From: Elusimicrobiota bacterium
GTDB lineage: Bacteria; Elusimicrobiota; Elusimicrobia; FEN-1173
Reading direction: 5' to 3'
DNA length: 34,652 nucleotides
Assembly: GCA_028278255.1 (NCBI GenBank)
Contig: JANQER010000057.1
Location: 1 to 34,652, forward strand
Shown: piece after piece, positions 1 through 34,652 of the stretch
How positions within the stretch are numbered: position 1 is the first letter of the stretch
Layout of the letters: each line of letters begins with the position of its first letter
Translations under genes and position numbers: made by a program
Notes under the pieces: generated by a model
What the model saw: the letters and a program-made list of their open reading frames with translations, nothing else
Told to the model about the DNA's origin: nothing
Database searches by the model: none

Positions 1-1
1 G

Positions 2-697
2 AGCCCGGCTTCATTGGTTATTGGCATGCCTGGTGAAACCAGTCAGACCATTGCCGAAACAACTGATTTTTTAGCCCAGGCCATGGAACACCAGCTTGAA
101 CCGCCGCATAAGCGGGTAAGCATCAACTACATTCAAGTGCTTCCCGGCACCCCTGTGTACGAATACGCTCGGGCCAAAGGGCATATTGGTACAACGCCGG
201 CAGAAGAAGAAAAATATCTGATTAAAATATCAGATGTGGACGCTTGTGAAGACACAAAGCTCATTAATTTAACAAGTGCTGACTACTTCACGCTCCAAAC
301 ATGGCGGCACCTCATGCTCTTGGAATTGGAAGTCCGTTGGTACAAGCGCCGTCAATGGAAAAAATTTGGCCCTGTGCCAATATCCGCTTATGAACGAAAG
401 GATTACCACACCCAAGGGTACTTTAACCTGAAAAAACTTATCAATCATCCGGCTTCCTACAGACTCATTTGGCCGGTCCGAAGGGTGTTTTATTTATGTT
501 ACGTGATTGTCAAGGATCTTATTAGAATGCCATTCAAACAAGTGATGGCATTGATGTGTGATTTAATAAAAAATCATTTGGGCCGCCGCCCGGAACGCTT
601 TGACTATAGATCACTCCGTAAAATTGTCAATGAATGGCCCAAAAAAAGCGCTACCTTGACGGAAAAAAACATGTGGATTTTGCGAGAAGGCCGGTAA
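2..697 (+). CDS. radical SAM enzyme, C-terminal fragment (5' end outside window)
   Basis: The frame stays open back to position 2. The translation VIGMPGETSQTIAETTDFL...INYIQVLPGTPVYEYA resembles the G-x-PGET segment after the radical SAM barrel. The same motif (MFGLPGETENDFNGLLDFL) recurs in the complete ORF at 7126-9060, so the two look paralogous. Confidence 0.6.
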   Translation, partial: SPASLVIGMPGETSQTIAETTDFLAQAMEHQLEPPHKRVSINYIQVLPGTPVYEYARAKGHIGTTPAEEEKYLIKISDVDACEDTKLINLTSADYFTLQTWRHLMLLELEVRWYKRRQWKKFGPVPISAYERKDYHTQGYFNLKKLINHPASYRLIWPVRRVFYLCYVIVKDLIRMPFKQVMALMCDLIKNHLGRRPERFDYRSLRKIVNEWPKKSATLTEKNMWILREGR

Positions 698-712
698 AAC
701 CAATCAGGAGCA

Positions 713-2629
713 TTGACGCGCATGTCAATAGGCACACTTTGCACAGACCCGTTTCTTCAGACGTATTTAAAAAACAAAGGCATACAAGCCCAAGTGTTTG
801 ACGCCCTCTTAACGCCTGCTGACAAGCAGGCCATGCTGGAGGCTCTTCATGATTTTGCGTCACATTGGTTTATGGATTCGCATGGAAATGACTACACTGA
901 ATACAGGGGCGTTTCCATCGGAAGCGCCATTCGTGACGAAATCATGACCCTTTTTTGCCTGTGGCTGCACATGGACAGGATCATGCGTCAGTGCCAGGGA
1001 CGTATGCCCAGCCATGTGTATCAGTCCGCTTCTTGTGAGTTTCCACCCATGGTTGAAAAATATTTTGCATTTCTCGGGTGCTCTCTTGCAACGGAAAACA
1101 TTGATTATCCCTATTTCAGCTTTAAAAAATTTCGTCATTACTATATTCGCAACAATCTCACTTACATCCCGCTTGCCGTGGACGGCGACACAACAAGCCG
1201 GTTTACCATACGCATTATTATCAAAAACATGATCAAGGCCGGCTTAATCAAACTATTGAATCTGGCTGGCGCCAACAAACCTTATTTCTATTGCCAGGTG
1301 CTCAGGCGGCTTGTTCCTTTTTATCAATCATACTTCACATCAGGAGCGTATAAAAAGACCGGGCTCAGGCTGATTCTCAATTCCCGAAAAATACCTGACA
1401 AGGACAGCCGGCGCACGGGTATTTTTGGCCGTTCGTTTGAAATCATTATGCTGCTTTTCAAGGGTGTGCGCCCAGAAATGATCACACCTATCGGGCCCTG
1501 GGAAGCAGAACCTTCTGACAGCCAAAAAAGCACAGCTTTCAAGACCCAGGTCCTGGCTGAATTCAAAAAAGTGTCTGCTTCGCTCTTGTCAAAGCTGGGC
1601 TTGGCGCATGGCGAATTTTTTGAAAAAGAATTCACCTTGTTTCTCAGCAACAACCTGTTGTCATTTGCCGGGCTCATTGACGTGTACTATAAAAAATTCG
1701 AGAATAAAAACTTTTTTGGCTCTGTTCAGGAGGTGGTGCCGTCTCTCCAGATGCAGGTGATGGCGCGCTGCAAAAAAAGAACTGTTTTGGTGCCGCCGAA
1801 TCAGATGCTTCACAATCAATACATGACAGCTCATGCGCTCAAAAAAACCCAAGGATACGTCAAAGTCATTGCCCTGTCTGACTATGACAAAACCCGATAC
1901 ATGCGGTTGGGGTTTAACCAACGAGATATCATAGTGGATGACAAATTGCTGCTGGACCGGTATAATGACACTCTCAGGCCTTTTAAACCCATGGACAACT
2001 TTAAAAACAAAAAGGTTCTTGTTATTCCGCCGTTTATCTACGCCCTTGACACATTTCGTCATTTATATGACAGTCGCTCATGCATAACTTATTTTAGAAA
2101 TTTGTTCAGTGTCTTAAATAGGGTTGGATGTATTGATGTTATTGTCCGACAGCATCCCGGAGTCGATAAAACGGGCATCAATAACAGAGGATATACAATG
2201 AAACATTTTTTTCAAAAGCTTTTGGACAATATTATGTCATCTAGTCAATTCTCCTTTTCTTTAAGTTATTCAGACAGTTTGTACAACAGACTGGCGCAGG
2301 ACGTGGAAAAATGCGATATAGTGATAGGCACAATCAGCGGAACCATTATGGAATCACTTGTTTTGGGAAGAGACTATATTGTCTATGATCAATCTGTCGC
2401 GCCTTTCCCTGGAAAGTTGGAAGGGTCAATTGTTCATGATGGGATTATAAAAAGATGCACAACAATGAAAGAGCTGGAAGAACGCGTCTTCAATTATGAG
2501 CCGATTGACCGGGATGCGTTGTTCAAAAAACACTACCCGGCTCTGTTAAAGAAACCCTCCCCAAAACGAGACTCCTATCAGGAGTTGCTGAAGCTTTTTA
2601 TGGGGCAGGAGGCAGTTCGGAACATATGA
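713..2629 (+). CDS. large orphan protein of the glycan locus, possibly a GT-B/capsule-synthesis-type transferase (function uncertain)
   Basis: 638-aa ORF starting 15 nt after the previous stop, with an alternative ATG at 722. Its stop overlaps the next start (ATGA at 2626). The C-terminal third (VLVIPPF...VIVRQHPG...CDIVIGTISGTIMESLVLG) resembles the nucleotide-sugar-binding half of KpsS/TagF-like transferases. I recognise no firm motif. Coding status is high; function is low confidence. Confidence 0.5.
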   Translation: MTRMSIGTLCTDPFLQTYLKNKGIQAQVFDALLTPADKQAMLEALHDFASHWFMDSHGNDYTEYRGVSIGSAIRDEIMTLFCLWLHMDRIMRQCQGRMPSHVYQSASCEFPPMVEKYFAFLGCSLATENIDYPYFSFKKFRHYYIRNNLTYIPLAVDGDTTSRFTIRIIIKNMIKAGLIKLLNLAGANKPYFYCQVLRRLVPFYQSYFTSGAYKKTGLRLILNSRKIPDKDSRRTGIFGRSFEIIMLLFKGVRPEMITPIGPWEAEPSDSQKSTAFKTQVLAEFKKVSASLLSKLGLAHGEFFEKEFTLFLSNNLLSFAGLIDVYYKKFENKNFFGSVQEVVPSLQMQVMARCKKRTVLVPPNQMLHNQYMTAHALKKTQGYVKVIALSDYDKTRYMRLGFNQRDIIVDDKLLLDRYNDTLRPFKPMDNFKNKKVLVIPPFIYALDTFRHLYDSRSCITYFRNLFSVLNRVGCIDVIVRQHPGVDKTGINNRGYTMKHFFQKLLDNIMSSSQFSFSLSYSDSLYNRLAQDVEKCDIVIGTISGTIMESLVLGRDYIVYDQSVAPFPGKLEGSIVHDGIIKRCTTMKELEERVFNYEPIDRDALFKKHYPALLKKPSPKRDSYQELLKLFMGQEAVRNI

Positions 2630-3402
2630 AAATAATTCGATATAAAAAATCAGAAACAGTGGATTCTTATGGATTGCTCGAGGGGCAAAGGATCGTCCCT
2701 ATTGTTGGGCCCCCTTATGGTCATTTAAATGAGCTGCAAAAAGAAAAGTCTATTGATTACAGTCAACATTTACTTCTTCCCCCCTGTGAACCCACAAAAA
2801 TTATTGCCTTGGCATTGAATTTTGAGGGGATAGATGGCCAGGAAAAAGACATTATTGAGCCGTTGGTTTTTCTCAAAAGCAGCAATGCTGTTGCTGGTAT
2901 AAATGACATCATTGAATTACCGTTTATCCAAAACACATGGGGTGAGCCTGAAATAGGCGCTGTTATAGGAAAAACAACAAAAGACATCTCAATGGATTTT
3001 GTTGATGAACACATATTAGGCTATACCCCTGCCAATGATGTCAGCTGTGATAATGTTAATAACCGTGACCATCATTTGCTACGGTCAAAAGCCGCTGATG
3101 GGTTCTGTCCCATTGGTCCTTATATAGAGACTGAATATGATCCAAATGGCAAGACGCTTGAAGCCTATCACAATGACCAATTAATCAGAAAAGGCAGCAC
3201 AGACGCCATGTTATGGGATTTAAAGAAAGCCATTCAATGGCTGTCCACATGGATAACACTTCACCCCGGTGATATTGTGTTGTCCGGGTGTCCGCCCTAC
3301 GTGCGTGACCCCTTGTATTTAATGCATGGCGATGTTTTTAAAGTCAAAATTCAGGGATTGCCAGCATTAACGACCCAATTCAAAAAAGGACAAAACACAT
3401 GA
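2626..3402 (+). CDS. fumarylacetoacetate hydrolase (FAH) family enzyme (2-oxo-acid hydratase/isomerase/decarboxylase type)
   Basis: Start overlaps the upstream stop. Motifs EPEIGAVIGK, GYTPANDVS, RSKAADGFCPIGPYI and ITLHPGDIVLSG are typical of the FAH/HpcE-like fold. Confidence 0.75.
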   Translation: MKIIRYKKSETVDSYGLLEGQRIVPIVGPPYGHLNELQKEKSIDYSQHLLLPPCEPTKIIALALNFEGIDGQEKDIIEPLVFLKSSNAVAGINDIIELPFIQNTWGEPEIGAVIGKTTKDISMDFVDEHILGYTPANDVSCDNVNNRDHHLLRSKAADGFCPIGPYIETEYDPNGKTLEAYHNDQLIRKGSTDAMLWDLKKAIQWLSTWITLHPGDIVLSGCPPYVRDPLYLMHGDVFKVKIQGLPALTTQFKKGQNT

Positions 3403-4286
3403 AATGTTTGATTTGTAAGCAAAAAAACTTCGCCCGTGTGAGTGAACGTATTAGAGAGGGAAAAAGAAACGTTTTTCAATGTCAGGGCTGTGGGTTTGTG
3501 TTTTTAGAGCCTATCAAAGACTCTGTTGACTACACCAAAGATTATGGCGCCAAGCTGTTTGATGATTCATGGGATTTAGATGCCGCTATGAAAGCAAGGG
3601 CTGAAAGCCTAAAAAAAACAATCGATGACATAGATCAAGAACTGATGCAAACACCGGGCTTACGTTGTTTAGAGATAGGCGCAGGGGTCGGGGCATCGGT
3701 TTACGGATTAAAACAAAAAAACAACAACTATGCGGTGGATGTTATCGAGCCCAATGCCAAGCTCAAAGACCATTTAACCTCAGTTTTTGATCCCATTAAT
3801 GTTTATACGTCTTTTTCTGATATTAAAAAAACCTATAACGCCATCTACGGCATACATGTGTTTGAGCATTTCCTTAAACCCTATGAACAGCTGGCCATTA
3901 TAGAAAAATGCGCTGCGCCCAAGGCCCGTTTGTACCTGCAGTTTCCCAATTGGGATGACTATTATCTTTCGACGCTTGAAGGTACAAGCCTGAGAAACTA
4001 TATAGAATTCATGCTCCATACTGCGCACGATTACTATTACTCCATCAAAAACATTGAGCGGCTTTTCAAACAGACCAACTGGGACATTGTCAAAATATGG
4101 ACCATGCAGGATTATTCAATTGCCAATTATTACCATTGGATATTTTGTGGGCAGCCAATGAAGAACATAGCTGTGGCCACAGAAATGGGCCATGAATTAA
4201 GAGAAGTGAACAATGTTTTTCACAAAGCTTTGGAACAATCCAGCCAAGGCAATAATCTTTGCTGTTTATTGCAGCGCAAAGATTAA
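3399..4286 (+). CDS. class I SAM-dependent methyltransferase with N-terminal CxxC...CxxC zinc ribbon (sugar C-/O-methyltransferase-like)
   Basis: ATGA overlap with the upstream gene. N-terminus has CLICKQ...CQGCGF. SAM motif I is LEIGAGVGAS. The architecture resembles NDP-sugar methyltransferases. Confidence 0.7.
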   Translation: MKCLICKQKNFARVSERIREGKRNVFQCQGCGFVFLEPIKDSVDYTKDYGAKLFDDSWDLDAAMKARAESLKKTIDDIDQELMQTPGLRCLEIGAGVGASVYGLKQKNNNYAVDVIEPNAKLKDHLTSVFDPINVYTSFSDIKKTYNAIYGIHVFEHFLKPYEQLAIIEKCAAPKARLYLQFPNWDDYYLSTLEGTSLRNYIEFMLHTAHDYYYSIKNIERLFKQTNWDIVKIWTMQDYSIANYYHWIFCGQPMKNIAVATEMGHELREVNNVFHKALEQSSQGNNLCCLLQRKD

Positions 4287-4328
4287 AATCAATTTTTTAA
4301 CAGCACATTTATTGAGCACGGAGGTTAT

Positions 4329-5093
4329 ATGAAAACAGTTGTTGGTATTCCGGCGCGTTTGGGTTCTTCACGTTTTCCTGGCAAGCCTCTCAAAGACATA
4401 TGCGGCAAGCCCATGATTGAGCATGTGTTTCGGCGATGTGAGCTGTCTGATATGATTGACTATGCATTTATTGCCACTTGCGATGAGGAAATAAAAAAAT
4501 GGGCTGAAAAAGCAGGCTGCCGTGTTGTCATGACCAGCCCGGACATTGAGCGGCCGGGTCTGCGCGTGGCAGAGGCATGTAAAGGCCTTGGATTAAACGA
4601 TGATGACATTGTTGTGATTGTGCAAGGAGATGAACCCTTGGTGCATCCTGACATGATGAATGTGGCCATTCAACCCTTGCTGGAGGATGACAATGTTTTT
4701 TGTGTTAACCTTGGGGCTGACATGACTGAGGATCAATGGCAGGATCCCAATGAAATAAAAATGGTTTGTGACAAAAACATGAACGCACTTTACATGTCCA
4801 GAAGTCCGATCCCTTCCCGGGTCCATCCGGAAAAACCTTTTATCGGCCCCAGATGGCGTCAAGTCTGCATCATGCCTTTCCGAAAAAAATCATTGCTGCA
4901 GTTTCAGGAAATGGCGCCCTGTCCTTTGGAAAAAGCCGAATCCATAGAAATGCTGCGGGCCATTGAGCATGGGCTGATCGTGCGCATTGTCAAAAGTCCG
5001 TCACTCAGCAAATCCGTTGATAATGAAGCAGACAGATTGGAAGTGGAAAAAATAATGAAAAACGATTTGATATACGAAAAACATGGTTTTTAA
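4329..5093 (+). CDS. KdsB-like cytidylyltransferase (CMP-ulosonic acid synthetase family)
   Basis: The N-terminus MKTVVGIPARLGSSRFPGKPLKDICGKPMIEHV is the signature P-loop of CMP-Kdo/acylneuraminate cytidylyltransferases. The internal VQGDEP motif is present. GGAGG RBS lies 6 nt upstream. Confidence 0.8.
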   Translation: MKTVVGIPARLGSSRFPGKPLKDICGKPMIEHVFRRCELSDMIDYAFIATCDEEIKKWAEKAGCRVVMTSPDIERPGLRVAEACKGLGLNDDDIVVIVQGDEPLVHPDMMNVAIQPLLEDDNVFCVNLGADMTEDQWQDPNEIKMVCDKNMNALYMSRSPIPSRVHPEKPFIGPRWRQVCIMPFRKKSLLQFQEMAPCPLEKAESIEMLRAIEHGLIVRIVKSPSLSKSVDNEADRLEVEKIMKNDLIYEKHGF

Positions 5094-5105
5094 AAAGGAG
5101 GTCCC

Positions 5106-5864
5106 ATGAGACCCAACACATTGCTTAAAAAAATAAAAGCAGGGCAGCCTATTTTAGGCACATGGTCAATGACTTGTTCGCGAGCTGTTGTGGAAGCCAT
5201 GGGATATGCTGGGCTTGATTTTGTCATTATTGATATGGAACACGGTGTCATGTCTATGGAAACAGCCGAAGATCTTGTGCGTGCTGCTCAGGTCTCAGGA
5301 TGTCAGCCCATTATCCGGCTTGGCAATGCTGATGAATCCCTGATACTCAAAGCGCTTGAAACCGGTTGTGGCGCGCTCATGATTCCGCATGTGTCCACGC
5401 CAGCACAGGCCCAAAAAATAGTGCAGGCCTGTAAATACGCGCCTGAAGGCACGCGCGGGTTATCGCCTTACACGCGGCCGCACGAATTTGACCATGCCAA
5501 CATACAAAAAAGCATGGCTGAAAACAACAAAGACACGTTTGTGGGTGTTTTGGTAGAAGGGGAGGCAGGCATCAAAAATCTGGAATCCATTGCCCAGGTG
5601 CCTGGCTTAGACATGATCTACACCGGGATATTTGACATTTCCCAGGTCATGGGCGTGCCAGGTCAGCTGGACCACCCAAAAGTCATGGACACGCAAAAAA
5701 AATGCGTGGCTGCCTGCAAATCCAACAATGTGATGCCAGGCACCTTTGCGCGGGATGAAAACTGTTTGAAAGAAACCAAGGAGATGGGCTATCAATTCAT
5801 TGCCTATTCTTGCGATTCACATGTCCTTAAAAAATCCTATAAAGCTATCGCAGATGCATTTTAA
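5106..5864 (+). CDS. HpcH/HpaI family class II (pyruvate-dependent) aldolase
   Basis: LGTWSMTCSRAVVEAMGYAGLDFVIIDMEHG and MIPHVSTPAQAQ are characteristic of 2,4-dihydroxyhept-2-ene-1,7-dioate aldolase-like enzymes. AAGGAGG RBS lies upstream. Confidence 0.8.
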   Translation: MRPNTLLKKIKAGQPILGTWSMTCSRAVVEAMGYAGLDFVIIDMEHGVMSMETAEDLVRAAQVSGCQPIIRLGNADESLILKALETGCGALMIPHVSTPAQAQKIVQACKYAPEGTRGLSPYTRPHEFDHANIQKSMAENNKDTFVGVLVEGEAGIKNLESIAQVPGLDMIYTGIFDISQVMGVPGQLDHPKVMDTQKKCVAACKSNNVMPGTFARDENCLKETKEMGYQFIAYSCDSHVLKKSYKAIADAF

Positions 5865-5936
5865 TTTTTTTGGCAACAGCAACCATATGGGAAGAAAATT
5901 TATTGTCTTTTAGGAAAGTCTGAAGGGGAATGATTT

Positions 5937-7004
5937 ATGTCAACAGAACAGAATAAGTTAAAATATGTACAGTTTTTACAGAATAGAAGTAAAGAAGAAG
6001 CAAAGACTATATATTATCAGAGGATAAAAGACGCTAAACATATTTTTCAAAAACATAGAGATTCATTTTTTATTCGTAATTGTCCGTTCTGTGATTCACC
6101 TGATTTTCGAAATTTAGAGAAATTTCATGATACTTATGATGTAAGCGCCTGTAACCGCTGCTCCGGTTGTTTTGTTAACCCTGTTCCGAGTTTAGAAGCG
6201 TTAAATGATTATTATAATAATTCTAAATGCAATATTTTGCAGCATAATTTAGTTAGAAAAAGAAAAAGTAAATCTAGTGATTTCATAGTTGATGATAGGG
6301 TCGTGAAAGTTATCGATTATATCGTATCTAAAAAGCACAAAAATCAAGAAAAAATTAGGATTCTAGAAGTGGGTTGCGGCTCTGGTTCTTTTTTATCAAA
6401 ATTAAAGAAATCAATTGAGTCTTCATTTAAGAATAAATATTGTATTGAGTATTGTGGTATAGATATTGACAAAAACGCAATCGATTCAAAAGTAGATAAT
6501 AATCTTAATCTTGTGCATAGTAGTATTGAAGACTTTACGCAACGATACGGTGGTTTGTTTGATATAATTTTACACTTTGAACTAATTGAACATCTCATTG
6601 ATCCATTTCGCTTTATGAGAGATTCCAAAAAACTATTAAGAAAAAATGGGGTTATGATCTTTACTACGCCAAACCATAATGGAGCTGAAATAGTGGCATC
6701 GGATTATAATTCATATCGACTGCTGGCACACAGCATCTTTCCCCCTATGCACTTAAATGCTTTCAGTATTATAAATATTTTGCATTTTGCAATCAGATGT
6801 GAATTTAATGTGGTAGATATATCAACGCCAGGCAAGCTTGATGTTAGTATGATTACTGAAACAAAAGAATATTTAAGAGATATAGGATTCAAAACATTAG
6901 CATGCCTTAATGATGAAACTAAGGGAATAATTCAATATTTGTTATCAAAGTTAAAAGTAAGTAGCCATATGTTATGTGTATTAGAGTCTAGCAGGGAAGA
7001 CTAA
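5937..7004 (+). CDS. class I SAM-dependent methyltransferase with N-terminal zinc ribbon, sitting in an AT-rich island
   Basis: CPFCDS...CNRCSGCF zinc ribbon, then SAM motif I LEVGCGSGSF. Sampled 60-nt stretches are about 27-30% GC, against about 45-58% in the neighbouring genes. Confidence 0.75.
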   Translation: MSTEQNKLKYVQFLQNRSKEEAKTIYYQRIKDAKHIFQKHRDSFFIRNCPFCDSPDFRNLEKFHDTYDVSACNRCSGCFVNPVPSLEALNDYYNNSKCNILQHNLVRKRKSKSSDFIVDDRVVKVIDYIVSKKHKNQEKIRILEVGCGSGSFLSKLKKSIESSFKNKYCIEYCGIDIDKNAIDSKVDNNLNLVHSSIEDFTQRYGGLFDIILHFELIEHLIDPFRFMRDSKKLLRKNGVMIFTTPNHNGAEIVASDYNSYRLLAHSIFPPMHLNAFSIINILHFAIRCEFNVVDISTPGKLDVSMITETKEYLRDIGFKTLACLNDETKGIIQYLLSKLKVSSHMLCVLESSRED

Positions 7005-7125
7005 GAGTTATAACCAAAAGTTGTGGGTGAAGTGATTTAAGAAGATGTAAAAAAAGCGTAGCCTGTCTGGTGAAATCAAACAAAAACCGGTGGTAAGAGC
7101 CACCGAAACCCAGAAGGATACGCTC

Positions 7126-9060
7126 ATGAATAAAAACAAATTAGATGAAGGGAAAAATCCAGAAGAAAATAAGAAAAATCGCCAAACAACAGGAGTTCAT
7201 ATGGAAGTGGTATTGTTGCAATTGCCGTTTTGGGGCGTTGGCTGCCCGCCGTTGGGATTGGCCCTGTTGAAAAGTTATCTGGGACAAAACAACATCTCTT
7301 GCCGGATATTTGATGTCAATGCACAAGCCTTTTGTCTGCGCGGGAAAAAATTTCATGACTATTGGGATATGCAACACGGCATCAACTATTCCATGGATGA
7401 AGAAATTGTCGCGCGCTATTATCATGACAACCGGGCTTTATTCCTTTATTACATAGGTGAAATAATAAAATTAGACCCCAAAGTTGTCGGTGTTTCCTGT
7501 CAGGGCACAAGCTTGATCATGAACAAGTTGTTTTTACGGGATTTAAGAAAAAATTGTCCAGGGATCAAACATGTCATGGGCGGTCCTGAAGTGGCATTTT
7601 TTATGAACAATGCCGAAAGATTATTGTCGTCAGGCTATGTGGATGCCGTTAGCCTTGATGAGGGAGAAAAAAGTCTGCTGCAATATGTTGGCAATATCAC
7701 AGCCGGGATTGTTAAACCGGTGGAGGGAATGGTTTTAAAAGAGCAAGATGCCATCGTGAAGGGGGGGGTAGCGACGCCCATTAAAAACCTAAATGATTTG
7801 CCATTCCCTGATTACGATGATTTTGATTTTAATCAATACGTGTCCAATAGGACATTGGGGAGCTACACCTCAAGAGGCTGCATCAATCAATGCATGTACT
7901 GCACGGCAAAAAATTTTATGAAAACTTTTCGATTCAGGAGTGCTCAGAGGATTTTTGAAGAAATTGTGCATCTGAGAAAACGATATCCTCAAATTGACAC
8001 CATACGATTTTGTGACAACATCTCAAATGCCAACATTCGGGAACTCGATAAATTTTGTGATTTGCTGATCAGCAATAACGTCAAAGTCCATTGGAATCTG
8101 GAAAACGCTGTGATGCGCAAAGAAATGGCATTGCCGTTATACAAAAAATTAAAAAAAGCCGGTTGTCAGTTAATCGGCTATGGCATGGAAACTTCTTCCC
8201 CGGCGTTATTGGACAAAATCGGAAAGACATTGTCAAAGGGGTTGGATCTATCGCGTGTGTTGCGCGAAGGGAAAAAAGCCGGTATATATATGTGTGTGAA
8301 TGTTATGTTTGGCTTGCCCGGGGAGACCGAAAATGATTTTAACGGATTGCTGGATTTCCTGAAACATAACAGAAAATACATTAGCATGATTAACCCCTCT
8401 ATCACATTCTGTGAATTCTATCCTGGTTCAGACGGCTATCAGACCCCTGAAAAATTCGGAATTAATTTGAAAAAAGGATCTCTCTTTTGGGAGTCAACAG
8501 ATGGAAAAAACACGTACCCTGTCCGGATGAAGCGTTTTGAGTTGTTTTGTTCAAGATCAAGGGCTTACAAGTTGGACAATTTGATTGATGTCGAGGAGTT
8601 GCCCAATAAAGATGTGCTGATGTTTAAATACTATTGTCAGAGTGGGATGTTAGATGAGGCGCATGAGGCGTATCGCCGGATCTCCCCGGAATTCCGTACA
8701 CGATCAATACAAAGCATATATCAAGCGGCAAAAAAGGGGGACTCAGTCGTAGAAAACCAGGAGGAGGTCGTAAACGCAGTGCCTTTTTTGCAAGGTAAGA
8801 CTTTTAAAGAAACGCTGCTAAAAAACGCGCTGGCTGATTTTATTCAAAACTTGGAAAAAGATGATCCCTTTAAAGACGACTTTATGAAACCCTGGAAAAA
8901 AAAGCTAAGAAAAATGTTTCATCGGATCATCGGATACGATAAAATAGACAAAAAAATCAATTCAGTTTATGCCCTTGTTAAAATGGTTGACAACAAAATT
9001 ATGTTTTCACAAAAACCAACAGACCACGCCGGTGGTCCCTATCATGTCAAGAGTGGTTGA
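7126..9060 (+). CDS. B12-binding-domain radical SAM enzyme
   Basis: N-terminal VVLLQLPFWGVGCPPLGLALLKSYL (cobalamin-binding-like Rossmann segment). CxxxCxxC cluster motif SRGCINQCMYCTA, and GLPGET. The track starts at GTG 7090, but ATG 7126 has an AGAAGGA RBS 8 nt upstream, so I prefer it. Confidence 0.85.
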   Translation: MNKNKLDEGKNPEENKKNRQTTGVHMEVVLLQLPFWGVGCPPLGLALLKSYLGQNNISCRIFDVNAQAFCLRGKKFHDYWDMQHGINYSMDEEIVARYYHDNRALFLYYIGEIIKLDPKVVGVSCQGTSLIMNKLFLRDLRKNCPGIKHVMGGPEVAFFMNNAERLLSSGYVDAVSLDEGEKSLLQYVGNITAGIVKPVEGMVLKEQDAIVKGGVATPIKNLNDLPFPDYDDFDFNQYVSNRTLGSYTSRGCINQCMYCTAKNFMKTFRFRSAQRIFEEIVHLRKRYPQIDTIRFCDNISNANIRELDKFCDLLISNNVKVHWNLENAVMRKEMALPLYKKLKKAGCQLIGYGMETSSPALLDKIGKTLSKGLDLSRVLREGKKAGIYMCVNVMFGLPGETENDFNGLLDFLKHNRKYISMINPSITFCEFYPGSDGYQTPEKFGINLKKGSLFWESTDGKNTYPVRMKRFELFCSRSRAYKLDNLIDVEELPNKDVLMFKYYCQSGMLDEAHEAYRRISPEFRTRSIQSIYQAAKKGDSVVENQEEVVNAVPFLQGKTFKETLLKNALADFIQNLEKDDPFKDDFMKPWKKKLRKMFHRIIGYDKIDKKINSVYALVKMVDNKIMFSQKPTDHAGGPYHVKSG

Positions 9061-9072
9061 TGAACGAGGGAG

Positions 9073-10008
9073 ATGAATGTGCCAAAATATAAAATACTGA
9101 TCGCCACAAGCTCATTTGGAGATTACGATAGCGCGCCTCTGGCTCATCTGCGGGATCAGGGGTATGAGGTGGCTCTCAACCCTTTTAAAAGAACGCTCAA
9201 AAGCCAAGAAATTGTCCAGTTGGCGCAAGGTTGCATGGGCATACTGGCCGGAACCGAACCCTATACCTCGGACATCTTTGAACAGTTGCCTGCGTTACGA
9301 GTGATCAGTCGGTGCGGTGCTGGGTTAGACACTGTGGATGTGCAGGCTGCTGACAAAAAAGGCATTGCGGTTTTTTCGACGCCGTATGGTCCCACACAAT
9401 CCGTGGCAGAGCTTACAGTGGGAATGGTCATGAGCCTGATCCGCGGGGTACAAACATCCTGTGCCCGAATGCGGCGTGGTTCTTGGAAAAAAGACATGGG
9501 CTATCTGTTGTCCGAGCTCCCCATGGGCATCATTGGCCTCGGACGAATAGGAAAAACAGTTGCAGAAATTTTAAAACGTCTGGGCGCATCTGTGTCAGGG
9601 TGTGATCAGCAACCGGACACGGTTTGGGCTGCTCAAAATGGCATTGGCCTCAAAGAAAGAGACCAAATTCTTAAAACCAATAGAGTGATCTGTTTGCATA
9701 TTTCCTATGATCAGAAAACGCGTCATTTTCTCGATTCAAAAGCAATGTCCATGATGATGCCTGGAAGCTTTGTCATCAACACATCTCGCGGTGGTCTGGT
9801 GGATGAAGGCGCTTTGGTTCAGGCCTTAACATCCGGCCATTTGGCCGGCGCCGCATTGGATGTGTTTGAGCAGGAGCCATATCAAGGCCCGCTCAAAGAT
9901 CTGGACAACGTGATTCTCACGCCGCATATTGGTTCGTACGCGCGCGCAGGCCGGATAAAAATGGAGACAGAAGCAGCCAACAACCTCATTACAGCATTGA
10001 ACGCATAA
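9073..10008 (+). CDS. D-isomer-specific 2-hydroxyacid dehydrogenase (phosphoglycerate dehydrogenase-like)
   Basis: NAD-binding GIIGLGRIGKTVA, then INTSRGGLVDE and the catalytic region TPHIGS. GAGGGAG RBS upstream. Confidence 0.85.
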   Translation: MNVPKYKILIATSSFGDYDSAPLAHLRDQGYEVALNPFKRTLKSQEIVQLAQGCMGILAGTEPYTSDIFEQLPALRVISRCGAGLDTVDVQAADKKGIAVFSTPYGPTQSVAELTVGMVMSLIRGVQTSCARMRRGSWKKDMGYLLSELPMGIIGLGRIGKTVAEILKRLGASVSGCDQQPDTVWAAQNGIGLKERDQILKTNRVICLHISYDQKTRHFLDSKAMSMMMPGSFVINTSRGGLVDEGALVQALTSGHLAGAALDVFEQEPYQGPLKDLDNVILTPHIGSYARAGRIKMETEAANNLITALNA

Positions 10009-10013
10009 TTTTT

Positions 10014-10922
10014 ATGGGAAGGAGGACTCTCTTGAAAGCAATTGTCTATGGTGGATCAGGGTTTCTCGGAAGTCACGTGGCTGATGTCCTGACAAAGAAA
10101 GGGAATCAGGTGACTATTTTTGATGTTAAGGCTTCTCCCTATCTTCAAAAAGGGCAGAAAATGATCGTGGGTGATATCCTGGATGAAAAAAAAGTGGCGC
10201 AATCCATTAAAGGCCAAGATGTCGTGTATAATTTTGCCGGTTATTCAGATATAGAATTGGCTAGTAGCCATCCTTTGGAAACAGTCAAAGCCAATATCCT
10301 CGGAAATTGTATAATTCTCGAACAGGCCAAACAGCACAAAATCAAACGATATGTTTTTGCCAGCTCTGTTTATGTCTACAGTGCGGCAGGCTCATTTTAC
10401 AGGGCCAGTAAGCAAGCGTGTGAAGCTTATATAGAAACATACGCCAAGGTCTATGGTTTGCCTTACACCATTCTTCGCTTTGGCTCCCTCTATGGGCCGC
10501 GTTCCAACCAACAAAGCGGGATCAACATGCTTCTCAAGCAGGCGATAGAAAAAAAGAAAATTGTCTACTGGGGAACCGGGGAAGAAACCCGGGAATATGT
10601 GCATGTGCATGACGCTGCGATTTGCAGTGTCGACATCTTGGACAAAAAACACACAAACGCATGTGTGCTCATTACCGGCAACCAATCAATAAAAATAAAA
10701 GATTTGCTTTGCATGATCCGTGAAATAATGGACCACAAGATTCACATTCAGTGCCGACCGGGGGCCCGGCCGGACCTGTCTGATCTCCATTATGTCATCA
10801 CGCCCTACTCTTTTATGCCCAAAGAAGGCAAAAAACTTTTGCACGCACCTTATACGGATCTTGGCCAGGGGCTTCTAAGTCTTATGGCTGAAATATACGC
10901 TGAAAAAAACGACAAGGACTAG
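10014..10922 (+). CDS. NAD-dependent epimerase/dehydratase (extended SDR)
   Basis: GGSGFLGSHV Rossmann motif and YRASKQACE (YxxxK). A TTG at 10032, preceded by GGAAGGAGGA 6 nt upstream, may be the true start. Confidence 0.85.
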   Translation: MGRRTLLKAIVYGGSGFLGSHVADVLTKKGNQVTIFDVKASPYLQKGQKMIVGDILDEKKVAQSIKGQDVVYNFAGYSDIELASSHPLETVKANILGNCIILEQAKQHKIKRYVFASSVYVYSAAGSFYRASKQACEAYIETYAKVYGLPYTILRFGSLYGPRSNQQSGINMLLKQAIEKKKIVYWGTGEETREYVHVHDAAICSVDILDKKHTNACVLITGNQSIKIKDLLCMIREIMDHKIHIQCRPGARPDLSDLHYVITPYSFMPKEGKKLLHAPYTDLGQGLLSLMAEIYAEKNDKD

Positions 10923-10928
10923 GACGCA

Positions 10929-11567
10929 ATGCCTGAAGAATCCGCGCAAACAATCCTATTTGATTTTGACGGTGTTATTTTGGAATCAGCTGGCATCAAA
11001 ACTTGGGCTTTCGGAGAGCTCTTCAAAAAATATCCGCGGCACAAAGAACAGATTGTGGCGCATCACAAAAAAAATATGGGTGTTTCCAGGTTTAGGAAAT
11101 TCGATTACATTTATCGTCACATACTCAAACAGCCTGTGTCTTCAGCACAGAAACAAAAATTAGGAGCTCTTTTCTCGCGACTGGTATTGAACAAAGTGCT
11201 GAACTGCCCGATGGTTCCCGGGGTTCTGGCTTTCATAAAAAAATTCAGCCGAAAAAAGGATTTTTTTATAGTATCCGGCACCCCTCATAAAGAATTGTGT
11301 TATATTGTCAAAAAACGTGGATTAAAAAAATACTTTAAAGGCATTTACGGCTCTCCGCCTTTAAAAGAAACAATCATTTCAACATTACTGCAAAAGCACA
11401 AATGGAAGCGTCAGAGTGTTCTTTTTATCGGAGACGGGGTTTCTGACTGGAAGGCTGCAAGAAAAAATAAAGTTCCTTTTATCGGACGGGTCATGTCCGG
11501 TAAAAGCCCGGTTTTCCCCCAACGAACCAAAACCATAAAAAATTTTAAAAGATTTAATCCTTTTTAA
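10929..11567 (+). CDS. HAD-superfamily hydrolase (phosphatase/phosphomutase-like)
   Basis: Motif I ILFDFDGVILES (DxDG), VSGTP (motif II-like) and a late GDGVSD motif. Confidence 0.75.
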   Translation: MPEESAQTILFDFDGVILESAGIKTWAFGELFKKYPRHKEQIVAHHKKNMGVSRFRKFDYIYRHILKQPVSSAQKQKLGALFSRLVLNKVLNCPMVPGVLAFIKKFSRKKDFFIVSGTPHKELCYIVKKRGLKKYFKGIYGSPPLKETIISTLLQKHKWKRQSVLFIGDGVSDWKAARKNKVPFIGRVMSGKSPVFPQRTKTIKNFKRFNPF

Positions 11568-11579
11568 AAGGAAAACAAC

Positions 11580-12569
11580 ATGTCAATCACCGTGTCTGTG
11601 ATTGTTCCGGTTTTCAATGGCGACAAATATATCAAAGAATGCCTGGACAGTGTTCTGACGCAAAGGCGCGCGCCCGATGATGTCATTGTGATAGATGATG
11701 GGTCCACTGACTCAACCCCTGCTGTGCTCGGGTTTTACAAAGAAAAAATTCGTGTGATACAAACAGCCAATCAAGGGGTGGCCTTGTCACGCAATCAAGG
11801 CATAAAAGCGGCCAAAGGACAATACTTGGCTTTCCTGGACGCCGATGACAGGTGGCATCCTGACAAACTCTATGTTTATGAAAAAGAAGCTGAGCAGCAT
11901 CCTGAATCTGCGCTCTTTTTTTCAGATGCGTGGACGATTTCTTCACAAGGAGAACGGCAGGGACTGATTCATAGACCTCTCCCTTCTGGGAAAGCATTAT
12001 ACAAAGCGCTTATAACAAAAAATTTTGTGATCACATCCACATCCATGATTCGTGCGGATGTGGTTCAAGCCATCGGATATTTTAGAGAGGATTTTAAATG
12101 CAAGGCAGGCGTGGAGGATTGGGAGTTTTTTCTGCGAGTGGTCAAGCGGTTCCCGGCCACGTATATCCCTAAGCCTTTAACGGATTATCGGATTCATCCT
12201 GCCAGCGCCATGCAAACAAAGCGATTTGACTTAAAAGAAGATGGCTTAAAAGCTTTGTCTTTTCATATGAATGATCCCGGTATTTTGCCAGAAGAAAAAA
12301 GCAAAGCCAGTGCGTTTATTCATTACTGGAGCGGGGTGCGGCATTTGGTGGCGTTGGACATAAAGCCGGCGCGCAATGATTTTATGCAAAGCCTCAAAAA
12401 CACGGATTACTTTCTAAAAAGTTTTATGTTTATCATCCTCACATTGTGTGGCCCTGGGCCAACGGGGTTTTTCCTCAGACTTCACCGTTGGCGTAAACAA
12501 ATTTGGTTTAGATTAAAAAGTAGTTTTACAAAACAACAGGAGAAAAACATTGAAGATACCTCTTCTTGA
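11580..12569 (+). CDS. family 2 glycosyltransferase (GT-A)
   Basis: VSVIVPVFNGDKYIKECLDSVLTQ, VIVIDDGSTD and the FLDADD (DxD) motif. The C-terminus carries a hydrophobic segment. Confidence 0.85.
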   Translation: MSITVSVIVPVFNGDKYIKECLDSVLTQRRAPDDVIVIDDGSTDSTPAVLGFYKEKIRVIQTANQGVALSRNQGIKAAKGQYLAFLDADDRWHPDKLYVYEKEAEQHPESALFFSDAWTISSQGERQGLIHRPLPSGKALYKALITKNFVITSTSMIRADVVQAIGYFREDFKCKAGVEDWEFFLRVVKRFPATYIPKPLTDYRIHPASAMQTKRFDLKEDGLKALSFHMNDPGILPEEKSKASAFIHYWSGVRHLVALDIKPARNDFMQSLKNTDYFLKSFMFIILTLCGPGPTGFFLRLHRWRKQIWFRLKSSFTKQQEKNIEDTSS

Positions 12570-13680
12570 CTTAGCTGCTCAGCATAATCCGATTGAAAAA
12601 GAAATAAGAACAGCAATCGACCGGGTTTTGAAAAGCCAATATTTTATTTTAGGCCCAGAGGTCAAGGGGCTGGAAAATAGGATAGCTGACTATTGCGGCG
12701 CCCAGTATGCCGTGGGGGCTTCATCCGGCACAGATGCGCTGATCATGGCATTAATGGCATTGGAGATAGGGCCAGGTGATGAAGTGATTACCACGCCGTA
12801 CACTTTCTTTGCCACGGCCAGTGCGATTGCGCGCGTGGGCGCCAGACCGGTTTTTGTGGACATTGATCCCAAGACTTACAACATAAACCCGGCATTAATA
12901 TCACAAGCCAAAACCGCTCAAACCAAAGCCATTATACCGGTTCATCTTTATGGTCAATGCGCTGACATAGAACCGATCCTGAGATGGGCCAAAAGCGAGA
13001 AAATATTTGTGATTGAAGACGCTGCCCAGGCCATAGGCGCTGAATATAAGGACGGACAAAAGGCTGGGTCTATGGGAGACCTGGGATGTTTCTCTTTTTT
13101 CCCTAGCAAGAATCTTGGGGCCATGGGCGATGGCGGCATGGTGTGTGCCAATGACAAAGGCCTTTATGAAAAACTATTGGCCATGCGTGTACATGGATCA
13201 AAGACGAAATACTTCCACCAATGGCTGGGTGGAAATTTTCGGTTGGATGCCTTGCAAGCGGCTATTGTGAATGTCAAACTGGATTCATTGAATTCATGGA
13301 CAAAAGCCAGGCAGAACAATGCCGCTCAGTATGAGGCTTTATTGAAACAAACAAATCTTATTGCAGAGGGAAAAGTTCAACTGCCTCTTCCTGTCTTTCC
13401 AGACCGGGTGTTCGGCCATATTTACAATCAATTTGTTCTGCGCGTTGAAAACAGAGACGCGCTCAGGGGCTTTTTGACAAAGGCAGAGATCGGCACGGAA
13501 ATTTATTATCCATTGCCGCTTCATCTTCAGGAATGCTTCAAATTTTTAGGGTATAATCAAGGAGATTTCCCTGAATCTGAAAAAGCCGCGCAAGAAACAT
13601 TGGCTCTCCCTATTTATCCTGGATTATCGATTCAAATGCAGGAGTATGTCGTGAGCAAAATCAGCAAATTCTACCAATGA
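12550..13680 (+). CDS. DegT/DnrJ/EryC1/StrS family PLP-dependent sugar aminotransferase
   Basis: TTG start with AGGAG 7 nt upstream, overlapping the GT2 gene by 20 nt. Motifs FILGPEV, SSGTDAL, IEDAAQAIGA and FFPSKNLGAMGDGG (PLP lysine). Confidence 0.9.
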   Translation: MKIPLLDLAAQHNPIEKEIRTAIDRVLKSQYFILGPEVKGLENRIADYCGAQYAVGASSGTDALIMALMALEIGPGDEVITTPYTFFATASAIARVGARPVFVDIDPKTYNINPALISQAKTAQTKAIIPVHLYGQCADIEPILRWAKSEKIFVIEDAAQAIGAEYKDGQKAGSMGDLGCFSFFPSKNLGAMGDGGMVCANDKGLYEKLLAMRVHGSKTKYFHQWLGGNFRLDALQAAIVNVKLDSLNSWTKARQNNAAQYEALLKQTNLIAEGKVQLPLPVFPDRVFGHIYNQFVLRVENRDALRGFLTKAEIGTEIYYPLPLHLQECFKFLGYNQGDFPESEKAAQETLALPIYPGLSIQMQEYVVSKISKFYQ

Positions 13681-14804
13681 TGAAAATCACACACATCATT
13701 ACCGGCCTCTCCACTGGCGGGGCTGAAACCATGTTGTATAAGCTCTTAAAGCACATGGACAGGTCCAAGTTTTTGTGCGAGGTTATTTCACTCACTGATT
13801 TAGGTCCTGTGGCGCAGGATATCAAATCTTTGGGTGTCTCTGTTCAGGCACTAGGCATGAGCCGGGGGATTCCTGATCCCCGGTATTTATGGAAGCTCAT
13901 TCGAATTATTCGCAGGCATCAGCCTTGCATTGTTCAAACCTGGATGTACCATTCTGATTTGATTGGTGGCTTATCTGCAAGATTGGCCGGGAAGATTCCT
14001 GTGATCTGGAATCTCCGCCAAAGCAACCTCAGCGCACAAGTCAACAAGAAGCTCAGCTTGCTCACGGCGAAAATATGCGCCTGGTTTTCCGGTATTCTCC
14101 CGGACAAAATTCTATGTAATTCAGAAGCAGCTCGACAGGCACATATCAAATTTGGTTACCAATTAGGGCCGATCATGGTCATCCCCAATGGATTTGATCC
14201 TTCAACATTCAAACCAGATGCCTCCGCAAGAAGCTCAGTGCGCCAAGAGCTGGGGATCTCACAGACGGCTCTTGTGATCGGGCTGGTGGGAAGATTTGAT
14301 CCGCAAAAAGACCATAGAACTTTTCTTCAGGCCATGGGGCTGTTAAAGAAATAATTTCCTCAAATCAGATGTGTTCTTTGTGGAGATGGCATTGACAACG
14401 AGAACACTGAGCTGGCTCAGTGGATCAGACAGGCAGCGGCGGATGATATTGTCAGCTTATTAGGCTGCAGGCAGGACATGGCGCGTCTGACAGCCTCTTT
14501 TGATATAGCGGTATCTTCTTCTTGCGGAGAAAGCTTTTCCAATGCCATTGGAGAGGCCATGGCTTGCGAAGTCCCCTGCGTGGTGACTGATGTCGGAGAG
14601 TCAGCCAAGATTGTCGGGGACACCGGTCTGGTGGTGGCGGCTCAAAATCCTGAAGCCCTGGCATTGTCCTGCGAAAAAATCATAACCTTGCCTGAAAGCG
14701 AAAAACAAAAAATGGGACAATCCTCTAGGCAGCGAATAAACGATCATTACAGTATTCAATCCATTGCTCGGCAATATCAGAGTCTTTATGAATCAATGCT
14801 TTAA
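13677..14804 (+). pseudogene. GT4 (GT-B) glycosyltransferase interrupted by a single in-frame TAA at 14352-14354
   Basis: Track ORFs 13677-14354 and 14478-14804 share one frame. Reading through the TAA gives ...FLQAMGLLKK*FPQIRCVLCGDGIDNENTELAQWIRQAAADDIVSLLGCRQDMARLTASFDIAVSSSCGESFSNAIGEAMACEVPCVVTDVG..., a continuous GT4 sequence including the E-x7-E region. Confidence 0.7.
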
Positions 14805-14835
14805 CCATAATGGGTGCCATTTTCATCACTATTCA

Positions 14836-14917
14836 GATCCTCACATGTAGATCATGTAGAATTATGACACAAAGGAATTCCTTTTCTATATGATCTACAT
14901 TCACTACATGTGAATCC
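14836..14917. promoter_or_regulatory. promoter candidate bracketed by four ATGTAG(A) words (two direct, two inverted)
   Basis: CACATGTAGATCATGTAGAAT lies at 14842-14862 and ATGATCTACATTCACTACATGTG at 14890-14912. Between them sit ATGACA (14864-14869), a 17-nt spacer and TATATG/TATGAT (14887-14894), resembling a -35/-10 pair. Confidence 0.4.
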
Positions 14918-14971
14918 TTAGATGTTTGAATGGGCACAAATTTTCTCATATTGAGTAGAGGAATTTTTCGC

Positions 14972-15934
14972 ATGGACAATCCCTTTTCAGACCCAAAAAC
15001 AGAAAAAGCTGTTTTTATTGCTTCCGGCCCTTACGGGTTAGTGGGAAGAGGGCTTTTTGGCCTTTATCCCGAACTCATTCCATTGGACATCATTGCGACC
15101 CCAGAGGACATAGAGCAGATTCAGGAAAAGCCTTTTCAAATACCGCGTGTGGATATTACAAAGCCTCAGGAAACATCATATGCTTTGGAATTCTTTGCCA
15201 AATCTTTTCCCCGGAGGCCTATTGTTCTTTTTCACTTGGCAGCGCTGACTGATACAAAAAGCACGCAAAAAGAACTGTTTGACAACGTGAACGTCAAGGG
15301 AACTGAAAACATATTAAAAGCTTGTCAGGCTGTGGGGGCCTACATGATTCACATATCAACGGATTATGTGTTTTACGCTGACAGCAAAGAGAGCATGTCT
15401 TATCAAGAGGATGATCGGCCGGTCAAATGTCCGGAAGGGGCTTATGCGGCTTCTAAATTTCATGCGGAAAATCTTGTGTTGAACAGCGTTTATCCCAGGA
15501 CATCCGTGGCCAGAATTGCTTTTCCGTACGGATCAACATGTCAAAGACTTGGCTTGGCCAAAAAAATAATTCAATCTTTTCGGGCCGCACGGGAACAAAA
15601 GAAAAGCGTGAAATTATTCTCAGACCAAAAAATCTGCCCCAGCTATATTCCGGACATCCACACTGGACTGGCCGCCATGGCCGAAAAGCTGTTACAAAAA
15701 AACGGCATGACGCAGAAGGTCTTCCATTTAACCGGCGATGTGACGACTCCTTATGAATTCGGCGCTGCCATTCAAGACATGTTTGATTTTTCAGACGTGT
15801 CGATTGAACCTGGGACAGCGGCAGGGATGCCTTGCCCACTCAATTTGTCCTTGTCTCATGAAAAGACATCCCATTTATTGGGCATTCACCCAACGCCGCA
15901 TCAAACAGCTTTGACCCAAATGAAAAATCTTTAG
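14972..15934 (+). CDS. RmlD-like NAD(P)-dependent sugar reductase (SDR family)
   Basis: Glycine-rich N-terminus IASGPYGLVGRG, ISTDYVF and YAASKFHAEN (YxxxK). The track start is 14930, but ATG 14972 has a GAGGAA RBS 9 nt upstream. Confidence 0.65.
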   Translation: MDNPFSDPKTEKAVFIASGPYGLVGRGLFGLYPELIPLDIIATPEDIEQIQEKPFQIPRVDITKPQETSYALEFFAKSFPRRPIVLFHLAALTDTKSTQKELFDNVNVKGTENILKACQAVGAYMIHISTDYVFYADSKESMSYQEDDRPVKCPEGAYAASKFHAENLVLNSVYPRTSVARIAFPYGSTCQRLGLAKKIIQSFRAAREQKKSVKLFSDQKICPSYIPDIHTGLAAMAEKLLQKNGMTQKVFHLTGDVTTPYEFGAAIQDMFDFSDVSIEPGTAAGMPCPLNLSLSHEKTSHLLGIHPTPHQTALTQMKNL

Positions 15935-15964
15935 CCTGTGTTTTCCCAATCGAAAGGCATTGAC

Positions 15965-17002
15965 ATGGCAATTTATAACCGCAAAAATATTTTACTGTTT
16001 ATCCTTGTTTGCTTGTTGGTGATTTGGGTGTGTCAGGTTTTGTTTTATTTATTGACACCACATGAAACATTATATTGTATGCGATTGCCTTCAGGGGCGC
16101 TTTTTTTAGTTGAGGATCCAGAGCATCCGCAACTACGAAAATGGAAAGAAGATCAAAAATTAGAAGATAAAATACGTTCTCAACAAACAGATTTAGAGAA
16201 ACTGTCTATTTTGGCTCAATGGACATCTACTCTTTTTAAACCTTCACTGCCATTTCCGCATTATCCGCCTTGGAATGCAAATATTATTCTAAAGATGATT
16301 CAAGAAAAAAAAACAGGTGGTTTTTGTGCCCAATATGCTTTAATTTTTGGCCAAAGCTGTCAAAGTCTTGGTTATCCGATTCGATATATTGATTTGGCAG
16401 ACAAGACAGGCCAGTCAACACATTTTACTGTTGAGGTTTATGTGCCAAACAAGAGAAAATGGGTCGCTTTTGAGCCTCAGGAGGGATTTTACTGGACAGG
16501 GGCCGGTGGAGAGCCTTTAAGTGCATTAGAATTGAGAGAGTATTTGTTCTCTCATCAGAGTGAGAAGGTAAGAGGCTATCCACCTATCCAGCCAAAGACA
16601 AAAGACCGTATAAACTTATATTTCCATTATTGTTATTATTTAAGAAATAATTTTTTATCAATTCCTGTTTTTGTGCGCAAAATAAAATACCCTGGCACAA
16701 CCAAATGGTTGTTTGAATTTTATCGAATGTTTTATGACGATGGCTCATTGGAAAAACTTAAGGAGCATAATCCTGAAGCATTTGTGTCATCCCGTAAAGA
16801 AGATTTTGATTTCAACTTCAGTATGCAGGAGTTTATAAGGAAGGATTGCCGCTCTTTAGCAGATTTTGATAATTTAATATTGACACTTCCAATTTTAAAG
16901 GTTGCTCAAATTAAAATACCAACGAATATGTTGGAGAAGCTTGTCAAAGAAAGGTGTTTAAACAATTCTTTTTTTAAGCCTTATGCAAGGGCTATTGAGT
17001 AA
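15965..17002 (+). CDS. membrane-anchored transglutaminase-like (papain-fold) domain protein
   Basis: N-terminal TM helix ILLFILVCLLVIWVCQVLFYLL. Core GGFCAQYALIFGQSCQSLGYPIRYIDL...HFTVEVY...KWVAFEPQ fits a Cys-His-Asp/Glu transglutaminase core. The track start is GTG 15938. The gene is AT-rich (about 30% GC in a sampled stretch). Confidence 0.55.
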   Translation: MAIYNRKNILLFILVCLLVIWVCQVLFYLLTPHETLYCMRLPSGALFLVEDPEHPQLRKWKEDQKLEDKIRSQQTDLEKLSILAQWTSTLFKPSLPFPHYPPWNANIILKMIQEKKTGGFCAQYALIFGQSCQSLGYPIRYIDLADKTGQSTHFTVEVYVPNKRKWVAFEPQEGFYWTGAGGEPLSALELREYLFSHQSEKVRGYPPIQPKTKDRINLYFHYCYYLRNNFLSIPVFVRKIKYPGTTKWLFEFYRMFYDDGSLEKLKEHNPEAFVSSRKEDFDFNFSMQEFIRKDCRSLADFDNLILTLPILKVAQIKIPTNMLEKLVKERCLNNSFFKPYARAIE

Positions 17003-17127
17003 ATGAAATGAGCTATTTCGAAATTCAGGTTCAACTGTTTCTGAGCTTTAAAGTAGGCGTGAGGGAAAATTCTTTGATTTGCAATGGCGTCAAATGGGCA
17101 TGAATTATGCAACCAGAATGACTGTTT

Positions 17128-18156
17128 TCATGGCCATGTCAGCCGGTCCTTTTCGATCCGCAAGGGCAGATGTTTCTTTTGTTTTATTAGCTGGCTGCTT
17201 ATGTTTTTTATATGAGTGAGTGCTTTTTGCAGGGGTTTGCCAGTCATTAGTTGGACCTGAAAATTTGACTTGTAGTTATTGACCACCACAGGAAAAATGT
17301 CAGCGGTCATTGAGCGGTCAGATGAAAACCCCAGCTTCAAAACAGCCCCGCTGGGCCGATGGCTGCCAGTGCCGAAAACAAAGTTGCCCAAACTATAGGC
17401 AATCAGCTTTTTTTTATATATCTCAAAACTTTGAACAGCGTGCGGATGATGCCCGATCACAGCATCAGCTCCTGCGTCAACAGCTGTATGCGCCAAAAAA
17501 ATTTGCCGGTCATGAGGCACGGGCGTGTACTCTTTTCCCCAATGAAAAGACACAATCACCCAATCATATTTTTGACGCGCTTTTTTAATGTCTTTGCGAA
17601 AAAAATCACTATTGGCCGGCGCTGTGCCTGCTTTCCCCTTTGTGGCATAAAAATCCTCAGGCAACGTAAAAGAATAGGCCAGGAAAGCCAAGGTTTGTCC
17701 TTTGACAGACACCACAGCGGGCTCTCTTGCTTTCATCAGGTTCTCGCCGGCGCCGCAATACAGAATATTGGCTTGCTCTAAATAAGAAAAAGTGTCGGAC
17801 AAAGCCTCACGCCCATAGTCCAAAACATGATTGTTGGCCAAACACACCACATCAAATCCCGCGGATGTCAAAGCAGACAGATGATCAGGATTCATGCGGA
17901 AAGTATATTGCTTGTCCACAGGCGTGCCGCGTTTACTGACAGGGTTCTCCAAGTTGCCAAAAAGAATATCTGACTTGTCCAAAAAAAACTGGATTTTCTT
18001 AAAGGGAAAATCAGAGCCATTTTTGTCCAACACCGGCTCATACCGATGCCCCAACATCACATCCCCCACAAACGTGACACACACCTTTTCGGCATAAAGT
18101 GTGCTGAACGTTAAAACGCCCAGAACCAATAAAAGAGTGATTTTTATATGTTTCAA
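17128..18156 (-). CDS. capA: CapA/PgsA-family metallophosphoesterase-like protein with signal peptide
   Basis: VTFVGDVMLGH, LANNHVLDYG, SFHWGKEY and GHHPH motifs. TTG start. The N-terminus is hydrophobic (ITLLLVLGVLTFSTLYA). Confidence 0.75.
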   Translation of the reverse strand: MKHIKITLLLVLGVLTFSTLYAEKVCVTFVGDVMLGHRYEPVLDKNGSDFPFKKIQFFLDKSDILFGNLENPVSKRGTPVDKQYTFRMNPDHLSALTSAGFDVVCLANNHVLDYGREALSDTFSYLEQANILYCGAGENLMKAREPAVVSVKGQTLAFLAYSFTLPEDFYATKGKAGTAPANSDFFRKDIKKARQKYDWVIVSFHWGKEYTPVPHDRQIFLAHTAVDAGADAVIGHHPHAVQSFEIYKKKLIAYSLGNFVFGTGSHRPSGAVLKLGFSSDRSMTADIFPVVVNNYKSNFQVQLMTGKPLQKALTHIKNISSQLIKQKKHLPLRIEKDRLTWP

Positions 18157-18174
18157 TTTCTAGTTTCCAATTTC
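18151..18174 (-). repeat. 24-nt dispersed repeat GAAATTGGAAACTAGAAATTGAAA, copy 1 (overlaps the capA TTG start)
   Basis: The reverse complement of 18151-18174 matches 30049-30072 at 23 of 24 positions. Confidence 0.7.
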
Positions 18175-18195
18175 AAATTTCATGAAAACAATATT

Positions 18196-20685
18196 TTATT
18201 CAACCATCTCAATCTGAGTCCAGTCAAAGGCATCTTCCCCTTCATGGTCCACCGGGCAAAGCTCGGTCGGGGCATCCTTGCTTCTGAAATATTCAAGTGT
18301 TGTATGAGGGCAGTACGGCATGGCCAAAAAACCAGTGTCAGCGTCTACATTTTCAAAAACAATTCCCGGCGGCAGAGCGAAATCCCGGGGCGGCAGATGC
18401 TTGCCGGCTTCTTTCATAAAATCAGTCCAAAGAGGCACGCTTGTCCGCGAGCTTGTCAGTCCCTTTTTGGCCAGCGGCACAAAATCATCATGCCCCATCC
18501 ACACCCCGGCCACCAAGTCTGGAATATAACCCATAAACCACACATCTCTTTTGTCCTGAGTGGTGCCTGTTTTCCCAGCCACAGGCCTTTTCAATCGTGA
18601 CGCATACCGCCCTGTGCCTTCCTGGATCACGGCCTGCATCAGGCGCGTCATCAGATAGCTGGATTGCGGTGAAATCGCTACCCGTCCCTGTTCCACATGT
18701 TCTTCCAAAACACGGCCATTATGCCCCACAATTTTTTTAACGGAAAAAACCGGCATATACACTCCGCCGTTTGCAAAAGTGGCAAAAGCATTGGTCATTT
18801 CTTCCACTGTCACCACAGAAGCGCCCAGCCCCAATGAAAGAACAGGATCCAAACGTCCTTTTATGCCGGCCTTTCTGGCAAATTCAATCACAGTTTTTGG
18901 CCCGGCTCTGTCTGTTAAGCGCACAGACACCAAATTCCGGGACCAAGCCAGACCCCTTCGCAAAGTGATAGGACCATAGTATTTATGATCCCAGCTTTGC
19001 GGCGCCCACACAGGATCAGGCGCATCAGGTTCAGCGTCAGGCAAATAATACCCTGTCACCATTTCCTTCAGCAAAGCATAGCTTGTGGCTTCAGCAATCA
19101 ATTTGGGGTGATGCGTTACATCTGTATAAGCAATCGGGTAATCATCTACAATACTGGCCGGGGTAAACCCTGACTCAAGGGCTGCCAGCCACACAAAAGT
19201 TTTAAAAGTAGAGCCAGGCTGGCGTTTGGCTTGCCTGGCCCGATTGAATTGGCTTTCCTCAAAATTCCGGCCGCCCACCATTGCCCGAATTCCGCCTGTT
19301 TTGGGATCAATTGCCACCAGTGCTGCCTGGGCTTTTATAGGCTCAATCCATTCTATTTCCTCTTCCTCTTCACTGATATCATCCTGGCTGGCTGTCGTTT
19401 CTTCTATCTCCTCATTCGATAATTCTTCTTCAAGCTTTTTTTGATGTTGCTTCCATTTTTCATAATACTCTTTCCAATGTTCCAATGACACGGTTGTTTC
19501 CTCAATTTTTGTTTCAAGCTCTTCTCTCTCTTCTTCAGTCAGTTCTCTTCTCTTGGGCGTTTGATCCTCTTCAGGATTTGGAGATACGGCAAGCCCGTCT
19601 TCTCCATCACCATTCTCATCTTCTTCCTGGGGATGGGACAGCTCATCCCCGACACTATGCCAGGCCAACTTTTCTTCAAACTCTTTCAATTTTTCCTCAT
19701 CTCTTTCAATCAAAAGCCAAAGACGCTGTTCCCCAAACGTCTCATCAAACTTGGCCATATGTTTTTCAACAATGGCTTCTGCTGCCTTTTGCAAACGCAG
19801 ATCAAGCGTTGTATAAATCGAAAGCCCTTCTCGATAAATGGCTTCAGTCCCGTACCGGGGCGCCAATTCAATGCGCACGGCTTCAGTAAAGTAAGAGCCT
19901 GTTTTGGCTTTTTCTTTTTTCCGCAATGTCAATGTTTGTCCGACAGTTTTCAATTCTTCCTGCTCAGTGATAAACCCGCGTTCCTTCATTAATCTCAACA
20001 CCAGGTTCCGTCTTTTAATGGCTCTGTCCGGATGATTGATTGGTGAATAACTGGCCGGGGCCTTTGGCAGCGCCGCAATCAGGGCGCATTCCGCGAGATT
20101 CAGTTCTTTGGCCGGTTTATTAAAATACAATTTGGCGGCGGACCCCACGCCGTACGCGCCATGTCCGAAATAAATCTGGTTTAAATAAAGCTGAAGGATT
20201 TCATCTTTGCTGAAATGATGCTCAATTTGAAATGTCAGAATTAGCTCTTTAAACTTACGATTCCAGGTTCTTTCCTGGGTCAGGAAAATGTTTTTGGCGA
20301 GCTGCTGCGTGATAGTAGATGCGCCTTGGACTGTGCGTTTTTGACGGATGTTGGAAATCAAAGCGCGCACAATCGCTTTGATGTCAATTCCGGGATGTGA
20401 GTAAAAACGATCGTCTTCTATAGCCAAAAAAGCGCGCTGTAAATCCACAGGCGCTTCTGTCAAAGGGATAATGCTGCGTCTCTCCACAAAAAGTTCAGCA
20501 ATGACTTCATGATGGATATCATAAACGCGTGTGATTAAGGAAGGCGTGTAATGGTCCAATTGATGAATAGGCGGGAGTTGCTTCACATACTCCCGCGCGG
20601 CATATCCCACAAAAACAGACAAAAGAGTAAAAAAAGTCAAAACCAAAAAGACCAAAAAACGGTGATGTGACAAATTTGGAATCAT
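18196..20685 (-). CDS. mrcA: class A penicillin-binding protein (PBP1A-type transglycosylase/transpeptidase) with an acidic insert
   Basis: TM anchor. GT51 motifs EDDRFYSHPGID, GASTITQQLAKN and RKFKE. Transpeptidase motifs STFK, SRN and KTGTT. Roughly aa 318-449 form a Glu/Asp/Lys-rich segment between the two modules. Confidence 0.95.
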   Translation of the reverse strand: MIPNLSHHRFLVFLVLTFFTLLSVFVGYAAREYVKQLPPIHQLDHYTPSLITRVYDIHHEVIAELFVERRSIIPLTEAPVDLQRAFLAIEDDRFYSHPGIDIKAIVRALISNIRQKRTVQGASTITQQLAKNIFLTQERTWNRKFKELILTFQIEHHFSKDEILQLYLNQIYFGHGAYGVGSAAKLYFNKPAKELNLAECALIAALPKAPASYSPINHPDRAIKRRNLVLRLMKERGFITEQEELKTVGQTLTLRKKEKAKTGSYFTEAVRIELAPRYGTEAIYREGLSIYTTLDLRLQKAAEAIVEKHMAKFDETFGEQRLWLLIERDEEKLKEFEEKLAWHSVGDELSHPQEEDENGDGEDGLAVSPNPEEDQTPKRRELTEEEREELETKIEETTVSLEHWKEYYEKWKQHQKKLEEELSNEEIEETTASQDDISEEEEEIEWIEPIKAQAALVAIDPKTGGIRAMVGGRNFEESQFNRARQAKRQPGSTFKTFVWLAALESGFTPASIVDDYPIAYTDVTHHPKLIAEATSYALLKEMVTGYYLPDAEPDAPDPVWAPQSWDHKYYGPITLRRGLAWSRNLVSVRLTDRAGPKTVIEFARKAGIKGRLDPVLSLGLGASVVTVEEMTNAFATFANGGVYMPVFSVKKIVGHNGRVLEEHVEQGRVAISPQSSYLMTRLMQAVIQEGTGRYASRLKRPVAGKTGTTQDKRDVWFMGYIPDLVAGVWMGHDDFVPLAKKGLTSSRTSVPLWTDFMKEAGKHLPPRDFALPPGIVFENVDADTGFLAMPYCPHTTLEYFRSKDAPTELCPVDHEGEDAFDWTQIEMVE

Positions 20686-20693
20686 ATCAAAAC

Positions 20694-20722
20694 ATACTAA
20701 TTTTTTGCAAGCAAATCATCAA
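20694..20722 (-). promoter_or_regulatory. candidate sigma70-type promoter for the PBP gene, placing the start site at or next to the ATG
   Basis: On the minus strand: TTGATG, a 17-nt spacer, TAGTAT, 8 nt (gttttgat), then ATG. No Shine-Dalgarno is visible. Confidence 0.3.
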
Positions 20723-21064
20723 GAGATTTTTTTTGCAGGACGGAAAAACAGTGGGTCTCTGACTTTGTGGTTTTCAATGAAAATGCTGTAGAAGGCGAGG
20801 GCTGCTTGTCCTGGTCAGCTTTTGGGACAGGTGGCATGCCCGCATCCCTTCTTCCTCTTCAAAAGAAGAGAAAGAAGGGTTATCACCCGCAAACTTTAGA
20901 AAGCCGCTCTTGCGGAAGAAACGGCTTTCATAAATCTCAAAACGACCTTCACTCATATAAATTATAGGCAGCCCCGAAAAAATCTTTAATTAAATAAAGT
21001 TAAATATACTAATATAAAAAAATAAATTAATATATCATCAAAGACGGGAAAGGAGCGATGGCGC

Positions 21065-22543
21065 ATGAGTTTTCTGAATACACATGAGGTCAAAATAGTT
21101 TTTGTTCTTTGTGCTCTTTCAGCAGCCAGGATTTTTTTGTTCAGCGCTGCTTTTCCTTTTTTTAATAATGTGGATGAAGTGGCTCACTTTGACACAGTCC
21201 ACAAATATTCCAGAGGATATGTCCCCCGCAATAAGATAGATCTATATGATGCAGAAACAGGCGTGTTTTCTGCTCTTTATGGCTCTCCTGAATACCTTCA
21301 GGACAATCGCCCTGAAGCCCCTTTTGTTCCTCTTTGGACACAGCCGGACAATGTCATCCGTGAGAAGGTGGCGTCTAAGTTGAGTTATAGGCCTATCAAT
21401 CATGAAGCCCATCAGCCGCCCATGTACTATTTTGTTGCCGGCGCGTGGTATAAGTTTCTTGGATTCTTTCGCATCAAGGACCTGAACAAACTCTATGCCG
21501 TTCGTTTTCTCAATTCAATAACCTTTGCCTTCACGCTTCTTCTGGCTTATTTTTTTGTGAGAGAATTTTTCCCTCAAAATTTGTTCCTGAGAGTGGGGGT
21601 GCCTTCTCTGATGGCCTTTTTCCCGCAGGATGCTTTGTTTGCCGTTACAAATGACGCTTTCAGCCATTTGACATACACGAGCGCTTTCTATCTGCTGTTT
21701 AAGCTGAACAAGAATCCCTGCCGTCATTATTTTTTCTACATTGTGTCAGCTTTGTCTGTGGCAGCGGCATTTTTGACAAAATTCACCAACTTTACCATTT
21801 TTTTCGTCTTGGGCTGTGTCGTTGTGTCTGTCCTTTACAGGGACATGAAAGAAAGAGGGCCTGAGCCGCATTCACAAATTCATGCCAAGCTGATCCTTCT
21901 TTGTTTTCTGGCATGCGGTTGTGTGGCTTTCTGGCTTATCAGGAGTCGAATTTATTTTGGCGATTTAACAGGGCATTATGTCATTTCGCAAACATGGACG
22001 CCTTTGGCATTGAAAGATATGCTGGGGCATCCCTTGTTTTCTTTAAAGGGGAGTCTTTATTTTTTTGATGAACTCATCAAAAATATATGGCGAGGAGAAA
22101 TGTTTTGGCATGGGAAAAGACTTTTGTGTTATGGAAACGACTTGTTCTTTTCGGCGTCAACGGTGATTTTTTTTGCGTGTGCATGGACATCTTGGGGAAG
22201 CAAAAGATTTTTTCAAAACAAAACACTCATCTATTTTTCGGGATTTATGGCTTGCCTTTTGCTCACGGCTTTGCTGGCTTGGACATCCATTGCCTATGAT
22301 TTTGGTGATTGCCCCTATCCCTCTAAAGAAATCCCATACGTGACATCCGGACGGTATTACACAGCGATTCTTTTGCCTTTTTTGCTGATATACTTGCAAG
22401 GGATGCAAAACCTTTTTGGAAAGTGGAAAAATTCCTTCTATCCTCTCCTCTTCCTTTTTGTTGTGATCTTATGGGTGACCCTGACAGAGGTTTTTATTTC
22501 AATCAGTGTTTTCAAAAGCCCTTTTAATTGGTTTCATTTCTAA
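21065..22543 (+). CDS. polytopic membrane protein, GT-C (ArnT/PMT/DUF2142-like) glycosyltransferase candidate
   Basis: About 12 hydrophobic segments. An early loop with HEAHQPPMYYF resembles GT39/GT83-type transferases. GGAAAGGAG RBS about 10 nt upstream. Confidence 0.55.
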   Translation: MSFLNTHEVKIVFVLCALSAARIFLFSAAFPFFNNVDEVAHFDTVHKYSRGYVPRNKIDLYDAETGVFSALYGSPEYLQDNRPEAPFVPLWTQPDNVIREKVASKLSYRPINHEAHQPPMYYFVAGAWYKFLGFFRIKDLNKLYAVRFLNSITFAFTLLLAYFFVREFFPQNLFLRVGVPSLMAFFPQDALFAVTNDAFSHLTYTSAFYLLFKLNKNPCRHYFFYIVSALSVAAAFLTKFTNFTIFFVLGCVVVSVLYRDMKERGPEPHSQIHAKLILLCFLACGCVAFWLIRSRIYFGDLTGHYVISQTWTPLALKDMLGHPLFSLKGSLYFFDELIKNIWRGEMFWHGKRLLCYGNDLFFSASTVIFFACAWTSWGSKRFFQNKTLIYFSGFMACLLLTALLAWTSIAYDFGDCPYPSKEIPYVTSGRYYTAILLPFLLIYLQGMQNLFGKWKNSFYPLLFLFVVILWVTLTEVFISISVFKSPFNWFHF

Positions 22544-22623
22544 AATCGGGTGACAAACATCCCCTTCCCAACAACTGTATACTTTGTTACAATTGTCCTG
22601 TTATAAATATTGATTATTCCGCG

Positions 22624-22713
22624 GCAACTCAATGGGTTGCAGGTCGCACGGATAAGTGCGACCTGTTTAGCAACGCTGCCGAGACGGTGAGGCGGCAGGA
22701 GGAGTTCACTCCC
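22624..22713 (+). ncRNA. unassigned structured element upstream of tRNA-Asn (four hairpins, one alternative pairing)
   Basis: GCAAC(22624-28)/GTTGC(22636-40). GGTCGCAC(22642-49)/GTGCGACC(22656-63). CTGCCG(22676-81)/CGGCAG(22693-98). GGAG/CTCC (22701-22712). GTTGC can instead pair with GCAAC at 22670-74. I recognise no known family. Confidence 0.3.
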
Positions 22714-22776
22714 ACATTGAGCGTTTCATAAACTAAATTTATTCCCCGGTAGCTCAATGGTGGAGCATTCGGCTGT

Positions 22777-23181
22777 ATGAAGTGCCTTTGGCATAAATGC
22801 CCAAGGAATCTTGTTGGCCATAGAAGATGTTTTTGCAGTGGAAATTGCAAAAATAATTATTATGTGGCCAGACGCAGAAAGATTCTGAAGGCAAAAGCAG
22901 TGGCTTACAAAGGCGGCAAATGCTGTCTTTGTGGTTACAATAATTGTCTGGAAGCTTTGACTTTTCATCATATTGTTGGGAAAGACTTTGGTATTTCTTA
23001 CAAGGGGTATACGAGGTCATGGGAAAAAGTCAAAAAAGAACTAGACAATTGTTGGCTTCTTTGTAGTAATTGCCACGCTGAGATTCATGCCAAAGAGGAT
23101 AATGCAGCTCTGTCTGGAAACAGGCAGATGATAAATCAGGTGAATTCAGGGAACCCTGACTGCTTAACTTTGGTTAAGTGA
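22777..23181 (+). CDS. intron-encoded HNH homing endonuclease
   Basis: 134-aa ORF with FCSGNCKNNYY...YKGGKCCLCGYNNCLEALTFHHI...N...CWLLCSNCHAEIH, a classic HNH/zinc-finger arrangement. Its ATG is the first three intron nucleotides and its stop lies just before the P4'/P6 core string. Confidence 0.8.
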   Translation: MKCLWHKCPRNLVGHRRCFCSGNCKNNYYVARRRKILKAKAVAYKGGKCCLCGYNNCLEALTFHHIVGKDFGISYKGYTRSWEKVKKELDNCWLLCSNCHAEIHAKEDNAALSGNRQMINQVNSGNPDCLTLVK

Positions 23182-23476
23182 AAGGCAATCCTGAGCCAAG
23201 CCTAAGAAAAGCTTATGGGGGTTTTTTCTTCCATAGGTTGATTGATAGGAAGGTGCAGAGACTAGAGCAAAAGCTCGTACCCTGTTAGAGGAGTGTCTCA
23301 CATAAGACTTCGAAGCGAAATTTTGGCAAAGACGTGGGCCAAAAATCGAAATGGCAAAAGCTTATGTTGGACGCACTCCTTAAAATGAGGGGAAGCGCCT
23401 GACTCCGTAAAGAACTAGCTAATTGTTCTATGGAGATGAGATAGTCCAGCCCTTAAGGAAACTTAGGGAAAAACTG
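22777..23476 (+). mobile_element. group I self-splicing intron (IC3-like) in the anticodon loop of tRNA-Asn
   Basis: The 5' exon ends in U (22776) and the intron ends in G (23476). Core strings: AAGGCAATCCTGAGCCAAGCC (23182-23202, P4'/P6), GGAAGGTGCAGAGACTA (23248-23264, R/P7 5') and GAGATAGTCC (23438-23447, S/P7 3'), with GACTA pairing TAGTC. GAAA-capped hairpins lie at 23110-23127 and 23450-23468 (P2-like and P9-like). Candidate P4 is TCAGG 23146-50 / CCTGA 23190-94. Candidate P3 is TCAGGTG 23136-42 / CGCCTGA 23396-402. Confidence 0.85.
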
Positions 23477-23525
23477 TAACCGAAGGGTTGCTGGTTCGAC
23501 CCCAGCCCGGGGAGCATATTAACTT

Positions 23526-23566
23526 AAAAAGCCATTTGACCGAATAAGTCAAATGGCTTTTTCTTT
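23526..23566. terminator. bidirectional rho-independent terminator between tRNA-Asn (+) and the CBS gene (-)
   Basis: AAAAA GCCATTTGAC cgaataa GTCAAATGGC TTTTT: a perfect 10-bp stem (23531-40 / 23548-57) flanked by an A-run and a T-run. Confidence 0.8.
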
Positions 23567-23631
23567 CTTCCGAAATCAAGAATTTTCCTGGTGCGGGTTT
23601 GGCCTGTTCAATCAAAAATCAAAAATAACCT

Positions 23632-24720
23632 TCATTCCCCAATATCCAATATGGCTTTCATGATATCTGTGCGTGTGATAATGCCTTTGATCTCGCCTGT
23701 CTTGTCATCCACAATCGGCATGCAGCCGATGTGCTTATCGCAAAACAACTCAACCACTTCAATGAGAGGGGTATGAGGCGCGGCTGTGATGGGGCTCTTG
23801 ATCATAATGTCCGTGATGAGTGTTTTTTTCCAGGCATCATCCCATCCTTCATTCACATTGATCAGATGATGTTGATATTTTGGTTTGCGGGATTTGGCAT
23901 CTCCTTCTTTGTCCGGAATTTGACTGGGCAGATGTTTTAACACATCTCGGTCTGAGACCACCCCGCATAGCTTTCCTTGGGAATTTGTCACCAACAAATG
24001 ACGGAGATTATGGTCTTGCATCAATTGAGCCGCATCCAGTAATGTGGCAGAGTCCGGCATTGTCTGTATTTTGTTTTGAATTTTACCGGCTGTGCCTTCA
24101 AAAAAAGCATTCTGATCAGCGCCCGCGGTGACAGAGTCAACGTGTGGGGAATTGTCAGAACTCTCCTTGTCTGCATAAACATCACGCATGGCCTGCAAAC
24201 GGTTAAAAAGATGAAGGATGTCTGTTGTGGTGATAATGCCTGTCAAAACAGAGGGTGTGCTGTCTCTTTTCACCACCAGCAGACAGTCAAATTTCTTCTC
24301 AATCATAGTGTGGACTACCTCAAAAACAGATGTGTCCGGGCAGACCGAGATGGGATGCGGTGTCATCAAAAAGCCCAACGGCTGGTTCTGAATAAACGCA
24401 TCCTGAGGAGACAGCTTTTCGTGCGCTGAACTGGCCAATGCCAGGTCCCGCTGAGACACGATTCCCACCAAAACAGGGAATCCCTTGTTGTTTTGCGCCT
24501 GCTGAGCGGAAGCCGTTTCCACAATAGGGATATGTCTGACATGGAGGGCTTCCAAAAACGCCAAACCTTGTGAAATTTTATGATCAGGCGTCAAATATTT
24601 CACCTTTGTGTTCATCACTGTTTCAGCTGTTTTAAAGTAATGAAAAAAGATGTCTTTTCCCTTGTCAAACTGTCCAAAGAGCCCTTTTAATTTTGACAGA
24701 TTGTCTTCTGAAAGCGGCAT
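23632..24720 (-). CDS. CBS-domain protein (two CBS pairs, no other recognisable domain)
   Basis: Repeated CBS signatures, e.g. ITDIMIKSPITAAPHTPLIEVVELFCDKHIGCMPIVDDKTGEIKGIITRTDIMKAI and LMQDHNLRHLLVTNSQGKLCGVVSDRDVLKHL. Confidence 0.8.
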   Translation of the reverse strand: MPLSEDNLSKLKGLFGQFDKGKDIFFHYFKTAETVMNTKVKYLTPDHKISQGLAFLEALHVRHIPIVETASAQQAQNNKGFPVLVGIVSQRDLALASSAHEKLSPQDAFIQNQPLGFLMTPHPISVCPDTSVFEVVHTMIEKKFDCLLVVKRDSTPSVLTGIITTTDILHLFNRLQAMRDVYADKESSDNSPHVDSVTAGADQNAFFEGTAGKIQNKIQTMPDSATLLDAAQLMQDHNLRHLLVTNSQGKLCGVVSDRDVLKHLPSQIPDKEGDAKSRKPKYQHHLINVNEGWDDAWKKTLITDIMIKSPITAAPHTPLIEVVELFCDKHIGCMPIVDDKTGEIKGIITRTDIMKAILDIGE

Positions 24721-24761
24721 ATGATATCCTTGTTTTAATGAACGTAATGTCTAAAATGAAT

Positions 24762-24789
24762 CCTAAATTCTAAACCCTAAACTCTAAAC
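24762..24789. repeat. four tandem degenerate heptamers (CCTAAAT TCTAAAC CCTAAAC TCTAAAC) in the CBS gene upstream region
   Basis: Read directly. Related words (TTCTAAG CTCTAAA) occur at 33443-33456. Confidence 0.6.
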
Positions 24790-24852
24790 GAAAAATCAAT
24801 CATCAAAATTCAAAGGGACAAGAAATAGCAGATTCAATCTGATTTTTCAGGC

Positions 24853-25965
24853 CTAAGGAAGCTCCTCTATTTTTCGTTGAATGAACCCGGCGACATTTTC
24901 AGCGGTCAATTGATACCCGCGGTCGTTCAAATGCACAGTGTCATTGAACCCTTTTTCATCAAGCAGCCTGTCCACAAAAGCTTTGTTTAAATCCAGGTAA
25001 CAGATGCCCTGGTCATGGGTCAATTGTGTCAGCGACGGGGACAGGAAATTTTGATAAAGGTTTCGCACTTGCACGTCTGACCAACTCATGGGGGTGGACT
25101 TATTTTTTCCCCAGCAGGACCGTATGGGCTGGAGCATGACAACAAGCTGAAATCCCTCTGTTTGGCTGACACTCTGAAAAGCGCTCACAACGCTTAAAAA
25201 TTTTTCAAGCTCTTGAACAGCTTTTTCCTGGCGATAGGATTTTGGACCTTTGGCTGGGACAAAATCCAAATTCCCCATCACATTGGCACTTATTTGATAC
25301 AGGCGGCAAGCGCGTGCCATGAGGGCATGAATATTGGCGAACAGGGATTTGATCAACACCAGCAAGATTTGACCCGTGTCCAGTGGGCTGATATATCGGA
25401 TTTTCTTCAAGTCTTGTATATGTTTGTAAGGCGTACGTGAAAGGCTGGACAACAACGCATATGACAGGTCATTGAATCCGGTGAACATAATGACCATGTC
25501 GGGTTTTAGCTTTCTGAGAAACTTTAAATAGAGCAGCAGCTCACTTGATGCATCAAAACTTTCCACGGCAGCATTCAAAACTTCTGTTTTTTGAATGGGA
25601 GATGACCCCCCAGACACTCTTTTGGCAAACGGCTTTTTGGCTGATAGATTTTGTACGGGATATTTTTTTTTGAGCAAGACATCCAATTGTGCCGGGAAAC
25701 TCTTTTGAGGGTCTGAAGCGCCTAGCCCAAAAGCGGCTGAGCCGCCGGTGACAAGAATCCGAAAGAGATCCGGATTTTTTTGTGCTTCTGCTTTTTCAAC
25801 CAATAGATCAAGATGATTTCCGCTTGACGCTTCAGTGGGCAAAGGCATGCCAAAGGGATGGTAATCAGGAGGCACAGCCAGCCTGGCAATGATCTCTATT
25901 GCCAGCAGTGTGCCCAAAGCAATCAAAATAATTTTAGTTGATTTGCTAAAAGGTTTTTTTATCAT
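24853..25965 (-). CDS. membrane-anchored SGNH/GDSL-type hydrolase (esterase/acyltransferase-like)
   Basis: N-terminal TM helix. Block I-like VTGGSAAFG, block III FTGFNDL and block V DTVHLNDRGY (DxxH). Confidence 0.65.
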   Translation of the reverse strand: MIKKPFSKSTKIILIALGTLLAIEIIARLAVPPDYHPFGMPLPTEASSGNHLDLLVEKAEAQKNPDLFRILVTGGSAAFGLGASDPQKSFPAQLDVLLKKKYPVQNLSAKKPFAKRVSGGSSPIQKTEVLNAAVESFDASSELLLYLKFLRKLKPDMVIMFTGFNDLSYALLSSLSRTPYKHIQDLKKIRYISPLDTGQILLVLIKSLFANIHALMARACRLYQISANVMGNLDFVPAKGPKSYRQEKAVQELEKFLSVVSAFQSVSQTEGFQLVVMLQPIRSCWGKNKSTPMSWSDVQVRNLYQNFLSPSLTQLTHDQGICYLDLNKAFVDRLLDEKGFNDTVHLNDRGYQLTAENVAGFIQRKIEELP

Positions 25966-25985
25966 GGTTTTCTGGTGTTGACTTC

Positions 25986-26249
25986 TTACAAAGAAACAAT
26001 TCCTTCAATTTTCATGGCTTGCTGATAAATGGACAGAACCTCGCCGCTGGAATTCATTTCTGCTTCGACTGTAACGGCAATATATTTTCCGTGTTTGGAA
26101 TCTCTTTTGCTGATCGCCCCCTTATAGAAAATAGGCAGCAAGTTGGCCAGCTTGGCTTTGGGAACAATAAATTTAAAAGTATAATAACAAGGCCAGCGAT
26201 AGAATTCATCAAGCTTGGCGCGCAGATCCTTAAATGAGTTTTCTGTCAT
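25986..26249 (-). CDS. DUF493 (YbeD-like) small protein
   Basis: 87 aa. WPCYYTFKFIV...KYIAVTVEAEMNS...IYQQAMKIEGIVSL parallels the YbeD pattern (FP..YTFKV...ending ..IVRMVL) as I recall it. Confidence 0.5.
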   Translation of the reverse strand: MTENSFKDLRAKLDEFYRWPCYYTFKFIVPKAKLANLLPIFYKGAISKRDSKHGKYIAVTVEAEMNSSGEVLSIYQQAMKIEGIVSL

Positions 26250-26315
26250 GACTTAAATTTATCACTTTCTCAATAAATGTCAATATGAAATTAAACAGCG
26301 ATGACGAAATAAAAA

Positions 26316-27869
26316 ATGGGAGAACAAGCTGACATGGGACACGCTGATGTGACCATCGCACTGCCGACTGATTATACTGATGACTTGCTGGTGGGCAAGA
26401 TTAGAAAACAGCTCAGCCTTCATGAGTTTTCTTATCAGATAGACAGAAAAAGTCTGGACGCCAGAAACAAAAAAAATATCCATTGGCAGATTCGCGCATC
26501 AGTTCTGTCTCCTGAGATCAAGGGGACTCTGCCCGTGTGCCCTCAGCCCTTGAGCGTGCCCCATCAAAAAAGAAAAGAAAAAGTCCTTGTGGTTGGAAGC
26601 GGTCCGGCTGGCTTTTTCTCGGCATTGGTCCTTCAGAAAGCCGGGTTTAAGGCCACGCTCATTGAGAGAGGGTCTAATGTTGGCCAAAGGGCAGGTGAAA
26701 TTAAAAAATTTGAATCCACCAGTCAACTCAATCCCGCAAACAACTATGCGTTTGGCGAGGGTGGCGCAGGCGCGTTTTCAGACGGCAAACTCACTTCCAG
26801 GACCAAAAACATTTCCAAAGAAAAACAATTTGTTATGTCCACCTATATCCGGGCCGGGGCTCCAAAGGAGATTGCTTATTTGCTGCACCCTCATTTGGGC
26901 AGCGACAACCTCAAAAAGATCCTCAACAATCTCAGGGATGAATTTTTGTCTCTTGGAGGCCGAATGCTTTTTGACATATGTTTACAGGATCTCAAAATAA
27001 AAAATAAAAGGGTTGTTGAAGCTGTGACAAACAAAGGCGGCCTGGAAGCGGACTTCTACATTATAGCGCCTGGGCATTCTGCCTATGACACATACCGCAT
27101 GCTGATGCGAAGAGGGGTTAAGTTTCGCACTAAGAATTTTGCCATTGGTTTTAGGGTGGAGCATACACAGAAAATCATCAATCAAGCGCAATGGGGCTGC
27201 GGCGCATTGCCTGGAGTCAAAGCTGCTGAATACAGGCTCGCGTCGCCGGCAGACGGTCATTGGCCGGTTTATACTTTTTGTATGTGCCCTGGAGGGGTGA
27301 TTGTGCCTTCTGCTTCTCAGCAAAAGACAAACATAGTCAATGGCATGAGCCTTTACGCGAGAGACGGAAAATTCGCCAATGCCGCATGTGTGGCTGGGAT
27401 TGATCTCAACAAACTCAACAAAAAAGAAATATCTCCCATGGCAGCGCTTGACTGGTTGGAAACACTTGAGAGAAAGTTCTATGAGTATGCCAATGGGTAT
27501 CAGGCACCGTTCTGCAGCGTGCAGGATTTTATTCGCAGAAAGACGCCTGAAAAAGGGACTGAAACAAGCTATGTGTTTGGATTGGCGCCAGCGCCATTAT
27601 GGACGCTGCTGCCGGATTCTATCAGCCGATCCATTGCGCAGGGACTTAAAGACTTTAACAAAAAGCTAAAAGGATTTGACACCGGCCATCTCATTGGGCT
27701 TGAAAGCAAAACCTCATCGCCTGTTCAGGCGCTGTCGGAGGATAACAGGCAATGTGCAGGTTTTGAAAATCTCTATTTAATCGGAGAAGGCAGCGGTTAT
27801 TCCGGCGGCATCATCTCCAGCGCAGTCCATGGGATCAAAACAGCCATGCGCCTCATTGGCGGTTTCTAA
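26316..27869 (+). CDS. FAD-dependent oxidoreductase of the COG2509-like uncharacterised dehydrogenase family
   Basis: Dinucleotide-binding VLVVGSGPAGFFSALVLQKAGFKATLIERG and C-terminal LYLIGEGSGYSGGIISSAVHG. An alternative start is ATG 26334. Confidence 0.75.
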   Translation: MGEQADMGHADVTIALPTDYTDDLLVGKIRKQLSLHEFSYQIDRKSLDARNKKNIHWQIRASVLSPEIKGTLPVCPQPLSVPHQKRKEKVLVVGSGPAGFFSALVLQKAGFKATLIERGSNVGQRAGEIKKFESTSQLNPANNYAFGEGGAGAFSDGKLTSRTKNISKEKQFVMSTYIRAGAPKEIAYLLHPHLGSDNLKKILNNLRDEFLSLGGRMLFDICLQDLKIKNKRVVEAVTNKGGLEADFYIIAPGHSAYDTYRMLMRRGVKFRTKNFAIGFRVEHTQKIINQAQWGCGALPGVKAAEYRLASPADGHWPVYTFCMCPGGVIVPSASQQKTNIVNGMSLYARDGKFANAACVAGIDLNKLNKKEISPMAALDWLETLERKFYEYANGYQAPFCSVQDFIRRKTPEKGTETSYVFGLAPAPLWTLLPDSISRSIAQGLKDFNKKLKGFDTGHLIGLESKTSSPVQALSEDNRQCAGFENLYLIGEGSGYSGGIISSAVHGIKTAMRLIGGF

Positions 27870-27932
27870 TTGCATATACCAGCATGACGGGGCAAATTAT
27901 GCTACAATATAAACCATCAAATAAAAATTTAA

Positions 27933-28024
27933 GGAAAGGTGGCCGAGCTGGCTTAAGGCAGCGGATTGCTAATCCGCCGTATAGGTGTAAGCTTATACCG
28001 AGGGTTCGAATCCCTCCCTTTCCG
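27933..28024 (+). tRNA. tRNA-Ser (anticodon GCU), class II with long variable arm
   Basis: GGAAAGG TG GCCGAGCTGGCTTAAGGC A GCGGA TTGCTAA TCCGC CGTATAGGTGTAAGCTTATACC GAGGG TTCGAAT CCCTC CCTTTCC G. The acceptor stem and T arm are perfect. Confidence 0.9.
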
Positions 28025-28036
28025 AGTTATGTGACT

Positions 28037-28185
28037 GTCGTAGGGGCGGGGCTTGCCCCCGCCCTTGCAGACAAACCGTTTAACCAAACGGTCAATTTCG
28101 TTTTTAATTTTATCTGATAGGGCGCGGGCATCACTTCCTACAAACAGTGAACACATTTAGCAACATAGAGCCCCGCCCCTACGAC
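28037..28185. repeat. GC-rich palindromic (REP/MITE-like) unit bounded by a perfect 17-bp inverted repeat
   Basis: GTCGTAGGGGCGGGGCT (28037-28053) is the exact reverse complement of AGCCCCGCCCCTACGAC (28169-28185). The left arm also forms a local hairpin GGGCGGGG/CCCCGCCC (28044-28064). The 12-mer GTAGGGGCGGGG recurs at 30083-30094. Confidence 0.65.
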
Positions 28186-28194
28186 AACTCAATC

Positions 28195-28896
28195 ATGGCC
28201 CTTTACGTCGTTTCAACGCCCATTGGCAATCTGGAAGATATTACGGCAAGGGCTTTAAGAGTTTTGCAAAAAGTCGGTTTTATTGCGTGTGAAGACACGC
28301 GGCATACACATCAGTTGTTGAATCGGTTTAATATTCATAAGCCGCTGATTCGCTATGATGAACATGTGCACCATCGTGAATCTCCGCGTTTACTCAAAAG
28401 GCTTTGCCAAGGAGAAGACGCAGCTCTTGTGACTGATGCAGGCACGCCAGGCGTATCAGATCCGGGCGCCAGACTTCTTCAAGAGGCAGTGTCCGCCGGG
28501 GTTCAGGTGATCCCCATTCCCGGCCCCTCATCTGTGCTGGCAGCGCTCATCGGATCCGGGCTGCCGACTGACGAATTCACTTTTTTGGGGTTTTTGTCGC
28601 GCAGGCCGGGCCGTATGGCCAGAGAATTAAAGGAAGCAGGAAATACCAGAACCCTCATATTTTTTGAGTCTGTTTTCCGCCTCAAAAAAACATTGGAAAC
28701 CGCGCAGCAGGTGTTTGGAGATGTGCCTGCAGCGGTGGGCAGAGAGCTCACAAAAATCCATGAAGAATTTATCAGAGGCTCTTTGTCTCAAGTGTTGGAT
28801 GTTTTGTCCAAACACCAGGTTTTAAAAGGCGAAGCAACAGTGGTGTTGGCGCCACAACTGAAAAGTGAGAAGGCCGAAGGCCAAAGTGCGAAGTAA
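28195..28896 (+). CDS. rsmI: 16S rRNA (cytidine1402-2'-O)-methyltransferase RsmI
   Basis: MALYVVSTPIGNLEDITARALRVLQKVGFIACEDTRHTHQLL and TDAGTPGVSDPG. The track start GTG 28147 would run through the palindromic repeat, so ATG 28195 fits the family N-terminus better. Confidence 0.85.
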   Translation: MALYVVSTPIGNLEDITARALRVLQKVGFIACEDTRHTHQLLNRFNIHKPLIRYDEHVHHRESPRLLKRLCQGEDAALVTDAGTPGVSDPGARLLQEAVSAGVQVIPIPGPSSVLAALIGSGLPTDEFTFLGFLSRRPGRMARELKEAGNTRTLIFFESVFRLKKTLETAQQVFGDVPAAVGRELTKIHEEFIRGSLSQVLDVLSKHQVLKGEATVVLAPQLKSEKAEGQSAK

Positions 28897-29004
28897 ATGC
28901 AAAAAAAGTGCCACTCTGATATGACGGGATTTGTCTTTGTTCTATAAGATTTTTACTTCGGCCTTCGCTCTTTGCACTTCGAACTTTAATAATAGGGTCC
29001 ATTC

Positions 29005-30042
29005 ATGATCAACATTGCCATTGTTGGTGCAACAGGATACACAGGCGGGGAGCTGATCAAGATTCTTCTGCGGCATCCTCACGTGCGGATAAAACATGTC
29101 ACTTCTGAATCTTCTCCCGGAAAACGTGTGGATGATGTTCATTCCTGGCTAAAGGGCAGGTGTGATCTGCGTTTGGAAAAACTGAACATCAAAAATCTAG
29201 CCAGAGACACAGACGCGGCTTTTTTCGCTTTGCCGCATGGAGCCGGCGGACAAAACATTGCCAGTTATGTCAAACAGGGAAAAAAGGCCATTGACCTGTC
29301 TGCGGATTTTAGGCTTCGTGACATCAAAACCTATCAACAATGGTACAAAACCAAACATGCCTCACCATCCCTTGTGAAAAAGGCTGTTTATGGACTGCCG
29401 GAAATTTTCCGGGAAAAGATTGTGGGAAATGGACGGGACCGTCCCCTGATTGCGGCCAATCCCGGCTGCTATGCCACAGCTGTTATATTGGCTTTGTCCC
29501 CTTTATTAAAAAACAATTTGGTGGATCCTGATTCCTTGGTGGTTGATGCCAAGTCAGGCGTTTCGGGCGCAGGCAAAAAGCTGGATCTCATGTATCATTT
29601 TTCCGAGGCTGCGGAGAATTTTCAGGCTTATGCTGTTGGGGCGCATCGGCATATGCCGGAGATTGAGCAAACACTTTGCGAGGTGTCTGGAAAAACAGTC
29701 AGAATCACATTTGTCCCGCACTTGCTCCCCATGAACAGAGGCATTTTGGTTTCTGCCTATGCCAGATTGAACCAGAAAGCAACTGTCGGGCAAATCAAAC
29801 ATTGTTTTGAGCGGGATTACTCAGGGGAAACATTTATTCGCTTTTTGCCGGAAGGCCAATGGCCGCAAACCAAGAACACTGTTCATACGAATTACTGTGA
29901 TATTAACTTAAAAGTGGATGAGCGCACGAATCGCGTGATTGTGTTGGCGGCTTTGGACAATTTGGTCAAAGGGGCTGCAGGTCAGGCTGTGCAAAACATG
30001 AACCTGCTTTTTGGCCTTGATGAAACAGAGGGGTTGCTATAA
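29005..30042 (+). CDS. argC: N-acetyl-gamma-glutamyl-phosphate reductase
   Basis: MINIAIVGATGYTGGELIKILLRHPHV, active-site NPGCYAT, and C-terminal LDNLVKGAAGQAVQNMN. Confidence 0.95.
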   Translation: MINIAIVGATGYTGGELIKILLRHPHVRIKHVTSESSPGKRVDDVHSWLKGRCDLRLEKLNIKNLARDTDAAFFALPHGAGGQNIASYVKQGKKAIDLSADFRLRDIKTYQQWYKTKHASPSLVKKAVYGLPEIFREKIVGNGRDRPLIAANPGCYATAVILALSPLLKNNLVDPDSLVVDAKSGVSGAGKKLDLMYHFSEAAENFQAYAVGAHRHMPEIEQTLCEVSGKTVRITFVPHLLPMNRGILVSAYARLNQKATVGQIKHCFERDYSGETFIRFLPEGQWPQTKNTVHTNYCDINLKVDERTNRVIVLAALDNLVKGAAGQAVQNMNLLFGLDETEGLL

Positions 30043-30048
30043 TGAAAA

Positions 30049-30072
30049 GAAATTGGAAATTAGAAATTGAAA
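30049..30072 (+). repeat. 24-nt dispersed repeat GAAATTGGAAATTAGAAATTGAAA, copy 2
   Basis: Matches the reverse complement of 18151-18174 at 23 of 24 positions. It is followed at 30083-30094 by the GTAGGGGCGGGG half-site. Confidence 0.7.
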
Positions 30073-30222
30073 TACATTGTCTGTAGGGGCGGGGTTCTCC
30101 GTCCATTGAAAAAAATAAACAGAAAAACGAGAAGCATCTAGGAGCGTGAACAGAAAAAATAATGCAGCCAAAAATGAAAAGATCGGCTTCTCGTGTTTTT
30201 GGCTTGCTTCTAGGAGGTTTTT

Positions 30223-30420
30223 ATGGGATTGATGAATGTGTTAACGCGCATCTTTACAAATGGTGCCAAAAACGGAAAAGACAAAACATTGGCATGTATT
30301 CAGTGCCGCCGACATTTTATGTTTGAATCAGGAGAACAGGAGTTTTACAAAGAAAGGGGGCTCCAGGAGCCCAAGCGCTGCCCTCGTTGCCGCAAGCAAG
30401 CGCGCACCCGAAGAAGATAG
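30223..30420 (+). CDS. small zinc-ribbon protein (CxxC...CxxC, zf-trcl-like)
   Basis: 65 aa with CIQCRRHFMFESGEQEFYKERGLQEPKRCPRCRKQ. A strong AGGAGG RBS lies 6 nt upstream of the ATG. Confidence 0.7.
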   Translation: MGLMNVLTRIFTNGAKNGKDKTLACIQCRRHFMFESGEQEFYKERGLQEPKRCPRCRKQARTRRR

Positions 30421-30544
30421 TTTTGATATTTTTGATTTTAGATTTATGATTTTTGATTGAATGCAAATATAATCAATTTGTTCCCATGTGTCAGTGATAA
30501 ATGGACATTTTGATTTTTCAATCGCAAATCAAAAATCCATATAT

Positions 30545-31777
30545 ATGTTTCCCAAACCATCTGACATACAAGCGTCTTTGTTGAACAGCGCCTTGCCCGC
30601 AGGATATTCATTGCTGGGTTTAAGAAGCGGTATTTCTTCAACGCCGGGGAAGAAAGACCTGGCATTGTTTTATTCTCATACGCTTGCACAATGTGCTGCG
30701 GTTTTTACGCGCAACAAGGTGAAAGCCGCGCCTGTTTTATTGAGCCAAAAAAAAATTCAGAAATCTTCCCAAACCAGATCCATCCTCATCAATTCAGGCT
30801 GCGCCAATGCCTGCACTGGAAAACAAGGCATGCAGGATGCGCTTTGGTCTGTGGATCAGCTGGCCGCCAAGCTCAGAATCCCGCCTGCACAGATTCTGGC
30901 GGCTTCTACCGGACTAATTGGCAGTTTTCTCCCGCGTGATGACGTCCGGAAAGGAATTGGCGGATTAGCGGGTTTGCTCAAAGAAGGCCGGAATTCAGCG
31001 CATAATGCTGCCTCAGCCATTATGACAACTGACACAAGAGAGAAAGCCGCGCATGCGGTGTTTTCTTGGGAGGGTCAAAAATATACGGTTTGGGGTTGTG
31101 CCAAAGGGTCCGGCATGATTCATCCGAATATGGGGACAATGCTTTCAGTCATCCTCACGGATATCGGGCTGCCGGCTGACAAGATACGCCCGGCTCTGCA
31201 GCAAGCGGTGAACCGTACTTTTAACAGAATCAGCGTGGATGGCGATACTTCCACCAATGACACTGTGTTTCTTCTGTCCAATGGGGCCAAGGCTTCTTTT
31301 TCAAAAGCGCCTTCAAAGCTTATGTCCCTGTTTCAGGAAGCGCTTTCTCAAGTGTGTTTCTCATTGTCCTATCAAATCGTTAGCGACGGCGAGGGGGCCA
31401 CGAGAACAGCTTGTGTCACGGTTAAAAACGCTGCGCATGAAAAATCAGCCGCGCGCATGGCTGGCACAGTAGCAGGGTCAGCGCTTGTGAAAACAGCCCT
31501 GCATGGCGCTGATCCCAACTGGGGCAGAATCATGGCTGCTTTGGGACGGGCAGACAGCCCGTTTGATCCGGACAAAGTGGACATCCAATTTGGGGACACA
31601 GTGGTTTTCCGCAAAGGCCGAAAAACAGATTTTAATGTGTCAAAGGTCAATGATGTCCTTCAGCAAAAAAATGTGTTTATTGTGATTGATTTGCACCAAG
31701 GAAAAGCAGAGGCACATTACCTGACATGTGATTTTTCAAAAGATTATGTCACTATCAATGCCGACTACAGCACCTAG
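30545..31777 (+). CDS. argJ: bifunctional ornithine acetyltransferase / N-acetylglutamate synthase
   Basis: AAVFTRNKVKAAPV, MTTDT, KGSGMIHPNMGTML (autoprocessing Thr region) and DGDTSTND, ending INADYST. The track start is GTG 30488. ATG 30545 gives a typical 410-aa length, but neither start has a clear RBS. Confidence 0.9.
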   Translation: MFPKPSDIQASLLNSALPAGYSLLGLRSGISSTPGKKDLALFYSHTLAQCAAVFTRNKVKAAPVLLSQKKIQKSSQTRSILINSGCANACTGKQGMQDALWSVDQLAAKLRIPPAQILAASTGLIGSFLPRDDVRKGIGGLAGLLKEGRNSAHNAASAIMTTDTREKAAHAVFSWEGQKYTVWGCAKGSGMIHPNMGTMLSVILTDIGLPADKIRPALQQAVNRTFNRISVDGDTSTNDTVFLLSNGAKASFSKAPSKLMSLFQEALSQVCFSLSYQIVSDGEGATRTACVTVKNAAHEKSAARMAGTVAGSALVKTALHGADPNWGRIMAALGRADSPFDPDKVDIQFGDTVVFRKGRKTDFNVSKVNDVLQQKNVFIVIDLHQGKAEAHYLTCDFSKDYVTINADYST

Positions 31778-31872
31778 TGGTCCAACAACCTTGATTTGAC
31801 GAATAAAAATCAAAAAAGAGCCGATAAATCGGCAGACTACAATCCATCAAATCAAAGTTGTTGGACCACTAG
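31774..31872. repeat. 99-nt palindrome: 26-bp inverted repeat (25/26) enclosing a small hairpin, between convergent genes
   Basis: CTAGTGGTCCAACAACCTTGATTTGA (31774-31799) pairs with TCAAATCAAAGTTGTTGGACCACTAG (31847-31872). The left arm contains the argJ TAG stop. Confidence 0.7.
31804..31833 (-). terminator. rho-independent terminator for the minus-strand HAMP gene (inside the palindrome)
   Basis: Minus strand reads GCCGA tTTa TCGGC followed by TCTTTTTTGATTTTTATT. The stem is 31820-24 / 31829-33. Confidence 0.5.
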
Positions 31873-31938
31873 GACAAATAAAATTCCAAATGCCAAGGAA
31901 CAAAGCGCCAAGTGCCCAAACACAGGAATTTTTGCTGT

Positions 31939-32628
31939 TTATATGGTGAACCCTGAAGTGATTTGAAGCGCTTTGTATTTGATTTCCCTGAAGGCTTGAG
32001 CCAATTCCGCAGGGCAATTGCCGGCAGAAAGAATGTCTTCACATTTTTGAGAGACTTCTTTTGCTGCGGACCTGTCTGATTGCACTTTGCCATGAAGAGA
32101 GGCAATCATGTCATTGAATTGATCCTTCAGTTCTTCCAAATCATCTGAAAGGAATCTGCCTTTTCGAAGCGATATGTGAAGTTTCAAGTTGCCTTGCGCC
32201 ACTGTTTTGCAGGACTGCTCAAAACGATAAATCGGGCCGGCCAGCTTATGCGAAAAATGAAGTGTGAGCCAAGTGATCAGCACTGAAAAAACAATGATTT
32301 TAATCAACATCATCCAGATCTGTTGTTGCAGCATGGTGGGCAGAACCTTGCCTTTCAAAATAACCAAGATCTCTTCATTGCTGAAAATGCCGGGCTGGTT
32401 TGCAGGGAGGTTCATCACATTATTGAATTCCACATCAATGACCTTGTCCAGCTTGTCAAAGCCCAGATAGACATCGCTGATCAGAATCCCGCCCAGCACC
32501 AGCAATCCAAAAACCGCGAACAACATAAATTTCATCTGAAGCGGCTTTTTGATCAGCAATGTGCGGCGTCTGTTGATGTTTGATTTGTCCTTCTTTTCTG
32601 GTGTCTGCGGATTATCTGAGTGGGACAT
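31939..32628 (-). CDS. two-TM membrane protein with HAMP-like linker and no output domain
   Basis: TM1 FMLFAVFGLLVLGGILI and TM2 MMLIKIIVFSVLITWLTL, followed by HFSHKLAGPIYRFEQSCKTVAQGNLKLHISLRKGRFLSDDLEELKDQFNDMIASL (HAMP pattern). Confidence 0.6.
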   Translation of the reverse strand: MSHSDNPQTPEKKDKSNINRRRTLLIKKPLQMKFMLFAVFGLLVLGGILISDVYLGFDKLDKVIDVEFNNVMNLPANQPGIFSNEEILVILKGKVLPTMLQQQIWMMLIKIIVFSVLITWLTLHFSHKLAGPIYRFEQSCKTVAQGNLKLHISLRKGRFLSDDLEELKDQFNDMIASLHGKVQSDRSAAKEVSQKCEDILSAGNCPAELAQAFREIKYKALQITSGFTI

Positions 32629-32785
32629 AAAAACCTCCGTGGTGTCAGGCCTATTAAAAATTCAATGGCCCATGATCTTTGGTTGAGATAAGTATATGAC
32701 TTTTCTTTGATTCAATCAAAATAAAAATTAAAATAATCCTTTCAATAGACAAAACCATTATTAATTGCTAAAACGATACCTCCTA

Positions 32786-33418
32786 ATGAAAACAAAAATC
32801 CACAAAACAAACGCCAGGGAAATGTCCCTTTCAATGATCAATGAAACTGTTGCTGTTTTGGATAAGGGCGGGGTGGTTGTTTTCCCGACAGACACCGTGT
32901 ATGGCATTGGCGCGAGTGTGCTGCAGCCTGCGGCCATATCAAGAATTTACAGATTAAAAGGCCGTTCCTACAAGAAACCTTTGCCTCTTCTGGTGGCTGG
33001 ATTTCAGCAGGTTCAGCCTTTGGTGGAGAGCATCCCGTCCAATGTCCGAAGAATGCTTAAAAAATTTTGGCCGGGCCCCCTCACTGTGGTGTTCAAAACA
33101 TCAGTGCTCGGACAAATGTCCACTGGCGGCAAAAAAACAGTGGCTGTGCGCATTCCCGATCATGAGGTGGCTTTGGCTATTCTCAAAAAAATAAATAAAC
33201 CATTGGCTGTGACCAGCGCCAATCCATCGGGGAGGGACCCTGCTGTGACTGGTTTTCAGGCTGTTCACATTTTTAAGAACCGCGTGCCTGTGATCATCAA
33301 TGGAGGCGCCTGCCCCCAAGCGCAAGCTTCCACGGTTTTGGACATTACTGCTTTCCCTTGGACAATCAGACGGCAAGGCGTGATAAAAGAAAAAGATTTG
33401 ATAAAATATATGATATAG
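32786..33418 (+). CDS. tsaC: L-threonylcarbamoyladenylate synthase (YrdC/Sua5 family, short form)
   Basis: GGVVVFPTDTVYGIGASV, KGRSYKKPLPLLV, WPGPLTVV, VAVRIPDH and PLAVTSANPSG. The start is ambiguous (TTG 32765, ATG 32786 or ATG 32822). Confidence 0.85.
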   Translation: MKTKIHKTNAREMSLSMINETVAVLDKGGVVVFPTDTVYGIGASVLQPAAISRIYRLKGRSYKKPLPLLVAGFQQVQPLVESIPSNVRRMLKKFWPGPLTVVFKTSVLGQMSTGGKKTVAVRIPDHEVALAILKKINKPLAVTSANPSGRDPAVTGFQAVHIFKNRVPVIINGGACPQAQASTVLDITAFPWTIRRQGVIKEKDLIKYMI

Positions 33419-33584
33419 AAAGACAAATTCGAAGCTCGAAATTCTAAGCTCTAAACAAAAAACTAAATTTAAGCACTTGATATTCAAAATAAAATTATAA
33501 AGTATAACAATCAAAAACATATCAAAAAAATGGCGCAAAAAGAAAAAAAGCCGAGAAAATTAGATTTGATTTTATGTTTATTTT

Positions 33585-33618
33585 TTTGAATTTTGATTAT
33601 GGTTTTCGTTTAGAATTT
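33585..33618 (+). promoter_or_regulatory. conserved upstream motif TTTGAATTTTGAT...TTTTCGTTTAGA...ATTT, shared with the CBS gene upstream region
   Basis: The 13-nt block TTTGAATTTTGAT and 12-nt block TTTTCGTTTAGA are identical to the reverse complement of 24765-24817. Order and orientation relative to the downstream start codon are the same. TTGAAT and TAGAAT resemble -35/-10 hexamers, but the spacing is 19 nt. Confidence 0.4.
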
Positions 33619-33632
33619 ATACAGGAGGTTGT

Positions 33633-34652
33633 ATGAGTATTCTCAAAAAAACAGATTCAAAGGTGTTTCGAACTATTTACCAGGAAACCAAGCGCCAGGA
33701 GGAAGGACTGGAGCTCATTGCTTCTGAAAACTATGTGTCAGAAGCCGTGTTGGAGGCGCAAGGATCAGTGCTGACCAACAAATACGCAGAAGGATATCCA
33801 GGCAAACGTTATTATGGCGGATGTGAGTGTGTGGATGTGGCAGAATCATTGGCCATTGACAGAGCCAGGGCTTTGTTTGGCGCTGAACATGTCAATGTGC
33901 AGGCGCATTCAGGTTCTCAGGCCAATATGGGCGTGTACATGAGCGTTTTAAATGCAGGGGACACCATTATGGGGCTAGAACTTTCACATGGCGGACATCT
34001 CACGCATGGACATCCCCTTAATTTTTCCGGAAAATATTTCAAAGTGGTTTCCTATAGGGTGCATCCGGAAACAGAAGAGATTGATTATGACCGTGTGGCG
34101 CAGCTCGCATCAGAGCACAGACCAAAGCTGATTTGCACAGGGGCATCGAATTATTCCCGGATTTTTAACTGGGAGAAATTCAGAGATATTGCTGATTCTG
34201 TGGGCGCGCTTCTCATGGCAGACATTGCGCATTATGCAGGCCTGGTGGCAGTGGGGTTGTACCCTTCGCCTGTGCCGTTTGCAGATTTTGTCACCACCAC
34301 CACGCACAAGACACTCAGGGGCCCGCGCGGGGGCATGGTCATGTGCAAAGAAAAATATGCCAAGGACCTTAACCGTGTTATATTTCCCGGCATCCAAGGG
34401 GGTCCGCTCATGCATGTGATTGCTGCCAAAGCTGTGGCATTTGGTGAAGCTTTAAAGCCCGGGTTCAAGACATATCAAAAACAAGTCATGGCCAATGCCA
34501 AGGCCATGGCAAAAGGTCTGCATAATCGAGGCTTCAGAATTGTGTCCGGCGGCACTGATTGTCACATGTTTTCTGTTGACCTGCGGTCCAAAAGTATTAC
34601 AGGGAAAGAGGCAGAGCTTGTGCTGGGCCAGGCCCATATCACTGTCAACAAA
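33633..34652 (+). CDS. glyA: serine hydroxymethyltransferase, 3' end outside window (not in the supplied ORF track because no stop is reached)
   Basis: AGGAGG RBS 6 nt upstream. [65 protein letters not shown]... and the PLP-lysine motif [14 protein letters not shown] at about 34297-34338. The frame is open to the last base. Confidence 0.95.

Follow-up and report, generated by a model that had tools for sequence, protein, structure and literature searches.

The window analysed here is an entire contig of 34.6 kb from a coral metagenome, representing a deep uncultured lineage. All the genes described below lie on the + strand. The contig begins with the 3' portion of a putative radical SAM gene, truncated by the contig start (14..697), whose membership in the pathway is uncertain, and with a gene for a putative GT-B-fold transferase of 638 amino acids (713..2629). 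The following nine genes form a co-directional string (2626-11567). They encode an FAH-family enzyme of the HpcE/HpaG / 2,4-diketo-acid subgroup (2626..3402; PF01557 FAA_hydrolase, 4.5e-37), a class I SAM methyltransferase, MT1 (3399..4286; PF13489 Methyltransf_23, 5e-13), a KdsB-like CTP:2-keto-sugar-acid cytidylyltransferase, CMPT (4329..5093; PF02348 CTP_transf_3, 1.1e-46), an HpcH/HpaI class II metal-dependent 2-oxoacid aldolase, ALD (5106..5864; PF03328 HpcH_HpaI, 4.8e-36), a second class I SAM methyltransferase, MT2 (5937..7004; PF13489 and PF08242, 5e-18), a B12-binding radical SAM enzyme (7090..9060; PF02310 B12-binding and PF04055 Radical_SAM), a PGDH-like D-2-hydroxyacid dehydrogenase, HADH (9073..10008; PF02826 2-Hacid_dh_C, 1.1e-49), an extended SDR of the epimerase/dehydratase fold (10014..10922; PF01370 Epimerase, 1.8e-41) and a HAD-superfamily phosphatase (10929..11567; PF13419 HAD_2, 2.4e-14). 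Genes overlap by 4 nt at 2626-2629 and 3399-3402, and the gap between CMPT and ALD is 12 nt. Thus, the genes named in the original prediction, their positions, common direction and partial overlaps were all borne out by the ORF positions and by strong Pfam matches. Downstream, Pfam matches identified a GT2 (11580-12569), a DegT aminotransferase (12550-13680), a GT4 (13677-14804), in which tblastn alignment and translation revealed an in-frame TAA at 14352-14354, and an RmlD-like reductase (14930-15934). These genes (11580..15934) are the surface-glycan context of the cassette.

ALD scored below all the NCBIfam equivalog cut-offs considered (HpaI, GarL and RhmA). Its residues H46, R71, E151 and D177, which we take to be equivalent to H45, R70, E149 and D175 of HpaI, were nearly invariant among 75 homologues (H46 retained in 74), and ALD is proposed to be the C-C bond-forming 'synthase' of the cassette. 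The earlier idea that the aldolase and the cytidylyltransferase belong together was upheld when aldolase neighbourhoods were surveyed: pairing with CMPT was found for 69 of 116 distinct homologues, although this and the other locus counts are inflated by ~25 closely related Nitrosomonadaceae. The window ALD falls within a monophyletic clade in which all 26 distinct members have CMPT within 1.5 kb; the clade spans at least 8 phyla and includes the cultured Aestuariibacter salexigens and Leptospira abararensis. Two further aldolase clades are paired with CMPT, namely type 2 (candidate phyla and archaea) and type 3 (cultured Nitrosomonas/Nitrosospira). In the same aldolase-anchored survey (n = 116), no member of a large clade from Nitrososphaerota and Bacteroidota was paired with CMPT. 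Because the pairing recurs so often, and without exception in the clade of the window, it is not due to chance, and the results support ALD and the KdsB-like cytidylyltransferase as a dedicated, widely conserved pair.

The window was also predicted to lack a KdsA/NeuB-type synthase, and this held: profile searches of its ORFs gave no match to the NeuB and DAHP/KDO8P-synthase families, and a tblastn search of the window with KdsA of E. coli and a NeuB likewise gave none. Further, KdsA was found in none of the 161 loci examined, and NeuB-like genes were present in only 14 of them.

CMPT retains the catalytic residues of KdsB (R10, R15, K19, Q98, D100, E210 and D235). Relative to the E. coli enzyme, H181 is replaced with Q, Y185 with M and S74-G75 with R-P. 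H181 and Y185 are Kdo contacts, and both are retained in five solved KdsB/KpsU structures, in contrast to the window CMPT. The score of CMPT against the kdsB equivalog TIGR00466 (152.6) was under the cut-off of 155.2, and the CMPT clade occurs in haloarchaea, Methanoperedens, Dehalococcoidia, Anaerolineales and Parcubacteria; among the lineages represented, haloarchaea, Chloroflexota and Parcubacteria are without LPS. As predicted, CMPT therefore stands apart from housekeeping KdsB and, judged by its sequence, is not a canonical CMP-Kdo synthetase; since the Kdo-contact residues are changed, its substrate is probably not Kdo.

A phosphatase was present in 29 of 33 aldolase-bearing loci, compared with 1 of 25 aldolase-less loci, and is supplied by at least four unrelated families. 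The window HAD has orthologues, 38-50% identical, in Nitrosomonadaceae and some further loci; elsewhere this type is exchanged for unrelated HAD families or an inositol-monophosphatase-family protein. The HAD phosphatase is a proposed counterpart of KdsC. Because the phosphatase tracks the aldolase, the acceptor of the aldolase is more likely a phosphorylated aldehyde than the sugar aldehyde that had been predicted; the aldolase-based route itself gained partial support from the conserved ALD-CMPT pair, the absence of KdsA and the scarcity of NeuB.

We propose, with a probability of roughly 0.5, that positions 713-11567 form an operon-like cassette devoted to making a CMP-activated 2-keto sugar acid ('ulosonic acid') for incorporation into a surface glycan. 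The scheme would parallel the Kdo pathway, except that a class II aldolase takes over from the PEP-dependent synthase. ALD would first join a 2-oxoacid donor to a phosphorylated aldehyde, forming the C3-C4 bond. The donor could be pyruvate, or hydroxypyruvate derived from 3-phosphoglycerate through the PGDH-like dehydrogenase and a phosphatase, and candidate acceptors are glyceraldehyde-3-P, erythrose-4-P and a pentose-5-P. In vitro, glyceraldehyde, erythrose and ribose are all substrates of HpcH aldolases, some of which can also use hydroxypyruvate (PMC7610986). As suggested by the co-occurrence of phosphatase and aldolase, the HAD phosphatase would then remove the phosphate and allow the acid to close into a ring; the KdsB-like enzyme, with its conserved catalytic residues, would couple CMP to the anomeric C2-OH. 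The proposed order of aldolase, phosphatase and CMP-transferase resembles that of the Kdo pathway; in the window, methylations would follow, with O- and C-methylation by MT1, MT2 and the B12-radical-SAM enzyme, possibly on the CMP-sugar. The FAH enzyme and the SDR may act on pathway intermediates, and both the sugar itself and the parts played by FAH, HADH and SDR are put forward tentatively. The proposal is also favored by other neighbours of the same CMPT clade that could provide a 2-keto acid, namely a galactonate dehydratase in Halobellus (610 bits) and, in the type 4 loci, HADH with a sugar-dehydrogenase/GT2 fusion. The gene string thus looks like an undescribed route to an acidic cell-surface sugar resembling sialic acid or Kdo; we found no published description of such a pathway in the literature. 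The cassette recurs across dozens of bacterial and archaeal lineages, and its activating enzyme is labelled CMP-Kdo synthetase in databases.

Some observations do not favor an aldol step. PEP-dependent synthases have a driving force that aldol addition lacks. Further, 25 of 58 loci of the CMPT clade, including one with a CMPT 65% identical to that of the window, have no aldolase inside 10 kb, indicating that the aldolase is not obligatory for this class of substrate. An HADH is found no more than 7 kb from CMPT in 47 of the 58 loci (15 of these without any aldolase), compared with 33 for the aldolase, and CTP_transf_3::2-Hacid_dh fusions exist. The linkage of HADH to CMPT is therefore more constant than that of ALD, and this, together with the fusion, is compatible as well with an oxidative rather than an aldol origin of the backbone. 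The best NCBIfam match of HADH is PGDH (207 bits; cut-off, 454), and its best solved relatives are the 3-phosphoglycerate dehydrogenases of P. horikoshii (2e-52) and human (1e-47). Because HADH is PGDH-like and follows CMPT even without an aldolase, it may supply a precursor, such as hydroxypyruvate from 3-phosphoglycerate, or form the 2-keto group; its role is thus probably different from the tailoring of the product that was originally assigned to it.

It is accordingly possible, although we regard it as unlikely, that a hexose- or heptose-phosphate backbone is oxidized without any aldol step. The SDR would oxidize C1 to a lactone, a lactonase would open it, HADH would oxidize C2 of the phospho-aldonate to a 2-keto-aldonate, HAD would dephosphorylate it and CMPT would activate it; ALD and FAH would do no more than remodel the acid (by C3 epimerisation or an exchange, for example) or would belong to a side branch. 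Such a route would account for the gene order of type 4 loci, [cyclase-family hydrolase]-CMPT-HADH-(GT2 + Zn-dependent sugar/alcohol dehydrogenase), and for a true 6-phosphogluconolactonase (162 bits; cut-off, 124) whose gene overlaps the HAD gene of a Nitrosomonas cassette and for which the aldol model does not account. It is also consistent with locus L243, where a set of Gfo/Idh/MocA, SIS, HADH and inositol-monophosphatase-family genes replaces SDR, HADH and HAD. The SDR matches the SDR-type glucose-6-P dehydrogenase Azf, but only weakly (28-43 bits) and far under the cut-off. Its best solved relatives are UDP-hexose 4-epimerases (only 1e-25), and orthologues (46-57% identity) are found alongside HADH and HAD in loci of types 1a and 3 and in some of type 2; the SDR may have a tailoring function or act as a sugar-phosphate dehydrogenase. 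However, oxidation leaves unexplained the catalytically intact ALD, which in types 1-3 accompanies CMPT more constantly than any other gene and is usually directly adjacent. Type 2 loci consist of ALD, HAD and CMPT, usually without HADH or SDR, and the phosphatase follows the aldolase, not HADH. The type 4 HADHs are only 30-34% identical to that of the window and may act differently.

Less probable still is that ALD, HADH, the phosphatase and the methyltransferases together produce a 3-deoxy-aldonic acid, reduced and O-methylated, that decorates another sugar through an acyl or ether linkage, with CMPT acting on some other ulosonic acid whose synthesis is encoded elsewhere in the genome. In the structure quoted in PMC13439194, the flagellin nonulosonic acid of Treponema denticola bears a 2-methoxy-4,5,6-trihydroxyhexanoyl group, which is formally pyruvate plus glyceraldehyde, reduced at C2 and O-methylated. 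Clear roles would follow for HADH (reduction of the 2-oxo group) and a methyltransferase, and a NeuB-type pathway adjoins the cassette in some loci (L002 and L243). However, NeuB-bearing loci also hold a second, NeuA-type cytidylyltransferase for that sugar, and CMPT would have no local substrate in the window and most related loci because NeuB and KdsA are absent there. Further, the conserved core contains no acyl-activating enzyme (ligase, ATP-grasp or acyltransferase), and CMPT directly adjoins ALD in 69 loci.

In fosfomycin biosynthesis, a B12-radical-SAM methyltransferase acts on an intermediate that has been cytidylylated. By analogy, CMP might be a transient handle on a small-molecule intermediate rather than part of a glycosyl donor, the product being a methylated keto or hydroxy acid that is secreted or stays in the cytoplasm. 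Both enzymes are indeed encoded in the window and in 13 related loci, but we consider this very improbable: most cassettes, and every one of type 3, lack the radical SAM enzyme, there is no conserved hydrolase that would release CMP, and the loci are rich in glycosyltransferases, flippases or ABC exporters and O-antigen ligase, with a flagellin in one.

A housekeeping CMP-Kdo synthetase lying by chance beside a catabolic HpaI/GarL-type aldolase and an FAH enzyme of aromatic- or sugar-acid degradation would agree with the names '3-deoxy-manno-octulosonate cytidylyltransferase' (JGI and NCBI) for CMPT and '4-hydroxy-2-oxoheptanedioate aldolase' (JGI) for ALD, with the score of CMPT against subfamily NF003952 (240.6; cut-off, 193) and with the FAH and HpcH pairs typical of the homoprotocatechuate pathway, but it is close to refuted by the altered Kdo contacts and sub-threshold kdsB score of CMPT, the conservation of its pairing with ALD across phyla including LPS-less lineages and archaea, the embedding of the genes in a glycan locus, the lack of any catabolic-pathway dioxygenase, dehydrogenase or transporter among the genes noted in the window, and the accompaniment of canonical kdsB, where seen, by kdsA and a SIS isomerase.

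FAH is specific to the cluster type of the window: type-1 loci with enough sequence upstream of ALD carry a homologue (37-45% identity) there, at a distance of 1.4-6.5 kb, and the only gaps are two loci cut short upstream. Among solved structures, FAH is closest to HpcE/HpaG and 5-carboxymethyl-2-hydroxymuconate isomerase; L-2,4-diketo-3-deoxyrhamnonate hydrolase ranks lower. MT1, whose family is present in 9 related loci, is presumably an O-methyltransferase of the sugar. MT2 is an accessory gene, with a GC content of 30.6% (40-50% in neighbouring genes) and homologues in only two other loci. The product of 7090..9060 is a presumed C-methyltransferase; its best NCBIfam matches are B12-rSAM C- and P-methyltransferases, each under the cut-off. 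The gene at 14..697 had no Pfam match; it starts at the contig edge with a 'GMPGET...' stretch, which we take to be the C-terminal half of a radical SAM enzyme, and has tblastn matches in two other loci (L035 and L038; 35-36%).

Within the proposed ulosonic acid pathway, the final transfer of the sugar might be performed by the GT-B-like protein encoded at 713-2629, the stop codon of which overlaps the FAH start. This protein had no match in Pfam or NCBIfam and only 35 relatives among 1.8 billion representative proteins. Using hhalign, we matched it (probability 96.5%, E 8e-10) to a family of ~610 aa, f3, which is located after ALD/CMPT in other loci and matches TIGR04326 'surface carbohydrate biosynthesis protein' under the cut-off. 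Its AF2 model was poor (pLDDT 57), and the Foldseek matches were mostly of GT-B type (TarL, OtsA, KpsC and NeuC; TM 0.23-0.28), with some dehydrogenases. This remote profile match and poor model tentatively suggest a candidate CMP-sugar-using transferase. In several locus types, CMPT is accompanied by members of this GT-B-like superfamily (f3, g4, g47 and the 638-aa protein, orf638); MptE/Maf-like proteins are also found with it.

All nine ORFs of the original prediction were recovered on the forward strand in the positions it had assigned, with strong matches to their families. They encode an FAH-family protein (2626-3402), a class I methyltransferase (3399-4286), a KdsB-like cytidylyltransferase (hereafter CMPT; 4329-5093; PF02348, 1.1e-46), an HpcH/HpaI class II aldolase (ALD; 5106-5864; PF03328, 4.8e-36), a second methyltransferase (5937-7004), a B12-binding radical SAM enzyme (7090-9060), a D-2-hydroxyacid dehydrogenase (HADH; 9073-10008), an extended SDR (10014-10922) and a HAD phosphatase (10929-11567). 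The FAH start codon is overlapped by the stop of a 638-amino-acid ORF of no recognised family on the same strand (713-2629), and downstream of the phosphatase gene the string runs on into genes that Pfam assigned to GT2, DegT, GT4 and RmlD-like families. The absence of a KdsA- or NeuB-type synthase from the window, also predicted, was confirmed by zero Pfam matches among the ORFs (KdsA, as DAHP_synth_1, or NeuB) and zero tblastn matches. Further, Pfam scans of the window ORFs revealed no kdsC or waaA, and no PEP mutase or other phosphonate genes.

ALD possesses H46, R71, E151 and D177, which we take to be equivalent to the catalytic tetrad of HpaI. These residues were kept in essentially all of 75 homologues (H46 in 74 of the 75). 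The roles of the catalytic His and Arg and of the metal-binding Glu and Asp of class II aldolases have been described (PMC7610986). Although ALD shares its family and the catalytic His, Arg, Glu and Asp with HpaI, GarL and YfaU/RhmA, these enzymes serve degradation, whereas the genes around ALD belong to glycan biosynthesis. ALD also scored below all equivalog cut-offs (HpaI, 142.5 versus 368.8; GarL, 132.5 versus 393; RhmA, 102.6 versus 441), and in the tree the cassette aldolases formed separate clades, with E. coli GarL and YfaU outside that of the window's ALD.

With ALD as the single query sequence, scanning reference genomes gave no matches; an alignment-based scan, with one genome per species, gave 80 loci. 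We constructed a neighbour-joining tree from 116 distinct aldolases; three of its clades correspond to locus types 1 to 3, and a fourth locus type has no aldolase. In the clade that includes the window's ALD (type 1), CMPT was encoded within 1.5 kb of the aldolase for all 26 sequences, on the upstream side in the loci checked, and the pairing of the two genes is a conserved one. This clade spans Pseudomonadota, Desulfobacterota, Nitrospinota, Chloroflexota, Patescibacteria, Spirochaetota, Bdellovibrionota and Ignavibacteria, and its cultured carriers include Aestuariibacter salexigens and Leptospira abararensis. The FAH protein, which belongs to the subgroup handling 2,4-dioxo acids, was restricted to type 1 loci. 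In the type 2 clade (Margulis/Saganbacteria, Atribacterota, Planctomycetota, Omnitrophota, Altiarchaeota and Hydrothermarchaeota), CMPT lies directly downstream of the aldolase. The type 3 clade consists of Nitrosomonas and Nitrosospira, with cultured carriers N. europaea, N. eutropha and N. multiformis, and its gene order CMPT-ALD-HADH-SDR-HAD comprises the same five families as the window. A large aldolase clade from Nitrososphaerota, Bacteroidota and others is without CMPT. NeuB-like genes were present in 14 of 161 loci. RNA-seq contigs of N. europaea (4.6-17.6 kb; longest in runs 25-60 kb) spanned the homologous cassette, lengths that prove neither an operon nor a lack of DNA carry-over.

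CMPT has the CTP_transf_3 fold and retains all seven catalytic residues (Arg10, Arg15, Lys19, Gln98, Asp100, Glu210 and Asp235 in E. coli numbering), as does the whole type 1 CMPT clade. Its sugar pocket is altered. His181 and Tyr185, which are kept in E. coli KdsB and in five solved KdsB/KpsU proteins, are replaced by Gln and Met in the window and the type 1 clade, by Gln and Ile in types 3 and 4, and by Met and Val in type 2. Further, Ser74-Gly75 is Arg-Pro in the window. In KdsB (CMP-Kdo synthetase, EC 2.7.7.38), Tyr185 hydrogen-bonds the C5 hydroxyl of Kdo, and His181 is an active-site residue (PMC12199768). The only model whose cut-off CMPT passed was that of a broad subfamily (NF003952; 240.6 against 193); it fell just under the cut-off of TIGR00466 (152.6 against 155.2) and did not reach that of NF003948 (163.6 against 281). 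Public data held more than 120 clusters of CMPT-like proteins at 57-71% identity, and those with names are called CMP-Kdo synthetase. The CMPT clade was found in haloarchaea, Methanoperedens, Thermoplasmatales, Dehalococcoidia, Anaerolineales and Parcubacteria, none of which, to our knowledge, has Kdo-containing LPS. A tblastn search with E. coli KdsA gave no matches in the window and 161 related loci; in contrast, the canonical kdsB on a Streptomyces plasmid adjoins kdsA and a gene for a SIS protein. Judged by its pocket residues, equivalog score and partners, CMPT is not a housekeeping KdsB.

Plasmids were also searched for a relative that has been characterised, and canonical kdsA-SIS-kdsB sets were all that came up. 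The annotated kdsA-SIS-kdsB set on the linear plasmid of Streptomyces sp. NBC_00963 (L247:8569-10744) lies beside genes for a P450 and a terpene synthase, and a Kdo-type sugar in a natural-product setting is possible in this Gram-positive organism.

Co-occurring genes were counted in the 58 CMPT-anchored loci that had 4 kb or more on each side. About 25 of these are closely related Nitrosomonadaceae, so that the counts are not independent. An aldolase gene lay within 4 kb of CMPT in 33 loci. HADH was encoded within 7 kb of CMPT in 47, comprising 32 of the 33 aldolase loci and 15 aldolase-free loci. Phosphatase genes were present in 30 loci, 29 of which were aldolase loci, and no fewer than four unrelated families supply them: that of the window's HAD, a HAD family f13, a HAD_2 family f9 and an inositol-monophosphatase-family protein (L243). 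This pattern is as expected for a required dephosphorylation tied to the aldolase. Loci of subtype 1b lacked a phosphatase and encoded instead an AroB-related phospholyase together with Gfo/Idh/MocA, SIS and SDR proteins. The former, a 'cyclizing sugar-phosphate phospholyase' (for example, L016:13654-14739 and L009:6441-7502; TIGR04425, 471 bits, over the cut-off), replaces the phosphatase beside ALD-CMPT; the SDR of these loci is classical. The product of subtype 1b may be a carbocyclic or terminally deoxygenated variant.

The best family match of HADH was PGDH (207 bits, below the cut-off of 454), and its nearest solved structures are PGDHs (2e-52). The HAD phosphatase gene adjoins it, and the sole aminotransferase encoded nearby is a DegT-type sugar aminotransferase. 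HADH is in places fused with a cytidylyltransferase domain (group g46): a 593-amino-acid protein (L186:10787-12565; also L165, L207 and L218) carries an N-terminal CTP_transf_3 and a C-terminal D-2-hydroxyacid dehydrogenase domain, and so links the two activities in the Rosetta-stone sense. In the aldolase-free type 4 loci, CMPT adjoins HADH and a GT2/Zn-dehydrogenase fusion, and a cyclase-family hydrolase is frequently encoded as well; in Halobellus, also aldolase-free, it adjoins a bona fide galactonate dehydratase (610 bits), the product of which is 2-keto-3-deoxygalactonate. These neighbours could supply a 2-keto acid. The galactonate dehydratase gene of Halobellus clavatus (L220:8706-9881, reverse strand) is divergent from the adjoining KdsB-like cytidylyltransferase gene, with a GT2/Zn-dehydrogenase fusion and an ABC exporter nearby, and the locus looks like an aldolase-free route to CMP-2-keto-3-deoxyhexonate.

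Two further gene associations were observed. The HAD gene of the CMPT-ALD-HADH-SDR-HAD cassette shares its last 16 nt with a 6-phosphogluconolactonase gene in N. europaea (L204:11145-11828) and at further Nitrosomonas loci, a feature for which an aldol model gives no explanation. Type 2 loci conserve a 585-amino-acid fusion of a DmpG-like domain (HMGL, 4-hydroxy-2-oxovalerate aldolase-like) with an MptE/Maf-like domain (for example, L029:6438-8192 and L037:6806-7813); its gene adjoins that of an LdpA-like 4Fe-4S protein, and both lie directly upstream of HAD-ALD-CMPT. A 257-amino-acid CMPT neighbour (g72), considered as a DmpG-type aldolase in place of the HpcH type, was rejected, since Pfam assigned it to the MptE/Maf-like half of this fusion and not to the aldolase half.

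In loci of types 1 and 2, ALD/CMPT is in many cases followed by a family of about 610 amino acids (f3), which matches TIGR04326 ('surface carbohydrate biosynthesis protein') under the cut-off. Profile comparisons related f3 to the ORF at 713-2629 (a remote match, probability 96.5%), to a 440-amino-acid protein divergent from CMPT in Nitrosomonas and to four further large proteins of related loci. The ORF at 713-2629 matched no Pfam family, and its AF2 model, from four sequences, was poor (pLDDT 57). The fold matches of this model were mostly of the GT-B type, at TM scores of just 0.23-0.28, and among these were TarL and KpsC, a beta-Kdo transferase; a few dehydrogenases also matched. Taking these matches as a hint alone, we regard the ORF as a putative transferase. 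MptE/Maf-like domains, which define the family of the Campylobacter flagellin nonulosonate transferases, adjoin CMPT in some loci. The Aestuariibacter cassette adjoins flagellin genes and a NeuB cluster, and that of Nitrosomonas an O-antigen-ligase-like gene and GT2 genes.

From family memberships, intact catalytic residues, an altered sugar pocket and conserved gene partnerships, all read from sequence, we infer a pathway of five steps. ALD would link a 2-oxoacid donor with a phosphorylated aldehyde; the phosphatase would release the hydroxyl required for ring closure; CMPT would make the CMP-glycoside; the methyltransferases and the B12-radical-SAM enzyme would decorate the sugar; and the GT-B-like protein would transfer it. 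Class II aldolases are used in vitro for both 2-oxo-3-deoxy and 3,4-dihydroxy-2-oxo sugar acids. Two donors are conceivable. Pyruvate and an aldose phosphate would give a 3-deoxy acid, strictly Kdo-like. Alternatively, the PGDH-like HADH and a phosphatase would convert 3-phosphoglycerate to hydroxypyruvate, leading to a 3-hydroxy-2-ulosonic acid; this model would account for the joint occurrence of HADH, phosphatase and aldolase, and for the aldolase-free loci that bear HADH and share the CMPT clade. In vitro, HpcH aldolases accept glyceraldehyde, erythrose, ribose and polyhydroxy aldehydes, and hydroxypyruvate serves as a donor (PMC7610986).

We read the cassette as one that makes a CMP-ulosonic acid by means of another kind of synthase, recruited more than once; the window would be a further type 1 member with added C-methylation. 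In its full form, this reading proposes an unrecognised class of CMP-activated 2-keto sugar acids (6-8 carbons, 3-deoxy or 3-hydroxy, often O- and C-methylated), the skeleton of which would be built by a class II aldolase that replaced KdsA/NeuB in at least three independent recruitments. Members of the class would occur in more than 15 phyla of Bacteria and Archaea, its activating enzymes would be mislabelled CMP-Kdo synthetase, and the window would add B12-radical-SAM C-methylation to it. We give this full form a probability of about 0.45.

The strongest rival is an oxidative route, in which the SDR, a lactonase and HADH would convert a sugar phosphate via a lactone and a phospho-aldonate to a 2-keto-aldonate. 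This route is supported by genes of the lactonase type (Pgl in Nitrosomonas and, elsewhere, cyclase-family proteins) and by the linkage of HADH with CMPT. It assigns no role to the ever-present aldolase, and type 2 loci do not fit it. A model in which the cassette would make a side chain was prompted by the flagellin sugar of T. denticola, which is reported to bear a 2-methoxy-4,5,6-trihydroxyhexanoyl group (PMC13439194). This is unlikely, as an acyl-activating enzyme is missing and CMPT would be left without a local substrate.

In the fosfomycin pathway, Fom1 contains a cytidylyltransferase domain and the B12-radical-SAM methyltransferase Fom3 acts on a CMP-linked substrate. The cassette similarly pairs a cytidylyltransferase with a B12-radical-SAM methyltransferase, which suggests that the CMP-linked compound may be the one that is C-methylated. 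However, the cytidylyltransferase family of the fosfomycin pathway is presumably not that of CMPT, and the radical SAM enzyme of the cassette is accessory rather than core; a 'CMP handle' model of the fosfomycin kind is poorly supported. So is the reading of a housekeeping KdsB beside a catabolic aldolase.

A CMP-ulosonic acid cassette would resemble the Kdo pathway (the SIS isomerase KdsD, the PEP-dependent Kdo8P synthase KdsA, the HAD phosphatase KdsC, and KdsB) in several respects: CMPT has the fold and catalytic residues of KdsB, a phosphatase step is implied, a SIS isomerase is encoded in some related loci, and a CMP-linked 2-keto acid sugar is the expected product. It differs in having a class II 2-oxoacid aldolase where KdsA would be (KdsA in 0 of 161 loci), in phosphatases that are not of the KdsC type, in the additional PGDH-like dehydrogenase, SDR, FAH and methyltransferases, in the replacement of the Kdo-contacting His181 and Tyr185, and in its occurrence in organisms without LPS. 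The Neu5Ac, Kdn, legionaminic and pseudaminic acid pathways (NeuB and NeuA types) likewise yield CMP-activated alpha-keto acid sugars for surface or flagellar glycans. Unlike theirs, the predicted synthase of the cassette comes from another family and would act by metal-enolate aldol addition, without PEP, and the cassette's cytidylyltransferase belongs to the KdsB branch, not the NeuA branch. Loci with both a NeuB pathway and the cassette have a separate cytidylyltransferase for each.

Full-text searches, which covered few subscription papers, found no paper joining an HpcH aldolase with a KdsB-like enzyme, and an earlier description is possible. The textbook routes to Kdo and to sialic, legionaminic and pseudaminic acids that we know of all begin with a PEP-dependent synthase, and for this reason genome surveys for such sugars target NeuB/KdsA. 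If our reading is true, these surveys overlook CMP-linked keto-acid sugars in many organisms, LPS-less bacteria and archaea among them, and 'CMP-Kdo synthetase' is the wrong name for thousands of proteins. It would also provide candidate enzymology for ulosonic and ulosaric acids of unexplained origin. The nucleotide form and enzymes of Dha in plant RG-II are given as unknown (PMC12168206), and unassigned CMP-linked alpha-keto acids were detected by mass spectrometry in Magnetospirillum (bioRxiv 10.64898/2026.04.20.719630); as a lead only, these are the kind of product that the cassette could make. Carriers in culture (Nitrosomonas europaea, Nitrosospira multiformis, Aestuariibacter salexigens and Leptospira abararensis) allow a direct test of the reading, and the cassette aldolases may be useful as biocatalysts for rare ulosonic acids.

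Several other features of the window were observed. The GT4 gene (13677-14804, forward strand) is divided by a single in-frame TAA at 14352-14354 into two ORFs (13677-14354 and 14478-14804); a homologue aligns straight through this codon, which may reflect a pseudogene, a sequencing error or read-through. The GC contents of the second methyltransferase gene (5937-7004; 30.6%) and a transglutaminase-like gene (15938-17002; 35.8%), against 40-50% in their neighbours, suggest accessory genes lately acquired within the glycan locus. An ORF that begins at the contig edge (14-697, forward strand; 'GMPGET...') resembles the C-terminal half of a radical SAM enzyme; if so, the locus has a second, cut-off radical SAM gene. 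Promoter scans gave predictions no better than those for shuffled sequences, and terminator scans were uninformative. The window spans a coral-metagenome contig from end to end. Its remainder (17128-34652) is housekeeping in character and encodes a PGA_cap-like protein and a class A PBP, both on the reverse strand, together with a DUF2142/PMT_2 membrane protein, a four-CBS-domain protein, a GDSL hydrolase, a tetrapyrrole methylase, ArgC, ArgJ and a Sua5/YrdC-family protein. A Firmicute host, as the PGA_cap, PBP and arg genes might suggest, was rejected on the evidence of ArgJ: among reference genomes, its best match was 51% identical, in an Elusimicrobia MAG, with 41-47% identity to many phyla, and the host therefore belongs to a deep uncultured lineage.

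Follow-up and report, generated by a model that had tools for sequence, protein, structure and literature searches.

A probable group I intron carrying an HNH endonuclease gene in the tRNA-Asn(GUU) gene of an Elusimicrobiota bacterium

The window analyzed here is the whole of a 34,652-nucleotide (nt) stretch of DNA from an Elusimicrobiota bacterium (assembly GCA_028278255.1, contig JANQER010000057.1, forward strand). Within it, a tRNA-Asn gene lies in two halves that are separated by 700 nt (Table 1). When the two halves are ligated, ARAGORN calls a 72-nt tRNA-Asn(gtt), and the exon coordinates proposed in an earlier inspection of the letters by themselves (here, the sequence-only reading) prove to be exact. 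The ligated sequence consists of TCCCCGGTAGCTCAATGGTGGAGCATTCGGCTGT followed directly by TAACCGAAGGGTTGCTGGTTCGACCCCAGCCCGGGGAG, with the junction between the two. ARAGORN finds the same split gene unaided when introns are allowed, placing a 700-nt intron at position 35, and makes no call at this locus when the intron search is left out. According to the tRNAscan-SE 2.0 paper, that program was not designed for group I introns. The junction has the exon-final U (U22776) and intron-final G (G23476) that the sequence-only reading described. The exon body is of the Asn type (UCCCCGG...CCGGGGA-G, with U1-A72 and discriminator G73), and this is shared with all bacterial relatives of the locus.

The genes around the split tRNA are those of an ordinary bacterial chromosome and encode a class A penicillin-binding protein, ArgC, ArgJ, a CBS-domain protein, and a DUF2142 protein. 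The nearest named relatives of ArgC come from Elusimicrobia/Elusimicrobiota metagenome-assembled genomes (MAGs), at 64 to 65% identity. An upstream tRNA-like element was also considered and was dropped after an Rfam E-value scan of positions 22450-23650 returned only RF00028 and two chance matches to miRNA families.

Table 1. Features of the split tRNA-Asn locus, in window coordinates
Feature	Position	Strand	Description	Basis
tRNA-Asn 5' exon	22743..22776	+	Acceptor, D-arm, 5' anticodon stem, loop CUGU	ARAGORN, sequence
P1 5' strand GGCUGU	22771-22776	+	Last 6 nt of 5' exon; U22776 is U-1	P1 pairing
Group I intron, 700 nt	22777..23476	+	Between anticodon U35 and U36, class Asn.4Ug	RF00028
Predicted HNH endonuclease ORF, 134 aa	22777..23181	+	ATG is intron nt +1	ORF list; 456 homologs
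Predicted internal guide GCAGCU (P1 3' strand)	23104..23109	+	G23104 pairs with U22776; 327 nt into intron	
P2 hairpin CUGUCUG-GAAA-CAGGCAG	23110..23127	+		Compensatory changes in 6/6 aligned pairs; 98% of cells paired
P3 5' strand UCAGGUG	23136..23142	+	Partner 23396-23402	Covariation in 5/7 pairs
P4	23146-23151 / 23189-23194	+		100% paired, double changes
P5/P5a	23155-23185	+	Enclosed by P4; ORF stop codon 23179-23181 inside P4-P5 region	
P6 (GCC/GGU) and P6a arm	23195..23254	+		Covariation
P7 5' strand GACUA	23260..23264	+	Pairs with UAGUC 23442-23446; guanosine-binding helix	Invariant in 57/57
P7.1 hairpin	23265-23276	+	Within 23265..23391 peripheral domain	
P7.2 long arm	about 23280-23391	+	Within 23265..23391 peripheral domain	
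P3 3' strand CGCCUGA	23396..23402	+		
P8 hairpin (CUCCG / UGGAG)	23403..23435	+		Covariation in 4/5 pairs
P7 3' strand UAGUC	23442..23446	+	J8/7 GAUGAGA just before	Invariant columns
P9 hairpin CCUUAAG-GAAA-CUUAGGG	23451..23468	+		Covariation in 6/7 pairs
Omega-G, final intron nt	23476	+	G before UAA in all related loci	Sequence
tRNA-Asn 3' exon	23477..23514	+	Anticodon-loop UAA to discriminator G73; CCA not encoded	ARAGORN
Intrinsic-terminator-like hairpin and T run	23526..23562	+	12 nt past tRNA	Consensus match only

The intervening sequence matches the Rfam group I intron model RF00028 significantly, with 79.9 bits over positions 23076-23468 (E = 6e-19; gathering score, 50), and related introns score between 57 and 97 bits. 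Both of the GAAA-capped hairpins picked out by the sequence-only reading are real and correspond to P2 and P9. For a comparative view of the fold, the segment from the guide to the 3' end was aligned for 57 nonidentical introns. RNAalifold recovered P2, P4, P5, P6, P6a, P8, and P9 from this alignment, with compensatory changes in 26 of 31 pairs; P3, P7, and P7.1 were added to the structure by hand before pairs were counted. Standard pairs fill 92.7% of the cells, versus 30 to 45% when the 3' partners are slid by 1 to 3 columns. Changes on both sides are seen at 38 of the 50 pairs, and the observed covariation score was reached by none of 500 shuffles. The covarying helices are P2, P3, P4, P5, P6, P6a, P8, and P9. 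The five pairs of P7 are essentially invariant, which makes them uninformative on covariation and is expected for the guanosine-binding helix. By these comparative measures, the ribozyme core has stayed intact and is under selection for its structure. Between P7 and the 3' strand of P3, the window intron has a 127-nt P7.1/P7.2 domain (fold z-score, -4.4); this region is about 115 nt longer than in the relatives, which carry a shorter version. No P10 pairing is visible on direct reading of the sequence.

The 5' part of the intron is occupied by an open reading frame that begins with the first intron nucleotide, and an intronic Shine-Dalgarno sequence is absent. In an alignment of 30 diverse homologs, C49, C52, H64, H65, C96, N98, C99, H100, and E102 are invariant and H104 is nearly so. 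The resulting signature, CxxC...HH...CxNCH.E.H, corresponds to a two-CxxC zinc site combined with an H-N-H motif. The invariance of this signature upholds the earlier proposal of an HNH gene within the intron; the score against the Pfam HNH model (PF01844) is 18.9 bits, which is under the cut-off of 21.4, and NCBIfam yields weak partial matches only. In an AF2 model with a mean pLDDT of 86, residues from about 1 to 110 are confidently predicted. The 17 best Foldseek matches to this model are all of the HNH type and include Cap5, the Gme HNH nicking enzyme, T4 endonuclease VII, Cas9, and HNH-bearing Cascade, although these matches are weak, every one with an E value of 0.07 or higher. A profile search of PDB sequences likewise gave weak matches, to the HNH domain of a group II intron maturase and to McrA, and neither the sequence search nor the fold search of the PDB found a close solved relative. 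The protein family itself is large, with 4,409 clusters at 50% identity and an E value of 1e-10 or better.

The folded protein probably comprises residues 1 to 110 (to about position 23106), and residues 110 to 134 are a read-through of the guide, P2, P3, P4, and P5. The model falls below a pLDDT of 50 and appears disordered from about residue 114 to 132 because these last 25 codons are ribozyme sequence read in frame. The same explanation holds for peptides that recur in database homologs: "AALSGN" is the translation of GCAGCUCUGUCUGGAAAC, and "NQVNSGKP" and "KVQRLER" arise where core sequence further downstream is translated.

To see how widely the HNH gene is distributed, we scanned one genome per GTDB species and found relatives in at least 566 genomes. 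The sequence-only reading had treated ORF-bearing tRNA introns as rare; this element is instead common in metagenome-derived genomes. All four readable contexts of close homologs (L001 to L004) show an RF00028 match together with a tRNA-Asn interrupted at the identical position. For about 75 of the best 80 among the at least 566 relatives, ARAGORN with introns allowed places the HNH gene within a split tRNA. A strict structural search of 86 sequences (85 loci and the window) found the arrangement of CUGU, intron, terminal G, and UAA within a tRNA bearing discriminator G in 69, and RF00028 confirms several of the loci that this search missed. At least 69 of the best 80 relatives are located in a tRNA-Asn gene interrupted at this site. 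ARAGORN labels many of the interrupted genes as Thr(tgt), Gly, Leu, Pro, or Ser. These identities were rejected as mis-splits, since the tRNA bodies are of the Asn type throughout (U1-A72, discriminator G) and each gene is compatible with a split between CUGU and UAA, with G ending the intron.

The hosts include Elusimicrobia, Chloroflexi, Deltaproteobacteria, Nitrospira, Acidobacteria, Omnitrophota, Planctomycetes, Bacteroidota/Ignavibacteria, Chlamydiae, Margulisbacteria, and Firmicutes, as well as many Patescibacteria. The distribution is patchy and covers more than ten phyla and one contig of a DPANN archaeon. With hosts in so many phyla, the intron of the window is therefore one member of a widespread family. 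Two genomes, a Ca. Saccharicenans (L012) and a Patescibacteria MAG (L038), carry the intron at the usual position but with no ORF in it; their HNH gene stands free, about 200 nt from the intron.

Relatives of the HNH gene are also found on phage contigs, with at least 519 in IMG/VR. The phage copies are free-standing and lie within tRNA arrays. In 34 of 76 phage loci, the tRNA closest to the HNH gene is Asn, while Asn accounts for 69 of the 651 tRNAs there (10.6%). This neighboring tRNA-Asn gene is usually intact and is found 0 to 25 nt downstream on the same strand. Cultured phages with the same layout are the crAss-like phage DAC15, Bacillus phage Anthony, a T5-like Epseptimavirus, and a Yersinia jumbo phage, and HNH homologs occur more generally in the tRNA arrays of T5-like, crAss-like, Bastille-like, and jumbo phages.

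A search for intron-less alleles, which had been put forward together with the sequence-only reading, succeeded in part. Uninterrupted tRNA-Asn genes that are identical to the exons of the window over 41 nt spanning the insertion site are present on 39 metagenome contigs, and potential targets are therefore available. These 39 genes belong to other organisms and are not syntenic with the window, and we rejected them as empty-site alleles of this locus. No empty-site allele was found in a close syntenic relative when ArgC homologs of other Elusimicrobiota were used to locate the region. Around those ArgC genes, only the order TP_methylase-ArgC-ArgJ is held in common; three of the loci also contain a tRNA-Ser gene, and none contains a tRNA-Asn gene.

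Three comparisons point to an enzyme that may home to tRNA-Asn genes: the single insertion nucleotide used across lineages, the arrangements in L012 and L038, and the adjacency of phage copies to tRNA-Asn. The HNH protein would recognize uninterrupted tRNA-Asn DNA and nick or cut it near the anticodon region, and the intron would then be copied into empty tRNA-Asn alleles. Homing of this kind would account for the presence of one intron and enzyme at a single nucleotide in many unrelated lineages. The main competing possibility is that the intron splices and is inherited vertically, with an HNH protein that no longer homes and is either inactive or employed otherwise, for example as an aid to RNA folding. 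Many group I intron ORFs decay or turn into maturases, and an outcome of that sort would agree with the overlap between the ORF tail and the ribozyme core and with the failure to find empty-site polymorphism near this genome. It fits poorly with catalytic and zinc-binding residues that stay invariant in diverse homologs, with a patchy spread that reaches beyond ten phyla to an archaeal contig, and with free-standing copies that adjoin tRNA-Asn genes in phages, L012, and L038. We consider loss of homing unlikely.

How the intron recognizes its 5' splice site bears on where the HNH gene lies within the structure. The last six nucleotides of the 5' exon, GGCUGU, can pair with GCAGCU, directly 5' of P2, through G.U, G-C, C-G, U-A, G-C, and U.G. 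P1 as predicted is thus a canonical 6-bp helix with a wobble at the splice site, and it is not weak. GCAGCY stands directly 5' of P2 in 57 of 57 aligned family members, with GCAGC invariant, and the order GCAGCY, GNRA-capped hairpin, UGAAAA, and P3, downstream of the ORF body, is kept in every relative. The first four pairs of P1 can form in 57 of 57 introns and all six in 42, and the U-1.G pair is retained in all 57. L012, whose intron has no ORF, also has GCAGCU, at 7 nt from the splice site. Two observations count against the reading: exon position -5 is variable in 13 relatives and the guide shows no compensating change, and with 327 nt between the 5' splice site and the guide, folding must bridge a translated ORF. 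Because the guide lies downstream of the ORF body, the HNH gene would occupy the P1 loop, which measures about 320 nt in the window and has a median of 322 nt in the family.

The sequence-only reading had arrived at a weak P1 of three wobble pairs by taking the wrong guide, GUG at 22782-22784, followed by a hairpin at 22785-22806 as P2. This amounts to an Azoarcus-like IC3 architecture in which the ORF lies further downstream. The layout of GTG and CCUU...AAGG does resemble the 5' end of the Azoarcus intron, and the hairpin is present in the minimum-free-energy fold, but its z-score is only -1.0, with 28 of 200 shuffles equally stable. Neither of the two closest relatives, L001 and L006, has this hairpin, which falls in the codons of a conserved W-H-x-C peptide. 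Every relative, including the ORF-less L012, instead has GCAGCY and a covarying, GNRA-capped P2 before P3, and the Azoarcus-like arrangement is therefore very improbable. A guide in the first Cys codon of the ORF, with U-1 opposite G22784, was modelled on the P1 drawn for Pam37 in the alignment of Williams and was rejected because GCAGCY and P2 precede P3 in all relatives. A search for guide candidates by longest run of pairing was too noisy to be of use, with many chance matches of 6 to 8 nt within the ORF.

Taken together, these features suggest the following sequence of events. In the precursor, sequence and comparison place the exon segment GGCUGU opposite the GCAGCU guide as P1, with P2 to P9 directly after it. 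An exogenous guanosine would attack after U22776, and the freed exon would then attack after G23476 to give the mature tRNA-Asn. The P1 loop would hold the small zinc-binding HNH gene, whose 3' tail runs through the guide and P2 to P5. [quoted passage not shown] Points that weigh against it are the Pfam HNH score under the cut-off, the weak structural matches, the lack of a visible P10, the long span between guide and splice site, the missing Shine-Dalgarno sequence, the unsuccessful search for a syntenic empty-site allele, and the uncompensated variation at exon position -5. Least probable of all is a dead tRNA pseudogene that was split by a mobile element while an intact tRNA-Asn elsewhere does the work: other tRNA-Asn copies are possible, with 34.6 kb of the genome in view, but both exons are flawless, the ribozyme core appears intact and selected for structure, a terminator-like hairpin follows the gene, and small genomes, for example those of Patescibacteria, have this arrangement as well. 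The central proposal of the sequence-only reading, a tRNA-Asn(GUU) gene with an ORF-bearing, HNH-encoding group I intron, is backed by every test run. We conclude that this is a real tRNA-Asn(GUU) group I intron carrying an HNH gene and that it is probably mobile.

The insertion class itself is already on record. The sequence-only reading knew of no Asn(GUU) case, a view superseded by the catalogue of tRNA group I introns of Williams 2020 (bioRxiv 10.1101/2020.01.27.920355), which has an "Asn.4Ug" class whose seed, Pam37.Asn.4Ug, is a tRNA-Asn split at the same site, between CUGU and UAA. The window intron is inserted after the fourth anticodon-loop nucleotide and has U at -1 and G at omega, as this class name denotes, and its core is 79% identical to the seed over 228 aligned positions. 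Both share the host gene and insertion point, U-1, omega-G, and a P7.1/P7.2-type insertion, and the seed also has GCAGCC and a GUGA-capped (GNRA) hairpin directly before P3. The seed differs in being 276 nt long and in having no ORF. The preprint also draws P1 differently, as UGUA/ugua near the 5' end, whereas the family guide is the downstream GCAGCY; its text never mentions HNH, endonuclease, or ORF.

The sequence-only reading had described the core strings as nearly the same as those of the IC3 introns of Azoarcus tRNA-Ile(CAU) and cyanobacterial tRNA-Leu(UAA). The strings AAUUC.GGGAA, GCCAAG, AAGGUG.AGAGACUA, and GAUAGUCC are indeed held in common with these and with plastid tRNA-Leu(UAA) introns, as are GAAA-capped P2 and P9 hairpins and a location in a bacterial tRNA anticodon loop. 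The likeness does not extend much further, since the core matches the Azoarcus Ile intron at 62% identity and the cyanobacterial Leu intron at 67%, and the window intron has the extra P7.1/P7.2. IC3 introns reside in other tRNAs at another insertion position and have a P1 loop of tetraloop size, compared with the roughly 320-nt ORF-bearing loop proposed here. Their compact core has no P7.1/P7.2 domain. Owing to that domain between P7 and the 3' strand of P3, the intron as folded here is not a plain IC3 intron.

Other known elements resemble this one in part. I-Ssp6803I, encoded in the tRNA-fMet intron of Synechocystis PCC 6803, targets the tRNA gene and is a PD-(D/E)XK family enzyme, not an HNH protein. 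That intron, with its ORF of 150 codons (PMC5733544, PMC8450103), likewise belongs to group I, bears an ORF, and interrupts the anticodon loop of a bacterial tRNA, but it differs in tRNA, insertion site, and enzyme family. [quoted passage not shown] I-HmuI, I-TevIII, and I-PfoP3I are HNH enzymes of phage group I introns, and several enzymes of this kind act by nicking (PMC3428280, PMC3943268). [quoted passage not shown] We found no sequence match between the window HNH protein and any of these three, and I-HmuI falls in another clade of His-Me finger enzymes (PMC5714182).

In the literature searched, no relevant paper treats HNH enzymes together with tRNA group I introns. A dedicated HNH family with a double life, in phage tRNA arrays and in cellular tRNA-Asn introns, appears not to have been described before. 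A broader reading would have an HNH lineage specialized on tRNA genes, and on tRNA-Asn above all, that switches between a free-standing form in phages and an intron-borne form in cells, the latter having reached many bacterial phyla as well as DPANN archaea. We place the chances of this broader reading at about even.

Standard tRNA finders overlook or mislabel split tRNA-Asn genes of this kind, and genomes that carry the element may for this reason be scored as lacking tRNA-Asn. In annotation, exon and ribozyme core sequence of such genes are translated into spurious protein ends. Intron-borne and free-standing copies beside tRNA-Asn genes also offer a tractable system for studying how endonuclease genes and introns are joined. 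If the broader lineage reading is true, tRNA introns would gain their first homing endonuclease of the HNH type, the relatives would form a natural series in which such a gene moves into or out of an intron, and a genuine archaeal tRNA gene would contain a group I intron. If the cell needs splicing to produce its tRNA-Asn, a ribozyme is required for every Asn codon, and such dependence would give a selfish element a strong hold on its host.

The same group I intron and HNH gene also split an archaeal-type tRNA-Asn, found at locus L059 on contig CAYIBB010000024.1 of "Candidatus Woesearchaeota archaeon." The tRNA body carries a G1-C72 pair and reads GCCUCGG..., both archaeal in type, and the intron scores 97.2 bits against RF00028. 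Because its gene neighbors encode an eIF-1A-type factor and a Pno1-like KH protein, the contig looks genuinely archaeal. In a previous analysis of bacterial tRNA group I introns, the sole archaeal match was set aside as mis-binning (bioRxiv 10.1101/2020.01.27.920355).

Two further loci, L012 (Ca. Saccharicenans) and L038 (a Patescibacteria MAG), have an ORF-less group I intron at the window's insertion site in tRNA-Asn, with a free-standing HNH homolog roughly 200 nt away. These arrangements look like intermediates in which the endonuclease gene is entering or leaving the intron.

Coordinates of features in the window and at related loci
Locus	Feature	Coordinates	Intron length (nt)
Window	Structured region just upstream of tRNA-Asn	22618-22726	
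Window	Region of the HNH ORF start	22760-22779	
Window	P7.2 arm	23280-23391	
L012	Region with tRNA-Asn split by ORF-less group I intron and free-standing HNH homolog	1975-2737	251
L038	Region with tRNA-Asn split by ORF-less group I intron and free-standing HNH homolog	1884-2746	344
L059	Archaeal-type tRNA-Asn with intron and HNH gene	2397-2980	

A published seed sequence at this insertion site, Pam37.Asn.4Ug, is drawn in the supplementary alignment gpI.sto with P1 as UGUA/ugua near its 5' end (bioRxiv 10.1101/2020.01.27.920355). Directly 5' of P3, the same sequence contains GCAGCC followed by the hairpin CUAUCUG-GUGA-CAGAUAG, matching the guide and P2 common to the window's HNH-intron family. 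Judged by sequence, the P1 and P2 assignment in this seed is probably shifted.

In the window intron and those of its closest relatives, L001 and L006, the HNH ORF starts at intron nucleotide +1. All three share the tRNA D-arm GGUGGAGC, in which position 21 is G, versus A in most relatives; as a result, a GGAG motif lies 11 nt before the start codon. In the precursor, this exonic GGAG could function as a Shine-Dalgarno sequence. Another possibility is translation of the excised intron (G+AUG...) as a near-leaderless mRNA. In other members of the family, AGGA- or GAGG-like motifs lie a short way into the intron.

The window intron is 700 nt long, compared to 510 to 615 nt elsewhere, because its P7.2 arm, a long, stable, irregular hairpin, exceeds the arm of every aligned relative by ~115 nt. 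The region just upstream of the tRNA is also strongly structured (z=-3.3), with a CUCAAUG/CAUUGAG stem closing three hairpins; it had no Rfam match and nothing similar among the related loci compared.

These genes are easily misannotated. With introns allowed, ARAGORN labeled many split tRNA-Asn genes tRNA-Thr(tgt), Gly, Leu, Pro, or Ser (L007, L009-L011, L014, L015, L018, L019, L025, and L026, among others), as ...G|UAA at the intron 3' end imitates an anticodon loop. Without an intron search the gene is missed entirely, so host genomes may seem to lack tRNA-Asn. Likewise, "MVE(H/Q)PAV" starts (translated D-arm and anticodon stem) and "NQVNSGKP" or "KVQRLER" ends (translated ribozyme core) of HNH-family proteins predicted in databases are gene-calling artifacts (P0006, P0009, P0016, P0019, P0022, P0031, P0043; P0002-P0004, P0008).

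Among the cluster representatives of this family, a sizable fraction are proteins of 200 to 400 aa in which the HNH module occurs twice in tandem (P0017, P0032, and many among P0241-P0386).

In phages, family members are free-standing within tRNA gene arrays (IMG/VR contigs L086-L165; cultured phages L166-L169). A tRNA-Asn gene, usually intact, is the nearest tRNA at 34 of 76 loci, and other members adjoin Tyr, Ile, Cys, and other tRNAs. These varied neighbors hint at diversified targets.
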